NCBI RefSeq assembly: GCF_041886205.1
Contig: NZ_CP169029.1
DNA: 64,000 bases
Reading direction: 5' to 3' (one strand)
Source of the DNA: Escherichia coli
GTDB taxonomy: Bacteria; Pseudomonadota; Gammaproteobacteria; Enterobacterales; Enterobacteriaceae
Shown here: positions 1 through 64,000 of the stretch, piece after piece
Numbering within the stretch: the first letter of the stretch is position 1
How the letters are laid out: each line of letters starts with the position of its first letter
Translations under genes and position numbers: made by a program
The notes under the pieces: generated by a model
Told to the model about the DNA's origin: nothing
Databases searched by the model: none
What the model saw: only the letters and a program-made list of their open reading frames with translations

Positions 1-102
1 GGCTTCTCGCCGGTGTTGACGGTTAATATGCGTGCTGCCAGTAAGTCTGAACCGCAAACCGTGGTGGATGCCAGCTATAGCGTGACAGGATTCAACCTGT
101 GA
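1..102 (+). CDS. ppdB: prepilin-type protein PpdB, C-terminal fragment (5' end lies outside window)
   Basis: Frame 1 is open from the window start to TGA at 100-102; it sits immediately upstream of ygdB-ppdC-recC as in the conserved ppdA-ppdB-ygdB-ppdC-recC operon. Assignment is by synteny only. Confidence 0.5.
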
Positions 103-506
103 ACCGCGAAAAAGGTGTTTCGTCACTGGCTCTGGTCCTGATGCTGCTGGTTTTGGGTAGCTTGCTATTGCAAGGAATGAGTCAGCAGGATCGCAGTTTT
201 GCCTCTCGCGTGAGCATGGAAAGTCAGTCATTGCGCCGCCAGGCCATCGTTCAGTCGGCGCTGGCGTGGGGAAAAATGCACTCCTGGCAGACGCAGCCAG
301 CAGTTCAGTGCTCGCAGTACGCTGGAACCGATGCCCAGGTTTGTTTGCGTTTACTGGCAGATAATGAAGCCTTATTGATTGCCGGTTATGAAGGCGTTTC
401 GTTGTGGCGAACAGGCGAAGTCATTGATGGAAAAATTGTTTTTTCGCCACGCGGCTGGAGCGATTTTTGTCCGCTGAAAGAGGGGGCATTATGTCAGCTT
501 CCCTGA
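99..506 (+). CDS. ygdB: DUF2509 family protein YgdB (135 aa), GTG start overlapping ppdB stop
   Basis: ORF track 99..506, 135 aa with hydrophobic N-terminal segment; length and position between ppdB and ppdC match YgdB. Confidence 0.7.
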
Positions 507-814
507 AGAATCAACAAGGCTTTAGCCTGCCGGAGGTAATGGTTGCGATGGTGCTGATGGTGATGATTGTCACTGCGTTATCGGGTATCCAGCGAACATT
601 AATGAACAGTCTCGCCAGCAGAAACCAGTACCAACAGCTCTGGCGGCATGGTTGGCAGCAAACGCAACTGCGCGCGATTTCGCCACCTGCCAACTGGCAG
701 GTCAACCGAATGCAGACATCGCAGGCGGGATGTGTCAGCATCAGCGTTACGCTAGTTTCACCCGGGGGCAGAGAAGGCGAGATGACCCGCCTGCATTGCC
801 CGAATCGTCAGTAG
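491..814 (+). CDS. ppdC: prepilin peptidase-dependent protein C (type IV pilin-like, 107 aa)
   Basis: Internal ATG at 491 of ORF 467..814 gives [23 protein letters not shown]..., a pilin-like N-terminus with hydrophobic helix; directly upstream of recC. Confidence 0.75.
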
Positions 815-826
815 TCAGGAGCCGCT

Positions 827-3800
827 ATGTTAAGGGTCTACCATTCCAATCGTCTGGACGTGCTGGAAGCGTTGATGGAGTTTATTGTCGAACGCGAACG
901 GCTGGACGATCCTTTCGAACCAGAGATGATTCTGGTGCAAAGTACCGGTATGGCGCAGTGGCTGCAAATGACCCTGTCGCAAAAGTTTGGTATTGCGGCA
1001 AACATTGATTTTCCGCTGCCAGCGAGCTTTATCTGGGATATGTTCGTCCGGGTGTTACCGGAGATCCCCAAAGAGAGTGCCTTTAACAAACAGAGCATGA
1101 GCTGGAAACTGATGACTCTGCTGCCGCAATTGCTGGAGCGCGAAGACTTTACCCTGTTGCGGCATTATCTGACTGACGATAGCGACAAGCGAAAACTGTT
1201 CCAGCTTTCCTCAAAAGCGGCGGACCTGTTTGACCAGTATCTGGTCTATCGTCCGGACTGGCTGGCACACTGGGAAACAGGACATTTGGTTGAAGGGCTG
1301 GGAGAGGCACAGGCCTGGCAAGCGCCGTTGTGGAAGGCGCTGGTGGAATATACCCATGAACTCGGACAACCGCGTTGGCACCGCGCCAATCTCTATCAGC
1401 GCTTTATCGAAACGCTGGAGTCCGCGACGACCTGCCCGCCGGGGTTACCTTCGCGCGTCTTTATATGCGGTATTTCCGCGTTACCGCCTGTTTATCTCCA
1501 GGCGCTACAGGCGCTGGGTAAACATATTGAAATCCATCTCCTGTTTACCAACCCCTGCCGTTATTACTGGGGCGATATTAAAGATCCTGCTTATCTGGCG
1601 AAACTGCTGACCCGTCAGCGTCGACACAGTTTTGAAGATCGCGAATTGCCGCTATTTCGTGATAGCGAAAATGCCGGGCAGCTCTTTAACAGCGATGGTG
1701 AACAGGATGTCGGCAACCCGCTGCTGGCTTCATGGGGTAAGCTTGGGCGCGACTACATTTATCTCCTTTCTGACCTGGAGAGCAGCCAGGAGCTGGACGC
1801 CTTTGTCGATGTCACGCCAGATAACCTGCTGCATAACATTCAGTCTGACATTCTGGAACTGGAAAACCGCGCCGTTGCGGGTGTGAACATCGAAGAGTTT
1901 TCCCGTAGCGATAACAAACGCCCGCTTGATCCACTGGATAGCAGTATCACATTCCACGTTTGCCATAGCCCGCAGCGTGAAGTTGAAGTTTTACACGATC
2001 GCTTGCTGGCGATGCTGGAGGAAGACCCGACACTTACTCCGCGCGACATCATCGTGATGGTGGCTGATATCGACAGCTACAGTCCGTTTATTCAGGCAGT
2101 GTTTGGTAGCGCACCTGCGGATCGTTACCTGCCTTACGCCATTTCCGACCGTCGTGCGCGGCAGTCACATCCGGTACTGGAAGCGTTTATCAGCCTGTTA
2201 TCACTGCCTGACAGTCGCTTTGTGTCAGAGGATGTGCTGGCGCTGCTGGATGTGCCGGTGCTGGCGGCGCGGTTTGACATCACCGAAGAAGGGCTGCGTT
2301 ATTTACGCCAGTGGGTCAACGAATCCGGCATTCGTTGGGGGATAGATGACGACAACGTTCGCGAGCTGGAACTCCCCGCCACCGGACAACACACCTGGCG
2401 ATTTGGCCTGACGCGTATGTTGCTGGGCTACGCGATGGAGAGCGCGCAGGGCGAGTGGCAATCGGTTCTACCTTATGATGAATCGAGCGGCTTAATTGCA
2501 GAACTGGTGGGGCATCTGGCTTCACTGCTAATGCAGCTAAACATCTGGCGTCGAGGGCTGGCACAGGAGCGTCCGCTAGAAGAGTGGTTGCCGGTTTGTC
2601 GCGATATGCTCAACGCCTTCTTCCTGCCGGATGCGGAAACCGAAGCGGCGATGACGCTGATCGAACAACAATGGCAGGCGATTATCGCCGAAGGTTTAGG
2701 TGCGCAGTATGGCGACGCGGTGCCGCTGTCACTATTGCGTGATGAACTGGCGCAGCGTCTGGATCAAGAACGTATCAGCCAGCGTTTTCTCGCCGGACCG
2801 GTTAACATTTGTACTCTGATGCCAATGCGTTCAATTCCGTTCAAAGTGGTTTGCCTGCTGGGAATGAACGACGGCGTTTATCCACGTCAGCTTGCGCCAT
2901 TGGGCTTTGACCTGATGAGCCAGAAACCGAAGCGTGGCGACCGTAGCCGTCGCGATGACGACCGCTACCTGTTCCTGGAAGCGTTAATTTCCGCGCAGCA
3001 AAAACTCTATATCAGCTATATCGGGCGTTCCATTCAGGATAACAGTGAACGTTTCCCGTCGGTACTGGTGCAGGAACTGATCGACTACATCGGGCAAAGT
3101 CATTATCTACCGGGCGATGAAGCGCTCAACTGTGATGAAAGCGAGGCAAGGGTAAAAGCGCATCTTACTTGCCTCCATACCCGGATGCCGTTTGATCCAC
3201 AAAACTACCAGCCAGGCGAACGACAAAGCTATGCTCGTGAATGGCTACCTGCGGCCAGCCAGGCTGGTAAAGCACATTCTGAATTTGTTCAGCCGCTGCC
3301 GTTTACCTTACCGGAAACCGTGCCGCTGGAAACGCTACAACGATTCTGGGCACATCCGGTGCGGGCGTTCTTCCAGATGCGTTTGCAGGTGAACTTCCGT
3401 ACTGAAGACAGCGAAATCCCAGACACCGAGCCATTTATTCTGGAAGGACTTAGCCGTTATCAAATCAATCAGCAGTTATTGAATGCACTGGTTGAGCAGG
3501 ATGATGCCGAACGCTTGTTCCGCCGCTTCCGGGCGGCAGGGGATTTACCGTATGGCGCTTTTGGTGAAATTTTCTGGGAAACACAGTGCCAGGAGATGCA
3601 GCAGCTTGCCGACAGAGTCATTGCCTGTCGCCAGCCGGGGCAGAGTATGGAAATTGATCTCGCCTGCAACGGTGTGCAGATAACTGGCTGGTTGCCGCAG
3701 GTGCAGCCGGATGGCCTGTTGCGCTGGCGTCCCTCTTTATTAAGTGTGGCGCAGGGAATGCAACTTTGGCTGGAACACCTTGTCTACTGTGCCAGCGGTG

Positions 3801-4195
3801 GTAATGGCGAAAGTCGCCTTTTTCTACGCAAAGACGGTGAGTGGCGTTTTCCGCCGCTTGCAGCCGAACAGGCTTTGCATTACCTCTCACAACTGATTGA
3901 GGGGTATCGTGAAGGAATGTCCGCGCCATTGCTGGTGTTACCTGAAAGTGGCGGCGCGTGGCTAAAAACCTGTTATGACGCGCAAAACGATGCCATGCTG
4001 GATGACGATTCCACGTTGCAAAAAGCCCGTACGAAATTCCTTCAGGCTTACGAAGGCAACATGATGGTGCGTGGCGAAGGTGATGATATCTGGTATCAAC
4101 GGCTCTGGCGGCAATTAACACCAGAGACAATGGAGGCCATCGTTGAACAGTCGCAACGTTTCCTGTTACCGCTGTTTCGCTTTAATCAGTCATGA
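827..4195 (+). CDS. recC: exodeoxyribonuclease V gamma subunit RecC (1122 aa)
   Basis: ORF track 827..4195, 1122 aa, the same length as E. coli RecC; followed by ptrA-recB-recD in the canonical order. Confidence 0.96.
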   Translation: MLRVYHSNRLDVLEALMEFIVERERLDDPFEPEMILVQSTGMAQWLQMTLSQKFGIAANIDFPLPASFIWDMFVRVLPEIPKESAFNKQSMSWKLMTLLPQLLEREDFTLLRHYLTDDSDKRKLFQLSSKAADLFDQYLVYRPDWLAHWETGHLVEGLGEAQAWQAPLWKALVEYTHELGQPRWHRANLYQRFIETLESATTCPPGLPSRVFICGISALPPVYLQALQALGKHIEIHLLFTNPCRYYWGDIKDPAYLAKLLTRQRRHSFEDRELPLFRDSENAGQLFNSDGEQDVGNPLLASWGKLGRDYIYLLSDLESSQELDAFVDVTPDNLLHNIQSDILELENRAVAGVNIEEFSRSDNKRPLDPLDSSITFHVCHSPQREVEVLHDRLLAMLEEDPTLTPRDIIVMVADIDSYSPFIQAVFGSAPADRYLPYAISDRRARQSHPVLEAFISLLSLPDSRFVSEDVLALLDVPVLAARFDITEEGLRYLRQWVNESGIRWGIDDDNVRELELPATGQHTWRFGLTRMLLGYAMESAQGEWQSVLPYDESSGLIAELVGHLASLLMQLNIWRRGLAQERPLEEWLPVCRDMLNAFFLPDAETEAAMTLIEQQWQAIIAEGLGAQYGDAVPLSLLRDELAQRLDQERISQRFLAGPVNICTLMPMRSIPFKVVCLLGMNDGVYPRQLAPLGFDLMSQKPKRGDRSRRDDDRYLFLEALISAQQKLYISYIGRSIQDNSERFPSVLVQELIDYIGQSHYLPGDEALNCDESEARVKAHLTCLHTRMPFDPQNYQPGERQSYAREWLPAASQAGKAHSEFVQPLPFTLPETVPLETLQRFWAHPVRAFFQMRLQVNFRTEDSEIPDTEPFILEGLSRYQINQQLLNALVEQDDAERLFRRFRAAGDLPYGAFGEIFWETQCQEMQQLADRVIACRQPGQSMEIDLACNGVQITGWLPQVQPDGLLRWRPSLLSVAQGMQLWLEHLVYCASGGNGESRLFLRKDGEWRFPPLAAEQALHYLSQLIEGYREGMSAPLLVLPESGGAWLKTCYDAQNDAMLDDDSTLQKARTKFLQAYEGNMMVRGEGDDIWYQRLWRQLTPETMEAIVEQSQRFLLPLFRFNQS

Positions 4196-4370
4196 GTGCT
4201 GTATAAAAATTGCGCAATTCATTCGCTTACATTATGATGCGCACCAGTCACGGACTGATGGATATATAGACATAGGCTGACTCGTGCAGCACAAGATTAA
4301 ATTCTGGCAGATGATTTGCGTTAACCTGTTGAATCTGGCCAGAAAATAAAGTTGATTATGAGGTCCGTGA

Positions 4371-7259
4371 ATGCCCCGCAGCACCTGGTTCAAAGCATTA
4401 TTGTTGTTTGTTGCCCTTTGGGCACCCTTAAGTCAGGCAGAAACGGGATGGCAGCCGATTCAGGAAACCATCCGTAAAAGTGATAAAGATAACCGCCAGT
4501 ATCAGGCTATACGTCTGGATAACGGTATGGTGGTCTTGCTGGTTTCTGATCCGCAGGCGGTTAAATCGCTCTCGGCGCTGGTGGTGCCCGTTGGGTCGCT
4601 GGAAGATCCCGAGGCGTACCAGGGGCTGGCACATTACCTTGAACATATGAGTCTGATGGGGTCGAAAAAGTACCCGCAGGCTGACAGTCTGGCCGAATAT
4701 CTCAAAATGCACGGCGGCAGTCACAATGCCAGCACGGCACCGTATCGCACGGCTTTCTATCTGGAAGTTGAGAACGACGCCTTGCCCGGTGCGGTAGACC
4801 GCCTGGCGGACGCTATTGCAGAACCCTTGCTCGACAAGAAATACGCCGAACGTGAACGTAATGCAGTGAATGCCGAATTAACCATGGCGCGTACGCGTGA
4901 CGGGATGCGCATGGCGCAGGTCAGCGCAGAAACCATTAACCCGGCACACCCCGGTTCAAAGTTTTCTGGTGGTAACCTCGAAACTTTAAGCGACAAACCT
5001 GGTAATCCGGTGCAGCAGGCGCTGAAAGATTTCCACGAGAAGTACTATTCCGCCAATCTGATGAAGGCGGTTATTTACAGCAATAAACCGCTGCCGGAGT
5101 TGGCAAAAATGGCGGCGGACACCTTTGGTCGCGTGCCGAACAAAGAGAGCAAAAAACCGGAAATCACCGTGCCGGTAGTCACCGACGCGCAAAAGGGCAT
5201 TATCATTCATTACGTCCCGGCGCTGCCGCGTAAAGTGTTGCGCGTAGAGTTTCGTATTGATAACAACTCGGCGAAATTCCGTAGCAAAACCGATGAATTG
5301 ATTACCTATCTGATTGGTAATCGCAGCCCAGGTACACTTTCCGACTGGCTGCAAAAGCAGGGATTAGTTGAGGGCATTAGCGCCAACTCCGATCCTATCG
5401 TCAACGGCAACAGCGGCGTATTAGCGATCTCTGCGTCTTTAACCGATAAAGGTCTGGCGAATCGCGATCAGGTTGTGGCGGCTATTTTTAGCTACCTCAA
5501 TTTGTTACGTGAAAAAGGGATCGATAAACAATACTTCGATGAACTGGCGAATGTGCTGGATATCGACTTCCGTTATCCGTCAATCACCCGTGATATGGAT
5601 TACGTCGAATGGCTGGCAGATACCATGATTCGCGTTCCTGTTGAGCATACGCTGGATGCAGTCAATATTGCCGATCGGTACGATGCTAAAGCAGTAAAGG
5701 AACGTCTGGCGATGATGACGCCGCAGAATGCGCGTATCTGGTATATCAGCCCGAAAGAGCCGCACAACAAAACGGCTTACTTTGTCGATGCGCCGTATCA
5801 GGTCGATAAAATCAGCGCACAAACTTTCGCCGACTGGCAGAAAAAAGCCGCCGACATTGCGCTCTCTTTGCCAGAGCTTAACCCTTATATTCCTGACGAT
5901 TTCTCGCTGATTAAGTCAGACAAGAAATATGACCATCCAGAGCTGATTGTTGATGAGTCGAATCTGCGCGTGGTGTATGCGCCAAGCCGTTATTTTGCCA
6001 GCGAGCCAAAAGCCGATGTCAGCCTGATTTTGCGTAATCCGAAAGCCATGGACAGCGCCCGCAATCAGGTGATGTTTGCGCTCAATGATTATCTCGCAGG
6101 GCTGGCGCTTGATCAGTTAAGCAACCAGGCGTCGGTTGGTGGCATAAGTTTTTCCACCAACGCTAACAACGGCCTTATGGTTAATGCTAATGGTTACACC
6201 CAGCGTCTGCCGCAGCTGTTCCAGGCATTGCTGGAAGGCTACTTTAGCTATACCGCCACGGAAGATCAGCTTGAGCAGGCGAAGTCCTGGTATAACCAGA
6301 TGATGGATTCCGCAGAAAAGGGTAAAGCGTTTGAGCAGGCGATTATGCCCGCGCAGATGCTCTCGCAAGTGCCGTACTTCTCGCGAGATGAACGGCGTAA
6401 AATTTTGCCCTCCATTACGTTGAAAGAGGTGCTGGCCTATCGCGACGCCTTAAAATCAGGGGCTCGACCAGAGTTTATGGTTATCGGCAACATGACCGAG
6501 GCCCAGGCAACAACGCTGGCACGCGATGTGCAAAAACAGTTGGGCGCTGATGGTTCAGAGTGGTGTCGAAACAAAGATGTAGTGGTCGATAAAAAACAAT
6601 CCGTCATCTTTGAAAAAGCCGGTAACAGCACCGACTCCGCACTGGCAGCGGTATTTGTACCGACTGGCTACGATGAATACACCAGCTCAGCCTATAGCTC
6701 TCTGTTGGGGCAGATCGTACAGCCGTGGTTCTACAATCAGTTGCGTACCGAAGAACAATTGGGCTATGCCGTGTTTGCGTTTCCAATGAGCGTGGGGCGT
6801 CAGTGGGGCATGGGCTTCCTTTTGCAAAGCAATGATAAACAGCCTTCATTCTTGTGGGAGCGTTACAAGGCGTTTTTCCCAACCGCAGAGGCAAAATTGC
6901 GAGCGATGAAGCCAGATGAGTTTGCGCAAATCCAGCAGGCGGTAATTACCCAGATGCTGCAGGCACCGCAAACGCTCGGCGAAGAAGCATCGAAGTTAAG
7001 TAAAGATTTCGATCGCGGCAATATGCGCTTCGATTCGCGTGATAAAATCGTGGCCCAGATAAAACTGCTGACGCCGCAAAAACTTGCTGATTTCTTCCAT
7101 CAGGCGGTGGTCGAGCCGCAAGGCATGGCTATTCTGTCGCAGATTTCCGGTAGCCAAAATGGGAAAGCCGAATATGTGCATCCTGAAGGCTGGAAAGTGT
7201 GGGAGAACGTCAGCGCGTTGCAGCAAACAATGCCCCTGATGAGTGAAAAGAATGAGTGA
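4371..7259 (+). CDS. ptrA: protease III (pitrilysin), periplasmic M16 zinc metalloprotease (962 aa)
   Basis: 962 aa with signal peptide MPRSTWFKALLLFVALWAPLSQA and the inverted zinc motif HYLEH in the N-terminal region; located between recC and recB. Confidence 0.95.
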   Translation: MPRSTWFKALLLFVALWAPLSQAETGWQPIQETIRKSDKDNRQYQAIRLDNGMVVLLVSDPQAVKSLSALVVPVGSLEDPEAYQGLAHYLEHMSLMGSKKYPQADSLAEYLKMHGGSHNASTAPYRTAFYLEVENDALPGAVDRLADAIAEPLLDKKYAERERNAVNAELTMARTRDGMRMAQVSAETINPAHPGSKFSGGNLETLSDKPGNPVQQALKDFHEKYYSANLMKAVIYSNKPLPELAKMAADTFGRVPNKESKKPEITVPVVTDAQKGIIIHYVPALPRKVLRVEFRIDNNSAKFRSKTDELITYLIGNRSPGTLSDWLQKQGLVEGISANSDPIVNGNSGVLAISASLTDKGLANRDQVVAAIFSYLNLLREKGIDKQYFDELANVLDIDFRYPSITRDMDYVEWLADTMIRVPVEHTLDAVNIADRYDAKAVKERLAMMTPQNARIWYISPKEPHNKTAYFVDAPYQVDKISAQTFADWQKKAADIALSLPELNPYIPDDFSLIKSDKKYDHPELIVDESNLRVVYAPSRYFASEPKADVSLILRNPKAMDSARNQVMFALNDYLAGLALDQLSNQASVGGISFSTNANNGLMVNANGYTQRLPQLFQALLEGYFSYTATEDQLEQAKSWYNQMMDSAEKGKAFEQAIMPAQMLSQVPYFSRDERRKILPSITLKEVLAYRDALKSGARPEFMVIGNMTEAQATTLARDVQKQLGADGSEWCRNKDVVVDKKQSVIFEKAGNSTDSALAAVFVPTGYDEYTSSAYSSLLGQIVQPWFYNQLRTEEQLGYAVFAFPMSVGRQWGMGFLLQSNDKQPSFLWERYKAFFPTAEAKLRAMKPDEFAQIQQAVITQMLQAPQTLGEEASKLSKDFDRGNMRFDSRDKIVAQIKLLTPQKLADFFHQAVVEPQGMAILSQISGSQNGKAEYVHPEGWKVWENVSALQQTMPLMSEKNE

Positions 7260-10200
7260 TGTCGCCGAGACACTAGATCCTTTGCGCTTGCCCTTACAGG
7301 GCGAGCGCCTGATTGAAGCCTCTGCCGGCACAGGCAAAACCTTTACGATTGCGGCGCTCTATTTGCGCCTGTTACTTGGACTAGGCGGTTCCGCCGCCTT
7401 TCCCCGCCCGCTGACCGTTGAAGAACTGCTGGTGGTCACCTTTACCGAGGCTGCCACGGCAGAATTGCGCGGTCGTATCCGTAGCAATATCCACGAGTTG
7501 CGCATCGCCTGTCTGCGTGAAACCACCGACAATCCACTGTACGAACGCCTGCTGGAAGAGATCGACGATAAAGCGCAAGCCGCGCAGTGGTTGTTGTTAG
7601 CCGAACGGCAGATGGATGAAGCGGCAGTCTTTACTATTCACGGCTTTTGCCAGCGCATGCTCAACCTGAATGCCTTTGAATCCGGCATGCTGTTTGAGCA
7701 GCAGCTGATTGAAGATGAGTCTCTGCTACGCTACCAGGCCTGCGCCGATTTCTGGCGTCGCCACTGCTACCCGCTGCCGCGTGAAATTGCCCAGGTCGTC
7801 TTTGAAACCTGGAAAGGGCCGCAGGCGTTACTGCGCGATATTAATCGTTATCTGCAAGGCGAAGCGCCGGTTATCAAAGCGCCGCCGCCCGATGATGAAA
7901 CGCTGGCTACCCGCCACGCGCAAATTGTGGCGCGTATTGATACGGTAAAACAGCAGTGGCGCGACGCGGTGGGTGAACTGGATGCGCTGATCGAATCTTC
8001 TGGTATTGATCGACGCAAGTTTAACCGTAGCAATCAGGCTAAATGGATCGACAAGATCAGCGCCTGGGCAGAAGAAGAGACCAACAGTTATCAGTTGCCA
8101 GAGTCGCTGGAAAAATTCTCTCAGCGTTTCTTAGAAGATCGCACGAAAGCCGGGGGGGAAACCCCGCGACATCCACTGTTTGAGGCGATCGATCAACTGC
8201 TTGCAGAACCATTGTCGATCCGCGATCTGGTGATCACCCGCGCATTGGCTGAGATCCGCGAAACAGTAGCGCGTGAAAAACGCCGCCGTGGCGAATTGGG
8301 TTTTGATGACATGTTAAGTCGGCTCGATTCCGCGCTGCGTAGCGAAAGCGGCGAGGTGTTGGCAGCGGCGATCCGTACGCGATTCCCGGTGGCAATGATC
8401 GATGAATTTCAGGATACCGACCCCCAGCAGTACCGAATTTTTCGCCGTATCTGGCACCATCAGCCGGAAACCGCATTGTTGCTTATTGGCGACCCGAAGC
8501 AGGCCATATATGCATTCCGGGGTGCGGATATCTTCACTTATATGAAGGCGCGTAGCGAAGTTCACGCCCACTACACTTTAGACATCAACTGGCGTTCCGC
8601 ACCAGGAATGGTGAACAGTGTGAACAAGCTTTTCAGCCAGACTGATGACGCGTTCATGTTTCGCGAAATACCGTTTATTCCAGTGAAATCAGCCGGGAAA
8701 AATCAGGCGTTACGTTTTGTATTTAGAGGTGAAACGCAGCCTGCGATGAAAATGTGGCTGATGGAAGGCGAAAGCTGCGGCGTTGGCGACTATCAAAGTA
8801 CCATGGCGCAGGTATGTGCTGCGCAAATCCGCGACTGGCTACAAGCCGGACAGCGGGGCGAAGCGTTGCTGATGAACGGCGACGAAGCGCGTTCGGTGCG
8901 TGCTTCGGACATCAGCGTGCTGGTGCGCAGCCGCCAGGAGGCCGCTCAGGTGCGCGATGCCTTAACGCTGCTGGAAATCCCTTCCGTTTACCTTTCGAAC
9001 CGCGACAGTGTTTTTGAAACTCTGGAAGCGCAGGAAATGCTTTGGTTGTTGCAGGCGGTGATGACGCCCGAACGTGAGAACACCCTGCGCAGTGCGCTGG
9101 CAACGTCAATGATGGGGCTGAATGCGCTGGATATTGAAACGCTGAACAATGACGAACATGCGTGGGATGCGGTAGTTGAAGAGTTCGATGGTTATCGGCA
9201 AATCTGGCGCAAACGTGGCGTTATGCCGATGCTGCGGGCGCTGATGTCGGCGCGTAACATTGCAGAAAACTTGCTGGCAACGGCAGGCGGTGAGCGGCGT
9301 CTTACCGATATCTTGCATATCAGCGAACTGCTTCAAGAAGCCGGAACGCAGCTGGAAAGTGAACATGCGCTGGTACGCTGGTTATCGCAACATATCCTCG
9401 AGCCAGACAGTAATGCCTCCAGCCAACAAATGCGCCTCGAAAGTGATAAACATCTGGTGCAGATTGTCACGATCCATAAATCGAAAGGGCTGGAATATCC
9501 GCTTGTCTGGTTGCCATTTATTACCAATTTCCGCGTCCAGGATCAGGCGTTTTATCACGATCGCCACTCGTTTGAGGCTGTTCTGGATCTTAACGCTGCG
9601 CCAGAAAGTGTCGATCTCGCGGAGGCCGAACGTCTGGCGGAAGATCTGCGTTTGCTTTACGTGGCGCTGACGCGTTCGGTTTGGCATTGCAGTCTCGGCG
9701 TTGCACCGCTGGTGCGCCGTCGTGGCGATAAAAAAGGTGACACCGACGTCCACCAAAGTGCGCTCGGGCGTTTGCTGCAAAAAGGGGAACCGCAAGATGC
9801 GGCAGGGCTTCGCACCTGTATTGAAGCGTTATGCGATGATGATATTGCCTGGCAAACGGCACAAACTGGTGATAACCAGCCCTGGCAGGTTAATGATGCT
9901 TTAACTGCAGAACTGAATGCGAGGACGCTACAACGATTGCCCGGCGATAACTGGCGTGTCACCAGCTACTCCGGATTGCAGCAGCGTGGTCACGGTATCG
10001 CTCAGGATCTGATGCCACGGCTGGATGTTGATGCCGCAGGCGTGGTCAGCGTCGTTGAAGAACCGACGTTAACACCACATCAGTTTCCGCGCGGTGCGTC
10101 ACCGGGGACGTTCTTGCACAGTTTGTTTGAAGACCTGGATTTTACCCAGCCGGTTGACCCGAACTGGGTGCGGGAAAAACTGGAACTCGGCGGCTTTGAA

Positions 10201-10794
10201 TCGCAGTGGGAACCGGTATTGACCGAGTGGATCACGGCTGTCCTCCAGGCACCTCTCAATGGAACGGGTGTTAGCCTGAGTCAGCTTTCCGACCGCGATA
10301 AACAGGTGGAGATGGAGTTTTACCTGCCGATTAGCGAACCGCTCATCGCCAGCCAGCTTGATGCACTAATTCGCCAGTTTGACCCGCTATCTGCTGGCTG
10401 CCCGCCGCTGGAGTTCATGCAGGTACGTGGCATGTTAAAAGGCTTTATCGACCTGGTGTTCCGCCACGAAGGGCGTTATTACCTGCTCGACTATAAATCC
10501 AACTGGTTGGGTGAAGACAGTTCGGCTTACACCCAACAGGCTATGGCGGCGGCGATGCAGGCACACCGCTATGATTTGCAATATCAGCTTTATACCCTGG
10601 CGCTACACCGTTATCTGCGCCATCGCATTGCTGATTACGACTATGATCGTCACTTTGGCGGCGTTATCTATCTGTTCCTGCGTGGCGTTGATAAAGAACA
10701 TCCGCAACAAGGGATTTACACAACCCGACCCAACGCCGGGTTGATTGCCCTGATGGATGAGATGTTTGCCGGTATGACCCTGGAGGAGGCGTAA
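7252..10794 (+). CDS. recB: exodeoxyribonuclease V beta subunit RecB (helicase-nuclease, 1180 aa)
   Basis: Internal ATG at 7252 gives [31 protein letters not shown] with Walker A GTGKT; overlaps the ptrA stop; length matches RecB. Confidence 0.96.
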
Positions 10795-12620
10795 TGAAAT
10801 TGCAAAAGCAATTACTGGAAGCTGTGGAGCACAAACAGCTACGCCCGCTGGATGTGCAATTTGCCCTGACCGTGGCGGGAGATGAACATCCTGCCGTCAC
10901 CCTCGCGGCGGCACTGTTAAGTCATGATGCCGGAGAGGGACACGTCTGTTTGCCGCTTTCACGACTGGAAAATAACGAGGCGTCGCATCCGCTGTTGGCG
11001 ACCTGTGTCAGTGAAATCGGTGAGCTACAAAATTGGGAAGAATGCTTGCTGGCTTCTCAAGCGGTCAGCAGGGGAGATGAACCCACGCCGATGATCCTCT
11101 GTGGCGATCGTCTTTATTTGAATCGCATGTGGTGTAACGAGCGGACGGTAGCGCGCTTCTTCAATGAGGTGAATCATGCCATTGAGGTTGATGAAGCTCT
11201 ACTGGCGCAAACCCTGGACAAACTTTTTCCAGTAAGCGATGAAATTAACTGGCAAAAAGTTGCAGCGGCAGTGGCGCTGACGCGGCGGATCTCGGTGATT
11301 TCCGGCGGCCCAGGCACCGGTAAAACGACCACCGTGGCGAAGTTGCTGGCAGCGTTAATTCAAATGGCCGACGGCGAACGCTGCCGTATCCGTCTGGCTG
11401 CACCAACGGGTAAAGCTGCCGCGCGCTTAACCGAATCTCTCGGCAAGGCTTTGCGACAGTTACCGCTGACCGATGAACAAAAGAAACGCATTCCGGAAGA
11501 TGCCAGCACTTTGCACCGATTGCTGGGCGCGCAGCCGGGTAGCCAGCGTTTACGTCATCATGCCGGTAACCCGCTGCATCTTGATGTGCTGGTGATAGAT
11601 GAAGCGTCAATGATCGATCTGCCTATGATGTCGAGACTGATCGACGCCTTGCCAGATCATGCGCGAGTGATCTTTCTCGGCGATCGTGATCAACTGGCCT
11701 CGGTTGAGGCTGGGGCTGTGCTGGGCGATATCTGCGCTTATGCCAACGCGGGCTTTACCGCCGAGCGTGCCAGGCAGCTAAGCCGCCTGACGGGGACTCA
11801 CGTTCCGGCAGGAACTGGCACAGAAGCGGCATCTTTGCGCGACAGTCTCTGCCTGCTGCAAAAAAGCTATCGTTTCGGCAGCGATTCTGGCATTGGTCAG
11901 TTAGCTGCGGCGATCAACCGTGGTGATAAAACGACAGTGAAAACCGTTTTTCAGCAGGATTTTACTGATATCGAAAAACGACTTTTACAGAGCGGCGAAG
12001 ATTATATTGCGATGCTTGAGGAAGCTCTTGCGGGTTATGGACGTTATCTGGATCTGCTGCAAGCGCGTGCCGAGCCGGATTTAATCATTCAGGCGTTCAA
12101 TGAGTACCAACTTTTGTGCGCCCTGCGGGAAGGGCCGTTTGGCGTGGCTGGACTGAATGAGCGAATTGAGCAGTTTATGCAACAGAAGCGCAAAATTCAT
12201 CGTAATCCGCACTCTCGTTGGTACGAAGGCCGACCGGTGATGATTGCCCGTAATGACAGCGCGCTTGGGTTGTTTAATGGCGATATCGGTGTCGCTCTGG
12301 ATCGCGGGCAGGGGACGCGCGTCTGGTTTGCGATGCCGGACGGCAATATTAAGTCTGTGCAACCGAGTCGCTTGCCAGAGCACGAAACTACGTGGGCGAT
12401 GACGGTACATAAATCGCAGGGATCGGAGTTCGACCATGCGGCGTTGATTTTGCCGAGCCAACGCACGCCGGTAGTAACGCGAGAGCTGGTTTATACCGCG
12501 GTGACCCGCGCGCGTCGCCGTCTGTCGCTGTATGCCGATGAGCGCATATTAAGTGCGGCAATCGCCACTCGTACTGAGCGGCGCAGTGGTCTGGCGGCGT
12601 TGTTTAGTTCACGGGAATAA
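10794..12620 (+). CDS. recD: exodeoxyribonuclease V alpha subunit RecD (608 aa)
   Basis: 608 aa, Walker [11 protein letters not shown]; start ATG overlaps the recB stop (TAATG) by 1 nt. Confidence 0.96.
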
Positions 12621-12630
12621 ACGTAATTGC

Positions 12631-12666
12631 CGGATGCGACGTACGAGTGTTACGCATGTCGCATCC
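12631..12666. terminator. inverted repeat (10-bp arms cggatgcgac / gtcgcatccg) between convergent recD and argA; candidate bidirectional terminator or REP-like element
   Basis: Read directly from sequence at 12631-12640 and 12657-12666; lies in the 61-bp gap between the two convergent stops. Confidence 0.45.
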
Positions 12667-12681
12667 GACGATTTTCATCGC

Positions 12682-14013
12682 TTACCCTAAATCCGCCATC
12701 AACACTTTGGATTTACGCTGGTAGTTGTACAACTGCTTTTTGCTCTCGGGCAGTAAATCAATATCCACTGGGGTAAATCCACGTTCCTGGAACCAGTGAA
12801 TACTGCGCGTGGTCAGCACAAACAATTTGCTTAAGCCGCTCTGCTTCGCCTGAGCGGCAATGCGTTCCAGCAGAACTTCACCCCTTGATGAACTGCGGTA
12901 ATCCGGGTGAACTGCCACACAGGCCATTTCCCCAATCTTCTCTTCCGGGAACGGATAGAGCGCGGCGCAGGCAATAGTCGTGTTATCGCGCTGAATAATG
13001 GTGAATTTGTCGATTTCCATCTCCAGCTGCTCGCGAGAACGGCGTACCAGAATACCTTGCTGCTCCAGTGGGCGAATCAACTCCAGAATACCGCCAATAT
13101 CGTTGATTGTTGCGCGACGAATCTGCTCGGCGCTTTCCATCACAATCTGCGTACCGATACCGTCGCGTGAGAACAACTCTTGCAACAGCGCGCCATCTTC
13201 CTGATAACTGATTAAATGACAGCGACGCACGCCGCTGCGGCAGGCTTTCACTGCGCCACGCAAAAAGCGCACCGTACCGGAGTTGTAATCGCCTTTCTCT
13301 TCCTGGGCTTCTACCCGCGCTTGCGCTTCGTTAGGGAAAAGTTCGGAGACAATATCACCGTCGTCATTAGTGACGCCCTGGGAAGAGCAAAAACCAATCA
13401 TCTTTTCAGCTTTCAGTTTGATGGCCAGTTGAGTGGCAATCTCTTCCGAGGTCAGGTTAAAGCTCTCGCCAGTGACTGAAACAGCGACCGGCCCCATTAG
13501 CACTATTGCACCGCTGTCCAGTTGACGATGGATCGCGTCTTCATCAATCCGCCGGATACGCCCGCTATGGCAGTAATCCACGCCGTCATCGACGCCCAGC
13601 GGCTGGGCAATAATAAAATTGCCACTGACGACGTTGATATGCGCGCCCTGCAGCGGCGTGTTATTGAGACTCATCGACAGGCGAGCAGTAATATCCAGTT
13701 GCAATGTTCCCGCAGCCTGCTTCACCAGTTCCAGTGTTTTGGCGTCGGTCACACGTATATTCTTGTGATACAGCGGTTCGTGGTGATGCGCAGCCAGATT
13801 TGCGTCGATCTGCGGACGTGCGCCATAGACCACCACCAGACGGATGCCGAGGCTGTGCAACAACCCGATATCATTAACGATACTGGAGAAATTCTCATGC
13901 TCAATGGCTTCACCGCCGAGCATGATGACAAACGTTTTTCCCCGGTGGGTATTGATATAGGGAACCGAATGGCGGAATCCCTCGACCAGCTCGGTTTTAC
14001 GTTCCTTTACCAC
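12682..14013 (-). CDS. argA: amino-acid N-acetyltransferase (N-acetylglutamate synthase), 443 aa, GTG start
   Basis: Minus-strand ORF 12682..14079; trimmed to the GTG at 14011-14013 to give [36 protein letters not shown], the known ArgA N-terminus. Confidence 0.94.
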
Positions 14014-14023
14014 GGCACACCTC

Positions 14024-14062
14024 TTTGCATGATTATTCGAAATTATTGTATTTTTATTCTGT
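14024..14062 (-). promoter_or_regulatory. candidate ArgR operator (tandem ARG-box-like sequence) at the argA promoter
   Basis: Minus-strand reading acagaataaaaatacaataatttcgaataatcatgcaaag directly upstream of the argA start resembles tandem 18-bp ARG boxes; argA is a known ArgR regulon member. Confidence 0.4.
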
Positions 14063-14244
14063 TTTTTCGCAGGGTGCAAGTGTAAATTTTATGCGAGAGC
14101 GACTTTTTTATCAGTAATGCCGTGAATATAAAAAGAATGTTTACCGTTTATTAGATGACAGATTATGCGTCTTTCGCTAAAGTTTCCGGTCAAATTAGTC
14201 GTTTACTTGTTACACAGCTTAGATTTCTTTTGCTCGGGAGAGGC

Positions 14245-15498
14245 ATGTCAGGATCCAACACTGCAATCAGCCGTCGTCGTTTACTGCAAGGCGCGGGTGC
14301 CATGTGGCTATTGAGCGTAAGTCAGGTCAGTCTGGCTGCGGTCAGCCAGGTCGTGGCGGTGCGCGTCTGGCCTGCGTCCAGCTACACCCGCGTGACGGTA
14401 GAATCAAATCGTCAGCTGAAATATAAGCAGTTCGCGTTGAGTAACCCGGAACGCGTGGTGGTGGATATCGAAGATGTAAACCTGAACTCGGTACTCAAGG
14501 GGATGGCGGCACAAATTCGTGCAGACGACCCGTTCATCAAGTCGGCGCGCGTCGGGCAATTTGACCCGCAAACCGTACGGATGGTTTTTGAATTAAAGCA
14601 AAACGTAAAACCGCAGCTGTTTGCCCTTGCGCCGGTCGCCGGGTTTAAAGAGCGTCTGGTGATGGACCTCTATCCGGCCAATGCACAGGATATGCAGGAC
14701 CCGCTGCTGGCGCTGCTGGAGGATTACAACAAAGGCGACCTCGAAAAGCAGGTGCCGCCAGCGCAAAGTGGTCCACAACCAGGTAAAGCAGGGCGCGATC
14801 GTCCGATTGTCATTATGCTTGACCCTGGCCACGGTGGCGAAGACTCCGGTGCGGTGGGGAAATACAAAACGCGCGAAAAAGACGTGGTATTGCAAATAGC
14901 TCGCCGTCTGCGCTCTCTGATCGAGAAAGAGGGCAATATGAAGGTGTACATGACGCGCAATGAAGACATCTTCATTCCGTTGCAAGTGCGCGTAGCAAAA
15001 GCCCAGAAACAGCGTGCTGACCTGTTTGTCTCTATCCATGCCGACGCCTTTACCAGTCGTCAGCCGAGCGGTTCCTCTGTGTTTGCGCTCTCAACCAAAG
15101 GTGCAACCAGTACTGCGGCAAAATATCTGGCACAAACCCAGAACGCCTCGGACTTGATTGGTGGCGTGAGCAAAAGCGGTGACCGCTATGTCGACCACAC
15201 CATGTTCGATATGGTGCAGTCGCTGACCATTGCTGACAGCCTTAAGTTTGGTAAAGCGGTACTGAATAAGCTCGGTAAAATCAACAAGCTGCATAAAAAT
15301 CAGGTTGAACAGGCCGGGTTTGCCGTACTAAAGGCACCAGATATTCCCTCCATTCTGGTCGAAACGGCGTTTATCAGTAACGTTGAGGAAGAGCGTAAAC
15401 TGAAAACGGCGACTTTCCAGCAGGAAGTTGCGGAGTCTATTCTTGCGGGAATTAAAGCGTATTTTGCCGATGGGGCGACGCTGGCGAGAAGGGGATGA
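14245..15498 (+). CDS. amiC: N-acetylmuramoyl-L-alanine amidase AmiC (417 aa, Tat signal)
   Basis: Internal ATG at 14245 (RBS gggagagg) gives [24 protein letters not shown]..., a twin-arginine signal; amidase_3 family; divergent from argA as in E. coli. Confidence 0.93.
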
Positions 15499-15507
15499 TG
15501 TTTTTAA

Positions 15508-15540
15508 TTTATTCAATGAATTTATGTTTCATTGAATAAA
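15508..15540. repeat. perfect 13-bp AT-rich inverted repeat (tttattcaatgaa / ttcattgaataaa, 7-nt loop) 10 bp after the amiC stop
   Basis: Read directly from sequence; lies at the left edge of the accessory island. Confidence 0.5.
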
Positions 15541-15689
15541 TATTATTTACATAAATGTTGAACGATGGTTTTGTGACTGCTGTCGAATATTTGAATATCG
15601 GCTTAAAAAATAAGCCTGTCATCTCTTTTATTAAGCACAATTCCGTGTAAGGTATACGCATTAGTTAATTATCTTGTAACTGTTAAATC

Positions 15690-15744
15690 AGGCAAGGCAA
15701 TGTTTGAAGTAATTATTACTTCTGACATGCCTTGCCTTTTTTTT
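15690..15744 (+). terminator. leader stem-loop plus U8 tract upstream of the antiterminator gene; candidate conditional (RAT-associated) terminator
   Basis: Outer stem aggcaaggca (15690-15699) pairs with tgccttgcct (15728-15737); inner palindrome gaagtaat-t-attacttc (15706-15722); followed by 8 T (15737-15744); ends 12 nt before RBS gggag and ATG 15757. Confidence 0.6.
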
Positions 15745-15756
15745 GGGAGCCATGGA

Positions 15757-16581
15757 ATGATCATCGAAAAAGTCATGAACAATAATTGTGTACAGGCATC
15801 GGTGAACGGACAGGAGGTTATCATTTCTGGGCCTGGCGTTGGTTACAATAAAAAATATGGTATGTCGGTCCCTGAGCATCCTGCAAACCGGATTTTTTAT
15901 GTCAGAAATGAGCAAAAAAATAAACTCTACAAATTGATTGAGCATGTGGGTATTGAGTATATTTTTGTTGCCGAAAAGATAGTGCATTATGCGGAGAGTA
16001 ATCTCGAAAAAAAACTCAATCCATCGCTACTACTGATTCTTGCTGATCACATTTCGAATGCAATATCCCGAGTCGTCTCAGGCATACAAATTAATAATGT
16101 TTTCCTTGAGGAAATCAAAGCGTTGTACAAAGCAGAGTATGCAATAAGTCGTGATGCATTAACAATCATTAATGAGCAATTTAGCGTTCAACTACCGGAT
16201 GATGAGATTGGTTTTATAGCATTGCATATTTTAAATAATTATGAAAATTCAGTTGATTATGAATCAGTAAGGATCATTGAGCTGTCTCAAAAAATCACGG
16301 AGCTTATTGAAGTTGTTTATAACAGAAGGGTGGACAGAAGTTCATTTAACTACTCCAGATTTATGATGCACCTTAAATATTTTTCTAGTCGTGTGTTATG
16401 TAATGAAAAAATAAAACAGAAAAATATTGGTGATATCTATGAGCAGTTTCTTGAAAAAGATTTTCAGTTACAACGTGCCATTCATGAAATTGAAAGATAT
16501 CTGTACGCAACTTTTAAATATGATTTGATTCTGGAAGAGAAACTATATCTTTCTATTCGCATCAAAGTATTAATGGACTAA
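15757..16581 (+). CDS. BglG/LicT-family transcriptional antiterminator (CAT RNA-binding domain + PRD domains), ~274 aa
   Basis: N-terminus MIIEKVMNNNCVQASVNGQEVIISGPGVGYNKK is the typical CAT-domain start; ATG 15757 is preferred over the track start 15700 because of RBS gggag and because 15700 lies inside the leader hairpin. Confidence 0.85.
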   Translation: MIIEKVMNNNCVQASVNGQEVIISGPGVGYNKKYGMSVPEHPANRIFYVRNEQKNKLYKLIEHVGIEYIFVAEKIVHYAESNLEKKLNPSLLLILADHISNAISRVVSGIQINNVFLEEIKALYKAEYAISRDALTIINEQFSVQLPDDEIGFIALHILNNYENSVDYESVRIIELSQKITELIEVVYNRRVDRSSFNYSRFMMHLKYFSSRVLCNEKIKQKNIGDIYEQFLEKDFQLQRAIHEIERYLYATFKYDLILEEKLYLSIRIKVLMD

Positions 16582-16612
16582 TTATACATAACATTTTCAT
16601 GAGATAACCAGT

Positions 16613-18193
16613 ATGAAACAAAAGAAAGCCTGGAGTTTTTTTCAGAGCCTGGGGAAGGCATTTATGTATCCCATCGCTCTGTTAAGTGTATGTGGTATGA
16701 TGTTAGGGCTGGGAAGTGGTTTAGCCAGCGATGATATGGGAAAATTCATTCCAGTGTTGGCTATTCCGTTAATTAAAACCATACTTGATTTTATTGTTAG
16801 CCTTGGTTTGTTTGCCTTCGTTAATTTACCTGTATTGTTTGCGATAGCTATACCTTTGGGATTATTAAAAGAGAAAGATGATAAAGCCTATGGCGCTTTT
16901 TCTGGCTTAATTGGCTTTATGGCGATGCATCTTGGAACGAACTTTTATCTTAAACAGCACGACTTATTGGTAGCTGCTGACCAAATGTCGACACATGGGC
17001 AAACCATCATACTCGGGATCCAGTCCTACAATACCAGCGTGTTGGGTGGGATTGTGGCAGGGTTATTAGTCGCCAGCATGTATAAAAAGATCGTTAACTT
17101 ACGTATTCCTGAATCATTAGGGTTTTATAGTGGCCCACGCCTTGTGCCTATCATTACACTGATTGTGATGAGTGGATTTGGTCTGTTCATTCCTTTTATC
17201 TGGCCGCCATTTTTCAATCTTTTCATGCTCATTGGTCACTGGATTTCAACTTCCGGTCCTGTTGGTTATTTCTTCTATGCTGTTGCCGAACGCGTGACGA
17301 TACCTTTTGGCTTAAATCACTTGGTGACATCAGTTTTCCGCTTTACCCCAATCGGCGGATCGGCAGTGATTGGCGGTGAAGAGTATTACGGCACCCTGAA
17401 CATGTTTATGGCATACGTCAAAGAGAATGCGGTCATTCCGCTGGATTTGGCGGGGAAAATGGAGCAGGGCAAACTGATGATTCAGTATGGTCTGGCTGGA
17501 GCCGCGCTGGCGATGTATCGCACTGCTCATGCTCAAAACAGAAGGGCTATCAAAGCATTGCTGATTTCCGGTGTGCTCACGGTAATTATTGGCGGCGTCA
17601 GCGAGCCGATTGAATTTCTGTTCTTATTTGTCAGCCCGCTGTTGTTTGTCTTCCATGCCTTTATGAATGGATTGGCTAACATGGTTCTGCCATATATGGG
17701 CGTGAAGATGGGCTTTACTGGCGATCTGATTCAATTTATTAGCTTTGGTGTCTTACGTGGCACAAGAACGGGATGGCCATTAGCGGTATGTGTTGAAGTG
17801 GCTTATTTCTTCATTTATTACTTTGTGTTCCGTTGGACCATTCTCAAATTTAACCTGATGACTGTAGGCCGTGAAGAGTCCAGTCCTGTCACGCTGAACG
17901 CTCACGAAGAAACTGCAATAGCTAACATCCCAGTTCATGATAAATCAGAGTTGCAGGCAGCGGAGCAAATGGTTAAGGCTCTGGGTGGTAAAGAAAATAT
18001 TAAATCACTGGATAATTGTGTAACTCGTTTGCGTTTAACTATCGCGGATATGGGATTGATAGATGAGGCTGCAATAAAAAGGGCCGGAGGAATTGCGGTT
18101 GTGAAACTTGATCAAAATACCTTACAAGTCATTATCGGTACAAAAGTCATCGCCCTACGTCGGGATATGGATAATTACATGGGGATATGTTGA
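16613..18193 (+). CDS. PTS system glucose-family EIICB component (MalX/PtsG-like), 526 aa, no EIIA domain
   Basis: Multi-span membrane domain followed by C-terminal EIIB with the cysteine motif NCVTRLRLTIADMG; N-terminus MKQKKAWSFFQSLGKAFMYPIALL resembles PtsG/MalX. Confidence 0.9.
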   Translation: MKQKKAWSFFQSLGKAFMYPIALLSVCGMMLGLGSGLASDDMGKFIPVLAIPLIKTILDFIVSLGLFAFVNLPVLFAIAIPLGLLKEKDDKAYGAFSGLIGFMAMHLGTNFYLKQHDLLVAADQMSTHGQTIILGIQSYNTSVLGGIVAGLLVASMYKKIVNLRIPESLGFYSGPRLVPIITLIVMSGFGLFIPFIWPPFFNLFMLIGHWISTSGPVGYFFYAVAERVTIPFGLNHLVTSVFRFTPIGGSAVIGGEEYYGTLNMFMAYVKENAVIPLDLAGKMEQGKLMIQYGLAGAALAMYRTAHAQNRRAIKALLISGVLTVIIGGVSEPIEFLFLFVSPLLFVFHAFMNGLANMVLPYMGVKMGFTGDLIQFISFGVLRGTRTGWPLAVCVEVAYFFIYYFVFRWTILKFNLMTVGREESSPVTLNAHEETAIANIPVHDKSELQAAEQMVKALGGKENIKSLDNCVTRLRLTIADMGLIDEAAIKRAGGIAVVKLDQNTLQVIIGTKVIALRRDMDNYMGIC

Positions 18194-19401
18194 TGGATAT
18201 TTTTAATACCTCAATTTCTCGTAAAGGAACATATTGCACACAATGGGACTTTTGTGAAGACAGATTTGGTGTAAAAGATGTATTACCATTCTCTATTTCA
18301 GATATGGATCTTCCGATACCGGAAGCTATCATCAGAACATTAAAAAAACGTCTGGAACACCCGATTTTAGGGTACAGTCGTTGGCAGCATGATGACTATC
18401 TGAATTCGATAGTCAATTGGTATCATCAACAATATAAAACAGAGATTCAACCAGAATGGATCACCTATAGCCCAAGCGTGATGTATTCAATATCTAAGGC
18501 AATAGAAATATTGACATTGAATGGAGATAATATTCTCATTTTCACGCCTGTTTATAACGCATTTTTTGATGTGATTAAGCATAATGGTCGAAACATGCTA
18601 ACAACCTCTTTGATGAAAGAAAATGGGAGAGGCTACGTTATCAACTGGCAAGACTTTGAGCTTAAAATTAAAAGCGCGAAGATGGTGTTATTATGTAATC
18701 CTCATAACCCGACAGGAACGGTCTGGTCGGAAGACGATCTTCACAGAATCGCAGCATGCTGTGCAAGGCATAATATTTGGTTATGTTCAGATGAAATACA
18801 TAGTGATTTTGTTTTTAATCATAGTTTCACGTCAGCGCTAACAATAAAAGATGACAAAGTGGTGGTGTTTAATTCGATTTCGAAAACATTTAATGTTCCT
18901 GCGCTAACCGGATCATATATGATTTCAACTGACGATAATTTTAATCATAAGTTCAGAACGATATCGAGGTATCGCGATTTCGTAAACTCCCCATCAGTAC
19001 TGAATGTAATTGCGACCATTGTTGCCTATAATGAATGTGAAGAATGGTTAAAGTCGTTAAAGGTACATATTGCCTCTAACATTCAATTTACTTTGCAGTA
19101 TTTAAATGAAAATATTCCGGAATTGATCGTATGGCCAGCTGAGGGCTGCTATTTTTCGTGGGTTGATTGCTCGGCCCTTGGTTATCCCTTTGATAAATTT
19201 TACCGTCGATTAATTAACGAAGGGAGAGTAGGTATTATGGCGGGGCATGTTTATGGTACTGAAGGAGAGGGCTATCTGCGTCTTAATCTGGCCTGCAGTC
19301 GAGAAAAATTATATATGGGGCTTGCGCGCCTTGCGAGTGTAATTAAAAATATTAATCAGGAAAAAGAAAATGAACAATACGGATCTTATCCATCTTATTA
19401 A
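18187..19401 (+). CDS. PLP-dependent aminotransferase class I/II fold protein, MalY/PatB-like cystathionine beta-lyase (C-S lyase), 404 aa
   Basis: N-terminal RKGTYCTQWDF...FGVKDVLPFSISDMDLP and the SISKTFN lysine motif are typical of MalY/PatB; start overlaps the PTS stop. Confidence 0.85.
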   Translation: MLMDIFNTSISRKGTYCTQWDFCEDRFGVKDVLPFSISDMDLPIPEAIIRTLKKRLEHPILGYSRWQHDDYLNSIVNWYHQQYKTEIQPEWITYSPSVMYSISKAIEILTLNGDNILIFTPVYNAFFDVIKHNGRNMLTTSLMKENGRGYVINWQDFELKIKSAKMVLLCNPHNPTGTVWSEDDLHRIAACCARHNIWLCSDEIHSDFVFNHSFTSALTIKDDKVVVFNSISKTFNVPALTGSYMISTDDNFNHKFRTISRYRDFVNSPSVLNVIATIVAYNECEEWLKSLKVHIASNIQFTLQYLNENIPELIVWPAEGCYFSWVDCSALGYPFDKFYRRLINEGRVGIMAGHVYGTEGEGYLRLNLACSREKLYMGLARLASVIKNINQEKENEQYGSYPSY

Positions 19402-19966
19402 ACGTTTTATGCGTAACGAACATAAAGCAGTAGAAGAGGTTATTGATTCCCCCCTTTCGGAAGTCGCGAATTTAATTAAAATATTACAATCTTGCCAGGG
19501 AAAAGTTGTTTTTATTGGTGTTGGGAAATCTGGCATTATTGCCAGAAAACTTGCTGCAACATTTGCCAGCACCGGAACTCCCTCGTTTTTTGTTCACGGT
19601 ACGGAAGCGGTACACGGCGACCTTGGGATGGTGGCGAAAGACGATGTTGTTATTCTTATTTCAAACAGTGGTGAGACGGCGGAAATCCTGGCGACACTGC
19701 CTAGTTTGAAAAAAATGGGTAATTATTTGATCTCTTTTACCCGCAGTCATCACTCATCGCTTGCGATAAGTTGTGATTTATCTGTTGAAATCCCCGTCAA
19801 AAGTGAGGCGGATAATTTAGGTTTAGCACCGTCATGCTCGTCTACTGTTGTTCTGGTTGTTGGTGATGCGGTGGCGCTTGCACTCTCTGAATTGAAAAAA
19901 TTTACTCGTGCTGATTTCGGCTTATATCATCCAGGAGGTGCACTCGGCATTAAAGCAAATTCATAA
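19370..19966 (+). CDS. single SIS-domain sugar-phosphate isomerase, KpsF/GutQ-like but lacking CBS domains (198 aa)
   Basis: VVFIGVGKSGIIARKLAATFASTGTPSFFVHGTEAVHGDLGMV...ILISNSGET matches the arabinose-5-phosphate isomerase SIS domain; overlaps the preceding gene by about 30 nt. Confidence 0.8.
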   Translation: MNNTDLIHLIKRFMRNEHKAVEEVIDSPLSEVANLIKILQSCQGKVVFIGVGKSGIIARKLAATFASTGTPSFFVHGTEAVHGDLGMVAKDDVVILISNSGETAEILATLPSLKKMGNYLISFTRSHHSSLAISCDLSVEIPVKSEADNLGLAPSCSSTVVLVVGDAVALALSELKKFTRADFGLYHPGGALGIKANS

Positions 19967-20037
19967 TTTCAAAGTATAAATACAGTAACCGGTCACGCCA
20001 TCTTTTGGGGTGGCGTTCATTGAAGTGAGTGTCAGCT

Positions 20038-20985
20038 ATGAAAAATGTTCTGGTCACCGTCCCCAACTTTTCAGCACGCTGTGTTTCCGCCAGCAAGTTG
20101 CTAAGAGAGAATAATTTTAATCTTATTATTAAGAATAATGTGGAGCATCTGCTTAAATCAGAATCCACTGCATTACGAGAATCTATTTGCGCGGTCATCG
20201 CCGGAAAAGATTGTTATCAGGCGGACACGCTATCATTGCTGCCTGGTGTGAAAATAATATCAAGATTCGGGACGGGGATAGATAATATTGATCTTCGTGC
20301 AGCACAACAATCCGGTATTGTAGTCAATAATGCGGTTGGGATTAATTCAAATGCTGTCGCGGAATTTATCATTGGACTTATCTTCGCGAGCATGAGAAAT
20401 ATTCCAGGCAGCTATCATGCGATGCAAAATGGCTACTGGGGTGAGTCGCATGGCTATGAATTACAAGGCAAACGGATTGGCATGGTTGGCTACGGCAATA
20501 TAGGTAAAACCCTGGCAAAAAGGTTATCCGGTTTTGATGTTGAGCTTTTAGCTTATGACAAACAACCCGATTATCAGGTTGCTGACAAAGTTGGAGTTCA
20601 GTTTGTATCAATTGAAGATATCTTTATGCAGTCGCATGTCATCATTGTTCTTTTGCCTTTTTCTCCTGAGCTGGAGAACTTCATTAGTCATAAATATTTG
20701 TCGATGATGCGCAATGGTGCTCTAATCATCAATGCCGCAAGGGGAAAGTTGCTGGATGAGGGCGCTTTACTACAGGTGATTGAAGAACGAAATGTGTTTG
20801 CGGCGCTGGATGTGTTTAGCTCTGAACCGTTGGCGCAATTTAGCCCACTGCTACATGCCAAAAATATCATTACAACGCCGCATATTGCGGCCGCCACCGT
20901 TGAGTCATACCAGCAAACCGGTACACACGTTGCCCAGTCGATAATTGATTACTTCGCAGGAAGGGAGATAAAAAACGTGTTGTGA
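20038..20985 (+). CDS. D-isomer-specific 2-hydroxyacid dehydrogenase family NAD-binding protein (~315 aa)
   Basis: Rossmann motif GKRIGMVGYGNIGKTLAKRL and the family pattern ...LLPFSPELENFIS...; ATG 20038 preferred over the GTG at 20029 (uncertain). Confidence 0.8.
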   Translation: MKNVLVTVPNFSARCVSASKLLRENNFNLIIKNNVEHLLKSESTALRESICAVIAGKDCYQADTLSLLPGVKIISRFGTGIDNIDLRAAQQSGIVVNNAVGINSNAVAEFIIGLIFASMRNIPGSYHAMQNGYWGESHGYELQGKRIGMVGYGNIGKTLAKRLSGFDVELLAYDKQPDYQVADKVGVQFVSIEDIFMQSHVIIVLLPFSPELENFISHKYLSMMRNGALIINAARGKLLDEGALLQVIEERNVFAALDVFSSEPLAQFSPLLHAKNIITTPHIAAATVESYQQTGTHVAQSIIDYFAGREIKNVL

Positions 20986-21011
20986 GTTCAGCGAACGAAG
21001 TTTTTAAATAC

Positions 21012-21047
21012 AAAAAAACCGCAATTTGTGGAACACATTGCGGTTTA
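21012..21047 (-). terminator. rho-independent terminator of the tRNA-fMet operon (8-bp GC-containing stem followed by U7 on the minus strand)
   Basis: Stem accgcaat (21018-21025) pairs with attgcggt (21037-21044); the plus-strand A7 at 21012-21018 reads as U7 after the hairpin on the minus strand; 17 bp from the metV 3' end. Confidence 0.7.
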
Positions 21048-21063
21048 TCAGCATTCTAAGTAT

Positions 21064-21140
<77 letters not shown>

Positions 21141-21172
21141 TCACCGTACTGCTTTATTTCATCAAATTTGAT

Positions 21173-21249
<77 letters not shown>

Positions 21250-21282
21250 TCACCGTACTGCTTTACTTCATCAAATTTTAAT

Positions 21283-21359
<77 letters not shown>

Positions 21360-21365
21360 TCCGTG

Positions 21366-21400
21366 GATGCGCACTATACTCCGCTCGCGTTTTCATGCAA
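21366..21400 (-). promoter_or_regulatory. candidate sigma70 promoter of the metZWV operon (TTGCAT-N16-TATAGT with GC-rich discriminator)
   Basis: Minus-strand reading ggTTGCATgaaaacgcgagcggagTATAGTgcgcatcc immediately upstream of the first tRNA 5' end; the GCGC discriminator is typical of stringently controlled stable-RNA promoters. Confidence 0.55.
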
Positions 21401-21567
21401 CCTTTTTTTTACCCCGATCACGGATTTGGCATGATTTTGAACAAAAACAAATCAGTAAAGCCTATTTTTTGTGCAAAATTTGCGTCAGGGAGAGGCTGCT
21501 CATTTCATTAAACGCGGCGGTTTGTTATCTTCGTTGCGCCTTATTTTTTAACCTGAAGAAGAGAACA

Positions 21568-22665
21568 ATGAAAGGACGTTGGGTAAAGTACCTTCTTATG
21601 GGCACGGTTGTGGCAATGCTTGCCGCCTGCTCTTCCAAACCAACCGATCGCGGACAGCAATATAAAGACGGGAAATTTACCCAGCCTTTCTCTCTGGTGA
21701 ACCAGCCAGATGCCGTTGGCGCGCCGATTAACGCCGGTGATTTTGCCGAGCAAATTAACCATATCCGTAATTCGTCACCGCGTCTGTATGGCAACCAGAG
21801 TAATGTTTATAACGCGGTGCAAGAGTGGCTGCGCGCAGGCGGTGATACCCGCAATATGCGCCAGTTCGGCATTGATGCCTGGCAGATGGAAGGTGCCGAC
21901 AACTATGGTAACGTGCAGTTTACAGGCTATTACACGCCGGTAATTCAGGCGCGCCATACCCGCCAGGGCGAGTTCCAGTATCCTATTTACCGTATGCCGC
22001 CAAAACGTGGTCGTCTGCCGTCTCGTGCGGAGATCTACGCGGGGGCATTGAGTGATAAATATATTCTCGCTTACAGTAACTCCCTGATGGATAACTTCAT
22101 TATGGATGTGCAGGGTAGTGGGTATATCGACTTTGGTGATGGCAGTCCGCTTAACTTTTTCAGCTATGCAGGGAAAAACGGTCATGCCTATCGCAGCATT
22201 GGTAAGGTGCTGATCGACCGTGGCGAAGTGAAAAAAGAAGATATGTCGATGCAGGCGATTCGTCACTGGGGCGAAACACACAGTGAAGCCGAGGTTCGCG
22301 AGCTGCTGGAACAGAACCCGTCTTTCGTTTTCTTTAAACCGCAATCTTTTGCACCGGTGAAAGGGGCAAGTGCGGTGCCGCTGGTTGGCCGTGCTTCTGT
22401 TGCCTCCGATCGTTCAATTATTCCGCCAGGTACAACCTTGCTGGCAGAAGTGCCGCTGCTGGATAATAACGGCAAATTTAACGGTCAGTACGAATTGCGT
22501 CTGATGGTGGCGCTGGATGTCGGTGGCGCAATCAAAGGCCAACACTTCGATATCTATCAAGGGATCGGGCCGGAAGCCGGGCACCGCGCAGGTTGGTACA
22601 ACCACTATGGACGTGTCTGGGTGCTGAAAACCGCCCCGGGCGCAGGTAACGTCTTTAGCGGCTGA
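21568..22665 (+). CDS. mltA: membrane-bound lytic murein transglycosylase A (lipoprotein, 365 aa)
   Basis: Internal ATG at 21568 gives MKGRWVKYLLMGTVVAMLAACSS, a lipoprotein signal with lipobox LAAC; the track ORF is artificially extended upstream into the tRNA genes. Confidence 0.94.
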   Translation: MKGRWVKYLLMGTVVAMLAACSSKPTDRGQQYKDGKFTQPFSLVNQPDAVGAPINAGDFAEQINHIRNSSPRLYGNQSNVYNAVQEWLRAGGDTRNMRQFGIDAWQMEGADNYGNVQFTGYYTPVIQARHTRQGEFQYPIYRMPPKRGRLPSRAEIYAGALSDKYILAYSNSLMDNFIMDVQGSGYIDFGDGSPLNFFSYAGKNGHAYRSIGKVLIDRGEVKKEDMSMQAIRHWGETHSEAEVRELLEQNPSFVFFKPQSFAPVKGASAVPLVGRASVASDRSIIPPGTTLLAEVPLLDNNGKFNGQYELRLMVALDVGGAIKGQHFDIYQGIGPEAGHRAGWYNHYGRVWVLKTAPGAGNVFSG

Positions 22666-22741
22666 TGTGATATTCTGTATACCGTTTTGACGGATACGAT
22701 AGGGTGAGGGATAACCTCGCCCTTTTTAATTCTGAGGTGCT

Positions 22742-23548
22742 ATGTCTGTGGTAATTAGTGATGCATGGCGTCAGCGTTTTGGTGGCACAGCGCGTCTGTA
22801 TGGTGAAAAAGCGTTGCAACTGTTTGCTGACGCGCATATTTGTGTGGTTGGTATCGGTGGTGTCGGTTCCTGGGCGGCGGAAGCGCTGGCGCGCACGGGG
22901 ATTGGCGCAATCACGCTTATCGATATGGATGATGTGTGCGTCACCAATACCAATCGGCAAATTCACGCTCTGCGCGATAACGTCGGGCTGGCAAAAGCGG
23001 AAGTCATGGCGGAGCGTATTCGCCAGATTAACCCGGAGTGCCGTGTAACGGTGGTGGATGATTTCGTGACGCCGGATAACGTAGCGCAATATATGAGTGC
23101 CGGTTATTCGTACGTGATTGATGCCATTGATAGTGTACGGCCCAAAGCGGCGCTGATTGCTTATTGTCGGCGCAATAAAATCCCGCTGGTCACGACCGGT
23201 GGCGCGGGTGGGCAGATTGATCCGACGCAGATTCAGGTTACCGATCTGGCGAAAACGATTCAGGACCCGCTGGCGGCGAAGTTGCGCGAGCGCCTGAAAA
23301 GCGATTTTGGCGTAGTGAAAAACAGTAAAGGTAAGCTCGGCGTGGATTGCGTGTTTTCTACTGAAGCGCTGGTGTACCCGCAGTCAGACGGTACGGTGTG
23401 CGCGATGAAAGCCACGGCAGAAGGGCCGAAGCGGATGGATTGTGCATCTGGATTTGGCGCGGCAACGATGGTGACCGCCACCTTTGGGTTTGTTGCGGTT
23501 TCTCATGCGCTGAAGAAGATGATGGCGAAAGCGGCGCGTCAGGGTTAA
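22742..23548 (+). CDS. tcdA: tRNA threonylcarbamoyladenosine dehydratase (E1-like, 268 aa)
   Basis: 268 aa with nucleotide-binding GIGGVGSW motif of the ThiF/MoeB fold; adjacent to csdE-csdA as in E. coli. Confidence 0.93.
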   Translation: MSVVISDAWRQRFGGTARLYGEKALQLFADAHICVVGIGGVGSWAAEALARTGIGAITLIDMDDVCVTNTNRQIHALRDNVGLAKAEVMAERIRQINPECRVTVVDDFVTPDNVAQYMSAGYSYVIDAIDSVRPKAALIAYCRRNKIPLVTTGGAGGQIDPTQIQVTDLAKTIQDPLAAKLRERLKSDFGVVKNSKGKLGVDCVFSTEALVYPQSDGTVCAMKATAEGPKRMDCASGFGAATMVTATFGFVAVSHALKKMMAKAARQG

Positions 23549-23555
23549 ACAATCA

Positions 23556-23587
23556 GGTCGGATGAGACGCGAACGTCTTATCCGACC
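23556..23587. terminator. 14-bp-arm inverted repeat (ggtcggatgagacg / cgtcttatccgacc, 1 mismatch) between convergent tcdA and csdE; bidirectional terminator or REP-like
   Basis: Read directly from sequence between the two convergent stop codons. Confidence 0.5.
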
Positions 23588-23598
23588 CGGTTCTGTGC

Positions 23599-24042
23599 TT
23601 AAACCTGCTTCGTCGCAGCGATAATCGCCTCGCTTAACGCATTTAACCCCTGGCTGCGTGAGGCGCTAAGTTGCGCACGCAATCCCAGCTCATCAAACAA
23701 TGCCAGCGGCGACTGTGCCTGCAATTCGGCGGCGGTTTTCCCCTCAACGGCAGTCAACAGCACCGCCAGCAGGCCGCGCACAATGCGCCCTTCGCTGTCG
23801 CCAAAGAAGTGCATTTTACCGTTTTCAGTCACGGTATATCCCAGCCAGACGCGGTTTTCGCATCCGGCAATCTCTTTAGCCTGCGCTTTTAACTCGTCTG
23901 GCAAAGCCGGAAGCTGTTTCCCCAGCATGATCAACTGGCGATATTTATCTTCCCATTGCGACAACGGAGCGAAGGTATTGCGTAACGTTTCTGCGGTTAC
24001 GGTTGTGCCGAACGGATGTCCGGCGAATTGCGGGTTCGTCAT
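23599..24042 (-). CDS. csdE: sulfur acceptor protein CsdE (SufE-like, 147 aa)
   Basis: 147 aa minus-strand ORF immediately downstream of csdA, start overlapping the csdA stop. Confidence 0.92.
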
Positions 24043-25247
24043 TAATCCACCAATAATTCCAGCGCGCGGTCAACGGCATTCACCAGCGCATCCACATCAC
24101 TCTTTGTATTATATGGCGCAAATGAGGCGCGCAGTGTGCCGGTTACGCCTAATTCTGCCAGTAGCGGCTGAGCGCAATGTTGCCCGGCCCGCAAGGCAAT
24201 ACCGTACTCCGCCAGTAGCGTCACCATATCGCTGTGATGAACGCCAGCAAAATCAAAGGCCAGCAGGCTGGAATCCTGGCAGCGGAATGAACGAAAGCCT
24301 GGACGTTTCGCCAGCGCTTCTTCTGCAAGCGTTGCTAAGCTACGGCTCCAGCTTTCGGCCTGGTTGATATCGTAATCTGCCAGCCATTCCAGCGCCGCGC
24401 TTAATCCTATGACGCCAGCGACATTTGGCGTTCCTGCTTCCAGTTTCCACGGCGCAGATTGAGTGGTGAAACCGTCAAAACTCACTTCGTGAATCATTTT
24501 GCCGCCACCCAGCCAGGGCGACATCGCTTCCAGCAGTTCTGATTTGCCATACAGCACGCCGATACCCGTCGGGCCATACAGTTTGTGACCAGAGAAAGCA
24601 TAGAAATCGATATCCAGTTGCTGAACATCTGCGGGGAAATGCACCGCCCCCTGAGCACCATCAACCATCACCACCATCCCGGCTGAATGAGCAAAGGTAA
24701 TCGCTCGCGCCAGATCCGGGCAACCGCCAGTAACGTTCGACATCTGACCCAACGCCAGAATCCGACTACGGGGAGTAATCAGTTCTGGCAACAAATCGAC
24801 ACCCGGCAGTCGCTGCGCATTAAGCGGCAATTTAACCACTTTGGCTCCAGTTTGTTGGGCGACCATCAGCCAGGGGACGAGGTTGGCGTGGTGTTCTGCC
24901 ACGCTGACAATAATCTCATCGCCCGGTTGCAGACGCGGACGCGCATAGCATTGTGCAACCATGTTGATGGATTCAGTGGTGCCGCGCGTCCAGACGATAG
25001 TTTTATCATCCGGTGCATTCAGTAATTGCGCCACTTTCTCTCGTGCAGCTTCATAACGCGCGGTCAGGCGTTGGGCTTCGGCAAACTGGCTGCGATGGAC
25101 GTTTCCGGCGCTCAGGCTGTAAAACTGTCGGGTGGCTTCAACCACGGCTTCAGGTTTAAGCGCGGTCGCGGCGCTGTCGAGATAGACGCCCGCATCCTGT
25201 AGAGCGGGAAACTGGGCGCGAAACTGCGCGGGATTAAAAACGTTCAT
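24042..25247 (-). CDS. csdA: cysteine sulfinate desulfinase / cysteine desulfurase CsdA (PLP-dependent, 401 aa)
   Basis: Trimmed to the ATG at 25245-25247 (RBS aggag) giving [32 protein letters not shown], the known CsdA N-terminus. Confidence 0.94.
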
Positions 25248-25438
25248 GGTACTCCTCGGCTTGATGCACCGATCGTGACGCAAAATTCACTTTGATACAA
25301 GGAGAGTGCTAACCATCAGAATTATCTGGATATCCTGGCGAAGCCGCGTAAGTAACATATGCTGAATAGTGTTAGGCGTTAATTTTAGCCTGTTAATCAA
25401 TACTATTAAGATTTATTAATCGCTTTAAGGAGAAGATG

Positions 25439-25666
25439 ATGAAAAAGACTGCCGCAATTATTTCTGCCTGTATGCTGACTTTTGCCCTGAGCGCCTGTTC
25501 CGGTTCGAACTATGTGATGCACACCAATGACGGACGTACCATCGTCTCTGACGGCAAACCACAGACTGATAACGATACCGGTATGATTTCGTATAAAGAC
25601 GCTAATGGCAACAAACAGCAGATCAACCGTACTGACGTGAAAGAGATGGTCGAACTGGATCAGTAA
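25439..25666 (+). CDS. ygdI: small lipoprotein YgdI (DUF903, 75 aa)
   Basis: [22 protein letters not shown] lipoprotein signal; RBS aaggag; located between csdA and gcvB. Confidence 0.85.
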
Positions 25667-25682
25667 TTCACGATCGCAAGGT

Positions 25683-25888
25683 AAAAAAAAGCACCGCAAT
25701 TAGGCGGTGCTACATTAATCACTATGGACAGACAGGGTAAATGTACAGGAAGTGAAAAAAGGTAGCTTTGCTACCATGGTCTGAATCGCAGACCAATTGC
25801 AAACACAACAACACAACATCACAACCGTAAGCCAAAAGTTCACCAGAACACGCATTCCGATAAAACTTTTCGTTCCGGCTCAGGAAGT
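25683..25888 (-). ncRNA. gcvB: GcvB small regulatory RNA (~206 nt), divergent from gcvA
   Basis: Minus-strand reading starts ACTTCCTGAGCCGGAACGAAAAGTTTTATCGGAATG, contains the GU-rich TGTGATGTTGTGTTGTGTTTGCAATTGGTCTG region, and ends with hairpin GCACCGCCTAATTGCGGTGC plus U8. Confidence 0.9.
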
Positions 25889-26016
25889 GCCGCCACTATA
25901 GGTATTTGCTGGTAGAAGCTCAACGGACAATTTATAATGGCTCAGATTAAAAAAACTAATAGGTTACATAGTGTGATCTAATTGTTAAATTCATTTAACA
26001 TCAAAGTTTAAAAGCC

Positions 26017-26934
26017 ATGTCTAAACGATTACCACCGCTAAATGCCTTACGAGTTTTTGATGCCGCAGCACGCCATTTAAGTTTCACTCGCGCAGCAGAA
26101 GAGCTTTTTGTGACCCAGGCCGCAGTAAGTCATCAAATCAAGTCTCTTGAGGATTTTCTGGGGCTAAAACTGTTCCGCCGCCGTAATCGTTCACTCCTGC
26201 TGACCGAGGAAGGTCAAAGCTATTTCCTCGATATCAAAGAGATATTTTCGCAATTAACCGAAGCGACGCGTAAACTCCAGGCCCGTAGCGCCAAGGGGGC
26301 GTTGACGGTCAGTTTACTCCCCAGTTTCGCCATTCATTGGTTGGTTCCGCGACTTTCCAGCTTTAATTCAGCTTATCCGGGAATTGACGTTCGAATCCAG
26401 GCGGTTGACCGTCAGGAAGATAAGCTGGCGGATGATGTTGATGTGGCGATATTTTATGGTCGGGGCAACTGGCCGGGGCTACGGGTGGAAAAACTGTACG
26501 CCGAATATTTATTGCCGGTGTGTTCGCCGCTACTGCTGACAGGCGAAAAACCCTTGAAGACCCCGGAAGATCTGGCTAAACATACGTTATTACATGATGC
26601 GTCACGCCGTGACTGGCAGACATATACCCGACAGTTGGGGTTAAATCATATCAACGTTCAGCAAGGGCCAATTTTTAGTCATAGCGCCATGGTGCTGCAA
26701 GCGGCTATTCACGGGCAGGGAGTGGCGCTGGCAAATAACGTGATGGCGCAATCTGAAATCGAGGCCGGACGTCTTGTTTGCCCGTTTAATGATGTTCTGG
26801 TCAGTAAAAACGCTTTTTATCTGGTTTGTCATGACAGCCAGGCAGAACTGGGTAAAATAGCCGCCTTTCGCCAATGGATCCTGGCGAAAGCCGCTGCTGA
26901 ACAAGAAAAATTCCGCTTTCGTTATGAACAATAA
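26017..26934 (+). CDS. gcvA: LysR-family transcriptional regulator of the glycine cleavage system (305 aa)
   Basis: 305 aa; N-terminal HTH LNALRVFDAAARHLSFTRAAEELFVTQAAVSHQIKSLE; divergent from gcvB. Confidence 0.95.
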   Translation: MSKRLPPLNALRVFDAAARHLSFTRAAEELFVTQAAVSHQIKSLEDFLGLKLFRRRNRSLLLTEEGQSYFLDIKEIFSQLTEATRKLQARSAKGALTVSLLPSFAIHWLVPRLSSFNSAYPGIDVRIQAVDRQEDKLADDVDVAIFYGRGNWPGLRVEKLYAEYLLPVCSPLLLTGEKPLKTPEDLAKHTLLHDASRRDWQTYTRQLGLNHINVQQGPIFSHSAMVLQAAIHGQGVALANNVMAQSEIEAGRLVCPFNDVLVSKNAFYLVCHDSQAELGKIAAFRQWILAKAAAEQEKFRFRYEQ

Positions 26935-26952
26935 TTTACGTAGGGTACGACC

Positions 26953-27348
26953 ATGACCAGCCGTTTTATGCTGATTTTCGCCGCCATTAGCGGCTTCATT
27001 TTTGTGGCTCTGGGCGCTTTTGGCGCGCATGTGTTAAGTAAAACCATGGGGGCCGTTGAGATGGGCTGGATCCAGACCGGCCTCGAATACCAGGCGTTTC
27101 ATACGCTGGCGATCTTAGGTCTGGCGGTGGCAATGCAGCGTCGCATCAGTATCTGGTTTTACTGGAGTAGCGTTTTCCTCGCGTTAGGCACGGTGTTATT
27201 CAGCGGCAGCCTTTATTGCCTGGCGCTGTCCCATCTGCGTTTGTGGGCGTTTGTCACTCCGGTTGGCGGCGTGAGCTTCCTCGCGGGCTGGGCGTTAATG
27301 TTAGTTGGTGCTATCCGTTTAAAGCGCAAGGGCGTAAGTCATGAATAA
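26953..27348 (+). CDS. ygdD: DUF423 inner membrane protein YgdD (131 aa)
   Basis: 131 aa hydrophobic protein between gcvA and rlmM. Confidence 0.88.
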
Positions 27349-28441
27349 GGTTGTATTGCTGTGCCGTCCGGGCTTTGAAAAAGAGTGCGCCGCAGAAATT
27401 ACCGATAAAGCCGGCCAGCGGGAAATTTTCGGTTTTGCCCGCGTGAAAGAGAATGCGGGTTATGTCATTTATGAATGTTATCAACCTGATGATGGCGATA
27501 AGTTAATCCGTGAGCTGCCGTTCAGTTCATTAATTTTTGCCCGCCAGTGGTTTGTGGTGGGGGAACTCCTGCAGCACTTGCCGCCAGAAGATCGTATTAC
27601 CCCCATTGTCGGCATGTTACAGGGCGTAGTAGAGAAGGGCGGTGAACTGCGTGTTGAAGTTGCCGATACCAACGAAAGCAAAGAGTTGCTGAAATTCTGC
27701 CGTAAATTTACTGTTCCGCTACGCGCTGCCTTGCGCGATGCCGGGGTGCTGGCGAACTATGAAACGCCGAAGCGTCCGGTTGTGCATGTATTCTTTATTG
27801 CACCAGGCTGCTGCTATACCGGTTACTCATACAGCAACAATAATTCGCCGTTCTATATGGGCATTCCGCGCCTGAAATTTCCGGCAGATGCGCCGAGTCG
27901 TTCCACGCTCAAACTGGAAGAGGCATTTCATGTGTTTATTCCTGCGGATGAGTGGGATGAACGCCTGGCGAACGGGATGTGGGCGGTGGATTTAGGCGCT
28001 TGCCCTGGCGGCTGGACCTACCAACTGGTGAAGCGCAACATGTGGGTTTATTCCGTCGACAACGGCCCGATGGCGCAAAGTCTGATGGATACCGGACAGG
28101 TGACGTGGCTGCGGGAAGACGGTTTCAAATTCCGTCCGACGCGCAGCAATATCTCCTGGATGGTATGCGATATGGTTGAAAAACCGGCGAAAGTTGCGGC
28201 ATTGATGGCGCAGTGGCTGGTTAATGGCTGGTGTCGTGAAACCATTTTCAACCTCAAACTGCCGATGAAAAAACGCTACGAAGAAGTGTCACACAATCTG
28301 GCGTATATTCAGGCACAGCTTGATGAACATGGCATAAATGCTCAGATTCAGGCGCGGCAGTTGTATCACGATCGCGAAGAAGTGACGGTGCACGTCCGCC
28401 GCATCTGGGCTGCGGTGGGTGGTCGTCGCGACGAGCGATAA
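27341..28441 (+). CDS. rlmM: 23S rRNA (cytidine2498-2'-O)-methyltransferase RlmM (366 aa)
   Basis: 366 aa; N-terminus [20 protein letters not shown]; overlaps the ygdD stop. Confidence 0.93.
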
Positions 28442-28447
28442 CAGGCA

Positions 28448-28471
28448 AGGCCGGGGCGTCGTCTCCGGCCT
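28448..28471. terminator. GC-rich hairpin (aggccgg / ccggcct, 10-nt loop) between convergent rlmM and fucR
   Basis: Read directly from sequence, 7 nt after the rlmM stop. Confidence 0.5.
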
Positions 28472-28484
28472 GCTACCCTTTCCG

Positions 28485-29216
28485 TCAGGCTGTTACCAAA
28501 GAAGTTGCAACCTGGCGCTCATCAGAAATAATGTGCGTTACCTCATCCAGATGCCCGATGCGGGCTTCCCCTGAACGATTAAATTTACTTTTATCAATCA
28601 ATAACAACGATTGCGCGGCACGTTTTAATAGCATCGATTTGTAATCAGCGTTGATGGCATTGGAGTCCCACAGTGCGCCGCTGCTATCGATCCCTTCACA
28701 AGAAAAAATAAACAGATCGATTTCCAGCGATTTAAGTTGGGAAATCAGCGAGGGATTGACGTAACAGCCATATTTGCGCTCAAGTGTGCCGCCGGAACTG
28801 ATCAGTTGAATGCGTTCGCGTTTACCGAGTTCATGGCAAATCGGATGGCTATTGGTGAAGACCTGAATGTTGATGTCAGGCAACTGGCGTGCCAGATACC
28901 AGCAAGTTGAACTGGCGTCTAAGGCTATCACCATCCCTTCTTCAATCCACGCGAGCGCCTCGCGCGCGATATCTGCTTTATGCGCATAATGGCTTTTCAG
29001 CCGGATGTGAAAGGGATCGCCACTGTCTTGATTTTGACGGTGGATATATTTAGCGCGTCCATGATTGCGCAGAATTTTACCCTGCGTCTGTAATTCATTG
29101 AGATCGCGACGAATGGTTTCTTTACTGACCTTTAGCTGTTCAGAGAGAGCTTCCGTGGTCAGGCTGGTATGGTTCAGCAGCAGGTCGACTATCGCTTGCT
29201 GGCGTGCCGCTTTCAT
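28485..29216 (-). CDS. fucR: L-fucose operon activator FucR (DeoR family, 243 aa)
   Basis: ATG at 29214-29216 gives MKAARQQAIVDLLLNHTSLTTEALSEQLKVSKETIRRDLNEL, a DeoR-type HTH. Confidence 0.94.
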   Translation of the reverse strand: MKAARQQAIVDLLLNHTSLTTEALSEQLKVSKETIRRDLNELQTQGKILRNHGRAKYIHRQNQDSGDPFHIRLKSHYAHKADIAREALAWIEEGMVIALDASSTCWYLARQLPDINIQVFTNSHPICHELGKRERIQLISSGGTLERKYGCYVNPSLISQLKSLEIDLFIFSCEGIDSSGALWDSNAINADYKSMLLKRAAQSLLLIDKSKFNRSGEARIGHLDEVTHIISDERQVATSLVTA

Positions 29217-29273
29217 ATTTTTCACCCCATCATTCGATAACCGCCCGCGTCATGCGGGCGTACCGGTATGAGA

Positions 29274-29696
29274 TTACGGTGTTACCCCTTTTTTTAAAAG
29301 AATATTCCCGTACTTCGCTCGTTCGCCTGTGATAACGATCGCAAAGGCTTTTTGCGCCCGTTCATAAAACGCAAAACGATTGATGCGGATGATGTCAGGA
29401 CACGGGGCTTGTAGTGAAAGCGCATTACGGTAACGTCGTTCTACTTCAGGATCGAGAGTATCACCTTCTACCGCTGCCATCATCACCAGCGGCGGTGCAT
29501 AACTGTCCAGTTCAAATAACGGGATAATCGCCTGGAGCAAGTCGCTCACCAACAGGCCATCAGCGCGGATCACCTGCGGTCCCATCGAATGGGCGGGAAA
29601 GTGAGCATCGGAAAAAATAATTTCATCTCCATGTCCCATCTCTGCCAGCACTTTCAATAGTTCGGGAGAAATTAACGGCGAAATTGTTTTCAGCAT
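29274..29696 (-). CDS. fucU: L-fucose mutarotase FucU (RbsD/FucU family, 140 aa)
   Basis: 140 aa; N-terminus [35 protein letters not shown]. Confidence 0.94.
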
Positions 29697-29697
29697 T

Positions 29698-31116
29698 TCA
29701 CACTTCCTCTATAAATTCAGGTTCAGTTTGCGGGTAGAAATAACGGTACTGATAATGAATCTGTGCACGGGCTTCTTCCGGGCTGTTAAATTCCCCTACG
29801 CCATACCAACCGAACAGCGCAGCTCCTGCGACGGTCGTTTCGGCATCGTCGAGAACTTTTACCGGAATATCAAGCATATTGGCTTTAATCTGATTCCACA
29901 ATGTGTTGCGACTTCCTCCGCCGACTAACAATAATTCAGAGGCTTTAAAGTGCCCGATTTTTTCCAGCATCTGTAGATTGCGCTGTAATTGCGCGGTTAA
30001 CCCTTCCAGCGCCGCGCGATAGAAATGCCCCCGCGTAGTATTAAGCGTCACTCCTTGCCAGCCAGCGTTCTGACACGACAATAAATCACACTGCATTTTC
30101 ACGCCATCCGCGCCAGGTGCGATCAGACGAGCTTCTTCAATCAACATTTGCCAGGGTGTTTCAGCCGTCCAGAACAGTTTTCTCACCCATTCCAGCACGC
30201 CGGATGCCAGCCATTGCATACCTGGGTTATACAACCCTGCCTGGCTATCCAGTTCGCAGGTGGAACCGGCGTACTGACTTAACAGCGAAGTATCAACCTG
30301 GGCGCTACGGACCATTAAAATTTCCCATGTACCGGAGGAGAGCACTGGTTCATTTTGTTCGGCACCAGCGCCAAAAAGGGCGAACTGGGTATCGTGACCT
30401 GCGGAAATCACCGGTATGCCAACGGGTAAGCCGAGCATTGCTGCGGCGCTGTTCTGTAGCGTACCAATCTGTTCACCCGCTTCCACCAGACGAGGGAAGA
30501 GTCGGCATGGAATACCGGTGGCTTGTAAAATTTGCGGACTGAAATCGCGTTGCTGGATATCCAGCATCTGGCTGGTTCCGGCCATCGTGATATCAGTAGT
30601 GAATTCGCCGGTTAAACGGTGGTTAATCAGCGACGAAATGAAGAGCCAGGCGTGCGCGCGTTCCAGCAGTTGTGGATGATTTTCTTTCAACCACACCAAC
30701 TTATATAACGTATTGAAACTAAAGGCTCCGACGCCAGAAATAGCCTGCAACCGCTGTGCGGAGATTAACCGTTTAATATTGTCCATAACCGCTGCTGTTC
30801 GCGGACATTTCCAGCTAATGATCGGATAGAGCAGATTGCCTTGCTTATCTACCAGAGCGCCATCCACACCAAAGGTGGTGACGGCGATACCGCGGATGTG
30901 GCATTCAGTCAGTTCACTATTGATTTGCCGACAGCAATCAGCAAAGCGTTGCAAAATGGCGTCTAAAGACCACTGGTGCCAGGTGTTGTTTTCCATCGCG
31001 ATATCGCTGGCATTAGGCGTTGAGGCGCGGGCAACAATTTTTCCCTGCCGATTAACCGCGATGGCCCTGACATTGGTCGCGCCACAGTCGAGTACCAGGA
31101 TAACTTCTTGTTTCAT
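29698..31116 (-). CDS. fucK: L-fuculokinase FucK (FGGY family, 472 aa)
   Basis: ATG at 31114-31116 with RBS aggag gives [21 protein letters not shown]; an alternative upstream start at 31146 would give 482 aa. Confidence 0.93.
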
Positions 31117-31224
31117 AATCGCTCCTGCAATATAGCCGGATAACATTGCTTATCCGGCTAACCACTCTTGCTTGTTCAGGCCCGGTAGCCGGAGCGACCG
31201 GGCATCACATCAGGGAGTAATGTA

Positions 31225-33000
31225 TTAACGCTTGTACAACGGACCGTAGTTCTGGCAAGCGCGGTAATCCTGGCCTTCAATATCCATGCCGTGCGCAGCC
31301 CAGGCAGAAGGACGATACACTTTGGTCTCTTCAACGTTGTGCATACATACCGGGATACGCAGCATGGAGGCGAGAGTGATAAAGTCTGCGCCAACGTGGC
31401 CGATGGTCAGAACCCCATGGTTAGCGCCCCAGTTCGCCATTACCGAGTACACATCCGTAAACGGCCCTTTACCGGTGAGGCGCGGTGCAAACCAGGTGGT
31501 TGGCCAGGTTGAGTTGGTGCGTTTGTTGAGGATGTCATGCACATCCTTCGGCAATTCCACGCTCCAGCCTTCCGCGATTTGCAGTACCGGTCCCAGGCCT
31601 TTGATGATATTGACACGGGTCATGGTGAACGGGACGCCGCCTTCGGTAAGGAAGCGGGAAGAGTAACCGCCGCCACGGAAGTATTCGTGGATCGCCGGGC
31701 ACCATTCGGTAGCGGCGAGGCAAGCGTCAGCCTCTTGCTGAGAGATTTTCCAGTGCGGCTTCATCGTCGGGTTACCTTCGCTGTCGCGTTGTTTACAGGA
31801 ACCGTCCAGCGCAGCAGAACCTGAGTTGATCAAATGGATGATGCCGTGTTCTGCCAGTCCGTCGAGTTTATGCCCCGTTACACGCTCAATTGCTTCTGGT
31901 GACCAGTAGGTACGCACATCGGCAAATACCTGAGCGGTGCCGGTGAGCTGGTGACCCATTAGCATTGCCACGCCGTTAAGACTGTCGTTTTCGGTCGCCA
32001 CGACAAAGGGTTCGCGCACGCCATTCCAGTCAAATGAACTGTTGAGGATCGCTTCGGCAGTGTCACCATTGGGATATTGATCGGTCCAGTGGCGTTGTCC
32101 CTGGAAGCCCGCAGCGATGGCGTTGTAGCCAAGTGATTCTTCCACGCGACCAATATCGGCCAGTTTGCTGTTGCCTTGCATCATGTCGCGGATACACATC
32201 GCCATCAGTAAACTTTCGCGCAGAACTGCGCGGCTTTGCTCGGCATTGCGTTGATACTGTTTGTTATTTTCATCTTCGCCGTAGCGGAAGTTTTTATCAG
32301 CCCAGGCCAGCGCCATTTCCAGTTCGGCTTCGTCGTAAATCTTCTGATCGATACGGCGACGCAGTTCGGTCATATCCACCGCCTGGACTTTCATTCCCAG
32401 CCAGGATTCAAAGAAGTTGTGATCAACGATGGAACCAGCGATACCCATCGAAACGCCGCCCAGCGACAGATAGCTTTTACCTTTCATGCTGGCGACTGCC
32501 AAACCGGCGCGGGCAAAGCGCAGCAGTTTTTCTTCAACATCGGCTGGAATCGATGTGTCATCGGCATCCTGAACGTCATGACCGTAAATGGAGAATGCCG
32601 GGATGCCTTTCTGGCTGTGAGCTGCCAGAGCCGCTGCCAGGTAAACAGCGCCGGGACGTTCAGTGCCGTTAAAGCCCCAAATGGCTTTCGGGCGGGTTGG
32701 ATCCATGTCGATGGTTTCACTGCCATAGCACCAGCAAGGCGTTACCGTAATGGTGAGGCCTACATTCTGGCTGCTGAATTTTTCTTCGCAAGCAGCGGCT
32801 TCAGCCATACCCGCGATACAGGTATCGGAAATGACACACTCGACGGCAGCTCCGCAGGCATGGCGCAGTTTCTCGGTCAGCAGTGTGGCCGTGGCTTTCG
32901 CCATATTCATTGTTTGTTCTTCAAGCGACTCACGAACACCCATGCGACGACCGTCAATAACCGGGCGGATACCAATTTTCGGTAACGTATTAATTTTCAT
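31225..33000 (-). CDS. fucI: L-fucose isomerase FucI (591 aa)
   Basis: 591 aa; N-terminus [34 protein letters not shown]; RBS gagga. Confidence 0.95.
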
Positions 33001-33082
33001 CAGGATTCCTCATCTCGCTTTATTGGCGCTCTGCTAAGGCGGAGAAAGGAAACCACCGAAGCAGTAGTATTGGTCATTATTT

Positions 33083-33098
33083 GCTAACTCGAGTTAGC
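33083..33098. promoter_or_regulatory. perfect 16-bp palindrome GCTAACTCGAGTTAGC (copy 1), candidate LacI-family operator, about 83 bp upstream of the fucI start
   Basis: Read directly from sequence; the central CG and the 16-bp twofold symmetry are typical of LacI/GalR-family operators. Confidence 0.55.
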
Positions 33099-33321
33099 TT
33101 AGGTTTGTAGGCTTTTTATGCACAACTTTTTTGTTGTTGAAATGTGAGGGGCTTCACGAGAAGTGGTTAAAATACGATCTCTGTCAAATTATTATTTAGC
33201 GGGAGAAAAATAAATTTTACGTATAATCATATGGTTATTAGATTTTAATGGTTATGCATCACAGTTTTAACTCAAATGATTTGGCTAATTTGTATACCTA
33301 AAATAGCTTTAAAAGGCGATC

Positions 33322-33337
33322 GCTAACTCGAGTTAGC
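33322..33337. promoter_or_regulatory. perfect 16-bp palindrome GCTAACTCGAGTTAGC (copy 2), candidate operator about 133 bp upstream of the ABC transporter ATG
   Basis: Identical to copy 1, 239 bp away; a consensus TATAAT hexamer lies at 33222-33227 on the plus strand between the two copies. Confidence 0.55.
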
Positions 33338-33469
33338 AAAATGCGAAGAATAGATTGATGCGATGAATATTTATTCAAAGGTTATTCGTATCACAGTGGA
33401 GATGGCTTTAGTAGCGACGTTTATGCCGTACTTCACATTTTCAGTTTCTGATTATTGAGGAAAGCTGCA

Positions 33470-34969
33470 ATGTCCGAAACATTTTTGCAAATGAAGCATA
33501 TCACCAAACGCTTTCCTGGAGTGTTGGCGCTTAATGACGTGCAATTTTCCCTACGCCGGGGCGAGGTTCATGCATTATTAGGTGAAAATGGTGCAGGAAA
33601 ATCTACCTTAATGAAAATTTTGTCGGGGGTTTATCAACCTGATGAAGGCGAAATAATTTTTGAAGATAAACCAGTCTCATTTTCTGATCCGTTAAGTGCG
33701 CAAAACGTAGGTATTACTATTATTCACCAGGAATTTAATTTATTTCCCGAGCTTACAGTAGAAGAAAATATTTTTATCGGCAGGGAGTTTTGTAAAAAAA
33801 ATCGCTGGCGTCTGGATGAAAAACAGCAACGCCAGGCGACGATTGAAATTTTGCAAAAATTAAATTTGGCGATCAAACCAGATACTCTGGTTGCCGACCT
33901 TACGGTAGCTCAGCAGCAGATGGTAGAAATTGCCAAGGCCATTTCAGTTAACGCCAGGATTCTCATTATGGATGAACCTACTGCGGCGTTAACAGAAACT
34001 GAAATTGAAAGCTTATTTCGCGTCACCCGGTTATTGAAAGAGCAGGGGACCGGCATTGTTTATATCTCCCACCGTCTGGAAGAGTTGGCGCTAATTGCCG
34101 ACCGTGCGACTGTAATGCGTGATGGTCAGTACATCAGCACGGTGGATTATGAGTGCGTAAAAATCAGCGATCTGATTGCCATGATGGTTGGTCGCGATTT
34201 AGGGAATATCTATCCCCGCCGCGAGGCCTTGCAGCAGCGGATTCCGGTTCTGGAGGTAAACGGACTGACGCGCAAAGGCGTCCTGAACGATATTAATTTT
34301 ACGCTTTATCGTGGCGAGATCCTCGGCTTTGCCGGACTGATGGGCGCGGGGCGTACTGAACTTGCGCGTGCGATTTTTGGTGCGGATTCTATTGACAGCG
34401 GAACGCTAAAATTAAATGGTAAGGAAACCGTTATTAAAGATATTTCGGATGCTATTCAGCAGGGAATTAGTTACCTGACGGAAGACCGCAAAAAAGAAGG
34501 GCTGGCGCTGAATTTATCTGTTGAACGAAATATTATGTTAGGAAACTACCCTGAATATTCCGATCGTTTTGGGAATGTCGATTCGCGTCGTTGCCAACAA
34601 ACCAGTGAGGAACAGGTAAAAGCGTTAAGGATTAAAACGCCAAATCTTGAACAGGCGGCATTAAATCTAAGTGGAGGAAACCAGCAGAAAATTATAATTG
34701 CACGTTGGGTGTGTAAAGATACTGATATTTTAATCTTCGATGAACCCACTCGCGGCATTGATGTTGGCGCCAAACTGGAAATCTATGAGTTAATGAATCG
34801 CCTGGTGGCAAAAGGGAAATCAATCATCATGATCTCCTCTGAATTGCCTGAGGTGTTAGGAATGTGCGACCGTATTTTAGTGATGCGCAGTGGTCGAATT
34901 ACCGGCGAACTTAGCGCAAAAGAAGCGACACAAGAAAAAATTATGCAATACGCGACGTTAGAGGATTAA
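33470..34969 (+). CDS. sugar ABC transporter ATP-binding protein with two fused ABC domains (CUT2 family, RbsA/MglA-like), ~499 aa
   Basis: ATG 33470 preferred over TTG 33455 (RBS gaggaaag); Walker A GENGAGKST, signature LSGGNQQK in the second half, and total length indicate a duplicated ABC ATPase. Confidence 0.9.
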   Translation: MSETFLQMKHITKRFPGVLALNDVQFSLRRGEVHALLGENGAGKSTLMKILSGVYQPDEGEIIFEDKPVSFSDPLSAQNVGITIIHQEFNLFPELTVEENIFIGREFCKKNRWRLDEKQQRQATIEILQKLNLAIKPDTLVADLTVAQQQMVEIAKAISVNARILIMDEPTAALTETEIESLFRVTRLLKEQGTGIVYISHRLEELALIADRATVMRDGQYISTVDYECVKISDLIAMMVGRDLGNIYPRREALQQRIPVLEVNGLTRKGVLNDINFTLYRGEILGFAGLMGAGRTELARAIFGADSIDSGTLKLNGKETVIKDISDAIQQGISYLTEDRKKEGLALNLSVERNIMLGNYPEYSDRFGNVDSRRCQQTSEEQVKALRIKTPNLEQAALNLSGGNQQKIIIARWVCKDTDILIFDEPTRGIDVGAKLEIYELMNRLVAKGKSIIMISSELPEVLGMCDRILVMRSGRITGELSAKEATQEKIMQYATLED

Positions 34970-34972
34970 ATT

Positions 34973-35956
34973 ATGACTATCTCTGTAACCTCTCCAGACA
35001 GTAATAATAAGAAAATAAAGATAAATAAAGAACTTTTGATGCGTCTTGCGCCTCTTTTTAGCTTAATTATATTAGTGCTGTTTTTTAGTTTCAGCTCTCC
35101 CTTTTTCTTTAATACCGAAAATATCATGACGATTGCTCTGCAAACGTCGGTTATCGGCATTATGGCCATTGGGGTAACTTTCGTCATTATTACCGCGGGC
35201 ATCGATCTTTCATTGGGCTCCGTGGTGGCTTTTTCTGGTGTCGCCGTGGGGATTTGCGCCACACTGGGCCTGCCGCTGCCAGTGTGTATTATTGCCGGTG
35301 TTTTAGCCGGTGGAATGTGCGGCTATGTGAATGGTTTGTTGGTCACTAAAATGACCATTCCACCATTTATCGCTACCTTGGGCCTGATGATGTCCGTCAG
35401 AGGTATCAATATGGTGATGACCGACGGGCGCGCCATCTATTTTGCCGATTACCCGATGTTCAAAACGCTCGCTCAGGGACGCTTATTTGATGTGCTGCCT
35501 TATCCTGTTTTCTACCTTGTCATTGTAGCGCTTGTCGGCGCTTACATCCTGAAGAAAACCGTCATTGGTCGCTATGTCTATGCCGTAGGCAGTAATGAAG
35601 TTGCTGCTCATCTTTCTGGTATTAAAGTTCAGCGCGTGAAAATTTTCGTCTATGCCTTCTGTGGATTATTAACGGGGATTGCAGGTGTCATTCTGGCATC
35701 TCGTCTCAACTCCGGACAACCGACGGTAGGTGTGGGTTATGAACTGGAAGCTATTGCCGCGGTAGTGATTGGCGGAACCAGCTTAATGGGCGGTATTGGC
35801 ACTATTGGCGGCACAATCATTGGCGCTTTCATTATGAGTGTACTGAAAAATGGCCTCAATTTAATGGGCGTCTCCCAGTTCTGGCAAATGGTCGCGATGG
35901 GCGTCGTTGTGGTCGCTGCCGTTTACCTCGATACATTACGCAAAAAGATTCGTTGA
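34973..35956 (+). CDS. sugar ABC transporter permease (RbsC/AraH-like, 327 aa)
   Basis: Polytopic membrane protein; ATG 4 nt after the ATPase stop with RBS gagga. Confidence 0.88.
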   Translation: MTISVTSPDSNNKKIKINKELLMRLAPLFSLIILVLFFSFSSPFFFNTENIMTIALQTSVIGIMAIGVTFVIITAGIDLSLGSVVAFSGVAVGICATLGLPLPVCIIAGVLAGGMCGYVNGLLVTKMTIPPFIATLGLMMSVRGINMVMTDGRAIYFADYPMFKTLAQGRLFDVLPYPVFYLVIVALVGAYILKKTVIGRYVYAVGSNEVAAHLSGIKVQRVKIFVYAFCGLLTGIAGVILASRLNSGQPTVGVGYELEAIAAVVIGGTSLMGGIGTIGGTIIGAFIMSVLKNGLNLMGVSQFWQMVAMGVVVVAAVYLDTLRKKIR

Positions 35957-36029
35957 CTTAGGCTCCCTGTTTTATCGGGAAACAACTGCCCTGACGTTAA
36001 GGGTGATTCACTCAGAACGGAGTACAACA

Positions 36030-36980
36030 ATGAAAACCAGGCATTTTATCTATGCGTTATCTCTGCTGGCTTGCGTAAGTTCCAGCGCACTGGCGAAGGA
36101 TTTAAATCTTCCGGTTGTTAGTAAAGGTTTCCAACATGAATTCTGGCAAACCGTAAAAATGGGGACTGAAGCTGCGGCTAAAGAGTTGGGGGATAAAACC
36201 AGCTATGTTGGCCCGGCTGATGAAACGCAAATAGCCGAGCAAATTCAGTTAGTCGAAAATGCGATGGCGCAGAAACCGAATGGCTTGCTTCTGGCAGCCC
36301 TCGACGCGAATGCGCTCGCCCCACTGGTAGAAACGGCAAATTCACGCGGTATCAAAGTGGTGACCTTTGATTCAGGCATCAATTCAGACATTCCGGTGAG
36401 TTTTGTCGCCACCAATAACCGTAAAGCAGGTGCTCAGGCAGCTGATGCCTTAGCCTCGCAGGTAAATAATAAAGGGAAAGTTGGGATTATCGCGCACGTT
36501 GCAGGAACATCTTCCGCTATTGAACGCTCGGAAGGCTTCATGGAGCGTATGAAAGAAAAATATCCTGACATTAAAGTCTTACCCGTTCAGTACAGCGATG
36601 GTGACCCGCAAAAAGCGATGGATAAAACTATCGATATGATTCAGGCCAATCCCGATCTTGCTGGGATCTATGGCACCAATGAAGGTTCAACGCTCGGGGT
36701 GGCGAATGCCATTGATAGCCAGAATCTGAAAGGTAAGGTGAAGGTCATTGGTTTTGATAGTACGGAAGCGATTATTAACTTCCTGAAGAACGGCGTCATT
36801 CAGGGCTTTGTTGTTCAGGATGCATACCAGATTGGCTATCAAGGGATCAAAACGTTGAACGCGGCCCTTTCGGGGCAAGCCGTTGAAAAAGAGATCGATA
36901 TTCCCGTGAAATTTGTTAATGCCGAGAATATTAACACGCCAGAAATCGACAAACTCCTGCACCCATTCGGTAAGAAATAA
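36030..36980 (+). CDS. periplasmic sugar-binding protein (RbsB-like, type I PBP fold), ~316 aa
   Basis: Internal ATG at 36030 gives MKTRHFIYALSLLACVSSSALA, a signal peptide; the track ORF upstream extension overlaps the permease and lacks signal-peptide character. Confidence 0.88.
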   Translation: MKTRHFIYALSLLACVSSSALAKDLNLPVVSKGFQHEFWQTVKMGTEAAAKELGDKTSYVGPADETQIAEQIQLVENAMAQKPNGLLLAALDANALAPLVETANSRGIKVVTFDSGINSDIPVSFVATNNRKAGAQAADALASQVNNKGKVGIIAHVAGTSSAIERSEGFMERMKEKYPDIKVLPVQYSDGDPQKAMDKTIDMIQANPDLAGIYGTNEGSTLGVANAIDSQNLKGKVKVIGFDSTEAIINFLKNGVIQGFVVQDAYQIGYQGIKTLNAALSGQAVEKEIDIPVKFVNAENINTPEIDKLLHPFGKK

Positions 36981-37032
36981 AAAATTGGGGATGAATTTTC
37001 ATCCCCGTTATCTCCAGCGTCAGGGAGGCTTT

Positions 37033-38613
37033 ATGCACAACGGTTATTTTCTCGGTGTCGATGTCGGATCGGCCAGTGTCAGGGCAGGCGTTTACAGTGC
37101 CAGTGGCCACAGGCTGGCATTCGCTACTGCGCCCGTCTCCCAGTTTCGCCCTGGCGGCGAGCGTGTCGAACAGTCTTCGGCAGAGATCTGGCAACAAGTT
37201 TGTAAAACGGTGAAAGAGGCGACAGCTTTGGCAGGCATCCCCATTTCCGCAATTCGCTCACTGGGTTTTGACGCTACCTGCTCGCTGGTTGTTCTTGATG
37301 AACAAGGCCAGGGTTTAGCGGTTTCGTCCGGTGGATCTGCGAATCACGACATTATTATGTGGATGGATCATCGTGCAACTGTCGAGACGGCGCAGATTAA
37401 CGCAATGAAGGATCCCGCATTGCGCTACGTTGGCGGCGAAGTGAGCGTCGAGATGGAGTTACCAAAGTTACGTTGGTTGAAGACGCATCTACCGCAAACC
37501 TGGCAGGCCGCTCATCGCTTTTTCGATCTGGCGGATTTTCTGGTCTGGAAAGCAACAGGGCGAGACGTCGCGGGATTATGCACGCTAACGTGTAAATGGA
37601 ATTATCTAGCTCATGAGCAACGCTTTAGCCATAGCTTACTGGAATCGATAGACCTGACCGATATGCTTGAAAGAATTCCTGCCAACATTCTTCCGCCTGG
37701 CGCTGCCGTGGGAACGTTAACCGCCACAGCTGCTGAAGAGTTAGGATTAACGACTAATGTTATCGTGGCCAGTGGCTTGATTGATGCCCATGCCGGTGGC
37801 GTGGCGCTGGCTGGCGCTCACCCATCAGGAACGCTGGCATTGATAAGCGGAACGTCGAACTGCCATATGCTGTGTAGTGAAAAAGAGATATTCACCCCTG
37901 GCGTCTGGGGGCCATACTGGTCGGCCATGTTGCCAAATTACTGGCTAACCGAAGGCGGGCAAAGCGCCGCAGGGGCGCTGGTGGAGTGGACGCTTCAGGA
38001 GTCAGGGGCAAGCGCAAATCTTTTTCACAAGGCGCAGCAACGCGGATGTCATCCGATTCAACTGATTAATGAATGGGTAGCAGCCCTTGAAGCTAACGAG
38101 TCAGAACCCACACGAAATTTACATGTGCTTGCCGATCATCACGGCAACCGTTCGCCACGAGCGCGGCCCGATGCCAGAGGCAGTGTTTATGGCTTAACAC
38201 TGGAGCGTGGTGAAAATCAGCTCGCGCGACTTTATCTTGCGACTTTACAGGCAATAGCCTTTGGCACCAGACATATTATTGAAACTCTGCGGGAAAATGG
38301 GCATACCATTACCCGATTAACATTATGTGGTGGTGCAACGCACAACCCTTTATGGCTACGCGAATATGCAGACGTGACAGGTTGCGATATCCACCTGATG
38401 CAAGAAGAAGATGCCGTTACGTTGGGCGCAGCAATTAGCGGCGCTGTTGCCAGCGGAGCATGGGGGGATTTTACATCTGCGTGTAAAGCAATGGTTGAAG
38501 CCGGAGAGATTATTCAGGTAAATCCACAACGCCGTGAATTTTTAGAGCGTAAATACCGGGTTTACCTGACGCTTTGGGAGCAACAACAGGCGGTTAACCA
38601 ACTGATGCAATAA
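37033..38613 (+). CDS. FGGY-family carbohydrate kinase, pentulose-kinase-like subgroup (~526 aa)
   Basis: Internal ATG at 37033 (RBS cagggagg) gives MHNGYFLGVDVGSASVRAGVY, the FGGY N-terminal motif; GTSNCHM motif mid-protein; the track ORF start at 36913 overlaps the binding-protein gene. Confidence 0.87.
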   Translation: MHNGYFLGVDVGSASVRAGVYSASGHRLAFATAPVSQFRPGGERVEQSSAEIWQQVCKTVKEATALAGIPISAIRSLGFDATCSLVVLDEQGQGLAVSSGGSANHDIIMWMDHRATVETAQINAMKDPALRYVGGEVSVEMELPKLRWLKTHLPQTWQAAHRFFDLADFLVWKATGRDVAGLCTLTCKWNYLAHEQRFSHSLLESIDLTDMLERIPANILPPGAAVGTLTATAAEELGLTTNVIVASGLIDAHAGGVALAGAHPSGTLALISGTSNCHMLCSEKEIFTPGVWGPYWSAMLPNYWLTEGGQSAAGALVEWTLQESGASANLFHKAQQRGCHPIQLINEWVAALEANESEPTRNLHVLADHHGNRSPRARPDARGSVYGLTLERGENQLARLYLATLQAIAFGTRHIIETLRENGHTITRLTLCGGATHNPLWLREYADVTGCDIHLMQEEDAVTLGAAISGAVASGAWGDFTSACKAMVEAGEIIQVNPQRREFLERKYRVYLTLWEQQQAVNQLMQ

Positions 38614-38677
38614 GACAAAAGTTGAAAATACTTTTATGATTGTGATTTGACGTCTGGATGTTAACTGGGAAATACCT

Positions 38678-39676
38678 ATGGCTAAAACAGTAGAGCAGAT
38701 AGCCAGCGACCTGAATTTATCGGTTACGACCGTGCGACTGGTGCTAAATGGAAAAGCGGAACAATATCGAATCAGCGTCAAAACCCAAACGCGTATCAAT
38801 GAATATGTTGAACGCTATGGTTATATCATTAATCATTCCGCTCGCAGCCTTAAGCTTAACAAAACTGATACATTAGGGTTGATTGTTCCCAACATATCCA
38901 ACGTCTTTTTTGCTACGCTGGCAGAAAAACTCGAACAACGCTGTCGACGTTCCGGATATCAACTTACAATCAGTTGCACTTATGATGATGTTGACTATGA
39001 AAATAAATTGACGAAAGCATTTATCGCACGAAATGTAGATGGTCTTTTTATTGTTCCTTCGACGCTGGAAAATCAGCAGCATCATTTACGCAAAATTCGT
39101 AAGCCCATGGTTTTACTCGATCGTGATTTTAAATATACCGATAACGCATTGGTAGAGAGTAATAATATTTCTGGCGGAGAAAAGCTGACGCAAAATATTC
39201 TTGAGGCCGGGCAGACTCCAGTATGGTTTTTGCTGGGAGATGCCGGTTTGCCGAGTATCAGCGATCGTCTGACAGGTTATTTGAATGCGTTGGCAAAAAA
39301 AGGGATTACCCATCGCGATTGGGTGCGGGAAGGTCCGGTAAATACTCCGGAAGGCGGCTATGTCATTATGGAAAAACTCATTGAAGAGCAGGGATGTCCG
39401 CAGGCATTTATCGCCTCGTCTTTGCCTGTGCTTGAAGGCGCTGTCCGCGCGATTCGCGACCGTCTTGGCGCTGTACCGCCAGAAATCAATATTGGCACTT
39501 TCGATGAACATCCTATGCTGGGATTTCTCGCCAACAATGTCTGGTCAATGCAGCAGGATGAAAATGCCTGGGCAGAAAAAGCGTTCGAAATGATGTTAAG
39601 CGCGATCGAAGAAAGACCAGTCAAAAAAACAGTTAAAGTAGAAATGAAATTAATTAAGCGCATAAGAAAAAAATAA
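38678..39676 (+). CDS. LacI/GalR-family transcriptional regulator (332 aa)
   Basis: N-terminal HTH region followed by a periplasmic-binding-protein-like sugar-binding fold (LGLIVPNISNVFFATLAEKLE). Confidence 0.88.
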   Translation: MAKTVEQIASDLNLSVTTVRLVLNGKAEQYRISVKTQTRINEYVERYGYIINHSARSLKLNKTDTLGLIVPNISNVFFATLAEKLEQRCRRSGYQLTISCTYDDVDYENKLTKAFIARNVDGLFIVPSTLENQQHHLRKIRKPMVLLDRDFKYTDNALVESNNISGGEKLTQNILEAGQTPVWFLLGDAGLPSISDRLTGYLNALAKKGITHRDWVREGPVNTPEGGYVIMEKLIEEQGCPQAFIASSLPVLEGAVRAIRDRLGAVPPEINIGTFDEHPMLGFLANNVWSMQQDENAWAEKAFEMMLSAIEERPVKKTVKVEMKLIKRIRKK

Positions 39677-39808
39677 TAATCGCCAAAAGATATCAGGCTA
39701 CTGAACAATGATATTCAGTGGCCTCCCCTTACTAAAAATAACCCCGTCTTCATTTGCGGTGCTGTTTTACGCAACAAGGCGAGCTGAAACTGTATCTGGA
39801 GAATAGAA

Positions 39809-40456
39809 ATGGAAAGAACACGTTTATCCCGTGAAATAATTGAAACCTGTCTGGAAATGACGCGCCTTGGGTTAAATCAGGGGACAGCGGGGAATGTCAG
39901 CACACGTTTTGAAAACGGCATGTTGATTACTCCCAGCGGTATTCCTTATGAAAGAATGACGGAGAATATGATTGTCTATGTTGATGGCAACGGCAAATAC
40001 GAAGAAGGTAAGATTCCTTCCAGCGAGTGGCGTTTCCATATGGCAGCCTATCAAAGCAGACCGGATGCCAACGCGGTTGTTCACAATCATGCCGTTCATT
40101 GCACGGCAGTTTCCATTCTTAACCGACCGATCCCCGCTATTCACTACATGATTGCGGCGGCGGGCGGTAATTCTATTCCTTGCGCGCCTTATGCGACCTT
40201 TGGAACACGTGAACTTTCTGAACATGTTGCGCTGGCTCTCAAAAATCGTAAGGCAACTTTGTTACAACATCATGGGCTTATCGCTTGTGAGGTGAATCTG
40301 GAAAAAGCGTTATGGCTGGCGCATGAAGTTGAAGTGCTGGCGCAACTTTACCTGACGACCCTGGCGATTACGGACCCGGTGCCAGTGCTGAGCGATGAAG
40401 AGATTGCCGTAGTGCTGGAGAAATTCAAAACCTATGGGTTACGGATTGAAGAGTAA
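39809..40456 (+). CDS. fucA: L-fuculose-phosphate aldolase (class II aldolase, 215 aa); N-terminal ~70 residues appear divergent from the K-12 allele
   Basis: 215 aa; residues from about 75 onward (SSEWRFHMAAYQSRPDANAVVHNHAVHCTAVSIL...KFKTYGLRIEE) match E. coli FucA as recalled; the N-terminal part carries many substitutions. Confidence 0.9.
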   Translation: MERTRLSREIIETCLEMTRLGLNQGTAGNVSTRFENGMLITPSGIPYERMTENMIVYVDGNGKYEEGKIPSSEWRFHMAAYQSRPDANAVVHNHAVHCTAVSILNRPIPAIHYMIAAAGGNSIPCAPYATFGTRELSEHVALALKNRKATLLQHHGLIACEVNLEKALWLAHEVEVLAQLYLTTLAITDPVPVLSDEEIAVVLEKFKTYGLRIEE

Positions 40457-40483
40457 TTTCGTAAAGCAACAAGGAGAAGGATG

Positions 40484-41632
40484 ATGGCTAACAGAATGAT
40501 TCTGAACGAAACGGCATGGTTTGGTCGGGGTGCTGTTGGGGCTTTAACCGATGAGGTGAAACGCCGTGGTTATCAGAAGGCGCTGATCGTCACCGATAAA
40601 ACGCTGGTGCAATGCGGCGTGGTGGCGAAAGTGACCGATAAGATGGATGCGGCAGGGCTGGCATGGGCGATTTACGACGGCGTAGTGCCCAACCCAACAA
40701 TTACTGTCGTCAAAGAAGGGCTCGGTGTATTCCAGAATAGCGGCGCGGATTACCTGATTGCTATTGGTGGTGGTTCTCCACAGGATACTTGTAAAGCGAT
40801 TGGTATTATCAGCAACAACCCGGAATTTGCCGATGTGCGTAGCCTGGAAGGACTTTCCCCGACCAATAAACCCAGTGTACCGATTCTGGCAATTCCCACC
40901 ACAGCAGGCACTGCGGCAGAAGTGACCATTAACTACGTGATCACTGACGAAGAAAAACGGCGCAAGTTTGTTTGCGTTGATCCGCATGATATCCCGCAGG
41001 TGGCGTTTATTGACGCTGACATGATGGATGGTATGCCTCCAGCGCTGAAAGCTGCGACGGGTGTCGATGCGCTCACTCATGCTATTGAGGGGTATATTAC
41101 CCGTGGCGCGTGGGCGCTAACCGATGCGCTGCACATTAAAGCGATTGAAATCATTGCTGGGGCGCTGCGAGGATCGGTTGCTGGTGATAAGGATGCCGGA
41201 GAAGAAATGGCGCTCGGGCAGTATGTTGCGGGTATGGGCTTCTCGAATGTTGGCTTAGGGTTGGTGCATGGTATGGCGCATCCACTGGGCGCGTTTTACA
41301 ACACTCCACACGGTGTTGCGAACGCCATCCTGTTACCGCATGTCATGCGCTATAACGCTGACTTTACCGGTGAGAAGTACCGCGATATCGCGCGCGTTAT
41401 GGGCGTGAAAGTGGAAGGTATGAGCCTGGAAGAGGCGCGTAATGCCGCTGTTGAAGCGGTGTTTGCTCTCAACCGTGATGTCGGTATTCCGCCACATTTG
41501 CGTGATGTTGGGGTACGCAAGGAAGACATTCCGGCACTGGCGCAGGCGGCACTGGATGATGTTTGTACCGGTGGCAACCCGCGTGAAGCAACGCTTGAGG
41601 ATATTGTAGAGCTTTACCATACCGCCTGGTAA
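40484..41632 (+). CDS. fucO: L-1,2-propanediol oxidoreductase / lactaldehyde reductase (iron-containing alcohol dehydrogenase, 382 aa)
   Basis: MANRMILNETAWFGRGAVGALTDEVKRRGYQKALIVTDK; RBS aaggaga; second of two adjacent ATGs preferred. Confidence 0.94.
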   Translation: MANRMILNETAWFGRGAVGALTDEVKRRGYQKALIVTDKTLVQCGVVAKVTDKMDAAGLAWAIYDGVVPNPTITVVKEGLGVFQNSGADYLIAIGGGSPQDTCKAIGIISNNPEFADVRSLEGLSPTNKPSVPILAIPTTAGTAAEVTINYVITDEEKRRKFVCVDPHDIPQVAFIDADMMDGMPPALKAATGVDALTHAIEGYITRGAWALTDALHIKAIEIIAGALRGSVAGDKDAGEEMALGQYVAGMGFSNVGLGLVHGMAHPLGAFYNTPHGVANAILLPHVMRYNADFTGEKYRDIARVMGVKVEGMSLEEARNAAVEAVFALNRDVGIPPHLRDVGVRKEDIPALAQAALDDVCTGGNPREATLEDIVELYHTAW

Positions 41633-41650
41633 ATGCGCTGATGTGATAAT

Positions 41651-41683
41651 GCCGGATACGACGCTAGCCGCGTCTTATCCGGC
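41651..41683. repeat. REP-like palindromic element (gccggatacgacg / cgtcttatccggc) downstream of fucO
   Basis: Read directly from sequence between convergent fucO and xni; matches the E. coli REP family pattern GCCGGATA...TATCCGGC. Confidence 0.6.
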
Positions 41684-41736
41684 ATATAAGTGCATTAAAT
41701 TCAATGTGTTGATAATCGTTTGCATACGGCACGTCG

Positions 41737-42603
<867 letters not shown>

Positions 42604-43971
42604 TTAATCGCAGGCAACGATCTTCATTGCCAGGCCGCCGCGAGAGGTTTCGCGGTACTTGGCGTTCATATCTTTACCTGTTTCGTACATGGTTTCGATA
42701 ACTTTATCGAGGCAGACGCGCGGCTCGCTGGTACGGCGCAGCGCCATACGTGCGGCGTTCACCGCTTTTACTGCCGCAATGGCGTTACGCTCGATGCATG
42801 GCACCTGGACCTGTCCGGCGACCGGGTCACACGTCAGACCGAGGTTGTGCTCCATGGCGATTTCCGCCGCGATGCACACCTGCGCCGGGCTTGCGCCTAA
42901 TAGTTCTGCCAGACCAGCCGCCGCCATTGAGCACGCCACGCCAACTTCACCCTGGCAACCCACTTCAGCACCAGAAATCGACGCGTTCATCTTATAAAGA
43001 GAACCAATGGCGCTGGCTACCAGCAGGTAACGAGCCAGTGAGTTAGCGTTCACTTCGCGGATAAACTTATCGTAGTACGCCAGCACAGCCGGGATAATCC
43101 CGCACGCACCGTTAGTCGGCGCAGTCACCACGCGACCGCCAGCGGCGTTCTCTTCGTTCACTGCCAGTGCAAACATGTTGATCCAGTCAACAACCGCCAT
43201 CGGGTCAGTGGTGGTTTTATCCTGGCTGACCAGCATCCGGCGTAGTGCCGCAGCACGGCGTGGAACGCGCAGTTTGCCAGGCAACACGCCTTCGGTGGAA
43301 ATACCGCGCTCAATACCGCCACGCATGACTTCCCAGACGTTCGCCAGGTGCTGTTCCAGCTCTTCTTTGCTGTGCAGCGCCAGCTCGTTTTTCATCATCA
43401 GGCCAGAGAGTGACAGCCCGGTTTCCTGACAATGTTTTTGCAGATCGGCTGCTGAACTGTACGGATAAGGAACTTCAACCGGTGCGCTATCCTGCTGGCC
43501 AAAATGCTCTTCATCAACGATAAAGCCACCGCCAATAGAGTAGTAAGTCTGGCTGTAAACGACTTTATCGCCCGCCAGCGCGGTAATGCGCATACCGTTT
43601 TCATGCAGAGAAAGGTTGTCTGCATGGAAGTTCATGCACTGATCAACCGGGAACTCCACTTCATGCTGACCGTTTGCCAGCATCAGGCGACCATGAGTAT
43701 TCACATCCTGAATAAAACCGGGGATGGAATCGATATCCACGGTATCCGGCAGGTTACCCGCCAGGCCCATAATAATGGCGATATCAGTGTGGTGGCCTTT
43801 ACCAGTCAGAGAGAGCGAGCCGTACACGTCAACCACCACGCGGGTCACGTCTTTAAGCAGGTTACGGGCAATCAGATCGTCGGTAAATTGTTTACCCGCT
43901 TTCATTGGTCCAACGGTATGAGAACTGGAAGGGCCAATGCCGATTTTGAAAATATCGAATACGCTAATCAT
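42604..43971 (-). CDS. sdaB: L-serine dehydratase 2 (iron-sulfur, 455 aa)
   Basis: 455 aa; N-terminus MISVFDIFKIGIGPSSSHTVGPMKAG; downstream of sdaC as in E. coli. Confidence 0.95.
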   Translation of the reverse strand: MISVFDIFKIGIGPSSSHTVGPMKAGKQFTDDLIARNLLKDVTRVVVDVYGSLSLTGKGHHTDIAIIMGLAGNLPDTVDIDSIPGFIQDVNTHGRLMLANGQHEVEFPVDQCMNFHADNLSLHENGMRITALAGDKVVYSQTYYSIGGGFIVDEEHFGQQDSAPVEVPYPYSSAADLQKHCQETGLSLSGLMMKNELALHSKEELEQHLANVWEVMRGGIERGISTEGVLPGKLRVPRRAAALRRMLVSQDKTTTDPMAVVDWINMFALAVNEENAAGGRVVTAPTNGACGIIPAVLAYYDKFIREVNANSLARYLLVASAIGSLYKMNASISGAEVGCQGEVGVACSMAAAGLAELLGASPAQVCIAAEIAMEHNLGLTCDPVAGQVQVPCIERNAIAAVKAVNAARMALRRTSEPRVCLDKVIETMYETGKDMNAKYRETSRGGLAMKIVACD

Positions 43972-44028
43972 AGGAAATACATCGCGTTAAAACGGAGGAA
44001 GCGCCGCCCGAAAGCGGCGCGAAAGGAC

Positions 44029-45318
44029 TTAGCTGAACAGAGAGTAGAAGATTGCGGAGATTGCAATCAGACCCATCACGACAACGAATACGTTGCTGAT
44101 GTGACCGCTGTACTTACGCATTGCCGGTACTTTCTGAATTGCGTACATCGGCATCAGGAACAGGATCATCGCGATGATTGGGCCGCCCAGGGTTTCAATC
44201 ATACCCAGGATGCTCGGGTTCAGGGTGGCAACAATCCAGGTCGTTACCAGCATGAACAGCGCAGTGATACGGTTCAGCTTGTTGATTTCGATAGACTTAC
44301 CTTTACCACGCAGAGATTTAATCACCATACCGTTGAAGCCTTCACGTGCGCCCAGGTAGTGGCCGAGGAAGGATTTGGTGATAGCGATAATCGCGATAAT
44401 CGGAGCCATCCACGCGATAACCGGTGCGTTAAAGTGGTTAGCCAGGTAAGACAGAATCGAGATGTTCTGCTCTTTAGCCGCAGCCAGGTCCGCCGGAGTC
44501 AGGCTCAGTACGCAGCTGAAGACGAAGAACATTACGGTCAGCACCATCATGATGTGTGCGAATGCCAGGATCTTCGAGCATTTCTGTTCTGCCATATCGC
44601 CGTACTCTTCACGCTTCGCAACGGCGAAAGAAGAGATGATCGGAGAGTGGTTGAACGAGAACACCATTACCGGAATTGCCAGCCACAGGGTCATCCACAG
44701 ACCGTTTCCGGTTGCAGATGCAGTGTCCAGAGACAGCGTTTCCAGTGCTGCGCCGTTCCACTGCGGGATGAGGTACAGAGCCAGCAGCATCAGTACGCCA
44801 ACAAACGGGAATACCAGAATACTCATCGCTTTAACGATCATCTGCTCACCGAAGCGAACGATGGTCATCATACCCACGATCAGGATCAGCGACAGAATCG
44901 CACGCGGCGGTGGCGTCATACCCAGCTGGTGAGACATGAAGCTTTCAACGGTATTGGTGATTGCCACGCTATAAACCAGCAGGATCGGGTAGATAGCGAA
45001 GAAGTAGAGCAGGGTAATCAGTTTACCTGCGCCAATACCAAAGTGTTCTTCTACAACCTCGGTGATGTCTTCGCCCGGGTTTTTACCAGACAGTACGAAG
45101 CGAGTCAGGCCGCGGTGAGCAAAAAACGTCATCGGGAACGCAAGGATAGCCATGATGATCAGCGGGATCATACCGCCAACACCGGCGTTGATTGGCAGGA
45201 ACAGCACGCCCGCGCCGATTGCCGTGCCGTAAAGGCCCAGCATCCACATGGTGTCTGTCTTGCGCCAGGCACTACGAGAGTCTTTCGACGCAATCGTGCT
45301 GGTTTGAGTCGTTTCCAT
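44029..45318 (-). CDS. sdaC: serine:H+ symporter SdaC (HAAAP family, 429 aa)
   Basis: 429 aa polytopic membrane protein; [46 protein letters not shown]. Confidence 0.95.
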
Positions 45319-45874
45319 CTATTTCTCCTGGAGGAATGCAAATAATTCAGCTTTTAGCCAGTTCAGCCCGGGAAGGTGCCTGACCGTAAAAATGAAATCT
45401 GTCTATCGGCGATGGCTTAATCATTTACCGCCGTAATAATTTGAGGGCGGAAAGATACACACAAGTTATGTATCTATCAGTGATCTTGATCCCAAATACA
45501 ATAATCTACTTGGAAGATAGATTATCCCAACGCTTTACTCTGTAAATCAAAAGTAAAAGAGAATTTAAGGGCAATATTTGCCCATTAAACGACATCTGAC
45601 TTCTTCCGGGGCGCGCAATATATGTAGGTTGAACTGAAAAAATCAATACTTTTAGTTAATCATGGCGATAATTTCTTTTTCATAGCGATAAAATACGGTT
45701 TATGAAAATAGGGAAACGTTTGCGTTGCAATATAAATTGTATGACATATTAACTATGATGATATTTGTCGCGTGAGGGTGGTAAGAAACATTTATATAAC
45801 AAATGAAATGAGTTGATGAGTAAGTGACCAAAAACGAGAAAACCCGGCAACAAACGTCACCGGGGGAGGGGAGA

Positions 45875-47239
45875 TTACGTGCAGATTTCGTAGCAAGGGA
45901 TGTAGGCTGAGCCTGGCAACTTCATACGATGCTGGGCAACAAAACCCTGTAGCAGGTCGTCCATACGACGCATAATCTCTTTATCGCCGTTGATTTTGTA
46001 AGGACCAAACTCTTCAATGGCGCGAATACCGACTTCTTTTACGTTACCCGCCACAATACCGGAGAACGCACGGCGCAGGTCGGCAGCCAGCACTTCAACA
46101 GGTTGATCCGGGTAAAGCTTCAGATTAGCCATATTCTCGTGAGACGGCTCAAACGGCATTTGCAAATCTGGCGCAATGCGCATTGACCAGTTAAAGCTGT
46201 AGGCATCGCCTGTATCACGGCGATTTTCTTTCACCAGCGGCATCGATTTTTTCATCTGACGAGCGACTTCAGCGGCGTCATCAATGATGATGCGGTAATG
46301 GCGGCGCGCGTTTTCGCCCAGCGTATGTACGACAAACTCGTCCAGTACGCGGAAGTAGTCGGCGCTCTCTTTCGGGCCGGTGAGGATCAATGGTAAAACC
46401 TGATCTTTGTTGGCCGGGTTCATTAAAATTCCCAGCAAATACAGCAACTCTTCTGCCGTACCCACACCGCCAGGGAAGATAATGATGCCGTGAGCGATAC
46501 GGACAAACGCTTCCAGACGTTTTTCGATATCCGGCATGATGATCAATTCGTTGACCAGCGGGTTAGGCGGTTCAGCGGCGATAATCGACGGCTCTGTCAT
46601 ACCAATAAAACGACTGTCTTTGTAACGCTGCTGCGCGTGTCCGACCGCAGCACCTTTCATCGGCGCTTCCATCGCTCCCGGACCACAGCCGGTGCAGATA
46701 TTCAGCTCACGCAGGCCCAGCTGGTTTCCGACGCGACGGGCATACAAATACTCATTTTCGTTAATTGAGTGACCGCCCCAGCAGACCACCATATTTGGCG
46801 CTTCACCCACATGCAGCGCGCGAGCGTTACGCAAGATGGAAAAGACCAGGTTAGTGATGTGGACGGAGTTGTCGAGATTCAGGTTGGGAAAACGAACGGT
46901 ATTATGGATTTGCCCGTAAACGAAGAGAATGTCTCGCAGAACCGCGAACAAGTTGGCCTGCAAAGCGCGAATAATTCGCCCATCGACAAAAGCCTCTTCC
47001 GGGGGATTAATCAGTTCCAGCTTTACGCCGCGTTCACGGCGCAGGACGTTAATATCGAAATTTTCAAAACGAGACAGCAATTCTTTGCTGTTATCGGTCA
47101 AACTACCGGAGTTCAGTACGGCAAGTGAACAGTTGCGAAACAGTTGATAGAGGTCGCTGCTGGCGGTGCGTTTAAGCATATCCACTTCCAGCTGCGACAA
47201 CATATCCATGGAGCCAAGCGGGCTAATATGTGTAATCAA
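45875..47239 (-). CDS. ppnN: pyrimidine/purine nucleotide 5'-monophosphate nucleosidase PpnN (LOG family, 454 aa)
   Basis: 454 aa; order queF-ppnN-sdaC-sdaB on one strand matches E. coli. Confidence 0.93.
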
Positions 47240-47350
47240 GAAAAACTCCTTATGGGACGAATATCGTCATTCCCTTTGATTACAATAGCCCTGCCTGATG
47301 ACCTTTCACAACCTTCTGCGTGAATCCAGCACGCAAAATTGAGAAAAAAT

Positions 47351-48199
47351 TTATTGCCGAACCAGTCTTGTGGTCGATGGGACAAAATCGCTATTACTGC
47401 GCCACGGGTTAATGTCCAGACCGCCACGACGGGTATAACGTGCGTAAACGCTTAATTTCTCTGGCTGGCAGAAGCGTAACAGGTCATTAAAGATGCGTTC
47501 CACGCACTGTTCGTGGAACTCGTTGTGATGACGGAATGAGACCAGGTAACGCAGCAGTTTTTCTCTGTCAATTTGGCGTCCACGATACTGAATTTGGATC
47601 GAACCCCAATCTGGTTGATGGGTGATCAGGCAGTTTGATTTCAGCAGGTGGCTGACAAGCGTCTCTTCCACTACTTTTTCACCGCTGGTGGCATTCTCCA
47701 GATAGTCAGTAGTGAATTCATAGTTATCGATAGTGATATCCTGGTCATCAATGCAGGTGCCATTGAAATGACCTATCGGCTGGCCTTCCAGTTCATCAAG
47801 ACGATATAACGCCACGCTAACCTTACCCTGGGCGCAAGTGCTTAAGTCGCGCTCCAGCGTCTGGCGCACCTCATCCCAGTTATTAAAACGCGTCTGGTTA
47901 AAACTGTTGAGATAGAGCTTAAAACTCTTCGACTCAATCAGATTTGCGCTGGTGTAATCAAGTTCAACGTGACCGACGGCAACCTGCGGCAAACCTTTCG
48001 CATTCAGCCAGGAAAGTTCATACAGCGTCCAGATATCCGTACCGTGAAAAGGCAGGTTACCCGCTTTCAGACCCAGCGGGTCGCGATTCAGGCTGCGTGG
48101 AACGCCTTGCAGTAGGCTGGCGTCATAGGTATCCCGGTAATCGGTTGATTTTCCAAGAGTCAGGCCCGCAAGTGCCTGATGGTTTGCATAAGAAGACAT
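47351..48199 (-). CDS. queF: NADPH-dependent 7-cyano-7-deazaguanine reductase QueF (282 aa)
   Basis: 282 aa two-domain QueF type; [35 protein letters not shown]. Confidence 0.94.
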
Positions 48200-48266
48200 G
48201 TTTCACCGTCATAAACCAGATAAACTAAACGACAAGTGTATCTGGTTTAAGTGAAGAGAAAAATTA

Positions 48267-48812
48267 GTGGACGATTTGACCGCACAAGCCCTGAAAGATT
48301 TTACTGCACGCTACTGCGATGCGTGGCATGAAGAGCATAAAAGCTGGCCGTTAAGTGAGGAACTGTACGGTGTTCCTTCACCGTGCATTATTTCAACTAC
48401 CGAAGATGCCGTATACTGGCAACCCCAGCCGTTTACCGGGGAACAAAATGTAAACGCGGTTGAACGCGCTTTTGATATTGTGATACAACCCACAATTCAT
48501 ACCTTTTATACGACTCAGTTTGCCGGGGATATGCACGCGCAGTTTGGCGATATCAAACTGACATTGCTGCAAACCTGGAGTGAAGACGACTTCCGTCGGG
48601 TGCAGGAAAATCTGATTGGTCATCTGGTGACTCAGAAAAGGCTAAAACTGCCGCCCACGCTATTTATCGCGACGCTGGAAGAAGAGTTAGAGGTCATCTC
48701 GGTGTGTAATCTCTCCGGTGAAGTGTGCAAAGAGACGCTGGGAACACGTAAACGGACGCATTTAGCCTCAAATCTTGCGGAATTCCTTAATCAACTTAAG
48801 CCTCTTCTGTAA
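48267..48812 (+). CDS. syd: SecY-interacting protein Syd (181 aa)
   Basis: 181 aa; located immediately upstream of csrB as in E. coli. Confidence 0.92.
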
Positions 48813-48831
48813 TCCAAATACCCCATCTGGT

Positions 48832-48849
48832 TGTGAGAGATCTCTTACA
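48832..48849. promoter_or_regulatory. UvrY/SirA response-regulator binding box TGTGAGAGATCTCTTACA upstream of csrB
   Basis: 18-bp near-perfect palindrome read directly from sequence about 180 bp upstream of the csrB 5' end; matches the known BarA-UvrY target site of csrB. Confidence 0.65.
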
Positions 48850-49031
48850 GACTCTGTAGGAGATCGCCAGGAAATAAGCGAATACTTAAAAAGATAAGAA
48901 TCGTTATTTTCATTTAAAATCAAAATGTTGATTGTTAATTCTTAACTTTCATATGAAATTTTCCTTAAGGCATTGTCTGTAAGCGCCTTGTAAGACTTCG
49001 CGAAAAAGACGATTCTATCTTCGTCGACAGG

Positions 49032-49388
49032 GAGTCAGACAACGAAGTGAACATCAGGATGATGACACTTCTGCAGGACACACCAGGATGGTGTTTCAGG
49101 GAAAGGCTTCTGGATGAAGCGAAGAGGATGACGCAGGACGCGTTAAAGGACACCTCCAGGATGGAGAATGAGAACCGGTCAGGATGATTCGGTGGGTCAG
49201 GAAGGCCAGGGACACTTCAGGATGAAGTATCACATCGGGGTGGTGTGAGCAGGAAGCAATAGTTCAGGATGAACGATTGGCCGCAAGGCCAGAGGAAAAG
49301 TTGTCAAGGATGAGCAGGGAGCAACAAAAGTAGCTGGAATGCTGCGAAACGAACCGGGAGCACTGTGAATACAGTGCTCCCTTTTTTT
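49032..49388 (+). ncRNA. csrB: CsrB small RNA (CsrA-sequestering sRNA with repeated GGA motifs)
   Basis: Starts GAGTCAGACAACGAAGTGAACATCAGGATGATGACAC; carries about 16-18 GGA motifs, many as CAGGATG; ends with hairpin GGGAGCACTGTGAATACAGTGCTCCC plus U7 (49356-49388). Confidence 0.92.
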
Positions 49389-49433
49389 ATTCCTGCTATC
49401 CTTCGCGGCAGTTTTTCTTATTGAGGTTGCTTT

Positions 49434-49763
49434 ATGACCACTCATGACCGCGTTCGTCTCCAGTTGCAGACGCTTGAAGCGTTACTGCGTGAACATCAGC
49501 ACTGGCGAAACGATGAACCCCAGCCGCATCAATTTAATAGTACCCAACCGTTCTTTATGGACACCATGGAACCACTGGAGTGGTTGCAGTGGGTGCTGAT
49601 CCCGCGAATGCACAATTTGTTAAATAACAACCAGCCGTTACCGGGTGCTTTTGCCGTTGCACCCTATTATGAAATGGCGCTGGCGACGGACCATCCGCAA
49701 CGCGCGCTTATTCTGGCTGAGCTGGAAAAACTGGATGCTCTTTTTGCGGATGATGCGAGCTAA
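49434..49763 (+). CDS. yqcC: DUF446 protein YqcC (109 aa)
   Basis: 109 aa; position between csrB and truC matches E. coli. Confidence 0.9.
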   Translation: MTTHDRVRLQLQTLEALLREHQHWRNDEPQPHQFNSTQPFFMDTMEPLEWLQWVLIPRMHNLLNNNQPLPGAFAVAPYYEMALATDHPQRALILAELEKLDALFADDAS

Positions 49764-50545
49764 TGCTGGAAATACTCTATCAGGATGAATGGCTGGTTGC
49801 GGTAAATAAACCCTCCGGCTGGCTGGTTCACCGTAGCTGGCTGGATCGCGACGAGAAAGTAGTGGTCATGCAAACCGTGCGTGACCAGATAGGCCAGCAT
49901 GTTTTTACTGCTCATCGTCTGGACCGACCAACTTCTGGTGTGTTGTTGATGGGATTATCCAGCGAGGCCGGACGGCTGCTGGCACAACAGTTTGAACAGC
50001 ACCAAATCCAGAAACGTTACCATGCGATTGTGCGCGGCTGGTTGATGGAAGAAGCGGTGCTGGATTATCCACTGGTGGAAGAACTGGACAAAATCGCTGA
50101 TAAATTTGCCCGCGAAGATAAAGGCCCGCAGCCAGCAGTGACGCATTATCGCGGTCTGGCGACCGTAGAAATGCCGGTAGCGACCGGACGTTACCCGACC
50201 ACGCGCTACGGCCTGGTGGAACTGGAGCCGAAAACCGGACGCAAACATCAGCTTCGCCGACATCTTGCCCATCTGCGTCATCCGATTATTGGCGATAGCA
50301 AACATGGCGATTTACGCCAGAATCGCAGCGGTGCTGAGCATTTTGGCCTTCAGCGGTTAATGCTACATGCCAGTCAGTTGTCATTGACGCATCCTTTTAC
50401 TGGCGAGCCGCTGACTATTCATGCGGGTCTGGACGATATCTGGATGCAGGCGTTATCACAATTTGGCTGGCGCGGTCTGCTTCCTGAAAATGAAAGGGTT
50501 GAGTTCAGTACGCCATCGGGTCAGGATGGAGAGATAAGTTCCTAA
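49763..50545 (+). CDS. truC: tRNA pseudouridine(65) synthase TruC (260 aa)
   Basis: 260 aa RluA-family pseudouridine synthase; start overlaps the yqcC stop. Confidence 0.93.
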
Positions 50546-50562
50546 TCCAGGGAGAAAACGGT

Positions 50563-51012
50563 ATGGCGGAAATTGGTATTTTTGTCGGCACCATGTACGG
50601 AAATTCGCTGTTAGTGGCGGAAGAAGCAGAAGCAATTCTGACCGCACAGGGCCACAAAGCAACGGTATTTGAAGATCCTGAATTAAGCGACTGGCTGCCC
50701 TATCAGGATAAGTATGTTCTGGTGGTTACGTCCACGACCGGGCAGGGCGACCTTCCTGATAGCATTGTGCCGCTCTTTCAGGGAATCAAAGATAGTCTGG
50801 GCTTCCAGCCGAATCTGCGTTATGGCGTGATTGCGCTCGGCGACAGCAGTTATGTAAATTTCTGCAATGGCGGCAAACAGTTCGATGCCTTGTTGCAGGA
50901 ACAGAGCGCTCAGCGGGTTGGCGAAATGCTGTTGATTGACGCCAGTGAGAACCCGGAACCGGAAACGGAATCAAATCCGTGGGTCGAACAGTGGGGCACG
51001 CTGTTGTCCTGA
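50563..51012 (+). CDS. yqcA: flavodoxin YqcA (149 aa)
   Basis: 149 aa short-chain flavodoxin; [26 protein letters not shown]. Confidence 0.9.
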
Positions 51013-51064
51013 TATGTTCAGCGAGCGGTAAATGCCGTTTTAGCGGTGCTGAATCGAATCTTTT

Positions 51065-51121
51065 CAGGCAAATGCCAGTAAAAACTGCTTCATAGCGCGG
51101 ATTTTTACTGGCGTTTGCCTG
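51065..51121. repeat. 20-bp-arm inverted repeat (caggcaaatgccagtaaaaa / tttttactggcgtttgcctg, 1 mismatch, 17-nt loop) downstream of yqcA
   Basis: Read directly from sequence; about 50 bp after the yqcA stop. Confidence 0.5.
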
Positions 51122-51446
51122 GAGTCAAGCGATCCATTTCATACTCTTCTTTATTTCTTCGTTTTTACCCTTCCTTTCTTGTTCTTGTTTTCATTTCCGT
51201 GAAGTGGATTCCACCGTCCAGGGCTAATGCCAAAATCGGGCCTCATTGAACGCATTAATGTTGTGTTGTTGCACGGTGAGCCGCTATGGCGCGCTTTTTA
51301 TACTGCTATTGCCAGATATAAACACGCGCCGTATTCGGCGAACGACCTATAAAAACGGCAAAAAACACCCTACGTCACCTCTGATTTCCTGGCGATGTCG
51401 CAGTCCAGAGTGAGCGTGGCTAACGCGAATTTTCAGGAGTGCAACA

Positions 51447-52799
51447 ATGAGTTCTTTAAGTCAGGCTGCGAGCAGTGTGGAAAAACGCACGAATGCTCGT
51501 TACTGGATAGTGGTGATGTTGTTTATCGTCACATCCTTCAACTACGGCGACCGCGCTACGCTTTCTATTGCCGGTTCGGAAATGGCCAAAGATATCGGCC
51601 TTGATCCCGTGGGAATGGGCTATGTGTTCTCTGCCTTCTCATGGGCTTATGTTATCGGGCAGATCCCTGGTGGTTGGTTGCTGGATCGTTTTGGTTCAAA
51701 ACGCGTCTATTTCTGGTCGATCTTTATCTGGTCGATGTTTACCTTGCTGCAAGGCTTCGTCGATATCTTTAGTGGATTCGGCATTATCGTTGCCCTGTTT
51801 ACGCTGCGCTTCCTGGTCGGGCTTGCTGAAGCGCCATCTTTCCCCGGCAACAGTCGCATTGTTGCGGCCTGGTTTCCGGCGCAGGAAAGGGGAACGGCGG
51901 TGTCGATTTTTAACTCCGCTCAATACTTCGCAACGGTGATCTTCGCGCCGATTATGGGCTGGCTGACGCATGAAGTGGGCTGGTCACACGTCTTCTTCTT
52001 TATGGGCGGTCTGGGCATTGTCATCAGCTTTATCTGGTTGAAAGTCATCCACGAGCCAAATCAACATCCGGGGGTAAATCAGAAAGAGCTGGAGTATATC
52101 GCCGCGGGTGGCGCGCTGATCAATATGGATCAGCAAAACACCAAAGTTAAAGTGCCATTCAGCGTGAAGTGGGGACAGATCAAACAACTGCTCGGGTCAC
52201 GGATGATGATCGGCGTTTATATTGGTCAGTACTGTATCAACGCCCTGACTTACTTTTTCATTACCTGGTTCCCGGTTTATCTGGTGCAGGCGCGTGGGAT
52301 GTCGATTCTGAAAGCGGGCTTTGTGGCTTCCGTTCCGGCGGTTTGCGGTTTTATCGGCGGTGTCCTGGGTGGGATTATTTCCGACTGGCTGATGCGCCGC
52401 ACGGGATCGCTGAACATTGCGCGTAAAACACCGATCGTAATGGGCATGTTGCTGTCGATGGTGATGGTGTTCTGCAACTACGTCAACGTTGAGTGGATGA
52501 TCATCGGCTTTATGGCGCTGGCCTTCTTCGGTAAGGGCATCGGGGCGCTGGGTTGGGCAGTAATGGCAGATACCGCGCCAAAAGAGATCAGCGGTCTTTC
52601 CGGTGGCCTGTTCAACATGTTCGGTAACATTTCTGGCATCGTCACGCCAATCGCAATTGGTTATATCGTTGGCACGACTGGCTCCTTTAATGGGGCGCTG
52701 ATTTATGTTGGTGTTCATGCCTTAATCGCGGTACTGAGCTACCTGGTGCTGGTGGGCGATATCAAGCGTATCGAGCTGAAACCTGTCGCGGGGCAATAA
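51447..52799 (+). CDS. gudP: glucarate/galactarate MFS transporter GudP (450 aa)
   Basis: 450 aa MFS permease upstream of gudX-gudD. Confidence 0.92.
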
Positions 52800-52800
52800 G

Positions 52801-54141
52801 ATGACGACACAATCCAGTCCTGTTATTACTGATATGAAAGTCATTCCGGTCGCCGGACATGACAGCATGTTGCTCAATATTGGTGGTGCGCATAACGCAT
52901 ACTTCACCCGCAATATCGTGGTACTCACCGATAACGCCGGGCATACCGGCATTGGTGAAGCGCCAGGCGGAGAGGTGATTTATCAAACACTGGTCGATGC
53001 TATTCCGATGGTTCTGGGCCAGGAAGTTGCGCGACTGAATAAAGTGGTCCAGCAGGTGCATAAAGGTAATCAGGCGGCCGATTTTGATACCTTCGGTAAA
53101 GGGGCCTGGACTTTTGAATTGCGCGTTAATGCCGTGGCGGCGCTGGAAGCCGCCTTGCTTGACCTGCTAGGTAAGGCGTTGAATGTTCCGGTCTGCGAAC
53201 TGTTAGGGCCAGGCAAGCAACGCGATGCTATTACCGTCCTCGGTTATCTGTTTTATATCGGTGATCGGACCAAAACCGATCTTCCTTATCTGGACAATAC
53301 GCCGGGCAACCATGAGTGGTATCAGTTGCGGCATCAGAAAGCGATGAACAGCGAAGCCGTTGTGCGTCTGGCGGAAGCCTCACAGGATCGCTATGGCTTT
53401 AAAGATTTCAAACTTAAGGGCGGGGTGTTACCTGGCGAGCAAGAAATCGACACTGTTCGTGCATTGAAGAAAAGCTTCCCGGATGCGCGGATTACCGGTG
53501 ATCCCAATGGTGCCTGGCTGCTTGATGAAGCCATTTCTCTGTGCAAAGGGCTGAATGATGTTCTTACCTATGCCGAAGATCCATGCGGCGCAGAACAGGG
53601 CTTCTCCGGACGTGAAGTGATGGCGGAGTTTCGGCGGGCGACCGGCTTGCCCGTCGCGACTAACATGATCGCCACCAACTGGCGCGAAATGGGTCATGCG
53701 GTGATGCTCAATGCGGTAGATATTCCACTTGCCGATCCGCACTTCTGGACGCTTTCCGGTGCAGTCCGCGTGGCGCAGCTTTGCGACGACTGGGGGCTGA
53801 CCTGGGGCTGCCATTCTAATAACCATTTCGATATCTCTCTGGCGATGTTTACCCATGTGGGCGCGGCGGCACCGGGTAATCCTACCGCTATCGATACCCA
53901 CTGGATTTGGCAGGAGGGCGATTGTCGCCTGACCAAAAATCCGCTGGAGATTAAAAACGGAAAAATTGCCGTTCCTGATGCGCCCGGTCTGGGCGTGGAA
54001 CTGGACTGGGAACAGGTACAAAAGGCACATGAGGCCTATAAACGTCTGCCTGGCGGTGCGCGTAACGACGCAGGTCCGATGCAGTACCTGATCCCCGGCT
54101 GGACCTTTGACCGTAAACGTCCCGTTTTCGGCCGTCATTGA
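52801..54141 (+). CDS. gudX: glucarate dehydratase-related protein GudX (enolase superfamily, 446 aa)
   Basis: 446 aa paralog of the downstream gudD with the same motif architecture. Confidence 0.92.
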
Positions 54142-54161
54142 TTCTGAAAAAGGACATAAAT

Positions 54162-55502
54162 ATGAGTTCTCAATTTACGACGCCTGTTGTTACTGAAATG
54201 CAGGTCATCCCGGTGGCGGGTCATGACAGTATGCTGATGAATCTGAGTGGTGCACACGCACCGTTCTTTACGCGTAATATTGTGATTATCAAAGATAATT
54301 CTGGTCACACTGGCGTAGGGGAAATTCCCGGCGGCGAGAAAATCCGTAAAACGCTGGAAGATGCGATTCCGCTGGTGGTAGGTAAAACGCTGGGTGAATA
54401 CAAAAACGTTCTGACGCTGGTGCGTAATACTTTTGCCGATCGTGATGCTGGTGGGCGCGGTTTGCAGACATTTGATTTGCGTACCACTATTCATGTAGTT
54501 ACCGGGATAGAAGCGGCAATGCTGGATCTGCTGGGGCAGCATCTGGGGGTAAACGTGGCATCCCTGCTGGGCGATGGTCAACAGCGTAGCGAAGTCGAAA
54601 TGCTCGGTTATCTGTTCTTCGTCGGTAATCGCAAAGCCACACCGCTGCCGTATCAAAGCCAGCCGGATGACTCATGCGACTGGTATCGCCTGCGTCATGA
54701 AGAAGCGATGACGCCGGATGCGGTGGTGCGCCTGGCGGAAGCGGCGTATGAAAAATATGGCTTCAACGATTTCAAACTGAAAGGCGGTGTACTGGCCGGG
54801 GAAGAAGAAGCCGAGTCTATTGTGGCACTGGCGAAACGTTTCCCGCAGGCGCGTATTACGCTCGATCCTAACGGTGCCTGGTCGCTGAACGAAGCGATTA
54901 AAATTGGTAAATACCTGAAAGGGTCGCTGGCTTATGCAGAAGATCCGTGTGGTGCGGAGCAAGGTTTCTCCGGGCGTGAAGTGATGGCAGAGTTCCGTCG
55001 CGCGACTGGCCTGCCGACTGCAACCAATATGATCGCCACCGACTGGCGGCAGATGGGCCATACACTCTCGTTACAATCCGTTGATATCCCGCTGGCGGAT
55101 CCGCATTTCTGGACGATGCAAGGTTCGGTACGTGTGGCGCAAATGTGCCATGAATTTGGCCTGACCTGGGGTTCACACTCAAACAACCACTTCGATATTT
55201 CCCTGGCGATGTTTACCCATGTTGCCGCCGCTGCACCGGGTAAAATTACTGCTATTGATACGCACTGGATCTGGCAGGAAGGTAATCAGCGCCTGACCAA
55301 AGAACCGTTTGAGATCAAAGGCGGGCTGGTACAGGTGCCAGAAAAACCGGGGCTGGGTGTAGAAATCGATATGGATCAAGTGATGAAAGCCCATGAGCTG
55401 TATCAGAAACACGGGCTTGGCGCGCGTGACGATGCGATGGGAATGCAGTATCTGATTCCTGGCTGGACGTTCGATAACAAGCGCCCGTGCATGGTGCGTT
55501 AA
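54162..55502 (+). CDS. gudD: D-glucarate dehydratase GudD (enolase superfamily, 446 aa)
   Basis: Internal ATG at 54162 gives [32 protein letters not shown]; overlaps the gudX stop region. Confidence 0.94.
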
Positions 55503-55514
55503 GACAGAAAACCA

Positions 55515-55540
55515 AAACCGGCTCTGTCAGGAGCCGGTTT
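55515..55540 (+). terminator. hairpin aaaccggctc / gagccggttt (6-nt loop) 13 nt after the gudD stop; candidate gudPXD terminator
   Basis: Perfect 10-bp inverted repeat read from sequence; followed by ttt. Confidence 0.55.
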
Positions 55541-55564
55541 GAGACTGATGCCAAACACAAAATT

Positions 55565-55593
55565 GCCTGATGCGCTACGCTTATCAGGCCTAC
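55565..55593. repeat. REP element (GCCTGATGCGCTACGCTTATCAGGCCTAC)
   Basis: Classical E. coli REP consensus read directly from sequence in the gudD-barA convergent intergenic region. Confidence 0.8.
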
Positions 55594-55626
55594 ATGCTTT
55601 TTAATTTATTGAATTTAATTGGTTTT

Positions 55627-55661
55627 GTAGGCCGGATAAGGCGTTAACGCCGCATCCGGCA
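55627..55661. repeat. REP element (GTAGGCCGGATAAGGCGTTAACGCCGCATCCGGCA); forms a BIME-like pair with the preceding REP
   Basis: Second REP in inverted orientation 33 bp from the first. Confidence 0.8.
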
Positions 55662-55734
55662 TAAACACAGGCACTTTGTCACCAATCTGAAACCAGCGTC
55701 ATAAAAAGCCGATTGCTACTCGACAAGACGTCCG

Positions 55735-58491
55735 TTACCCGAGAATTTTGCTGGCTTCGCGCGCGACATTATCCATCTCGTCCAACAGTTCCAGCAGCTC
55801 CGGCTCCAAATCTTCTTCTTTAGTACCGCTACGTAGCTGTTGTTCGATCAGTTGGCAGAGATTCTTCATACGCGGCACACCGCTATAGCCGCAACTGCCA
55901 TGCAGTTTATGAATCAAATCAACCAGGCCTTCTGGGTTTTCTCCAACCAGCTGTTCCTCAACTTTGTTGCGAACTTCAGGCAGGAAATCGAGTAACATTT
56001 GCAGCATATCGCGCGCTAAATCGGTTTTTCCTGCTGCCTGGCGTAGTGCCAGTTGCCAGTCGAGGGTCGCATTCGGGTTCACCACAATTTCGTTGACTTC
56101 GGGCGTCACGACGCGAGACGAAATACCGCTGCCAGGCTTGTAGCGCAACAACAAATTATGCAATCGCTCTTCTTCAATCGGTTTCGCCAGATAATCGCTC
56201 ATCCCTGCGCCAAGCAGCTTCTCTTTTTGCCCGGCCATTGCATGCGCCGTTACCGCGATAACCGGCGTTTGTTGCTGATGGGGGAGCTGGTGGATGAGCT
56301 CGCAGGCCCGAATGCCATCCATGTCAGGCATTTGAATATCCATTAAGATCAAATCGAACGGCATCTGTTTCGCCCGTTCAACCGCCTGATGCCCGCTATC
56401 GCAAAGTTCCACATGTTGCACCATATCTTCCAGCAATGCGCCGATAAGTTTCAGGTTAGCGGGGTTGTCATCAACTGCCATGACTGTCATTGCCAGCTTG
56501 CTTTCATCGGTTACAGGCAAAAGCGTGTTTTGTTTGTGATGACAAAATTCCGTCAGGGCAGGCAACAGGCGTGTAGGTGTTAATGGTTTCAGCAGACACG
56601 CGCCGATACCATCTTGCTTGAGTTTTTCAGCATTGACTTGTGCATGGCAAGGAAGTGCCAGCATCAGGAAATCGGTCATCGATACCGCTTTCGCTAATCG
56701 CTCATGTTGCATTGTTAGCGGCTCGCGGAAGGTCACCGCGATGCCTAACAACATCATGTCGTAATGCGCGGGAGGCAGCGCGGAGAACGTTGGGCTATAA
56801 ACCACTTCCAGCGGCGTTTCACTTAAAATATCCAGCGTGCATTGCGCTGCTGCGGAGTTTGGTTCGACATAGGCCAGGCGCTTACCTGCGAGGCACTGGG
56901 TGGATGGCCCTTCGATAATAATGTTCGGGTTCAGATCGAGATTAATGTGGAACCAGAAAGTTGAACCGCGATTCGGCTGGCTATGGAACGAAATATCGCC
57001 GCCCATTTCATTAACCAGTTTTTGTGTAATCACCAGCCCCAGCCCGGTGCCACCATGACGGCGGGAAATACTGGCATCAGCCTGTCGGAAGGCCTGGAAT
57101 AAGCGCGATTGATCGCGTTCAGGAATACCAATGCCGGTATCCCGAATCTGCACTTCAATCTGCACTTTGGTATTACTCAGCGCACGTTTTTCTACCAGAA
57201 TATCAATGTTGCCATTCTCGGTGAATTTAATTGCATTCCCCACCAGGTTAGTGATGATTTGCTGTAATCGCAGCGGGTCGCCGATCACGTTATCAGGCAC
57301 GTCGCTTTTAATATTGAGCGTCAGTTCCAACCCTTTATCGTGAGAAGAATGTGCCAGCAGAGTAACGACTTCATCCAGCGTGCTGCGTAGTGGGAATGGA
57401 ATACTTTCCAGAATCAGCTTACCTGCTTCCAGTTTCGAGAAGTCGAGAACATCATTAATAATTGCCAGCAAATTATTTGCCGAACGTTCAATCGTATTCA
57501 GGTGATCGCGCTGCGTTGGTGTTAATTCTGTTTTCAGCGTCAGGCGGGTAAAGCCAATAACACCATTCAGTGGTGTACGCAGCTCGTGTGACATATTTGC
57601 CAGAAACTCGGATTTAATACGCGCCGCTTCCTGGGCGCGCTTTTTCGCCAGATCCAACTCAACGTTCTGAATTTCCATCTGCTCCAGCGTTTCACGCAGA
57701 TCGGACGTCGCCTGGTCGATATTGTGCTGCATCTCTTCGTGATAAGCAGCCAGCGACATTGCCATCGAGTTGATACCGTTTTTCAGCATATCCAGCTCGC
57801 CGAGCATAAATCCTTCCACCCGGCTGTCGAGTTGCCCGCGACGGATGCGGTCGACGGTATTCACCATGTTGCGAATCGGACCGGTTACATCGCGCATTAA
57901 GCGCCAGCCAAAAATAAGCGCAATACCGATACAAAACAGCATCATCACGCTGGAAATAAAGATCTCTTTATATTGCTGCAAGCGAACCGATTTAAGATCC
58001 AGCTCAAGCGCAATATATCCCAACATATTTTGACTATTTTTGGCATCGCTACTGGGCGATTCGTCGGGGGAGTAACTCTCAGAAATAATCGGCGTGCGGA
58101 GGATCATAATATCGCCGTCACGAGTGACAGTGAGCTGGCGAGGAAAAGGCACGTTGCTGCCGAGCTGCATCGATGAGGGATCAAGATGAAAATTGGAGGT
58201 GACAAAGAGTCGGTTATTTTCATCATAAACCGAAATCGCGCGAACAATATCGGAATGGCGACGATGCAGTACGCTTATTAACTGACCGATAGATTCGCGA
58301 TTTTGCAGGCTCATGCCATATTCAGTAGAAACTGCAAGCGGCTCAATAATGCTGGCACCGGCATCTTCCAGTTGACGCTGCAAGTCGTTATAGCGATGCA
58401 CGACGAAAAAGATACTCAGCAATAAACCAATAAGGACGGTCGGTGCCAGGATCAGAATCATCATGCGTGCGCGCAGGCTGTAGTTGGTCAT
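55735..58491 (-). CDS. barA: hybrid sensor histidine kinase BarA (tripartite HK-REC-HPt, 918 aa)
   Basis: 918 aa; HisKA motif [15 protein letters not shown], receiver domain and C-terminal HPt; partner of UvrY, which controls csrB present in this window. Confidence 0.95.
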
Positions 58492-58547
58492 GGAGTTCCG
58501 TTATGGGACAATTAAGGTCACACTGTTAAATTGAGAAAGTCTCGCCA

Positions 58548-59849
58548 ATGGCGCAATTCTACTCTGCAAAACGACGCACGACGACGCGTCAGATCATAAC
58601 CGTTTCAGTCAACGACCTCGACTCTTTTGGTCAGGGCGTGGCGCGACATAACGGCAAAACGCTATTTATCCCCGGATTATTGCCGCAGGAAAACGCGGAA
58701 GTTACTGTTACTGAAGATAAAAAACAGTATGCCCGCGCTAAAGTCGTACGCCGGTTAAGCGATAGCCCGGAACGCGAAACGCCACGCTGTCCTCATTTTG
58801 GCGTATGCGGCGGCTGTCAGCAACAACACGCCAGCGTGGATTTACAGCAGCGAAGCAAAAGTGCGGCACTCGCCCGATTAATGAAACACGAAGTCTCTGA
58901 AGTGATCGCCGATGTTCCCTGGGGCTATCGCCGTCGCGCGCGTTTAAGTCTGAACTACTTACCGAAAACACAGCAACTTCAGATGGGGTTTCGCAAAGCG
59001 GGCTCCAGTGACATTGTCGACGTTAAACAATGTCCCATTTTAGTGCCCCAACTTGAAGCATTGCTGCCCAAAGTCAGGGCATGCCTGGGCAGCTTACAAG
59101 CTATGCGCCATCTTGGTCATGTTGAACTGGTACAGGCAACCAGCGGCACGCTGATGATTTTGCGCCATACCGCACCGCTAAGTTCGGTAGATCGCGAAAA
59201 ACTGGAACGCTTTTCGCATTCTGAAGGCCTGGATCTGTATCTCGCCCCCGATAGTGAGATACTCGAAACCGTCTCTGGTGAGATGCCCTGGTATGACTCA
59301 AACGGGTTGCGCTTAACTTTTAGCCCGCGCGATTTTATTCAGGTCAATGCGGGTGTGAACCAAAAAATGGTAGCGCGTGCGTTGGAATGGCTGGATGTTC
59401 AACCTGAAGATCGCGTACTGGATCTGTTCTGCGGTATGGGCAACTTTACACTGCCATTGGCGACACAAGCTGCCAGTGTGGTCGGTGTAGAAGGTGTTCC
59501 GGCGCTGGTGGAAAAAGGCCAGCAGAATGCGCGTCTTAATGGCTTACAGAATGTGACGTTTTATCACGAAAATCTTGAAGAAGATGTCACAAAGCAGCCG
59601 TGGGCGAAAAACGGCTTCGATAAAGTGTTGCTGGACCCGGCGCGAGCAGGTGCCGCAGGTGTTATGCAGCAAATTATAAAACTGGAACCTATTCGTATAG
59701 TTTATGTATCCTGTAACCCTGCAACGCTGGCTCGGGATAGCGAAGCGTTATTAAAAGCAGGATATACCATTGCGCGACTGGCGATGCTGGATATGTTCCC
59801 ACACACGGGACATCTGGAATCGATGGTACTTTTCTCGCGCGTTAAATAG
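58548..59849 (+). CDS. rlmD: 23S rRNA (uracil1939-C5)-methyltransferase RlmD (RumA, 433 aa)
   Basis: 433 aa; TRAM domain plus Fe-S cysteine cluster [11 protein letters not shown] and SAM methyltransferase fold. Confidence 0.94.
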
Positions 59850-59896
59850 TTACGATTTGCCGATTTCGGCAGGTCTGGTCCCTAAAGGAGAGGACA

Positions 59897-62131
59897 ATGG
59901 TTGCGGTAAGAAGTGCACATATCAATAAGGCTGGTGAATTTGATCCGGAAAAATGGATCGCAAGTCTGGGTATTACCAGCCAGAAGTCGTGTGAGTGCTT
60001 AGCCGAAACCTGGGCGTATTGTCTGCAGCAGACGCAGGGGCATCCGGATGCCAGTCTGTTATTGTGGCGTGGTGTTGAGATGGTGGAGATCCTCTCGACA
60101 TTAAGTATGGACATTGACACGCTGCGGGCGGCGCTGCTGTTCCCTCTGGCCGATGCCAACGTAGTCAGCGAAGATGTGCTGCGTGAGAGCGTCGGTAAGT
60201 CTGTCGTTAACCTTATTCACGGCGTGCGTGATATGGCGGCGATCCGCCAGCTGAAAGCGACGCACACTGATTCTGTTTCCTCCGAACAGGTCGATAACGT
60301 TCGCCGGATGTTATTGGCGATGGTCGATGATTTTCGCTGCGTGGTCATCAAACTGGCGGAGCGTATTGCTCATCTGCGCGAAGTAAAAGATGCGCCGGAA
60401 GATGAACGCGTACTGGCGGCAAAAGAGTGCACCAATATCTACGCGCCGTTGGCGAACCGTCTTGGGATTGGGCAACTGAAATGGGAGCTGGAAGATTACT
60501 GCTTCCGTTATCTGCACCCGACCGAATACAAACGCATCGCAAAACTGCTGCATGAACGCCGTCTCGACCGCGAACACTATATCGAAGACTTTGTCGGTCA
60601 TCTGCGCGCTGAGATGAAAGCTGAAGGCGTTAAAGCTGAAGTGTATGGCCGTCCGAAACACATCTACAGCATCTGGCGCAAAATGCAGAAAAAGAACCTC
60701 GCCTTCGATGAGCTGTTTGATGTGCGTGCGGTACGTATTGTCGCCGAGCGTTTACAGGATTGTTATGCCGCACTGGGGATAGTGCACACTCACTATCGCC
60801 ACCTGCCGGATGAGTTTGACGATTATGTCGCTAACCCGAAACCAAACGGTTATCAGTCTATTCATACCGTGGTTCTGGGGCCAGGTGGCAAAACCGTTGA
60901 GATCCAAATCCGCACCAAACAGATGCATGAAGATGCAGAGTTGGGTGTTGCTGCGCACTGGAAATATAAAGAGGGCGCGGCAGCTGGCGGCGCACGTTCG
61001 GGACATGAAGACCGGATTGCCTGGCTGCGTAAACTGATTGCGTGGCAGGAAGAGATGGCTGATTCCGGCGAAATGCTCGACGAAGTACGCAGCCAGGTCT
61101 TTGACGACCGGGTGTATGTCTTTACGCCGAAAGGTGATGTCGTTGATTTACCTGCGGGATCAACGCCGCTGGACTTCGCTTACCACATCCACAGTGATGT
61201 CGGACACCGCTGCATCGGGGCAAAAATTGGCGGGCGCATTGTGCCGTTCACCTACCAGCTGCAGATGGGCGACCAGATTGAAATTATCACCCAGAAACAG
61301 CCGAACCCCAGCCGTGACTGGTTAAACCCAAACCTCGGTTACGTCACAACCAGCCGTGGGCGTTCGAAAATTCACGCCTGGTTCCGTAAACAGGACCGTG
61401 ACAAAAACATTCTGGCTGGGCGGCAAATCCTTGACGACGAGCTGGAACATCTGGGGATCAGCCTGAAAGAAGCAGAAAAACATCTGCTGCCGCGTTACAA
61501 CTTTAATGATGTCGACGAGTTGCTGGCGGCGATTGGTGGCGGGGATATCCGTCTCAATCAGATGGTGAACTTCCTGCAATCGCAATTTAATAAGCCGAGT
61601 GCCGAAGAGCAGGACGCCGCCGCGCTGAAGCAACTTCAGCAAAAAAGCTACACGCCGCAAAACCGCAGTAAAGATAACGGTCGCGTGGTAGTCGAAGGTG
61701 TTGGCAACCTGATGCACCACATCGCGCGCTGCTGCCAGCCGATTCCTGGAGATGAGATTGTCGGCTTCATTACCCAGGGGCGCGGTATTTCAGTACACCG
61801 CGCCGATTGCGAACAACTGGCGGAACTGCGCTCCCATGCGCCAGAACGCATTGTTGACGCGGTATGGGGTGAGAGCTACTCCGCCGGATATTCGCTGGTG
61901 GTCCGCGTGGTGGCTAATGATCGTAGTGGGTTGTTACGTGATATCACGACCATTCTCGCCAACGAGAAGGTGAACGTGCTTGGCGTTGCCAGCCGTAGCG
62001 ACACCAAACAGCAACTGGCGACCATCGACATGACCATTGAGATTTACAACCTGCAAGTGCTGGGGCGCGTGCTGGGTAAACTCAACCAGGTGCCGGATGT
62101 TATCGACGCGCGTCGGTTGCACGGGAGTTAG
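59897..62131 (+). CDS. relA: GTP pyrophosphokinase RelA ((p)ppGpp synthetase I, 744 aa)
   Basis: 744 aa; MVAVRSAHINKAGEFDPEKWIASLG; followed by mazEFG. Confidence 0.96.
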   Translation: MVAVRSAHINKAGEFDPEKWIASLGITSQKSCECLAETWAYCLQQTQGHPDASLLLWRGVEMVEILSTLSMDIDTLRAALLFPLADANVVSEDVLRESVGKSVVNLIHGVRDMAAIRQLKATHTDSVSSEQVDNVRRMLLAMVDDFRCVVIKLAERIAHLREVKDAPEDERVLAAKECTNIYAPLANRLGIGQLKWELEDYCFRYLHPTEYKRIAKLLHERRLDREHYIEDFVGHLRAEMKAEGVKAEVYGRPKHIYSIWRKMQKKNLAFDELFDVRAVRIVAERLQDCYAALGIVHTHYRHLPDEFDDYVANPKPNGYQSIHTVVLGPGGKTVEIQIRTKQMHEDAELGVAAHWKYKEGAAAGGARSGHEDRIAWLRKLIAWQEEMADSGEMLDEVRSQVFDDRVYVFTPKGDVVDLPAGSTPLDFAYHIHSDVGHRCIGAKIGGRIVPFTYQLQMGDQIEIITQKQPNPSRDWLNPNLGYVTTSRGRSKIHAWFRKQDRDKNILAGRQILDDELEHLGISLKEAEKHLLPRYNFNDVDELLAAIGGGDIRLNQMVNFLQSQFNKPSAEEQDAAALKQLQQKSYTPQNRSKDNGRVVVEGVGNLMHHIARCCQPIPGDEIVGFITQGRGISVHRADCEQLAELRSHAPERIVDAVWGESYSAGYSLVVRVVANDRSGLLRDITTILANEKVNVLGVASRSDTKQQLATIDMTIEIYNLQVLGRVLGKLNQVPDVIDARRLHGS

Positions 62132-62208
62132 GCCGAAATTTGCTCGTATCTACAATGTAGATTGATATATACTGTATCTACATATGATAGCGGTTTGAGG
62201 AAAGGGTT

Positions 62209-62457
62209 ATGATCCACAGTAGCGTAAAGCGTTGGGGAAATTCACCGGCGGTGCGGATCCCGGCTACGTTAATGCAGGCGCTCAATCTGAATATTGATGA
62301 TGAAGTGAAGATTGACCTGGTGGATGGCAAATTAATTATTGAGCCAGTGCGTAAAGAGCCCGTATTTACGCTTGCTGAACTGGTCAACGACATCACGCCG
62401 GAAAACCTCCACGAGAATATCGACTGGGGAGAGCCGAAAGATAAGGAAGTCTGGTAA
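62209..62457 (+). CDS. mazE: antitoxin MazE (82 aa)
   Basis: [47 protein letters not shown], an AbrB/SpoVT-type fold. Confidence 0.95.
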
Positions 62458-62792
62458 TGGTAAGCCGATACGTACCCGATATGGGCGATCTGATTTGGGT
62501 TGATTTTGACCCGACAAAAGGTAGCGAGCAAGCCGGACATCGTCCGGCTGTTGTCCTGAGTCCGTTCATGTACAACAACAAAACAGGTATGTGTCTGTGT
62601 GTTCCTTGTACAACGCAATCAAAAGGATATCCGTTCGAAGTTGTTTTATCCGGTCAGGAACGTGATGGCGTAGCGTTAGCTGATCAAGTAAAAAGTATCG
62701 CCTGGCGGGCAAGAGGAGCAACGAAGAAAGGAACGGTTGTCCCAGAGGAATTACAACTCATTAAAGCCAAAATTAACGTACTGATTGGGTAG
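62457..62792 (+). CDS. mazF: mRNA interferase toxin MazF (ACA-specific endoribonuclease, 111 aa)
   Basis: [36 protein letters not shown]; start overlaps the mazE stop. Confidence 0.95.
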   Translation: MVSRYVPDMGDLIWVDFDPTKGSEQAGHRPAVVLSPFMYNNKTGMCLCVPCTTQSKGYPFEVVLSGQERDGVALADQVKSIAWRARGATKKGTVVPEELQLIKAKINVLIG

Positions 62793-62862
62793 TGTTACTA
62801 ACTCACTTCTATTCTGGTCACAGGTTTCCACCTGACAGACCCGCAATTTTCAGGACATTCTA

Positions 62863-63654
62863 ATGAATCAAATCGACCGTTTGCTCACTATTATGCAGCG
62901 CCTGCGCGATCCGGAAAACGGCTGCCCGTGGGATAAAGAGCAGACATTTGCCACCATTGCGCCTTACACCCTTGAAGAAACCTACGAAGTGCTGGACGCC
63001 ATCGCCCGTGAAGATTTTGACGATCTGCGCGGTGAACTGGGCGATCTGCTATTCCAGGTGGTGTTTTACGCGCAAATGGCTCAGGAAGAAGGGCGCTTTG
63101 ACTTTAATGATATTTGCGCTGCTATTAGCGATAAATTAGAGCGTCGCCATCCGCATGTTTTTGCTGATAGTTCTGCCGAAAACAGTAGTGAAGTGCTTGC
63201 CCGTTGGGAGCAAATCAAAACCGAAGAGCGCGCGCAGAAAGCGCAGCATTCGGCGCTGGACGATATTCCTCGTAGTTTACCGGCTTTAATGCGGGCGCAA
63301 AAAATCCAGAAACGTTGCGCCAACGTTGGCTTCGACTGGACGACGCTTGGCCCGGTGGTTGATAAAGTCTACGAAGAGATCGACGAGGTGATGTACGAGG
63401 CGCGGCAGGCTGTTGTCGACCAGGCTAAACTGGAGGAGGAAATGGGGGACCTGCTGTTTGCCACGGTTAATCTGGCTCGCCATTTAGGGACGAAAGCAGA
63501 AATCGCATTGCAAAAAGCGAACGAAAAATTCGAGCGTCGTTTTCGCGAAGTGGAGCGTATTGTTGCCGCGCGTGGACTGGAAATGACAGGTGTTGACCTC
63601 GAAACAATGGAAGAAGTCTGGCAACAGGTAAAACGGCAGGAAATTGATCTCTAA
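62863..63654 (+). CDS. mazG: nucleoside triphosphate pyrophosphohydrolase MazG (263 aa)
   Basis: 263 aa with tandem MazG domains; downstream of mazEF. Confidence 0.94.
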   Translation: MNQIDRLLTIMQRLRDPENGCPWDKEQTFATIAPYTLEETYEVLDAIAREDFDDLRGELGDLLFQVVFYAQMAQEEGRFDFNDICAAISDKLERRHPHVFADSSAENSSEVLARWEQIKTEERAQKAQHSALDDIPRSLPALMRAQKIQKRCANVGFDWTTLGPVVDKVYEEIDEVMYEARQAVVDQAKLEEEMGDLLFATVNLARHLGTKAEIALQKANEKFERRFREVERIVAARGLEMTGVDLETMEEVWQQVKRQEIDL

Positions 63655-63881
63655 GGGAATTACGCGGTCAAGCGCCATTTGTGTCATTTTTTAAATGACA
63701 AGCGCTTGATTTGCGTCAAAAACATTTACCCCAAAGGGGCTATTTTCTCACTCCTGATTTCAATAGTGCGCTGGCGAAGAGGAGGGATAATGAAAGTTTG
63801 TGGCACAGGTCATGTTCGGGTATACTGCTTTCCCGTCCTGGTTATTCCATCGTCTTTTCAACCTAACTTCTCAGGTTCAGC

Positions 63882-64000
63882 ATGACAACGAACTATATTT
63901 TTGTGACCGGCGGGGTCGTATCCTCTCTGGGTAAAGGCATTGCCGCAGCCTCCCTCGCAGCCATTCTTGAAGCCCGTGGCCTCAATGTGACCATCATGAA
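63882..64000 (+). CDS. pyrG: CTP synthase PyrG, N-terminal fragment (3' end outside window)
   Basis: ATG at 63882 gives [39 protein letters not shown], the conserved CTP synthase N-terminus. Confidence 0.9.

Follow-up and report, generated by a model that had tools for sequence, protein, structure and literature searches.

In Escherichia coli B, the D-ribulokinase DarK is needed for growth on D-arabinose (PMC12307932; PMC6150544; PMC3446290). The description of the enzyme is credited to Elsinghorst and Mortlock (1988, 1994), as cited in PMC12307932. The gene is ECD_02649 in BL21(DE3), and D-arabinose catabolism is assigned to darK in the metabolic models of BL21 (PMC6150544) and REL606 (PMC3446290). 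BL21(DE3) is D-arabinose-positive (PMC6150544), and REL606 is scored '++' on D-arabinose and '-' on L-fucose, the reverse of K-12 (PMC3446290). Phenotype-array data are not clean in this respect, as BL21(DE3) is also scored L-fucose-positive despite carrying fucA::IS1. DarK and the logic of its pathway are already known, from decades of literature and from genome-scale models of E. coli B. The link between the purified D-ribulokinase and this open reading frame (ORF) is based on map position and later papers, and we found no knockout of the darK ORF in the literature.

Three other systems bear on the locus described here. FucI acts on D-arabinose (PMC6452873; PMC3446290), and K-12 mutants use it in a FucK/FucA/FucO route via D-ribulose 1-phosphate in which the kinase is FucK (PMC6452873). 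In the ribitol operon of Klebsiella, the kinase RbtK (O52716), a characterized member of the subfamily discussed below, converts D-ribulose to D-ribulose 5-phosphate (PMC3245297) and is encoded beside a ribitol dehydrogenase and a polyol permease. The RblK/RblABCD system of Citrobacter rodentium places a CUT2-type ABC importer by a dedicated FGGY D-ribulokinase, as does the locus in question, but it differs in including a KpsF-like isomerase, in having no known regulator and in lying outside the fuc locus (Cottam 2025, PMC12307932). According to the same study, Rbl is absent from E. coli.

Gene content of the locus

The window, a 64,000-nt stretch of E. coli DNA, carries the kinase gene within the fuc locus, in the following arrangement.

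29698-31116, minus strand: fucK, FGGY L-fuculokinase (TIGR02628, 842.6 bits)
31225-33000, minus strand: fucI, L-fucose/D-arabinose isomerase (TIGR01089, 1250 bits; pathway role from the literature)
33470-34969, plus strand: CUT2 ABC ATPase with two fused ABC domains (NCBIfam; RefSeq CDS boundaries)
34973-35956, plus strand: ABC permease, RbsC/AraH-like, the sole permease gene (NCBIfam; BPD_transp_2 in the Gibbsiella orthologue)
36030-36980, plus strand: periplasmic sugar-binding protein with signal peptide MKTRHFIYALSLLACVSSSALA (NCBIfam)
36987-37006, plus strand: stable hairpin without U-tract between the binding-protein gene and darK (-19.6 kcal/mol, z = -2.9)
37033-38613, plus strand: darK, FGGY pentulose kinase (predicted D-ribulokinase), 526 aa, 57.0 kDa (profile, Pfam, identity to REL606)
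38678-39676, plus strand: LacI-family regulator, nearest to the FruR/Cra type, under cutoff
39695-39724, plus strand: stable 11-bp hairpin without U-tract, 3' of the regulator gene (z = -3.5)
39809-40456, plus strand: fucA (TIGR01086, 426.7 bits, cutoff 400.25)
40481-41632, plus strand: fucO (same locus)

An earlier note on this DNA had described an FGGY kinase of about 526 residues, with a GTSNCHM motif, as lying next to fucK and fucA, and had counted two FGGY kinases and a CUT2 transporter in the locus. Both counts agree with the map. The kinase does share a locus with fucK and fucA, but the LacI-family gene lies between darK and fucA, and three transporter genes and fucI separate darK from fucK.

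The transporter has the make-up of a CUT2 importer, with an ATPase of two fused ABC domains, one RbsC-like permease and one type I periplasmic binding protein; in Pfam, an orthologous transporter matches ABC_tran twice, BPD_transp_2 and Peripla_BP_4. The best NCBIfam matches of the ATPase are RbsA, XylG and GguA-type models, all under their equivalog cutoffs, and the binding protein gives weak matches to AlsB, RbsB and RhaS, also under cutoff. The solved structures nearest to the binding protein are 4RXT (E = 1.4e-54) and 4WUT (E = 1.4e-51). The latter is a D-fucose complex, and the ligand of 4RXT is probably D-arabinose. A scan of 32500-40500 against Rfam (E <= 1) returned zero matches.

Family and probable pathway of the kinase

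The darK ORF begins with ATG at 37033, preceded by AGGGAGG, and its stop codon ends at 38613. RefSeq annotates an identical coding sequence in LHM10-1, in a stretch that is 100% identical, and in REL606. Membership in the FGGY superfamily is established by the two Pfam domains, FGGY_N (PF00370, residues 5-255, 2.3e-26) and FGGY_C (PF02782, residues 269-473, 2e-48), and the GTSNCHM motif occupies residues 273-279. We assigned the subfamily from NCBIfam whole-protein scores against curated cutoffs, the type of profile classification that had been proposed as a check. Only the FGGY pentulose kinase model TIGR01315 was exceeded, with 531.4 bits against a cutoff of 408.7 and coverage of profile positions 2-539 of 541; all other equivalog models of FGGY kinases scored below cutoff. 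Specifically, DarK reached 277.5 bits on ribulokinase NF003154 (cutoff 428), 216 on L-ribulokinase TIGR01234 (cutoff 583) and 56.9 on L-fuculokinase TIGR02628 (cutoff 470.9), and XylB (160), GlpK (100), GntK (86) and AI-2 kinase (93 bits) were each far under cutoff. As had been suggested, the protein is thus nearer to the ribulokinases and pentulose kinases than to fuculokinase. A second fuculokinase is ruled out by the TIGR02628 score and by an identity of only 23% to the FucK of the window, and a glycerol or gluconate kinase by the GlpK and GntK scores.

Among characterized kinases, DarK falls in the same FGGY branch as RbtK, which derives from AraB-type kinases. DarK shares the FGGY fold of AraB (E. 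coli K-12; Bacillus halodurans 3QDK), and in an alignment with 3QDK, W110, K188 and E307 of DarK match the sugar-binding Trp, Lys and Glu, and D251 matches the catalytic Asp. It differs from AraB in its 28% identity to the K-12 protein, in falling below both ribulokinase cutoffs and in a gap at the Ala96-equivalent position. FucK shares superfamily and locus with DarK but makes ketose 1-phosphates. The closest solved structure, aligned over the full length (E = 2.9e-137), is PDB 3GG4/3L0Q, a structural-genomics FGGY kinase deposited as 'glycerol kinase / xylulose kinase'. Paralogues of about 60% identity to DarK occur in operons with DHDPS-family, BNR_2 and mandelate-racemase-family enzymes, and substrate specificity therefore appears not to be uniform across the subfamily.

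The kinase of REL606 is 100% identical to that of the window by tblastn, and one RefSeq accession, WP_000551482.1, covers the kinases of REL606, BL21(DE3) and LHM10-1. The REL606 and BL21(DE3) loci also carry the same five-gene block with the kinase between fucI and fucA, so that neither sequence nor position distinguishes the window protein from the DarK of E. coli B. We consider it very likely that 37033-38613 is darK and encodes the D-ribulokinase of the L-fucose/D-arabinose locus found in E. coli B-type strains, acting in a route from D-arabinose through FucI to DarK. In this route D-arabinose would probably enter through the adjoining CUT2 importer, FucI would isomerize it to D-ribulose, and DarK would use ATP to phosphorylate D-ribulose, most likely at C5, a regiochemistry suggested by family members and by the fucA::IS1 strains. 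The product, D-ribulose 5-phosphate, would pass to the pentose phosphate pathway; it is not a FucA substrate, and FucK, FucA and FucO would be dispensable. As first stated, the finding is of very little importance, since the kinase is the known DarK.

The earlier note had proposed instead a pathway that borrows FucA and FucO. In such a scheme the kinase would make a pentulose or deoxy-ketose 1-phosphate, which FucA would cleave to dihydroxyacetone phosphate (DHAP) and an aldehyde for reduction by FucO. The placement of fucA and fucO directly downstream of the block on the same strand fits this scheme, and in K-12 mutants D-ribulose 1-phosphate is indeed a substrate of FucA, but the mutant pathway depends on FucK and uses no second kinase (PMC6452873). 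DarK belongs to the AraB/RbtK branch, whose characterized members phosphorylate C5 (PMC3245297). Furthermore, IS1 splits fucA in both REL606 and BL21(DE3), and these strains still use D-arabinose; the borrowed enzyme appears to be FucI and not FucA. A locus in Chimaeribacter also argues against a role for the aldolase: it comprises fucI, the kinase, the LacI-family regulator, a GPH symporter and a DUF2961/GH172 protein, and no fucK, fucA, fucO or fucU was found in it. We regard the 1-phosphate scheme as very unlikely. The idea that a pentose pathway reuses a fuc enzyme holds up, and the choice of FucA and FucO as the enzymes reused was probably mistaken.

DarK and RbtK fall in one NCBIfam subfamily, and a ribitol locus of the RbtK type exists in some E. 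coli (PMC12307932), which could make DarK a kinase for D-ribulose released by a polyol dehydrogenase in ribitol or D-arabitol catabolism. However, neither the block nor its flanks hold a dehydrogenase or polyol permease gene, and the ribitol-linked kinases form a separate clade in Cottam 2025 (PMC12307932); we give this origin of the substrate almost no credence. Identity with the ribitol operon itself was rejected, as its partner genes are lacking in block and flanks. A distant blastn search of E. coli did not find a ribitol-type paralogue and matched another paralogue operon instead.

Replacement of fucP and distribution of the block

Alignment with K-12 defines the extent of the block and a mosaic in the adjoining gene.

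33013-39829, no strand assigned: segment without K-12 homology, at about these limits (blastn against K-12)
39809-40030, plus strand: 5' third of a mosaic fucA, of the island haplotype (identity comparisons)

The segment holds five genes, for the ABC ATPase, permease, binding protein, DarK and LacI-family regulator, and stands in for 1903 bp of K-12 that comprise fucP, the promoters in the fucA/fucP intergenic region and 21 nt from the 5' end of fucA. The GC content of the five genes is 0.43-0.53, and that of the intergenic region 0.36. Sensitive blastn detected no K-12 regulatory DNA within the block; its weak K-12 matches were confined to ~90 nt at the start of fucA and a stretch just upstream of fucI. 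The 5' third of fucA is 74-76% identical to K-12 and 90% identical to E. whittamii, and identity to K-12 rises to 94-100% from about 40010 onward. The fucA of the window strain is intact, unlike fucA::IS1 of REL606 and BL21(DE3). Neither IS elements nor tRNAs nor flanking repeats were found at the block junctions, and the position of the junctions within fucI and fucA fits homologous replacement better than insertion.

Within the enterobacterial fuc locus, the block constitutes an alternative haplotype, in which fucP and the FucR-type promoter region have been replaced. Of 5426 complete E. coli genomes, 383 carry the block and 5039 carry fucP. The darK haplotype, without fucP, is present in about 7% of the complete genomes, which is relevant to the reading of fucose and D-arabinose phenotypes and to fucose-based studies of gut colonization. 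The order fucI, ABC genes, kinase, LacI gene, fucA is kept in E. whittamii, Citrobacter, Gibbsiella, Lelliottia, Huaxiibacter, Enterobacter, Atlantibacter and Affinibrenneria, although a LacI gene was not detected in the two Affinibrenneria loci. This syntenic layout in other genera, the Chimaeribacter fucI-kinase-regulator-GH172 locus and the recurring palindrome described below are what the present analysis adds.

The LacI-family regulator and its candidate operators

The regulator combines a LacI-type helix-turn-helix with a periplasmic-binding-protein-like domain, and scores 235.8 bits on TIGR02417 against a cutoff of 389.6. Three candidate sites lie in the fucI/ABC intergenic region.

33083-33098, no strand assigned: candidate operator O1, perfect 16-bp palindrome GCTAACTCGAGTTAGC, 83 nt upstream of the fucI start codon
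33143-33158, no strand assigned: CRP-like site TGTGAGGGGCTTCACG between O1 and O2; TGTGA and TCACG invariant in 12 loci from about 8 genera
33322-33337, no strand assigned: candidate operator O2, second and identical copy of the palindrome, at a distance of 239 bp from O1; ABC ATPase start codon 133 nt downstream

The palindrome, GCTAACT-CG-AGTTAGC, is centred on CG, and two matches were obtained in none of 100 shuffles of the window. Both copies are conserved in a footprint alignment of 12 loci; the site between them is attributed to CRP by its resemblance to the consensus. Among 80 related loci we counted 75 copies with at most two mismatches, against 0.33 expected, and at loci outside fuc most copies are found upstream of the kinase gene, at a distance of 27-106 nt. 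An orthologue of the regulator (44-97% identity) accompanies the kinase in 41 of the 80 loci. The palindrome is present in 35 of these 41 and in 14 of the 39 others (Fisher p = 8e-6, for loci that are phylogenetically non-independent). Judged from these sequence patterns, the palindrome is probably the operator of the LacI-family regulator, which would probably repress the divergent fucI and ABC-darK promoters from O1 and O2, on either side of the CRP-like site, in response to a putative effector.

The occurrence of the regulator/operator pair with kinase homologues outside fuc loci also suits a module for scavenging D-ribulose, in which the importer takes up free D-ribulose for DarK and the use of D-arabinose through FucI is a side benefit of location. 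Rbl is likewise an ABC transporter with a dedicated FGGY D-ribulokinase, essential for growth on D-ribulose (PMC12307932). Nevertheless, across about 9 genera the block invariably adjoins fucI and takes the place of fucP; the partner of the kinase paralogues outside fuc is a protein with a weak match to Fucose_iso_C; and the Chimaeribacter kinase has both a true fucI and a GH172 D-arabinofuranosidase as partners. Rbl's KpsF-like isomerase has no counterpart in the block, and identity with the Rbl locus was rejected, as 33013-39829 holds a transporter and kinase but no SIS/KpsF gene. Scavenging of D-ribulose is therefore improbable as the primary role, although it involves the same kinase chemistry as the D-arabinose route and both could hold.

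Returning to that route, we propose tentatively, with somewhat less than even confidence, that the block is an old alternative fuc haplotype that diverged in step with its flanking genes and not an acquisition of unknown origin by strain B. A CUT2 importer and a LacI-family repressor, the latter with two exactly conserved operators on either side of a CRP-like site, would have replaced FucP and the K-12 fucA/fucP promoters, giving a joint L-fucose/D-arabinose regulon, and the same repressor/operator pair would control isomerase-kinase modules in many Proteobacteria, one of them linked to GH172. Enzymes of GH172 are exo-D-arabinofuranosidases, and the D-arabinan proteome of D. gadei is dominated by a 'fucose isomerase'. 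If the proposal is correct, it suggests that the substrate comes in nature from D-arabinofuranosides, for instance actinobacterial arabinan or glycosylated pili. Our searches found no literature on D-arabinose that combined a LacI-family regulator, L-fucose isomerase, an ABC transporter and a D-ribulokinase. The substrate of the transporter, the regulator and the predicted operator are easily testable.

In RefSeq, DarK is still named 'FGGY-family carbohydrate kinase' and the neighbouring genes are also labelled generically, annotations that could now be upgraded.

Kinase class and identity with darK

The window is E. coli chromosome, collinear with strain LHM10-1 at 99.4-99.6% identity, and at 100% across the island of five genes that separates fucI from fucA. 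The genes of this fuc locus, from which fucP is absent, are arranged as follows.

Genes of the fuc locus and its flanks
27341-28441, + strand, rlmM
28485-29216, - strand, fucR
29274-29696, - strand, fucU
29698-31116, - strand, fucK
31225-33000, - strand, fucI
33470-34969, + strand, ABC ATPase
34973-35956, + strand, permease
36030-36980, + strand, binding protein
37033-38613, + strand, kinase
38678-39676, + strand, LacI-family regulator
39809-40456, + strand, fucA
40481-41632, + strand, fucO
~41737-42492, - strand, xni

The kinase gene (37033-38613, + strand) starts with ATG, is preceded by AGGGAGG, and encodes 526 amino acids that are spanned by the Pfam domains FGGY_N and FGGY_C, with the GTSNCHM motif at residues 273-279. 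Among NCBIfam models, the protein exceeds the curated cutoff only for TIGR01315, 'FGGY family pentulose kinase' (531.4 bits, cutoff 408.7), and falls below the cutoffs of all other FGGY models.

Scores of the kinase against other FGGY models
Ribulokinase, 277.5 bits, cutoff 428
L-ribulokinase, 216 bits, cutoff 583
XylB, 160 bits, cutoff 380
GlpK, 100 bits, cutoff 590
GntK, 86 bits, cutoff 649
L-fuculokinase, 56.9 bits, cutoff 471

Pairwise identity is 23% with FucK of the same locus and 28% with K-12 AraB. The profile classification thus bears out the earlier note, which had read the protein as nearer to ribulokinases than to fuculokinase, and places it away from fuculokinase, glycerol kinase and gluconokinase. 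Residues W110, K188, D251 and E307 align with Trp126, Lys208, Asp274 and Glu329 of Bacillus halodurans AraB (3QDK), reportedly the sugar-binding residues of that enzyme, and the alignment has a gap where 3QDK carries Ala96. The same residue pattern is described for RblK by Cottam et al. (PMC12307932). The branch to which the kinase belongs descends from AraB-type kinases, and its characterized member, RbtK, converts D-ribulose to D-ribulose 5-phosphate (PMC3245297).

E. coli B REL606, BL21-type strains, E. coli C and ATCC 8739 share a 6.8-kb stretch (33001-39808) with the window at 99.9% identity, and among 5426 complete E. coli genomes 383 carry it, each as a single chromosomal copy. REL606 and BL21(DE3) carry the same five genes between fucI and fucA. 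The kinase of REL606 matches that of the window at 100% identity, and the kinases of REL606, BL21(DE3) and LHM10-1 share one RefSeq accession, WP_000551482.1. In a BL21(DE3) model, ECD_02649, located between fucA and fucI, is given the D-ribulokinase reaction of D-arabinose catabolism (PMC6150544). In Yoon et al. (2012), 'D-arabinose utilization' figures among the gene sets specific to B, and the model gains D-arabinose isomerase and D-ribulokinase reactions (PMC3446290); Elsinghorst and Mortlock (1994) is cited by Cottam et al. (PMC12307932). Because the REL606 protein is identical, the position between fucI and fucA is the same and the literature assigns the gene, the kinase is the already known DarK. 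The pentulose-kinase class and service in a pentose pathway proposed from sequence are upheld by the TIGR01315 score and by the darK literature.

In the window, a block of 6817 bp stands where K-12 has 1903 bp, which makes the locus 4.9 kb larger on balance. This agrees with the 1988 and 1994 papers of Elsinghorst and Mortlock, which reportedly describe the gene order fucA-darK-fucI-fucK and, in strain B, ~5.2 kb of additional DNA. Our additions to what is known of DarK are modest, and comprise the haplotype structure, synteny across genera and a predicted operator.

Structure and distribution of the haplotype

Homology to K-12 ends at 33012 and restarts at 39830. The first ~220 nt of fucA (39809-40030) share 74-76% identity with K-12 and 90% with Escherichia whittamii, the remainder of the gene is K-12-like (94-100%), and the first ~100 nt of fucI are likewise diverged from K-12. 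Therefore fucA is a mosaic, with both junctions falling within homologous genes. The ends of the block bear neither an IS element nor a tRNA or flanking repeat; it constitutes a haplotype rather than a simple insertion. The K-12 fucP gene occurs in 5039 of the 5426 genomes and the block in 383, and as these counts sum to 5422, the two forms look almost mutually exclusive, judged from genome totals.

The order fucU-fucK-fucI divergent from the ABC genes, binding protein, kinase, regulator, fucA and usually fucO is common to several genera. It is seen in E. whittamii, at least eight Citrobacter species representatives including C. youngae, Gibbsiella quercinecans, Lelliottia, Huaxiibacter, Enterobacter hormaechei subsp. 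hoffmannii, a divergent 'C. freundii', Atlantibacter and Affinibrenneria, with xni beside fucO only in Escherichia and Citrobacter. Affinibrenneria salicis scaffold 1 carries the whole locus twice (L018 and L019), ~150 kb apart in opposite orientation with identical match patterns; no regulator gene was detected between kinase and fucA in either, and palindrome copies are present. The DNA identity of the island genes to other species tracks that of flanking fucI and fucO (88-93% and 85-90%, respectively, against E. whittamii; 72-83% and 80-82% against Citrobacter), and there are two island allele classes within E. coli (>=99% and ~98.7%). These patterns suggest long residence in the lineage and not recent import from a distant donor.

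Strain BS-04 (L086, 7530-9717) has a shortened island of ~2.2 kb between fucI and fucA that lacks fucP and the ABC and darK genes, and keeps only a 143-amino-acid hypothetical ORF and a fragmented, 86%-identical remnant of the regulator region; it either derives from the full island by deletion or reflects an assembly problem. The fucO-xni gap of the window (41633-41736) exceeds that of K-12 by ~50 nt, aligns poorly with it (62% in the corresponding 100-nt bin) and may contain a small inserted repeat. At 15758-20985, between amiC and three tandem tRNA-Met genes, lies an accessory block of low GC (0.39-0.40). It encodes a PRD-domain antiterminator whose gene is frameshifted in the near-identical LHM10-1, a PTS EIIC, a MalY/PatB-family C-S lyase, a KpsF/GutQ-family sugar-phosphate isomerase and a phosphoglycerate-dehydrogenase-like protein; BL21(DE3) lacks it, and amiC there directly abuts the tRNA genes.

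Probable D-arabinose pathway and transporter

FucI doubles as a D-arabinose isomerase, and K-12 mutants use D-arabinose via FucI, FucK and FucA through D-ribulose 1-phosphate, a route less efficient than that through D-ribulose 5-phosphate (PMC6452873). The earlier note had proposed that the kinase pathway borrows FucA and FucO, a proposal that two observations speak against and that is probably wrong. In E. coli B, fucA is split by an IS1A insertion (13809-15233 of the REL606 locus L001 and 15631-17055 of the BL21(DE3) locus L088; the window fucA is intact), and REL606 nevertheless scores '++' on D-arabinose (PMC3446290), with BL21(DE3) also positive (PMC6150544). The Chimaeribacter californicus locus L017 has a true fucI (1088 bits) and, divergent from it, a kinase of 66% identity and a regulator of 64% identity; none of fucK, fucA, fucO and fucU lies in the vicinity. 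Together with the chemistry of RbtK, these point to D-arabinose most likely being isomerized by FucI to D-ribulose, which DarK would phosphorylate to D-ribulose 5-phosphate for entry into the pentose phosphate pathway.

The phenotype arrays are supportive of a FucA-independent route, not decisive, for BL21(DE3) is also L-fucose-positive despite fucA::IS1 (PMC6150544). REL606 is L-fucose-negative, which Yoon et al. ascribe to lost fucP transport (PMC3446290); the broken aldolase explains this equally well.

The ATPase, permease and binding protein resemble ribose, xylose, arabinose and allose systems, all below equivalog cutoffs. The nearest solved binding proteins are 4WUT, a D-fucose complex, and 4RXT, presumably a D-arabinose complex. 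Across genera the block always occupies the place of fucP while intact fucIKU and fucA(O) are kept, and therefore the importer most likely carries D-arabinose and probably L-fucose. The main alternative is D-ribulose, for whose import Rbl and Aau offer a precedent (PMC12307932); the BL21 model already assumes D-arabinose uptake by an ABC system (PMC6150544).

Candidate operators and related operons

A perfect 16-bp palindrome, GCTAACTCGAGTTAGC, occurs twice in the fucI/ABC intergenic region (O1, 33083-33098; O2, 33322-33337; spacing 239 bp), the flanks being mirrored (TTT and AAA); two matches arose in 0 of 100 shuffles of the window. Both are exactly kept in E. whittamii, seven Citrobacter loci and Gibbsiella, most other fuc-type loci have copies with 1-2 mismatches, and the C. 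freundii M-21 and Atlantibacter loci have only one within 2 mismatches. In a 12-locus footprint alignment, a CRP-like TGTGA-N6-TCACG (33143-33158) is invariant, and another conserved block lies upstream of O2. Across 80 related loci (1.26 Mb), 75 copies with <=2 mismatches were found (0.33 expected), and outside fuc loci most of them sit 27-106 nt upstream of the kinase. The palindrome is more frequent at loci whose fetched flank has a LacI orthologue than at the others (35/41 versus 14/39; Fisher p = 8e-6, which overstates independence because the loci are related). It is thus a predicted operator of the LacI-family regulator. There is no third copy before fucA. The K-12 fucA/fucP regulatory region is gone from the window, and FucR is kept, identical to K-12 over the aligned length. 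Stable hairpins without U-tracts follow the binding-protein and regulator genes, and an Rfam search of 32500-40500 (E <= 1) gave no family matches.

Kinase homologues of ~60% identity occur in other operons with the same palindrome. In Brenneria and an IS-flanked K. pneumoniae plasmid segment, the kinase accompanies a 548-552-amino-acid protein, which matches Fucose_iso_C weakly (2e-05) and has no PDB relative, a DHDPS-family protein, a BNR_2 protein, a transporter and a LacI regulator. Palindrome-bearing operons of this type, at L020 7968-17700 and on plasmid CP056276.1 (L083, 10001-17902), have MFS or tripartite transporters. A paralogue at ~65% DNA identity is present in 72 E. coli genomes without the island; at the sole locus examined, in strain C10 (L089, 6618-14406), it is followed by a 549-amino-acid protein annotated 'signal transduction protein', an MFS transporter, a mandelate-racemase-family enzyme, an SDR and a DHDPS-family protein. 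This operon also has a GlcG-like protein and adjoins IS630 and pseudogene debris.

The minimal Chimaeribacter regulon (L017, 5951-13626; palindromes at 7788 and 13609) also encodes a GPH symporter and a protein of DUF2961, which corresponds to the exo-alpha-D-arabinofuranosidase family GH172, and the locus looks like one for D-arabinofuranoside utilization. This linkage favours the view that D-arabinose is what the isomerase-kinase pair naturally acts on, and gives a hint of the source of the sugar.

Follow-up and report, generated by a model that had tools for sequence, protein, structure and literature searches.

In Escherichia coli K-12, the fuc regulon consists of fucPIKUR and fucAO, both activated by FucR and CRP. 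Here, the control elements of fucAO have been mapped (PMC11011485). The promoter PfucAO has its transcription start at -63, a -35 element reading TTGtgA and a -10 element reading aATtAa. The operators OCrp2, OCrp3, OFucR2 and OFucR3 all lie within 270 bp upstream of fucA, and the FucR motif has the core CGG[TG]CA.

Between fucA and fucI, E. coli B carries additional genes for the use of D-arabinose, and the ability to grow on D-arabinose without mutation has been reported for both REL606 and BL21(DE3) (PMC6150544, PMC3446290). A 1994 paper on this cluster is cited in PMC12307932 and PMC10221146. Saif et al. (2023, PMC10221146) described a fucose operon, "Variant 2", in which fucP is replaced by an ABC transporter; they found it in BL21, in 50 of 1058 E. 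coli genomes, and in 3 of 40 isolates (7.5%). A term search of their paper finds no mention of a promoter, of recombination or of a mosaic fucA. A fucose ABC transporter, FucABC, clustered with the fuc genes in Enterobacter, was also predicted by Ravcheev & Thiele (2017, PMC5583593). The substrate predicted for the transporter is L-fucose in two of these sources (PMC10221146, PMC5583593), but D-arabinose in a metabolic model of BL21 (PMC6150544).

An FGGY-family D-ribulokinase likewise accompanies an ABC transporter in the Rbl D-ribulose locus of Citrobacter rodentium (PMC12307932). That locus, however, has another genomic context and belongs to a different clade. It is set apart by that paper's own analysis, in which DarK in the fuc context represents a separate clade of Escherichia D-ribulokinases.

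The subject of this work is a stretch of 64,000 nucleotides of E. coli DNA (contig NZ_CP169029.1), which we call the window. Its fuc locus occupies the same chromosomal site as the K-12 regulon, with the gene order gcvA-ygdD-rlmM-fucRUKI ... fucAO-xni-sdaBC. In an alignment to K-12 W3110, window positions 25926-33012 have an aligned identity of 98.98%, and positions 39830-50682 are 98.1% identical. Between them, the homology ends at 33012 and restarts at 39830, with 1903 bp of K-12 exchanged for 6817 bp in the window. The K-12 piece consists of fucP, the 546-bp intergenic region between fucP and fucA, and the first 21 nt of fucA. The window piece encodes a ribose-type ABC transporter, an FGGY pentulose kinase and a LacI-family regulator (Table 1). 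Around it, identity to K-12 is 98-100% in fucI, fucK, fucU, fucR, fucO and the last two-thirds of fucA. On the left, the form-specific segment has its edge at the start of fucI, where codons 3-5 (32986-32993) place MKINT in the window against MKKIS in K-12.

Table 1. Features of the fuc locus in the window, in window coordinates.
Feature	Position	Strand	Remarks
fucI (L-fucose isomerase)	31225..33000	-	98-99% K-12-like except codons 3-5 and nt 108
IG1, divergent control region between fucI and the ABC-transporter operon	33001..33469	.	blocks conserved across Escherichia and Citrobacter
O1, perfect 16-bp palindrome GCTAACTCGAGTTAGC, candidate LacI-family operator	33083..33098	.	fucI side
CRP-like site TGTGAggggctTCACG	33143..33158	.	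conserved in Escherichia and Citrobacter A-form loci; consensus per PMC11011485
O2, identical palindrome GCTAACTCGAGTTAGC, candidate operator	33322..33337	.	transporter side, 239 bp from O1
sugar ABC transporter ATP-binding protein, ribose/xylose-type	33470..34969	+	two ATPase domains
ABC transporter permease	34973..35956	+	
periplasmic sugar-binding protein	36030..36980	+	
FGGY-family pentulose kinase, matches DarK (D-ribulokinase)	37033..38613	+	TIGR01315 531 bits, cutoff 408.7
LacI-family regulator	38678..39676	+	nearest FruR/RbsR group, under every equivalog cutoff
IG2, spacer between LacI-family gene and fucA	39677..39808	+	132 bp
conserved inverted repeat/hairpin 1	39695-39724		11-bp perfect stem in the window, 18 nt past the stop codon, no T-run
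conserved inverted repeat/hairpin 2	39745-39781		
ribosome-binding site GGAGAA of fucA	39798-39803		
fucA	39809-40456	+	132 bp after the LacI-family gene
form-specific 5' part of fucA	39809..40027	+	
junction zone in fucA	40021..40127	+	
3' part of fucA (to 40456) and fucO (40481-41632)	40028..41632	+	common E. coli sequence, 99% identical to K-12

An earlier, sequence-only reading of this DNA had proposed that the native regulatory region between fucA and fucP is largely replaced. It is wholly absent. Compared with the K-12 regulon, the window has lost fucP and the 546-bp control region, and with it PfucAO, OCrp2/3 and OFucR2/3 as mapped in PMC11011485. A short-word blastn search for similarity between IG1 or IG2 and the K-12 fucP-fucA intergenic region returns only chance 6-9-mers. 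The same reading had counted 132 bp from the stop of the LacI-family gene (39676) to the fucA ATG (39809), and this number is confirmed.

This segment is the known L-fucose/D-arabinose (darK) cluster of E. coli B, and this form of the locus is already known and ordinary. Over its 6817 bp it is 99.9% identical to the B strains C2566, BL21 and BL21 Star. Gene content and gene order are the same as in the darK cluster of E. coli B/BL21, the kinase has the same protein sequence as its BL21 counterpart (WP_000551482.1) and corresponds to DarK of the E. coli B D-arabinose pathway, and the window holds the same variant as the Variant 2 fucose operon (PMC10221146). In what follows, the A form denotes fucRUKI divergent from genes for an ABC transporter, the DarK D-ribulokinase and a LacI-family regulator, followed by fucA and fucO. 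The P form denotes fucRUKIP divergent from fucAO, as in K-12.

The feature that first drew attention to the locus lies inside fucA. The sequence-only reading had described about 70 N-terminal residues of FucA dense in substitutions relative to K-12, and a protein that is K-12-like from about residue 75. This description was right. FucA of the window differs from K-12 FucA at 19 residues; 18 of these fall in residues 4-69, and the remaining one is S107P. The nucleotide alignment of fucA-fucO with K-12 that it had proposed shows a sharp step. In an ungapped comparison of window positions 39809-41632 with K-12 W3110, fucA nt 1-219 hold 59 mismatches (27%), while the other 1605 nt of fucA-fucO hold 17 (1%). 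Thus, neither uniform identity within fucA nor uniform divergence across fucA and fucO is seen. The maximum chi-square breakpoint falls at fucA nt 219 (window 40027), with chi2 = 323, a value reached by none of 2000 permutations (Fisher p = 1.8e-42). The last fucA site that the carriers of this segment have in common, yet unlike K-12, is nt 213 (40021). The window agrees with K-12 from nt 237 on, and the junction lies at the latest at nt 319 (40127).

The segment is carried by 383 of 5426 complete E. coli genomes (7.1%), in two sequence classes, one at 99% or above (194 genomes) and one at about 98.8% (188 genomes). The A-form spacer and 5' part of fucA are present in 383-385 of the 5426, essentially the same set of genomes. 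Carrier sets so nearly identical mean that the 5' ~219 nt of fucA are inherited together with the genes for the ABC transporter, the kinase and the LacI-family regulator.

The junction after nt 213 is common to nearly all carriers. Recombination between the two forms inside fucA does happen in E. coli, but rarely. In 2014C-3075 and SCU-301, the switch has moved and lies between nt 186 and 190. In 1919D62, which has the fucP form, fucA is a patchwork, of K-12 type at nt 1-42 and 93-162 and of the ABC type at nt 54-87 and 170-636.

Relatives were scanned with the regulator protein as query, taking one genome per species. The order fucRUKI divergent from transporter-(kinase)-regulator-fucA-(fucO) was found in E. 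whittamii, in about 13 Citrobacter species, and in Pluralibacter, Enterobacter hormaechei, Lelliottia, Huaxiibacter, Pseudenterobacter, Atlantibacter, Buttiauxella and others. In E. whittamii and the ~13 Citrobacter species, it lies upstream of xni and sdaB, which is the site in E. coli. The A form is at the same chromosomal site as in E. coli in E. marmotae and Escherichia sp. E4742 as well, and Salmonella has the P (fucP) form at that site. In Enterobacter, Lelliottia, Atlantibacter and Buttiauxella, the A-form gene order is found in a different neighbourhood. The kinase gene is absent from several A-form loci of relatives. This means that the conserved core is the transporter plus the regulator, placed between fucI and fucA.

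In these relatives, the A form is the usual fuc locus, and the segment has diverged from theirs by about the amount seen in the core genes on its flanks. It is 90-94% identical to its counterpart in E. marmotae (flanks 92-95%), 88-93% to that in E. whittamii (flanks 90-94%), and 71-83% to that in Citrobacter (flanks 78-84%). Between K-12 and Salmonella, fucP is 80% and the 5' part of fucA 79.8% identical, equal to the flanks there. In fucA, divergence was measured separately for nt 1-219 and nt 220-648 (Table 2).

Table 2. Divergence of fucA on the two sides of the step.
Comparison	5' part (nt 1-219)	3' part (nt 220-648)
window vs E. marmotae	.046	.063
window vs E. whittamii	.100	.098
window vs Citrobacter	.201	.219
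K-12 vs E. marmotae	.283	.063
K-12 vs E. whittamii	.297	.098
K-12 vs Citrobacter	.329	.221
K-12 vs Salmonella	.205	.224
window vs Salmonella	.315	.221
window or K-12 vs Atlantibacter	about.27	about.26

A step at about nt 216-219 appears in every comparison of a P-form with an A-form fucA, comparisons between genera included, and is absent within each form. The fucA genes of E. marmotae and E. whittamii do show it, at nt ~219, when they are set against K-12. The window fucA is evenly diverged from its A-form relatives; K-12 fucA is mosaic against them, at the same position. "Mosaic" is, of course, a relative term. Against the sister Escherichia species, it is the K-12 gene that is the mosaic one. 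The protein follows the same lines. Over FucA residues 1-73, the window matches E. marmotae, E. whittamii and E4742 at 72 positions and Citrobacter at about 65, and K-12 matches Salmonella at 67. Because the step is common to comparisons between genera, the boundary in fucA is an old edge between forms, rather than a recent crossover private to one strain.

The window thus quite probably carries the second of two long-standing forms of the enterobacterial fuc locus, whose boundary is old, and in which fucAO would be read from the upstream genes under CRP and a LacI-family repressor. The structural and evolutionary steps of this account are given by the data; its regulatory steps we infer. The forms differ from the first fucI codons to about nt 219 of fucA, and homologous recombination within E. 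coli has made the flanks alike in both. With flanks so homogenised, fucA looks, against K-12, like a divergent 5' third joined to identical 3' two-thirds.

If K-12 were the only reference, one would have concluded instead that a K-12-like fuc locus had recently taken up a foreign module and lost fucP with its control region in the process, with one crossover in fucA and a new, possibly mis-regulated junction. The pattern relative to K-12 is exactly that, and the G+C content of the segment, 39-47% apart from 0.546 at 37000-37999 (within the kinase gene), is below the 51-55% of its flanks. This history is nevertheless most improbable. The layout, the spacer and the 5' part of fucA recur, with divergence at the level of species, in Citrobacter and three further Escherichia species, the fucA boundary is common to comparisons between genera, and within E. 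coli the segment varies by 1-2%, much as its flanks do. The segment holds no integrase or transposase gene, no repeats at its edges and no tRNA; it has the marks of neither a genomic island nor a mobile-element insertion. Of the earlier suggestion that the 5' part of fucA had arrived on an inserted module, the sharp boundary and the co-inheritance of ~219 nt with the segment stand. The inserted module with its novel junction does not, as E. marmotae, E. whittamii, Escherichia sp. E4742 and Citrobacter have the segment at the same site, and the short spacer between the LacI-family gene and fucA, far from being a novel juxtaposition, is the native arrangement of the A form. Relaxed or positive selection acting in place, without recombination, might be suggested by the 18 amino-acid changes clustered in residues 4-69, but can hardly be entertained. 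Of the first 73 codons, 24 differ from K-12 only synonymously and 18 non-synonymously, which is the mark of a diverged homologue and not of local adaptive change; the 5' stretch is 95.4% identical to that of E. marmotae; the divergence runs unbroken into non-homologous upstream DNA; and patchwork fucA recombinants exist. A more serious contender reverses the direction of transfer. Here, the A form would be ancestral in Escherichia, and the P form (fucP with its control region, and fucA up to nt ~219) an immigrant now present in ~93% of E. coli, so that K-12 fucA would be truly mosaic. All of E. marmotae, E. whittamii, Escherichia sp. E4742 and Citrobacter have the A form, K-12 fucA, unlike that of the window, shows a step against them, and the 5' part of K-12 fucA groups with Salmonella. 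However, identity of ~80% between the P segments of K-12 and Salmonella, as in the flanks, fits long residence in the lineage of E. coli as well as it fits import. Further, the K-12 type of FucA N-terminus is the commoner one in outgroups (Klebsiella, Atlantibacter, Hafnia and Plesiomonas), which match it at 62-64 of 73 residues and the window type at 51-55. The Escherichia sample behind this question consists of E. coli, E. marmotae, E. whittamii and Escherichia sp. E4742; a look-up aimed at the FucA of E. albertii and E. fergusonii gave one merged FucA/FucO cluster, in which all names were E. coli or Shigella. We regard an immigrant P form as possible, though somewhat doubtful. Old transfers between lineages would give distances like those of a polymorphism older than the split between genera.

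The expression of fucAO in this second form of the locus admits two readings of its own. In Enterobacter, Lelliottia, Huaxiibacter and Pseudenterobacter, the gap between the LacI-family gene and fucA is just 27-30 bp, which implies co-transcription in those four genera. Read-through of fucAO from the upstream genes is plausible in the window as well. Here, fucAO would be expressed mainly as the distal part of a transporter-darK-regulator transcript, which would start in IG1 and be governed by CRP and, through the two identical palindromes there, by the LacI-family repressor. The alternative is that fucAO has its own regulated promoter, within the 132-bp spacer or inside the regulator gene at its 3' end, with no read-through and with the inverted repeats serving as protein-binding palindromes or as a terminator. 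The spacer in Escherichia and Citrobacter is, after all, ~100 bp longer than in the Enterobacter group, and the extra DNA has conserved blocks, which could hold an activator-dependent promoter invisible to a consensus scan; in K-12, too, the fucAO promoter depends on activators and its -35 and -10 elements are poor (PMC11011485). A perfect 11-bp hairpin 18 nt past the stop codon points the same way. Against this, scans found no sigma-70 consensus promoter in IG2, and no intrinsic terminator in IG2 or after the LacI-family gene; the first hairpin is without a T-run, and the spacer holds neither a FucR nor a CRP consensus. Among 12 sequences, 92.5% of the cells in the two inverted repeats pair; sliding the partners lowers this to 33-51%. 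Pairing is kept through several G-U and a few compensatory changes. The covariation is modest, but the pattern fits a transcribed RNA. No Rfam family matched positions 32900-40100 at permissive thresholds, so the spacer hairpins do not belong to a described RNA family. We lean, by a little, towards fucAO as the distal part of the transporter-darK-regulator transcript with hairpins that act on the RNA, and consider a separate fucAO promoter unlikely.

The candidate control elements of the long transcript lie in IG1. The palindromes O1 and O2 are the sole matches to GCTAACTCGAGTTAGC in the 64 kb, even when 3 mismatches are allowed, where 0.17 would be expected by chance, and both are invariant in Escherichia and Citrobacter. 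Serratia, Brenneria, Mangrovibacter and Symbiopectobacterium, all of which have homologues of the regulator, carry exact copies just ahead of the kinase gene; in the loci of these distant genera that were checked, the copies lie ~15-90 bp upstream of the kinase gene. The palindromes are probably operators for the LacI-family regulator. The protein itself matches LacI-family models over its full length. The combination is that typical of a LacI/GalR-family repressor, a protein of this type and, in the control DNA of its own genes, a candidate palindrome with CG at its centre. In Serratia marcescens L038, where a hint to its ligand was sought, the genes between kinase and regulator are without informative NCBIfam assignments. 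The arrangement of sites in IG1 would be consistent with divergent CRP-dependent promoters, each repressed from a downstream operator.

FucR presents the reverse picture. The window has neither the core CGG[TG]CA nor a full-core match to the 15-mer consensus in its IG1 and IG2, and the corresponding regions in E. marmotae and Citrobacter are equally free of full-core sites; full-core FucR sites number six in the K-12 intergenic region and six in that of Salmonella. The one site found at positions 25-45 kb of the window, at 31192 between fucK and fucI, is at background level. Yet the FucR protein of carriers is identical to that of K-12, and fucR is retained and conserved in the A-form loci of Citrobacter and Escherichia. 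This retention argues that FucR still acts in A-form loci, despite the failure to find sites for it.

Elsinghorst and Mortlock are said to have found, in 1988, that the fucose enzymes and the D-ribulokinase of E. coli B are co-ordinately controlled. The inducers in E. coli B were reportedly free L-fucose and D-arabinose, and not their 1-phosphates. Induction by free sugars would fit a repressor of the LacI type. A further reading, which we hold to be less likely than not, is that in ~7% of E. coli the whole L-fucose pathway has been rewired, with fucIKUR on one side and transporter-darK-regulator-fucAO on the other. Its control would have passed from FucR, an activator that senses fuculose-1-phosphate, to the LacI-family repressor at its two identical operators, leaving FucR without targets at its own locus. 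The two designs would coexist as an old dimorphism with edges in fucI and fucA. If this is true, the rewiring would be the molecular basis of the induction by free L-fucose and D-arabinose reported for E. coli B.

For those who meet this locus in a new genome, a missing fucP together with a divergent FucA N-terminus is what the second fuc-locus form normally looks like, and points to neither a defect nor a fresh insertion. Strains with the A form are without any mapped control element of K-12 fucAO; thus, what is known of fucose induction in K-12 should not be transferred to them. The activation of fucAO by IS5 for propanediol use, a K-12 phenomenon, should likewise not be carried over to A-form strains.

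E. coli B strains grow poorly on fucose, which has been attributed to the swap of transporters. An IS1 element, however, sits inside fucA in all 41 B-lineage genomes, and is therefore not specific to one isolate. A fair test of the A form thus needs a strain whose fucA is intact, like that of the window.

The FucA of the window is, by its sequence, an intact and ordinary L-fuculose-1-phosphate aldolase, whose function there appears to be no reason to doubt. It scores 426.7 bits against TIGR01086, the fucA equivalog (cutoff 400.25), and 439 bits against NF005984 (cutoff 264). Residues E73, H92, H94, H155 and Y113 are all kept in its translation. Of these, we take H92, H94 and H155 to be the zinc ligands and E73 to be catalytic, following the structural literature on the E. 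coli enzyme. Among the substitutions, T43S alone falls on a phosphate-binding residue. The same FucA protein (WP_000442593.1) is annotated in all four of the other carrier genomes with the common junction that were inspected.

The genome collection includes 41 members of the B lineage (REL606, BL21(DE3), B, ATCC 11303, C41/C43 and the NEB strains), and in every one of them fucA is interrupted by IS1; the window's fucA carries no IS1. B strains grow poorly or not at all on L-fucose, which has been ascribed to their missing fucP (PMC3446290, PMC10221146). A broken aldolase would explain the "L-fucose negative, D-arabinose positive" phenotype of these strains more directly than loss of fucP. When the paper on the BL21 model (PMC6150544) was searched for the term "IS1", there was no hit, and none of the papers in the literature collection searched combined fucA, IS1, BL21 and fucose.

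In strain 1919D62, whose locus has the fucP form, fucA is a patchwork of both allele classes. The pattern indicates that short tracts have been converted between sequences with 27% divergence.

The LacI-family regulator and the FGGY kinase, in turn, have homologues that occur together without any fuc context, lying 5-8 kb apart, with the regulators 49-65% identical to that of the window. Seven of these loci hold an exact copy of the window's 16-bp palindrome, the regulator's candidate operator; in Serratia, Mangrovibacter and Brenneria, the loci where its position was checked, it lies directly upstream of the kinase gene. Since the homologues pair up outside fuc and the same palindrome is present, the regulator-kinase pair may be an older unit that was later embedded in the fuc locus.

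Features of the fuc locus and of the loci compared with it
Feature	Location	Detail
IS1-split fucA, BL21	L061:10797-12221	equivalent window position ~40249, in fucA
Patchwork fucA, 1919D62	L072:8980-9627	K-12 type nt 1-42; ABC type 54-87; K-12 type 93-162; ABC type from 170
Regulator and kinase homologue loci	L036-L060	Serratia, Dickeya, Brenneria, Proteus, Gilliamella, others
Degraded ABC-form locus, BS-04	L062:6530-8730	
Invariant CGTCTT, spacer	window 39745-39750	
AAGGCG, spacer	window 39776-39781	
fucA ribosome-binding site, GGAGAA	window 39798-39803	
FucR-motif match, fucK-fucI spacer	window 31192-31206	GAGCGACCGGGCATC, 13/15

Within the spacer between the regulator gene and fucA, the CGTCTT of the second hairpin can pair with AAGGCG. 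In a single-sequence fold it pairs instead with the fucA ribosome-binding site; that this alternative might act as a translational switch is pure speculation. The sole full-core match to the FucR motif between 25 and 45 kb of the window occurs at a frequency no higher than background.

Strain BS-04 holds the ABC-form locus in a degraded version. Its only annotated gene between fucI and fucA is a "hypothetical protein," the start region of fucA is altered, and directly 5' of fucA the DNA retains remnants of the spacer and of the 3' end of the regulator gene, approximately 86% identical.

Follow-up and report, generated by a model that had tools for sequence, protein, structure and literature searches.

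A near-identical copy of the K-12 csrB gene, with its UvrY operator, in a 64-kb window of an Escherichia coli chromosome

Introduction

The closest described counterpart of the locus analyzed here is csrB of Escherichia coli K-12 MG1655 (b4408, NC_000913.3 2924156–2924524, minus strand). The two have in common the syd and yqcC neighbors, the gene order as far as barA, the UvrY box, the IHF consensus and the terminator, and the 5′ regulatory region is wholly identical. One substitution separates them, at position 49362 of the window (the whole stretch of DNA that was analyzed, 64,000 nt of contig NZ_CP169029.1), where our sequence has A and MG1655 has G. An orthologue in another genus, csrB of Salmonella enterica, has the same 18-bp box, centered at −182/−181, together with an extra TGTAGGAGA and an IHF site (PMC4682653), but its activator is named SirA and its RNA sequence has diverged, the Salmonella record that we compared having ~82% DNA identity across the csrB region. 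The second sponge RNA of E. coli, CsrC, shares the CsrA-sequestering function, the dependence on BarA–UvrY and an inverted repeat lying about as far upstream, with a crosslink zone from −223 to −143 (PMC4682653); it differs in being encoded at a separate locus, in having a less symmetric repeat (TGTGAGACATTGCCGATA), in lacking IHF dependence and in its lower affinity for CsrA (PMC4682653, PMC3856055).

Homologues such as RsmB of soft-rot bacteria and CsrB, CsrC and CsrD of Vibrio are described by the same covariance model (RF00018) and have the upstream box, the array of GGA-loop hairpins and the terminator in common with csrB. The loci of Dickeya, Serratia, Yersinia, Edwardsiella, Pantoea, Photobacterium and Vibrio score 83–255 bits against this model, below the 383.4 bits obtained here, and the CsrB homologues of other Enterobacterales and Vibrionaceae are 291–361 nt long and differ in their GGA counts. 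In Pseudomonas, RsmY, RsmZ and RsmX are likewise GGA-rich sponge RNAs for CsrA/RsmA, controlled by GacS/GacA (a system of the BarA/UvrY type) through an upstream activating sequence of the type TGTAAGN6CTTACA, but they are much shorter, carry fewer GGA motifs, belong to other Rfam families and are not sequence-homologous to csrB.

The regulatory mechanism described next is transferred in all its steps from experiments in K-12 and Salmonella. BarA senses products of carbon metabolism (formate, acetate and further short-chain fatty acids) and phosphorylates UvrY, and UvrY-P binds the far-upstream inverted repeat; decay of CsrB proceeds through RNase E in a CsrD-dependent manner and also needs PNPase; and CsrA indirectly stimulates csrB transcription via uvrY, which closes a feedback loop (PMC4682653, PMC3856055). 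In vitro, in a defined system, purified UvrY-P and IHF are not enough to bring about transcription of csrB (PMC4682653). By analogy, BarA of the strain studied here would phosphorylate UvrY, UvrY-P would bind the repeat at 48832–48849, and csrB RNA would sequester CsrA through multiple binding sites. That csrB of this strain binds and sequesters CsrA is expected from the K-12 experiments (PMC4682653, PMC3856055), its RNA differing from that of K-12 by one base of the terminator.

Results and discussion

The csrB gene

A scan of the whole window with Rfam 15 finds RF00018 (CsrB/RsmB) at 49032–49391 on the plus strand, with a score of 383.4 bits and an E-value of 1.5e-111. The match spans model positions 1 to 356 of 356 and exceeds the gathering score of 71 by 312 bits, and this score over the full model places the sequence in the CsrB/RsmB RNA family. 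Alignment of 48780–49440 to K-12 MG1655 gives 660 identities in 661 positions; csrB of K-12 (b4408, an ncRNA of 369 nt) maps to 49023–49391 with 368 of its 369 bases identical and lies, as in K-12, between syd and yqcC, as an orthologue should. Because the alignment places the start of csrB at 49023, the transcript begins with GTCGACAGGGAG, 9 nt ahead of the first position of the Rfam model. With the K-12 mapping, the Rfam match, the strand asymmetry of GGA motifs and the covariation described below, we regard it as virtually certain that 49023–49391 (+) is the E. coli csrB gene, encoding the CsrA-sequestering sRNA in a full-length and near-identical copy of K-12 csrB; none of the results speaks against this identity. 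A discrete transcript of ~369 nt on the plus strand is predicted from the K-12 ncRNA annotation.

A sequence-only reading of this DNA had called csrB here, had named an Rfam covariance search and an alignment to E. coli csrB as the ways to check the call, and had labeled the whole as known biology. The call stands, both checks agree with it, and the label is correct: csrB and its UvrY site are published, the biology is already fully described, and nothing in it is new. The interval given in that reading, 48832–49388, does take in the operator from its very first base and closes with the final T of the terminator run, but the RNA proper occupies 49023–49391.

The sole difference from K-12, at 49362, falls in the 5′ arm of the terminator stem, where the A of our sequence forms an A–U pair and the G of MG1655 a G·U pair. 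Of the nine other genera in the alignment, eight have A as well, E. albertii, Citrobacter, Pluralibacter and Pantoea among them. Within the species, megablast recovers the 621-bp csrB region from 5425 of 5426 complete E. coli genomes, 3499 of these reaching at least 99% identity; the 3′ end is polymorphic within E. coli, since the last 60 nt in the version of the window are matched exactly in 1792 of 5419 genomes. Plasmid-borne copies were considered and rejected: seven records labeled as plasmids contain a match, and these are almost certainly mislabeled chromosomes or chromosome fragments, because they measure 0.57–5.4 Mb and are all typed as non-mobilizable.

The RNA contains 22 GGA triplets, 14 of them in the form AGGA and nine fitting CAGGA[U/A/C]G; CsrB has been described as having ‘22 potential CsrA target sites’ (PMC3856055). 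In the predicted minimum free energy fold, 16 of the 22 would be fully unpaired, typically in the 3–5-nt loops of short hairpins, and one triplet sits within the terminator stem. GGA loops appear in the Rfam consensus alignment as well, so the locus has the many GGA motifs, mostly in hairpin loops or single-stranded linkers, that mark the family. The sequence-only reading had put the number of motifs at about 16–18, which is wrong as a total and agrees with the fully unpaired subset.

The opposite strand of csrB has two GGA triplets, against 22 on the plus strand; a 369-nt stretch of the window contains 5.1 on average, and the second-richest contains 14. Dinucleotide shuffles of csrB contain 14.9 ± 2.5 GGA (maximum 23), a weak null against which the observed 22 lie ~2.8 standard deviations above the mean; this excess is modest because the composition of csrB is itself GGA-rich, and we judged the signal by window-wide density and strand asymmetry. 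Four features assign csrB to the plus strand, namely the covariance-model match, the run of T residues, the GGA/TCC asymmetry and, upstream, the control region with its operator. Folding energy was rejected as a strand test, both strands folding far better than their own shuffles (z = −4.66 for plus and −6.09 for minus). Low folding energy on both strands is expected of an array of short hairpins.

To these features covariation can be added. A consensus structure computed with RNAalifold for ten genera (Escherichia, with two species, Citrobacter, Pluralibacter, Enterobacter, Yersinia, Serratia, Edwardsiella, Pantoea and Dickeya) contains 48 pairs, 19 of which show compensatory double changes; the MAFFT alignment is poor in the divergent 5′ half of csrB, and covariation was assessed for the 3′ two thirds. 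The pairs supported in this way, as expected of a member of the family, include several GGA-loop hairpins and the terminator stem, the latter with compensatory changes in Yersinia, Serratia, Edwardsiella and Dickeya. The Rho-independent terminator that the sequence-only reading had reported is called by our terminator scan at 49356–49388 (+), at the 3′ end of the gene where the family has it: an 11-bp stem with seven G–C pairs and a 4-nt loop, GGGAGCACTGT-GAAT-ACAGTGCTCCC at 49356–49381, followed by TTTTTTT at 49382–49388.

Five mechanical ORFs of 26–71 aa overlap csrB, two on the plus strand (46 aa, 49047–49187; 26 aa, 49168–49248) and three on the minus strand (62 aa, 48965–49153; 45 aa, 49096–49233; 71 aa, 49230–49445). 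Their presence is what speaks for the idea that one small protein or several are encoded here and that the RNA-family match is incidental, an idea to which we give practically no credence. Neither K-12 nor the RefSeq records displayed carry an annotation for any of the five; the cross-genus alignment contains many indels that are not multiples of three, and no reading frame conserved across genera over csrB was seen in it; the conserved positions trace the stems of hairpins and the loops with GGA, compensatory changes included, and not codon positions; and the covariance score lies 312 bits over the cut-off. With the region read as csrB, the warning that spurious small ORFs could be called here was well placed.

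Annotation is where the value of the present case lies. ORF-based tracks do not show the gene, and among the RefSeq E. coli records displayed only that of K-12 has a feature over it. An ncRNA label on 49023–49391 and a protein-binding site on 48832–48849 would prevent false small-protein calls and would document a node that is central to this strain's Csr global regulatory network.

The UvrY operator

Upstream of csrB lies an 18-bp near-perfect inverted repeat, with half-sites TGTGAGAGA and TCTCTTACA, at 48832–48849. The full sequence, TGTGAGAGATCTCTTACA, occurs exactly once in the window, and the relaxed pattern TGTRAGN6CTYACA matches at these coordinates alone in the 64 kb; the same scan found no second UvrY box elsewhere in the window, for instance near barA. 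The center of the repeat is at −183/−182 relative to the transcript start (+1, 49023), that is, far upstream of the promoter of a Csr/Rsm sRNA, where the operators of such genes are found. The same sequence at the same position is crosslinked to UvrY in vivo and protected by UvrY-P from DNase I in vitro (Zere et al., 2015; PMC4682653), so that the palindrome which the sequence-only reading had named as the known UvrY/SirA site agrees with the published repeat letter for letter and in its distance from +1. Binding of UvrY-P to the K-12 repeat, which is identical, has been documented by ChIP-exo, ChIP-PCR and DNase I footprinting, and UvrY binding in vivo drops ~35-fold without BarA (PMC4682653). 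Phosphorylated, BarA-dependent binding of UvrY to 48832–48849 is thus predicted by analogy with the identical K-12 site.

The region between the operator and the transcript start holds further elements of the published architecture. A third UvrY half-site, TGTAGGAGA, lies on the plus strand at 48855–48863 (−168 to −160), 5 bp 3′ of the inverted repeat, where a partially conserved element of this sequence has been described (PMC4682653). In an alignment of 14 genera its T, G, T..G..A, T positions (48855–57, 48860 and 48863–64) are invariant, and these positions formed no part of the search pattern. An IHF consensus, AATCAAAATGTTG (WATCAANNNNTTR), is present at 48918–48930 (−105 to −93) on the plus strand, with an overlapping match on the minus strand at 48921–48933. 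Eight matches to the IHF pattern occur in the window against 3.0 expected, a match being weak by itself, and we counted this one only jointly with its conservation across genera and with the published evidence (PMC4682653). Its core, C,A....T,T,R, is kept across the 14 genera. At csrB, a putative IHF site has been placed between two zones of UvrY crosslinking (PMC4682653). IHF is required for optimal UvrY binding, and CsrB levels are ~10-fold lower in its absence (PMC4682653).

For the core promoter we infer, from the annotated +1 (49023) and the pattern of conservation, a weak sigma-70 promoter at 48988–49016 (+), with a putative −35 element TTGTAA (48988–48993), a 17-bp spacer and a putative −10 element GATTCT (49011–49016). 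A sigma-70 scan of 48700–49500 returned no promoter-like site at the threshold of the scanner, because the inferred promoter matches just 7 of 12 consensus positions; a sub-threshold promoter fits what is expected where transcription depends on an activator. The TTG of the −35 element is invariant in the 14-genus alignment, and GATTCTAT and the transcript start GTCGACAGGGAG are conserved within the Enterobacteriaceae. Read from the alignment, the 14-genus footprint is independent comparative support for the control architecture that has been published for csrB.

The second zone of UvrY crosslinking at csrB extends from −56 to +25 (PMC4682653), which corresponds to 48967–49047 of the window. 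Within it we read two direct TGTAAG hexamers on the plus strand, resembling UvrY half-sites and 11 bp apart, at 48978–48983 (−45/−40) and 48989–48994 (−34/−29). These might be genuine low-affinity half-sites that UvrY-P contacts directly, as opposed to the purely indirect crosslinking of UvrY through RNA polymerase; a bend introduced by IHF at ~−100 would then bring the operator-bound UvrY onto the hexamers. If so, direct contact would explain the proximal ChIP-exo signal, which Zere et al. left as ‘indirect or needing additional requirements’. Consistent with such contact, the two hexamers are spaced one helical turn apart inside the crosslinked zone, the stretch CTTGTAAGAC is conserved in the Enterobacteriaceae, and TGTAAG has been treated as one half of the inverted repeat of csrC (PMC4682653). 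Against it, DNase I footprinting showed UvrY-P binding in vitro at the upstream site only, and at the promoter-proximal, downstream sites the inverted repeat is, according to the authors, not preserved (PMC4682653). Moreover, the second hexamer overlaps the −35 element, the TTG of which would be kept in any case, and in the 14-genus alignment the conservation of CTTGTAAGAC is confined to the Enterobacteriaceae, with TTG alone retained outside the family; by simple arithmetic, any 6-mer is expected ~30 times per 64 kb. We consider direct contact with the hexamers unlikely, though not negligibly so.

barA and the gene neighborhood

The window is E. coli chromosome, inverted relative to MG1655, and the K-12 gene order (rlmD, barA, gudD, gudX, gudP, yqcA, truC, yqcC, csrB, syd, queF, ppnN) reads in it in reverse. 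Downstream of csrB, yqcC (49434–49763, +; from the ORF list and K-12 annotation) starts 43 bp past the end of the RNA gene. The tripartite sensor kinase gene barA lies at 55735–58491 on the minus strand; its 918-aa product is identical to K-12 BarA (b2786) in 918 of 918 residues and is encoded at the same genomic position, as befits the orthologue. From the 3′ end of csrB it is 6.3 kb to the stop codon of barA and 9.1 kb to its start codon. The two genes converge, and six unrelated ones, yqcC, truC, yqcA, gudP, gudX and gudD, stand between them.

The sequence-only reading had placed barA 6 kb downstream and had called it the gene of the cognate sensor. Distance and identity are right as far as they go, but barA is on the opposite strand and beyond six other genes; as for ‘cognate’, the word holds for UvrY and not for csrB itself, to which BarA is linked only indirectly, and uvrY lies outside the 64-kb window.

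It may be asked whether the closeness of csrB and barA has been selected for function, through co-inheritance or co-localization of a sensor and its target, beyond what synteny would give. Cross-genus comparison, in which the flanks were short and of uneven length, finds barA-like genes in the flanks of the box in E. albertii, Enterobacter sp. Ag1, E. asburiae and Cedecea neteri, and a probable one in Pantoea stewartii (47% identity over the C-terminal 375 aa), as selection on the arrangement would have it. Every one of these cases, however, is a related member of the Enterobacterales with a wholly syntenic neighborhood, and the flanks of Vibrio and Photobacterium yield only partial matches, 30–40% identical, to histidine-kinase domains. 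The 6.3-kb gap, the convergent orientation and the six intervening unrelated genes also weigh against selection, as does the fact that uvrY, which encodes the response regulator, and csrC, the second target, both lie outside the window. Selection for closeness is in our judgment improbable, and because the linked cases are syntenic relatives we read the proximity of csrB and barA as inherited gene order and not as a functional unit.

The operator in other genomes

In a scan of a collection of species-representative genomes, the TGTRAGAGATCTCTYACA box was found at at least 120 loci in other gammaproteobacterial genomes. The groups that bear it among the matches listed are the Enterobacterales, Vibrionaceae, Shewanella, Halomonadaceae, Alcanivorax, Kangiellaceae and a few others. 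Among the matches listed, 99 of 125 boxes flank a GGA-dense stretch, defined as a 250-nt segment with 14 or more GGA, no further than 800 nt from the box, on the strand reading outward from it; 1.2% of all 250-nt windows of the same loci reach this density. Rfam CsrB matches at or above the gathering score lie downstream of the box in 12 of the 16 loci examined, and in ten enterobacterial genera position 1 of RF00018 follows the end of the box by 166–193 nt (183 nt here). The Shewanella locus gave a sub-threshold CsrB match of 50 bits, and at the Vreelandella, Alcanivorax, Kangiella and Salinicola loci no Rfam family was found beside the box at E ≤ 0.01. The 18-bp box alone is a very effective finder of Csr/Rsm sponge RNA genes, including those of groups that fall below the Rfam threshold.

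These comparisons also bear on whether the palindrome at 48832–48849 could be a chance palindrome, a terminator of syd or the operator of another regulator. It does begin just 20 bp past the stop codon of syd, the upstream flanking gene (48267–48812, +; from the ORF list and the K-12 and RefSeq annotation), and at ~183 bp it is unusually distant from the promoter that it is supposed to control. Yet with up to three mismatches only ~0.02 matches to TGTGAGAGATCTCTTACA are expected in the window by chance, no T-run stands behind the palindrome and no terminator is called there, and the sequence is exactly the one protected by UvrY in DNase I footprints and recovered by ChIP-exo (PMC4682653). The near-fixed distance upstream of Rfam CsrB in the ten enterobacterial genera and the GGA-dense stretches that adjoin 99 of the 125 boxes listed point the same way, and we regard any of these other roles as extremely improbable for what we take to be the UvrY-P operator of csrB.

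Two observations on the boxes of other genomes may be recorded. Vibrio breoganii, V. fortis and V. profundi have three boxes each. Among the matches listed, the asymmetric boxes that flank GGA-dense stretches mostly share one orientation: 61 have TGTGAG on the distal side and CTTACA on the proximal side, and 16 are turned the other way, a raw count that ignores phylogeny.

UvrY boxes beside GGA clusters probably outside current RNA models

The 18-bp UvrY inverted repeat that lies upstream of csrB also adjoins shorter or weaker GGA clusters in several other lineages, namely Alcanivorax and Vreelandella/Halomonas (genome loci L004, L006, L045, L047, L059, L063, L116 and L121), Kangiella (L025) and Shewanella (L011). 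GGA density is 8–13 per 250 nt in the Alcanivorax, Vreelandella/Halomonas and Kangiella clusters and 18 per 250 nt in the Shewanella cluster. An Rfam scan of four non-Shewanella loci (L004, L045, L025 and L060) returned no family at E ≤ 0.01, and the Shewanella locus has only a sub-threshold match to the CsrB family (50 bits vs 71). The GGA clusters of these four groups are probably Csr/Rsm-type sponge RNAs missed by current models.

Multiple boxes and operator orientation

Pairs of boxes ∼500–1640 bp apart on one contig occur in Photobacterium (L026, L061, L072, L102) and in Shewanella atlantica (L068). Because every box in three of the Photobacterium loci (L061, L072, L102) stands ahead of a GGA-dense stretch, the arrangement suggests tandemly duplicated csrB-type genes there. 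Among the matches listed, three separate boxes per genome were found in Vibrio breoganii, V. fortis, V. profundi and Vibrio sp. UCD-FRSSP16_30. The asymmetric operator favours one orientation with respect to the sRNA gene: among the 99 listed boxes with a GGA-dense flank (at least 14 GGA per 250 nt within 800 nt, on the strand reading away from the box), TGTGAGAGATCTCTTACA faces the gene in 61 and is reversed in 16, counts that ignore shared ancestry, and the remaining 22 are perfect palindromes.

For 26 of the 125 boxes among the matches listed, including those at L031, L035, L043, L060, L064, L082, L083 and L090, a GGA-dense flank is absent from the available DNA, several of these boxes being cut by contig ends. 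The L043 box is on a contig labelled Porphyromonadaceae. The remaining boxes may belong to other targets of UvrY/GacA, or may match by chance.

Integrity and variation of csrB

In the clinical E. coli strain MARGA_3 (L122; NZ_CM170101.1, 3318–4895), csrB is interrupted by a ∼1.26-kb insertion that carries a gene for an IS3-family transposase; the break falls ∼94 nt into the transcript, corresponding to position ∼49116 of the window, and is a natural disruption of the gene. More broadly, no single place covered at least 80% of the csrB region in 22 of the 5425 E. coli genomes with a match, and one of the E. coli genomes searched gave no match.

Across 661 bp, the sole difference between the window and MG1655 is at position 49362, in the csrB terminator stem, where an A-U pair is found here vs G.U in K-12; eight of the nine other aligned genera carry A at this position. 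Of 5419 E. coli genomes, only 1792 match the 3′ 60 nt of the window csrB exactly; the 3′ end of the gene is therefore polymorphic.

At the other end of the gene, a palindrome (GACGA-ttctatct-TCGTC; 49008–49025, or −15 to +3) spans the −10 region and +1, and the terminator scan called it as a terminator-like hairpin on the minus strand. It falls within the proximal UvrY crosslinking zone of csrB (−56 to +25).

We also found csrB-like DNA in seven PLSDB ‘plasmid’ records (H21–H27). A plasmid-borne csrB was rejected on the basis of their size (0.57–5.4 Mb) and their typing as non-mobilizable; the records appear to be whole or partial chromosomes that were entered as plasmids.

Other features of the window

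Two segments of the window differ from K-12. The first (15500–21061, ∼5.5 kb) has no counterpart in K-12; it is flanked by amiC on one side and by three tandem initiator tRNA-Met genes on the other, and encodes a BglG-type antiterminator (PRD + CAT_RBD), a PTS EIICB, a class I/II aminotransferase, a SIS-domain protein and a 2-hydroxyacid dehydrogenase. The second (33013–39838, ∼6.8 kb) stands in place of the K-12 fucA–fucP intergenic region and the entire fucP, and encodes an ABC transporter (ATPase, permease and periplasmic sugar-binding protein), an FGGY-family sugar kinase and a LacI-type protein. The fuc cluster is otherwise intact but seems to lack the fucose permease.

The three tandem tRNA-Met(CAU) genes (21064–21359, minus strand) match K-12 metZ/metW/metV, and the GcvB sRNA (25683–25888, minus strand) gives a full-length Rfam match of 199 bits. 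Between gudD and barA, ∼130 nt (55553–55681) are 82.6% similar to the K-12 tcdA–mltA intergenic region (window ∼22570–22700); the stretch is a dispersed intergenic repeat.

Follow-up and report, generated by a model that had tools for sequence, protein, structure and literature searches.

The yqcA-gudP intergenic region of Escherichia coli was found to contain a very stable stem-loop on the 3′ side of yqcA, which is an apparent descendant of an intrinsic terminator that can still be made out in Citrobacter, Salmonella, Superficieibacter and the Raoultella group. In the best explanation, held with about even confidence, the yqcC-truC-yqcA mRNA owes the position and the protection of its 3′ end to this terminator-derived stem-loop, while Rho acts on the C-rich tract next to it. 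The hairpin is most likely an element of an ordinary kind that was simply unannotated. If the explanation is true, the transcripts of a core E. coli operon would end at an element absent from the annotation. Three arm-perfecting substitutions have cost an intrinsic terminator its U-tail there and would have made it a Rho-associated protective stem-loop insulating the promoter of a sugar-acid operon; the element would be useful for 3′-end annotation and for those who build glucarate biosensors with the gudP promoter region as a part.

Position and folding of the hairpin

The window (the whole stretch of E. coli DNA that was analysed, 64,000 nucleotides) lies in reverse orientation relative to K-12, and the K-12 coordinate equals 2973547 minus the window coordinate. 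The + strand was found to contain the gene order CsrB, yqcC, truC, yqcA, gudP (51447-52799) and gudX, with yqcA as the last gene of the yqcC-truC-yqcA run and the hairpin in its 3′ flank. The end of yqcA at 51012 and the start of gudP at 51447 leave exactly the 434 bp given in the initial annotation, and zero annotated features were found between the two genes in the K-12 RefSeq record. The known small RNA CsrB, annotated in K-12, was located at 49032-49391 (Rfam RF00018, 383 bits), 43 nt upstream of yqcC. A 38-aa ORF (50979-51095) and a 44-aa hydrophobic TTG ORF (51115-51249) were rejected as real genes; the spacer is unconserved in sequence, and they were rejected because its length of 60 versus 61 nt across genera breaks the frame. 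The features of the hairpin and its flanks were as follows.

50563-51012, + strand: coding sequence of yqcA (flavodoxin), from the ORF list and the K-12 annotation (b2790).
51049-51056, + strand: conserved block CTGAATCG directly 5′ of the hairpin, continuing as CTGAATCGnGTTAGC in other genera, from the alignments.
51062-51124, + strand: full extended stem-loop of 27 pairs including G-U, with one bulged A, folded in context.
51065-51084, + strand: 5′ arm of the 20-bp inverted repeat, CAGGCAAATGCCAGTAAAAA, ending in an A-run (51080-51084).
51073-51083, + strand: 5′ half of the 11-bp core helix, pairing with 51103-51113 and including A51077-T51109, from the RNAalifold consensus of 14 sequences.
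51085-51101, + strand: tip with a 4-bp inner stem (51085-51088/51097-51100), a loop (51089-51096) and the bulged A51101, from the fold and the divergence.
51102-51121, + strand: 3′ arm, TTTTTACTGGCGTTTGCCTG, starting with a U-run (51102-51106) that is an apparent relic of the U-tract of the inner terminator.
51117-51121, + strand: GCCTG, an outer extension of the stem that is Escherichia-specific and pairs with CAGGC at 51065-51069; the others contain TCATA within a TTTTCAT tail.
51124-51132, + strand: conserved block GTCAAGCGA, abutting the 3′ arm and present also in genera without the hairpin, from the alignments.

The two arms and their single mismatch were confirmed where the initial annotation had put them (51065-51121), with a gap of 17 nt between the arms and the 5′ arm beginning 53 nt past the yqcA stop, which had been given as about 50 bp. 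The arms were found to form 19 Watson-Crick pairs and one T·G, and the sole mismatch, T51073 against G51113, is a G-U wobble in the + strand RNA and A.C on the − strand. The stem extends inward by 4 pairs beyond the bulged A51101 and outward to 51062-51124, so that the contiguous duplex of 20 pairs including the G-U rises to 27 pairs with the extensions and one bulge, a length sufficient for RNase III (about 20 bp or more).

The folding energy, which had been proposed as a check, was −36.8 kcal/mol for the + strand 57-mer (z = −9.0), with 0 of 200 shuffles equally good. The − strand 57-mer folded at −30.2 kcal/mol (z = −7.9), the weaker value arising because the wobble position becomes A.C there, and the 87 nt of 51050-51136 folded as RNA at −44.7 kcal/mol (z = −8.2). 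The apical loop and the weak inner stem (4 bp, −3.9 kcal/mol) together span the 17 nt of 51085-51101, a fast-evolving tip that was found in two haplotypes in Escherichia.

The hairpin was the longest inverted repeat of the window, followed by a runner-up of 15 pairs, and 20 block-shuffled windows contained at most 14 pairs; the repeat is far beyond chance expectation. The next-longest inverted repeats (14-15 pairs) were found at 41649-41685, 48212-48249 and 15507-15541, and the first of these (ATGCCGGATACGACGC...GCGTCTTATCCGGCAT) resembles a REP-type palindrome.

Conservation and covariation across genera

Conservation across Enterobacteriaceae, the second check proposed, was followed in a comparative set of 80 loci, one per species, collected with YqcA as query, and gudP was found after yqcA at a distance of 278-515 nt in 68 of them. 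A homologous hairpin was present in all six Escherichia sequences, in part of Citrobacter (koseri, amalonaticus and sedlakii types), in Salmonella arizonae and diarizonae and in Superficieibacter, followed by the presence of weaker homologous hairpins in the Raoultella group, Silvania, Kosakonia and Phytobacter. The hairpin was missing from the Enterobacter and C. freundii types, in which the spacers are short. Within the species, it was present in 5425 of 5426 complete E. coli genomes, with the 63-nt stem identical in 4847 of the 5425. In E. coli EC6563 (NZ_CP095856.1, locus L083, 2501-2873), gudPXD was found to be lost and the convergent barA follows directly after the first 157 nt of the spacer; yqcA and the hairpin are retained there, and the break falls inside the pyrimidine tract.

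The divergence of the arms among Escherichia species was 10/200, against 0.14-0.30 at 4-fold sites, and rose to 0.12-0.25 relative to Citrobacter and Salmonella, where 4-fold sites diverge by 0.53-0.60. The loop diverged by 0.12-0.59 within Escherichia and by 0.65-0.76 relative to Citrobacter and Salmonella, which is the neutral rate or above. In an alignment of 20 sequences, 75.6% of the cells were found to pair, against 32-48% with the partner slid. The tip sequences were wholly different between genera and yet pair with themselves as CCTTTC/GAAAGG, CCACT/AGTGG or CCGC/GCGG. These slow arms and the fast loop, the register-specific pairing and the tip pairing maintained despite sequence change argue for a stem that has probably been under selection.

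The 11-bp core helix was common to Escherichia, Citrobacter, Salmonella and Superficieibacter, and contained the covarying pair 40-72 (A51077-T51109), found as AU in 7, CG in 6 and UA in 3 sequences. The column-wise covariation was carried mainly by this one pair, and RNAalifold returned the 11-bp core only, in 14 sequences, and nothing once the Raoultella group was added. Among the 20 homologues 46 + strand G-U cells were found versus 24 A.C cells, and 2 of the 4 arm SNPs in E. coli strains are C>T opposite G, a mild signal that favours the + strand RNA.

The loop was found in two very different haplotypes among Escherichia species (51085-51101; L003, L005 and L006). The L006 loop, read as its reverse complement, was found to approximate the L003 loop (17 of 2000 shuffles, without correction for 8 comparisons), by which it is weakly suggested that the spacer between the arms was inverted between haplotypes.

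Terminator ancestry and changes in Escherichia

Outside Escherichia, the tip stem was found to be followed by 5-7 T, and the long stem was followed by TTTTCAT in most of the homologues. The orthologous tip stem and T-run were called terminator-like by the scanner in Citrobacter (L008, both strands) and in Superficieibacter (L053, + strand). Other genera were found to contain a separate canonical terminator at the yqcA stop, such as CCCTCCCCCTACCGGGAGGG followed by TACCTTTTCG in Salmonella, and this terminator was present also in Superficieibacter.

The Escherichia sequences contained neither this yqcA-proximal terminator nor about 70 nt of the spacer. Their 3′ arm contained GTTTGCCTG versus GTTTTCATA elsewhere, and each of the three differences adds a Watson-Crick pair with CAGGC, which has stayed the same in the 5′ arm, the pairs 28-84, 30-82 and 32-80 forming essentially in Escherichia only. 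The three substitutions therefore convert the U-tail into five extra base pairs, and as the proximal terminator is lost as well, what remains in E. coli is a very stable stem-loop that lacks a U-tail.

Of the readings offered in the initial annotation, that of a terminator was the best supported, through its terminator-like orthologues in Citrobacter and Superficieibacter, with the qualification that the E. coli hairpin is not a canonical intrinsic terminator. The full stem was found to be followed by GAGTCAAG, which contains no U-tract (at least 5 U in 8 nt), and the core stem by TTTGCCTG, with 4 T in 8 nt; the TTTTT run is inside the 3′ arm. The consensus terminator scanner made no call at the E. 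coli hairpin, because the only U-run (51102-51106) sits in the 3′ arm behind the 4-bp stem of −3.9 kcal/mol, and no other terminator was called after yqcA.

The arm-perfecting pattern could reflect selection for a longer stem or, equally, one hairpin-templated mutation. In such a quasipalindrome template switch, a single event can perfect one arm from the other. A functionless relic in E. coli, that is, an old terminator with arms kept alike or perfected by templated mutation and not by selection, is a rather improbable explanation of the whole element, although the three Escherichia changes all lie in the 3′ arm, each turning a mismatch into a Watson-Crick pair while the U-tail was destroyed, which is the pattern expected from one template-switch event. 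Several mismatches are also tolerated in some Escherichia lineages (the L002 fold has −26.7 versus −40 kcal/mol), and single disruptive SNPs occur in E. coli strains. Such a relic is contradicted by the arms, whose conservation across genera is 3-5 times that of synonymous sites, in contrast to the loop, by the identity of the stem in the large number of E. coli genomes given above, and by the persistence of hairpins with different tips in several genera.

Published transcript data and RNase III

The steady-state ends of Rho-dependent E. coli transcripts were placed by Dar and Sorek 2018 (PMC6061677) directly after stable stem-loops, which were without U-rich tails and were followed by an enrichment of C over G downstream, where the rut sites were placed. 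Termination itself was described as diffuse and located further downstream, with PNPase and RNase II then halted by the same stem-loops (Dar and Sorek 2018, PMC6061677). Positions with at least 30-fold coverage in an rnc deletion mutant relative to the wild type were screened by Gordon et al. 2017 (PMC5371410), whose Table S1 was found to contain K-12 position 2922422, "intergenic gudP-yqcA", with 48 reads in the rnc mutant versus 0 and 1 in the wild type.

51125, + strand: equivalent of K-12 2922422, the first nucleotide after the extended stem, T of GGAGTCAAG, checked on the K-12 sequence.

The wild-type counts of 0 and 1 fit a transcript boundary at the hairpin base. Table S1 also contained gudP (2921931, 2921482), gudX (2920262, 2919492), garP, cdaR and hundreds of silent genes (Gordon et al. 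2017, PMC5371410). The gudP and gudX positions occur every 400-500 bp (K-12 2919492-2922422, window 51125-54055) with garP and cdaR elsewhere, and the gud, garP and cdaR positions had 15-65 reads in the rnc mutant versus 0-2 in the wild type. Since gudP, gudX, garP and cdaR are all raised, the whole CdaR regulon looks more expressed in the rnc mutant library, and since similar numbers occur in many silent genes, differential expression or background explains the 2922422 entry equally well; the entry falls short of proving cleavage by RNase III. Neither yqcA nor gudP was listed, as a Term-seq entry or otherwise, in the available parts of the supplementary material of Adams et al. 2021 and of Yan et al. 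2018.

A site of RNase III processing, compatible with the protective stem-loop, is improbable to the same degree as the relic. The 24-27-bp duplex would form only on RNA that reads through the inner U-run, and the cleavage would trigger decay of the downstream read-through RNA, of the upstream yqcA message or of both, as in lambda sib/tI; if true, the hairpin would be one of the rare cases of sib-like retroregulation on a chromosome. The stem has the length for this, the U-run within the 3′ arm mirrors the nested layout of lambda tI/sib, and the listed position with its 48 rnc mutant reads lies 1 nt past the stem. However, 2922422 ranks low in a long and non-specific list in which hundreds of silent-operon positions have about 50 versus 0-2 reads, the regular spacing of the gudP and gudX entries, listed together with garP and cdaR, has the look of an expression difference or background, and Gordon et al. 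2017 report no in vitro cleavage at the hairpin site. Slightly less probable still is a chromosomal counterpart of lambda sib, in which a weak terminator within the 27-bp read-through duplex would act as an RNase III-gated insulator between yqcA and gudPXD; the read-through would then persist without RNase III, which would explain the higher gudP and gudX positions in the rnc mutant.

Downstream tract and gudP control region

The remainder of the spacer was found to contain a pyrimidine-rich tract followed by the presence of a conserved promoter-like sequence.

51137-51205, + strand: pyrimidine-rich tract with C over G, candidate rut region, 81% pyrimidine, ending in the conserved TTTTCATTTCCGTGAAG (51188-51204).
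51276-51304, + strand: predicted gudP promoter GTGAGC-17-TATACT, from homology to the scanner-called Citrobacter and Superficieibacter sites and from the alignment.

No other 69-mer of the window was as rich in pyrimidines as the segment 51137-51205 (40 T, 16 C, 6 G and 7 A), and at 51125-51202 the C/G ratio per 78 nt rose to 2.86, whereas the window has a median of 0.89 and a 99th percentile of 1.85. The homologous spacers contained more C than G in 32 of 32 sequences and at least 2-fold more in 26 of the 32. A long-range pairing of GATCCATTTCAT with GTGAAGTGGATT around the tract was dropped, being E. coli-specific and unconserved.

The gudP promoter claimed for the same stretch in the initial annotation is plausible, with the conserved GTGAGC-17-TATACT as its predicted position, preceded by the conserved AATGTTGTGTTGTTGCACGGTGAG (51257-51280). 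The gudP start would lie near 51311, with the hairpin about 190-245 nt upstream; as the predicted promoter is about 190 nt downstream of the hairpin, the latter would lie outside the gudP transcript. From the hairpin base to the gudP ATG (51122-51446) the divergence among Escherichia species was 0.01-0.06 versus 0.14-0.30 at 4-fold sites, so that within Escherichia the synonymous sites diverge 3-10 times as much as this stretch, which must therefore also carry DNA-level gudP control sites. The pyrimidine tract diverged by 0.04-0.05 within Escherichia, which is tighter than a composition-only rut site requires, and the spacer from TCAAGCG to CATTTCCGTGA was 60-61 nt in all 32 sequences having both blocks. 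The fixed length of the tract points to a probable additional DNA-level role in gudP control, and the fixed TCAAGCG-CATTTCCGTGA spacing suggests a possible phased nucleoprotein architecture upstream of the gudP promoter.

Two further observations were made in this region. The heptamer TGCCAGT was found in the 5′ arm (51073-51079), with its complement in the 3′ arm (51107-51113) and TGCCAGA at 51310-51316 beside the predicted gudP start, and it was present also about 65 nt upstream of the hairpin in Salmonella and Citrobacter (L023, about 3500); the recurring heptamer is a possible protein-binding motif or chance. The gudP 5′ UTR contained a conserved helix at 51376-51427, CACCTCTG with CCAGAGTG (CATTCTG/CAGAATG in most genera), which was the RNAalifold consensus of 14 genera with compensatory changes at 3 pairs, followed by the presence of a second small hairpin, GCGTGGCTAACGCG, directly before the gudP Shine-Dalgarno sequence; these helices may be an unannotated leader structure.

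A DNA-level site, in which TGCCAGTAAAA...TTTTACTGGCG would bind a dimeric regulator (CdaR or another factor) as the distal end of the gudP control region, is less probable than the RNase III readings. The sequence conservation of the arms goes beyond pairing alone, the 3′ arm is joined to GTCAAGCGA without an indel and with a fixed length onward to the gudP promoter, including the 60-61-nt spacer, and the TGCCAG(T/A) motif occurs again beside the predicted gudP start. A palindromic operator is nevertheless contradicted by the inter-arm distance, which varies (Salmonella has 10 nt fewer, and the tips vary in length and sequence), and by position 40/72, which changes symmetrically in three forms. 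The arms covary mutually (CCAG/CTGG, CCTG/CAGG, CCCG/CGGG) and not with the other TGCCAGT copies, the tip stems and T-runs are hallmarks of a terminator, and many genomes with an intact gudP promoter region were found without the hairpin. The yqcA-gudP and CdaR-controlled garP-garD spacers contained nothing in common beyond 8-mers, and a shared CdaR motif was rejected.

Promoters, RNA families and repeats

Upstream of the hairpin, no + strand promoter-like site was found in E. coli, Salmonella, Citrobacter, Raoultella or Superficieibacter, and inspection by eye gave a single weak AT-rich hexamer without a −35. A minus-strand promoter, TTGACT-16-AAAAAT at 51128-51101, was rejected as being at chance level (1 found, 0.9 expected), with a −10 hexamer unconserved in other genera. 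In Rfam 15 no family matched the hairpin, the only overlap being a noise-level one with MIR6462 (18.6 bits, gathering score 96, E = 8.8), and nothing was found in the yqcA-gudP spacer of seven other genera; a known RNA family was rejected on this basis. The blastn search with 87-nt and 63-nt queries gave a median of 1 and a maximum of 2 places per genome in 5425 genomes, and a dispersed repeat or MITE (REP/BIME, ERIC) was rejected as the hairpin is single-copy. The literature search returned no paper naming yqcA with gudP or containing the hairpin sequences.

The small unannotated transcript of the initial annotation gained no support from these results in E. coli, and the hairpin as the terminator of a small RNA, with its own gene in a cassette of about 110 nt (from the yqcA-proximal terminator to GTCAAGCGA) or as an RNA processed from the yqcA 3′ UTR, with CTGAATCGnGTTAGC as the conserved single-stranded part, is very unlikely: a canonical terminator, conserved blocks and a second terminator-like hairpin occur together in Salmonella, Citrobacter, the Raoultella group, Kosakonia, Phytobacter and Silvania, and the cassette is present or absent as a unit (missing in L032, L042, L064 and L075, where the terminator is joined directly to GTCAAGCGA), but the five genera examined contain no + strand promoter-like site upstream, the E. 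coli sequence is without half of the cassette and without the 3′ U-tail that Hfq-type sRNAs need besides a promoter or processing site of their own, and neither an Rfam match in eight genera nor a mention in the literature was found.

Proposed mechanism

From the observed structure, conservation pattern, ancestry and downstream composition, the following course of Rho action, trimming and insulation is proposed. As + strand RNA, the hairpin would act where the yqcC-truC-yqcA transcript ends. The ancestral form had a tip stem with its U-run inside a longer stem, and UUUUCAU came after the latter; the Escherichia lineage lost the terminator after yqcA, and three 3′-arm substitutions turned its U-rich tail into five pairs. 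RNA polymerase would then largely pass the hairpin, and Rho would load on the C-rich, G-poor tract (51125-51205) and terminate there. The 3′-to-5′ exonucleases would trim the RNA back to the hairpin, which would set and protect the steady-state 3′ end, and as a net effect the yqcA mRNA would be stabilised and the read-through kept out of the gudP control region.

The protective stem-loop is supported by the position and strand of the hairpin, the selection on its arms, the conservation of the structure, the terminator ancestry, the lack of another E. coli terminator, the tract with C over G, the published class and the 2922422 entry. Against it, other genera contain the canonical terminator at the yqcA stop with the hairpin about 100 nt further on, so that the hairpin is unneeded as the primary yqcA terminator in those genera. 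Many Enterobacter-type genomes are without the hairpin, protective stem-loops are typically much shorter than this stem, the tract has a conservation and a fixed length beyond the needs of a rut site, the covariation lies mainly in one pair, and RNAalifold failed with the Raoultella group.

Comparison with known systems

The REP/BIME elements resemble the hairpin in being intergenic, palindromic and capable of blocking 3′ exonucleases, whereas the yqcA hairpin is single-copy and contains no REP consensus; the REP-like palindrome at 41649-41685 looks different from it. In the sib/tI region of phage lambda, a terminator lies inside a longer stem, and the RNase III site is formed only on read-through transcripts. 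The yqcA hairpin shares with sib/tI a terminator hairpin and U-run inside a longer duplex that forms only past the U-run, and a length suited to RNase III, whereas the two have no sequence relationship, the cleavage at the yqcA hairpin is hypothetical and the lone rnc data point is ambiguous.

The intrinsic terminators, including bidirectional ones with paired A- and U-tracts, have a G+C-rich stem of at least 5 bp and a loop of 3-8 nt. They are resembled by the orthologues, which were found to contain an upstream A-run, the tip stem, 5-7 T and a second TTTTCAT tail, whereas in E. coli a stem of only 4 bp (−3.9 kcal/mol) precedes the U-run and the full stem is followed by GAGTCAAG without a U-tract. 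The class of Dar and Sorek 2018, for which Rho action and trimming were described, differs in that the yqcA stem is far longer (20-27 bp), with internal A- and U-runs that appear to be left from an intrinsic terminator. The yqcA hairpin nevertheless shares with this class a stable stem-loop just past the gene (−36.8 kcal/mol, z = −9), no U-rich tail and an excess of C over G immediately downstream (51125-51202).

Follow-up and report, generated by a model that had tools for sequence, protein, structure and literature searches.

The mazEF module of Escherichia coli was the first chromosomal toxin-antitoxin system to be described, and early work on it was confused by relA1 laboratory strains. 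In K-12 the antitoxin MazE and the toxin MazF (chpAI/chpAK; b2783/b2782; PDB 1UB4, 1MVF, 3NFC, 5CR2) are encoded in the gene order relA-mazE-mazF-mazG-pyrG. The same PemK/MazF fold and AbrB-type antitoxin family are found in ChpBS/ChpBK, the second chromosomal MazEF paralogue of E. coli, and in Kis/Kid (PemI/PemK) of plasmids R1/R100. Plasmids of Klebsiella, Providencia and Proteus (e.g. pDD02172-3, IncF) carry a further mazEF pair with the same overlapping two-gene layout.

Work on K-12 suggests how such a module would operate (PMC5888573; PMC4333400; PMC8749433; PMC12541390). MazE dimers would bridge MazF dimers in an inactive MazF2-MazE2-MazF2 complex, and this complex would bind a three-site operator and thereby repress the mazEF promoter. 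MazE would be unstable, being degraded by ClpAP or Lon, and MazF set free from it would cut single-stranded RNA at ACA. Its likely targets include many mRNAs, its own transcript, ribosomal-protein mRNAs and rRNA precursors, and their cleavage would lead to less ribosome production and to slower translation and growth. The earlier ideas that MazF acts through leaderless mRNAs and specialised ribosomes have not been upheld since (PMC12541390).

The locus is almost certainly the canonical mazEF module

Here we describe a mazEF locus in a 64,000-nt stretch of DNA (the window), which is E. coli chromosome and colinear with strain AH04 over all 64 kb at 99.0-99.3% identity; all 50 genes annotated in the AH04 stretch are intact in the window. 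The gene pair and its surroundings are as follows.

59897-62131, + strand: relA, GTP diphosphokinase, 744 aa, intact (ORF listing; HD_4, RelA_SpoT, TGS and ACT domains)
62197-62206, + strand: probable ribosome-binding region of mazE, GAGGAAAGGG, with 2 nt between it and the ATG (read from the sequence)
62209-62457, + strand: mazE, antitoxin, ATG start, 82 aa (six-frame ORF listing and sequence)
62443-62449, + strand: probable mazF ribosome-binding site, AAGGAAG, within the mazE 3' end and 7 nt ahead of the ATG (read from the sequence)
62457-62792, + strand: mazF, toxin, endoribonuclease of the PemK/MazF fold, ATG start, 111 aa (ORF listing and sequence)
62863-63654, + strand: mazG, nucleoside triphosphate pyrophosphohydrolase, 263 aa, intact (ORF listing, domains, NCBIfam)

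The two reading frames form an antitoxin-first bicistron with overlapping ORFs: at the junction, gtctggTAATGgta, they share one base (TAATG), the last A of the mazE TAA being the A of the mazF ATG. Neither the ORF listing nor the sequence revealed a frameshift or premature stop in mazE or mazF. A 77-nt spacer separates relA from mazE and a 70-nt spacer separates mazF from mazG, beyond which lies the start of pyrG, so that the chromosomal order is relA-mazE-mazF-mazG-pyrG as in K-12. The position of the mazF ribosome-binding site within mazE, together with the one-nucleotide overlap, suggests that translation of the two genes may be coupled.

Homology to characterised proteins is equally close. 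An 801-nt stretch around mazEF has 100% DNA identity to AH04 and to several complete genomes in which mazE and mazF are annotated. MazE matches the E. coli MazE structures PDB 1MVF/1UB4 (crystal, NMR; 1UB4 chain C) at 82 of 82 residues, and MazF matches PDB 3NFC/5CK9 at 110 of 111, with A95V the sole difference. Domain models agree: PF04014 lies at residues 6-51 of MazE, which scores 196.2 bits against the NCBIfam equivalog NF007312 (cut-off 113), while MazF scores 83 bits against PF02452 (cut-off 23.1) and 225.6 bits against the equivalog NF007386 (cut-off 120). DNA identity to annotated mazE/mazF and equivalog scores this high show homology, as opposed to a chance pair of ORFs. The pair also gave weak matches to the NCBIfam ChpB and ChpS models (54 vs 129 and 34.6 vs 101 bits) and to Kid (PDB 1M1F); the ChpB and ChpS scores fall far under the equivalog cut-offs, and the window pair is therefore not chpB or kis-kid.

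Comparison with K-12 MG1655 at the same locus showed no difference in the 77-nt spacer with its operator or in the 249 nt of mazE. In mazF there are six differing positions, five of them synonymous and the sixth giving A95V (62740, GCC->GTC). MazG is identical to the K-12 protein, and RelA differs at one residue, E231D. From these comparisons, in which no sequence evidence against the identification was found, we conclude that the locus is almost certainly the canonical chromosomal type II toxin-antitoxin module mazEF (chpA) of E. coli. The initial annotation had proposed just this, namely an intact chromosomal mazEF pair of known biology at 62209-62792, with mazF overlapping the mazE stop, relA upstream and mazG downstream, and it proved correct in every respect that could be checked, down to the single shared base.

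A common MazF allele with valine at position 95

The V95 form of MazF has a RefSeq non-redundant accession of its own, WP_000254739.1, and its exact sequence, like that of the K-12 toxin, is found on at least 1000 contigs. The residues E24, R29 and T52 were all present when read from the translation, and an E24A mutant of MazF is inactive (PMC5888573). An AlphaFold2 model built from a 5-sequence alignment reached a mean pLDDT of 42, unreliable for placing residue 95.

Toxin-antitoxin modules are known to decay through point mutations that inactivate the toxin. Since A95V is the sole protein difference from the K-12 toxin, and since K-12, strain 536 and the 70%-identical Klebsiella plasmid MazF all have alanine at position 95, the V95 protein might be attenuated or inactive and the pair a decaying module that merely appears intact. 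We consider this highly improbable: the change is conservative, residue 95 lies outside the residues known for catalysis, the neighbouring positions 96-97 vary between MazF homologues, and the allele is as widespread as noted above, occurring also in the unrelated isolate PK8568. Moreover, non-synonymous changes in mazF are few overall. Against K-12 they make up one of the six differences, where ~75% would be expected without constraint (P=0.005), and across seven E. coli genomes four of 13 (P=0.001); this shows that mazF is under purifying selection at the protein level. On the reading that we prefer, that of an intact module, we infer from the 99% identity to the characterised K-12 MazF that the window protein would be toxic, specific for ACA and neutralised by MazE.

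The transcript of the pair, itself a predicted target of MazF, contains two ACA sites in mazE and eight in mazF, as against published K-12 counts of two and nine (PMC5888573). The site missing relative to K-12 was removed by one of the silent changes in mazF, at Thr93 (ACA->ACG at 62735).

Operator, transcription and the antisense RNA aMEF

Three regulatory features overlap the gene pair or lie just upstream of it.

62143-62192, + strand: MazE/MazEF operator 'cab' with three MazE-dimer sites (exact match to the 50-nt oligonucleotide of PMC4333400)
62098-62497, - strand: region homologous to the K-12 antisense RNA aMEF (b4844), 400/400 identical to K-12 2911051-2911450
62498-62572, - strand: aMEF promoter fragment, 75 bp upstream of the start site, inside mazF; non-canonical

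The 50-nt 'cab' operator is the one used in MazE-DNA binding studies (PMC4333400). Its arms ATCTACA/TGTAGAT (62148-62162, ATCTACA-A-TGTAGAT) interlock with a second palindrome, ATGTAGAT/ATCTACAT, which a repeat search placed at 62155-62162 and 62176-62183, and its core is ATATAT. A palindromic, putatively autoregulatory operator thus lies upstream of mazE. Besides its position behind relA, mazEF has an autoregulated promoter and operator of its own.

Transcription of mazEF would also enter from relA, because a scan of the relA-mazE interval on the + strand found no terminator-like site. Such a terminator-free interval is consistent with the relA-mazEFG polycistronic transcript recorded in K-12 (PMC6343021). 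A scan for consensus promoters was uninformative, since it found sites no more numerous than in shuffled sequence and missed the known promoters.

The initial annotation did not include aMEF, a 400-nt RNA that the current K-12 annotation lists opposite mazE. By coordinate transfer, and given the 400/400 identity, a homologous putative aMEF region in the window would run from a start 40 nt within mazF to an end 34 nt within relA, antisense to all of mazE and to the operator. In K-12, aMEF stimulates mazEF expression and is made from a weak, non-canonical promoter (PMC8749433); an overlapping RNA of this kind would fine-tune expression of the module. The 75-bp promoter fragment differs from K-12 by three of the silent mazF changes, at -37, -49 and -67, so that antisense regulation in the window strain is uncertain. 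Our scan found no sigma-70-like site in this fragment, and PMC8749433 reports likewise.

mazEF is an accessory cassette whose role is disputed

To place the locus among its relatives, we compared it with complete E. coli genomes and with other enterobacterial species. Of 5426 complete E. coli genomes, 4418 have a single copy of mazE and mazF, located at one place on the chromosome. Flanking sequence from relA and mazG was detected in 5425, of which ~1007 (~19% of complete E. coli) lack the cassette. Comparison with these mazEF-less genomes defines its extent.

62132-62821, + strand: mazEF cassette, 690 bp, consisting of operator/promoter, mazE, mazF and 29 nt

In mazEF-less E. coli, the relA stop is followed by ~53 nt that include a 12-bp hairpin, and homology resumes at window 62822. 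BLAST found nothing significant between this hairpin-bearing filler and the Citrobacter relA terminator, their likeness being that of REP-type hairpins in general. With ~19% of genomes lacking the module, mazEF is dispensable in nature.

A pattern scan of relA 3' ends, with one genome per bacterial species, found eight Enterobacteriaceae other than E. coli (E. albertii, three Citrobacter, two Enterobacter, Yokenella and Pluralibacter), and in all eight mazG directly follows relA and there is no MazE or MazF match. In E. albertii, 30 nt similar to the operator's left end remain around inserted REP-like elements, along with a 15-nt match to the 3' terminus of mazF and the spacer to its right; judged by these remnants, the site resembles a deletion scar.

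Among plasmids, the E. coli cassette was not found at high identity, save in one mislabelled chromosome record, and no phage copies were found. The mazEF pairs of Klebsiella, Providencia and Proteus are more distant: although their MazF is 70% identical, their MazE is only 40% identical, their DNA matches at ~70% over 46% of the cassette, and they reside on conjugative or mobilisable plasmids and not between relA and mazG. An accessory distribution is not new in kind: Fiedoruk et al., 2015 (as cited in PMC6343021) described toxin-antitoxin systems as unevenly spread across the phylogroups of E. coli.

E. coli SW07163 presents an unusual arrangement (locus L005, 2288-3354): an IS1 lies 33 nt upstream of an intact mazF, and mazE, cut after nt 238, is found elsewhere in the genome with relA. 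The toxin gene thus has neither its promoter nor a complete antitoxin gene beside it.

These distributions bear on what the module is for. The initial annotation held that its position places MazF under stringent-response control. The neighbourhood of relA and mazG is as it described; the control itself is not readable from gene order and restates one published view. Down-regulation of mazEF by ppGpp has been published and is still repeated (PMC12541390), and together with programmed cell death it belongs to the earlier proposals for mazEF. Contrary work reports that mazEF induction is independent of ppGpp, that deletion of five toxin-antitoxin systems causes no stress phenotype, that the mazEF cell-death phenotype is not reproducible, and that the original strains had faults (PMC11951105; bioRxiv 10.1101/048728). 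The stringent-response link is therefore published and in dispute. Given that a fifth of E. coli genomes and the related genera lack the cassette, adjacency to relA is no evidence of a stringent-response function.

One could go further and regard mazEF as a selfish, dispensable cassette that is kept by addiction, with no real role in the stringent response or in stress and with its place beside relA an accident. The ~1007 genomes with a short spacer in place of the cassette, the uninterrupted relA-mazG order in the eight other species, the apparent scar in E. albertii and the IS1-cut mazE of one strain would all fit such an element, as would the published five-system deletion and the irreproducible cell death. 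Against it stand the purifying selection on mazF and the invariance of MazE across phylogroups, the retention of the module at a single site in 81% of genomes without a plasmid- or phage-borne source from which it could be re-introduced, and a 2025 study which reports that MazF at native levels aids the restart of growth by relieving transcription-replication conflicts at rRNA operons (PMC12541390). We take the selfish explanation to be possible, though on the whole unlikely, and it bears on the role of mazEF and not on its identity or biochemistry.

An anti-phage role, in which the shut-off of transcription by an infecting phage depletes MazE and frees MazF to abort the infection, has been considered as well. 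Reviews cite the exclusion of phage P1 and the inactivation of MazF by the T4 ADP-ribosyltransferase Alt (PMC6343021), a counter-measure which implies that MazF exerts some pressure on phage. However, no model in PADLOC-DB 2.0 matched MazE, MazF or MazG at E<=0.01, the neighbours of the cassette are housekeeping genes and form no defence island, and no phage was found with a related cassette. That abortive infection is the main role of the module seems to us distinctly improbable. The role of mazEF is debated, the proposals including an adjunct to the stringent response, help in growth restart, phage exclusion and mere self-maintenance.

Defence and stress genes elsewhere in the window

The initial annotation described mazEF as the only defence- or stress-type module in the window. 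This is right for dedicated toxin-antitoxin and defence systems, of which PADLOC found none; read literally it is too broad, as recC-ptrA-recB-recD, relA, barA, CsrB and GcvB are also present. The PADLOC scan of 50 window proteins returned the families PDC-S68, typeIV_RecD, GajB, SspA/DndA and E1-E2. As defence systems these matches were rejected: the RecD-type, SspA/DndA and E1-E2 hits were traced to the housekeeping paralogues RecD, CsdA and TcdA, and the GajB (UvrD-helicase) matches are most likely RecB. Other features of the window are listed here.

827-12620: recC-ptrA-recB-recD (window gene annotation)
21067-21359, - strand: three tandem tRNA-Met genes (Rfam)
25683-25888, - strand: GcvB (Rfam)
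49032-49391, + strand: CsrB (Rfam)

CsrB lies ~6 kb from barA, and both belong to the BarA/UvrY-Csr regulatory system. Two further loci are variable among E. coli. At 33470-39676, between fucI and fucA, genes for an ABC sugar transporter, an FGGY-family kinase and a regulator of the LacI type stand where K-12 has fucP; no more than 381 of 5426 complete genomes, E. coli B derivatives among them, share this arrangement. The second locus is a five-gene island (15757-20985), flanked by amiC and the three tRNA-Met genes and encoding a PRD-domain regulator, a PTS EIIC, a MalY/PatB protein, a SIS-domain protein and a phosphoglycerate dehydrogenase. Of 5426 genomes, 1689 have this island, with alleles that fall into two classes (>=99% and 90-95%), and its PRD gene is intact in the window and frameshifted in AH04.

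mazE DNA is nearly invariant

To compare variation along the locus, we used seven diverse E. coli genomes picked for the overall divergence of a 1.6-kb stretch. mazE has a single segregating site in 249 nt, as against 76/1632 in relA, 13/336 in mazF, 32/792 in mazG and 7/77 in the upstream spacer (~4% of sites in relA, mazF and mazG, and 9% in the spacer); the difference between mazE and the flanking coding sequence is significant (Fisher P = 6e-4). Pairwise diversity in the same genomes is tenfold lower in mazE (0.0019 vs 0.0175). The stretch of low variation takes in mazE and its edges, window 62192-62481. Among the 4418 genomes with the module, mazE is identical to that of the window in ~77% and >=99% identical in 96%, whereas mazF is identical in ~3% and >=99% identical in 9.6%; the minority status of the mazF allele in the window accounts for part of this population contrast.

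Two explanations were tried and set aside. RNA structure as the cause found no support in folding, which was no better than for shuffled sequence on either strand (z = +0.58 sense, -1.0 for the aMEF strand). A 146-codon stop-free antisense ORF (62618-62178, - strand) covers all of mazE and part of mazF, and we regard it as a shadow ORF: its codons share their third positions with mazE, and it would therefore place no constraint on synonymous sites. Its product is Ser/Thr-rich and of low complexity, and the Klebsiella homologue has no comparable ORF. Within this antisense frame, GTG/ATG codons at 62396/62393 follow a GGAGG inside the region homologous to aMEF.

A constraint of a kind not previously described, acting on the DNA or RNA sequence and not on the protein, might keep mazE invariant, and we judge this improbable. 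Synonymous changes in mazE are tolerated, as a rare lineage with five of them indicates. Should such a constraint exist, it might reflect tight selection on how fast MazE is made, and through this on the toxin:antitoxin ratio, or a functional interaction between the sense transcript and antisense transcription of aMEF; a trivial cause is also possible, such as short-tract recombination that spread one allele, or sampling. The candidates that remain are selection on the MazE synthesis rate or short-tract recombination that spread one allele.

Discussion

The mazEF copy in the window is already known, being essentially that of K-12, and the locus is an ordinary one. Its value is for annotation: it offers an intact locus with a common V95 toxin allele and with an overlapping antisense RNA region, as in the newer K-12 annotation. 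It also presents mazEF in a relA+ background, in contrast to the relA1 laboratory strains. The invariance of mazE DNA is the one loose end of some value.
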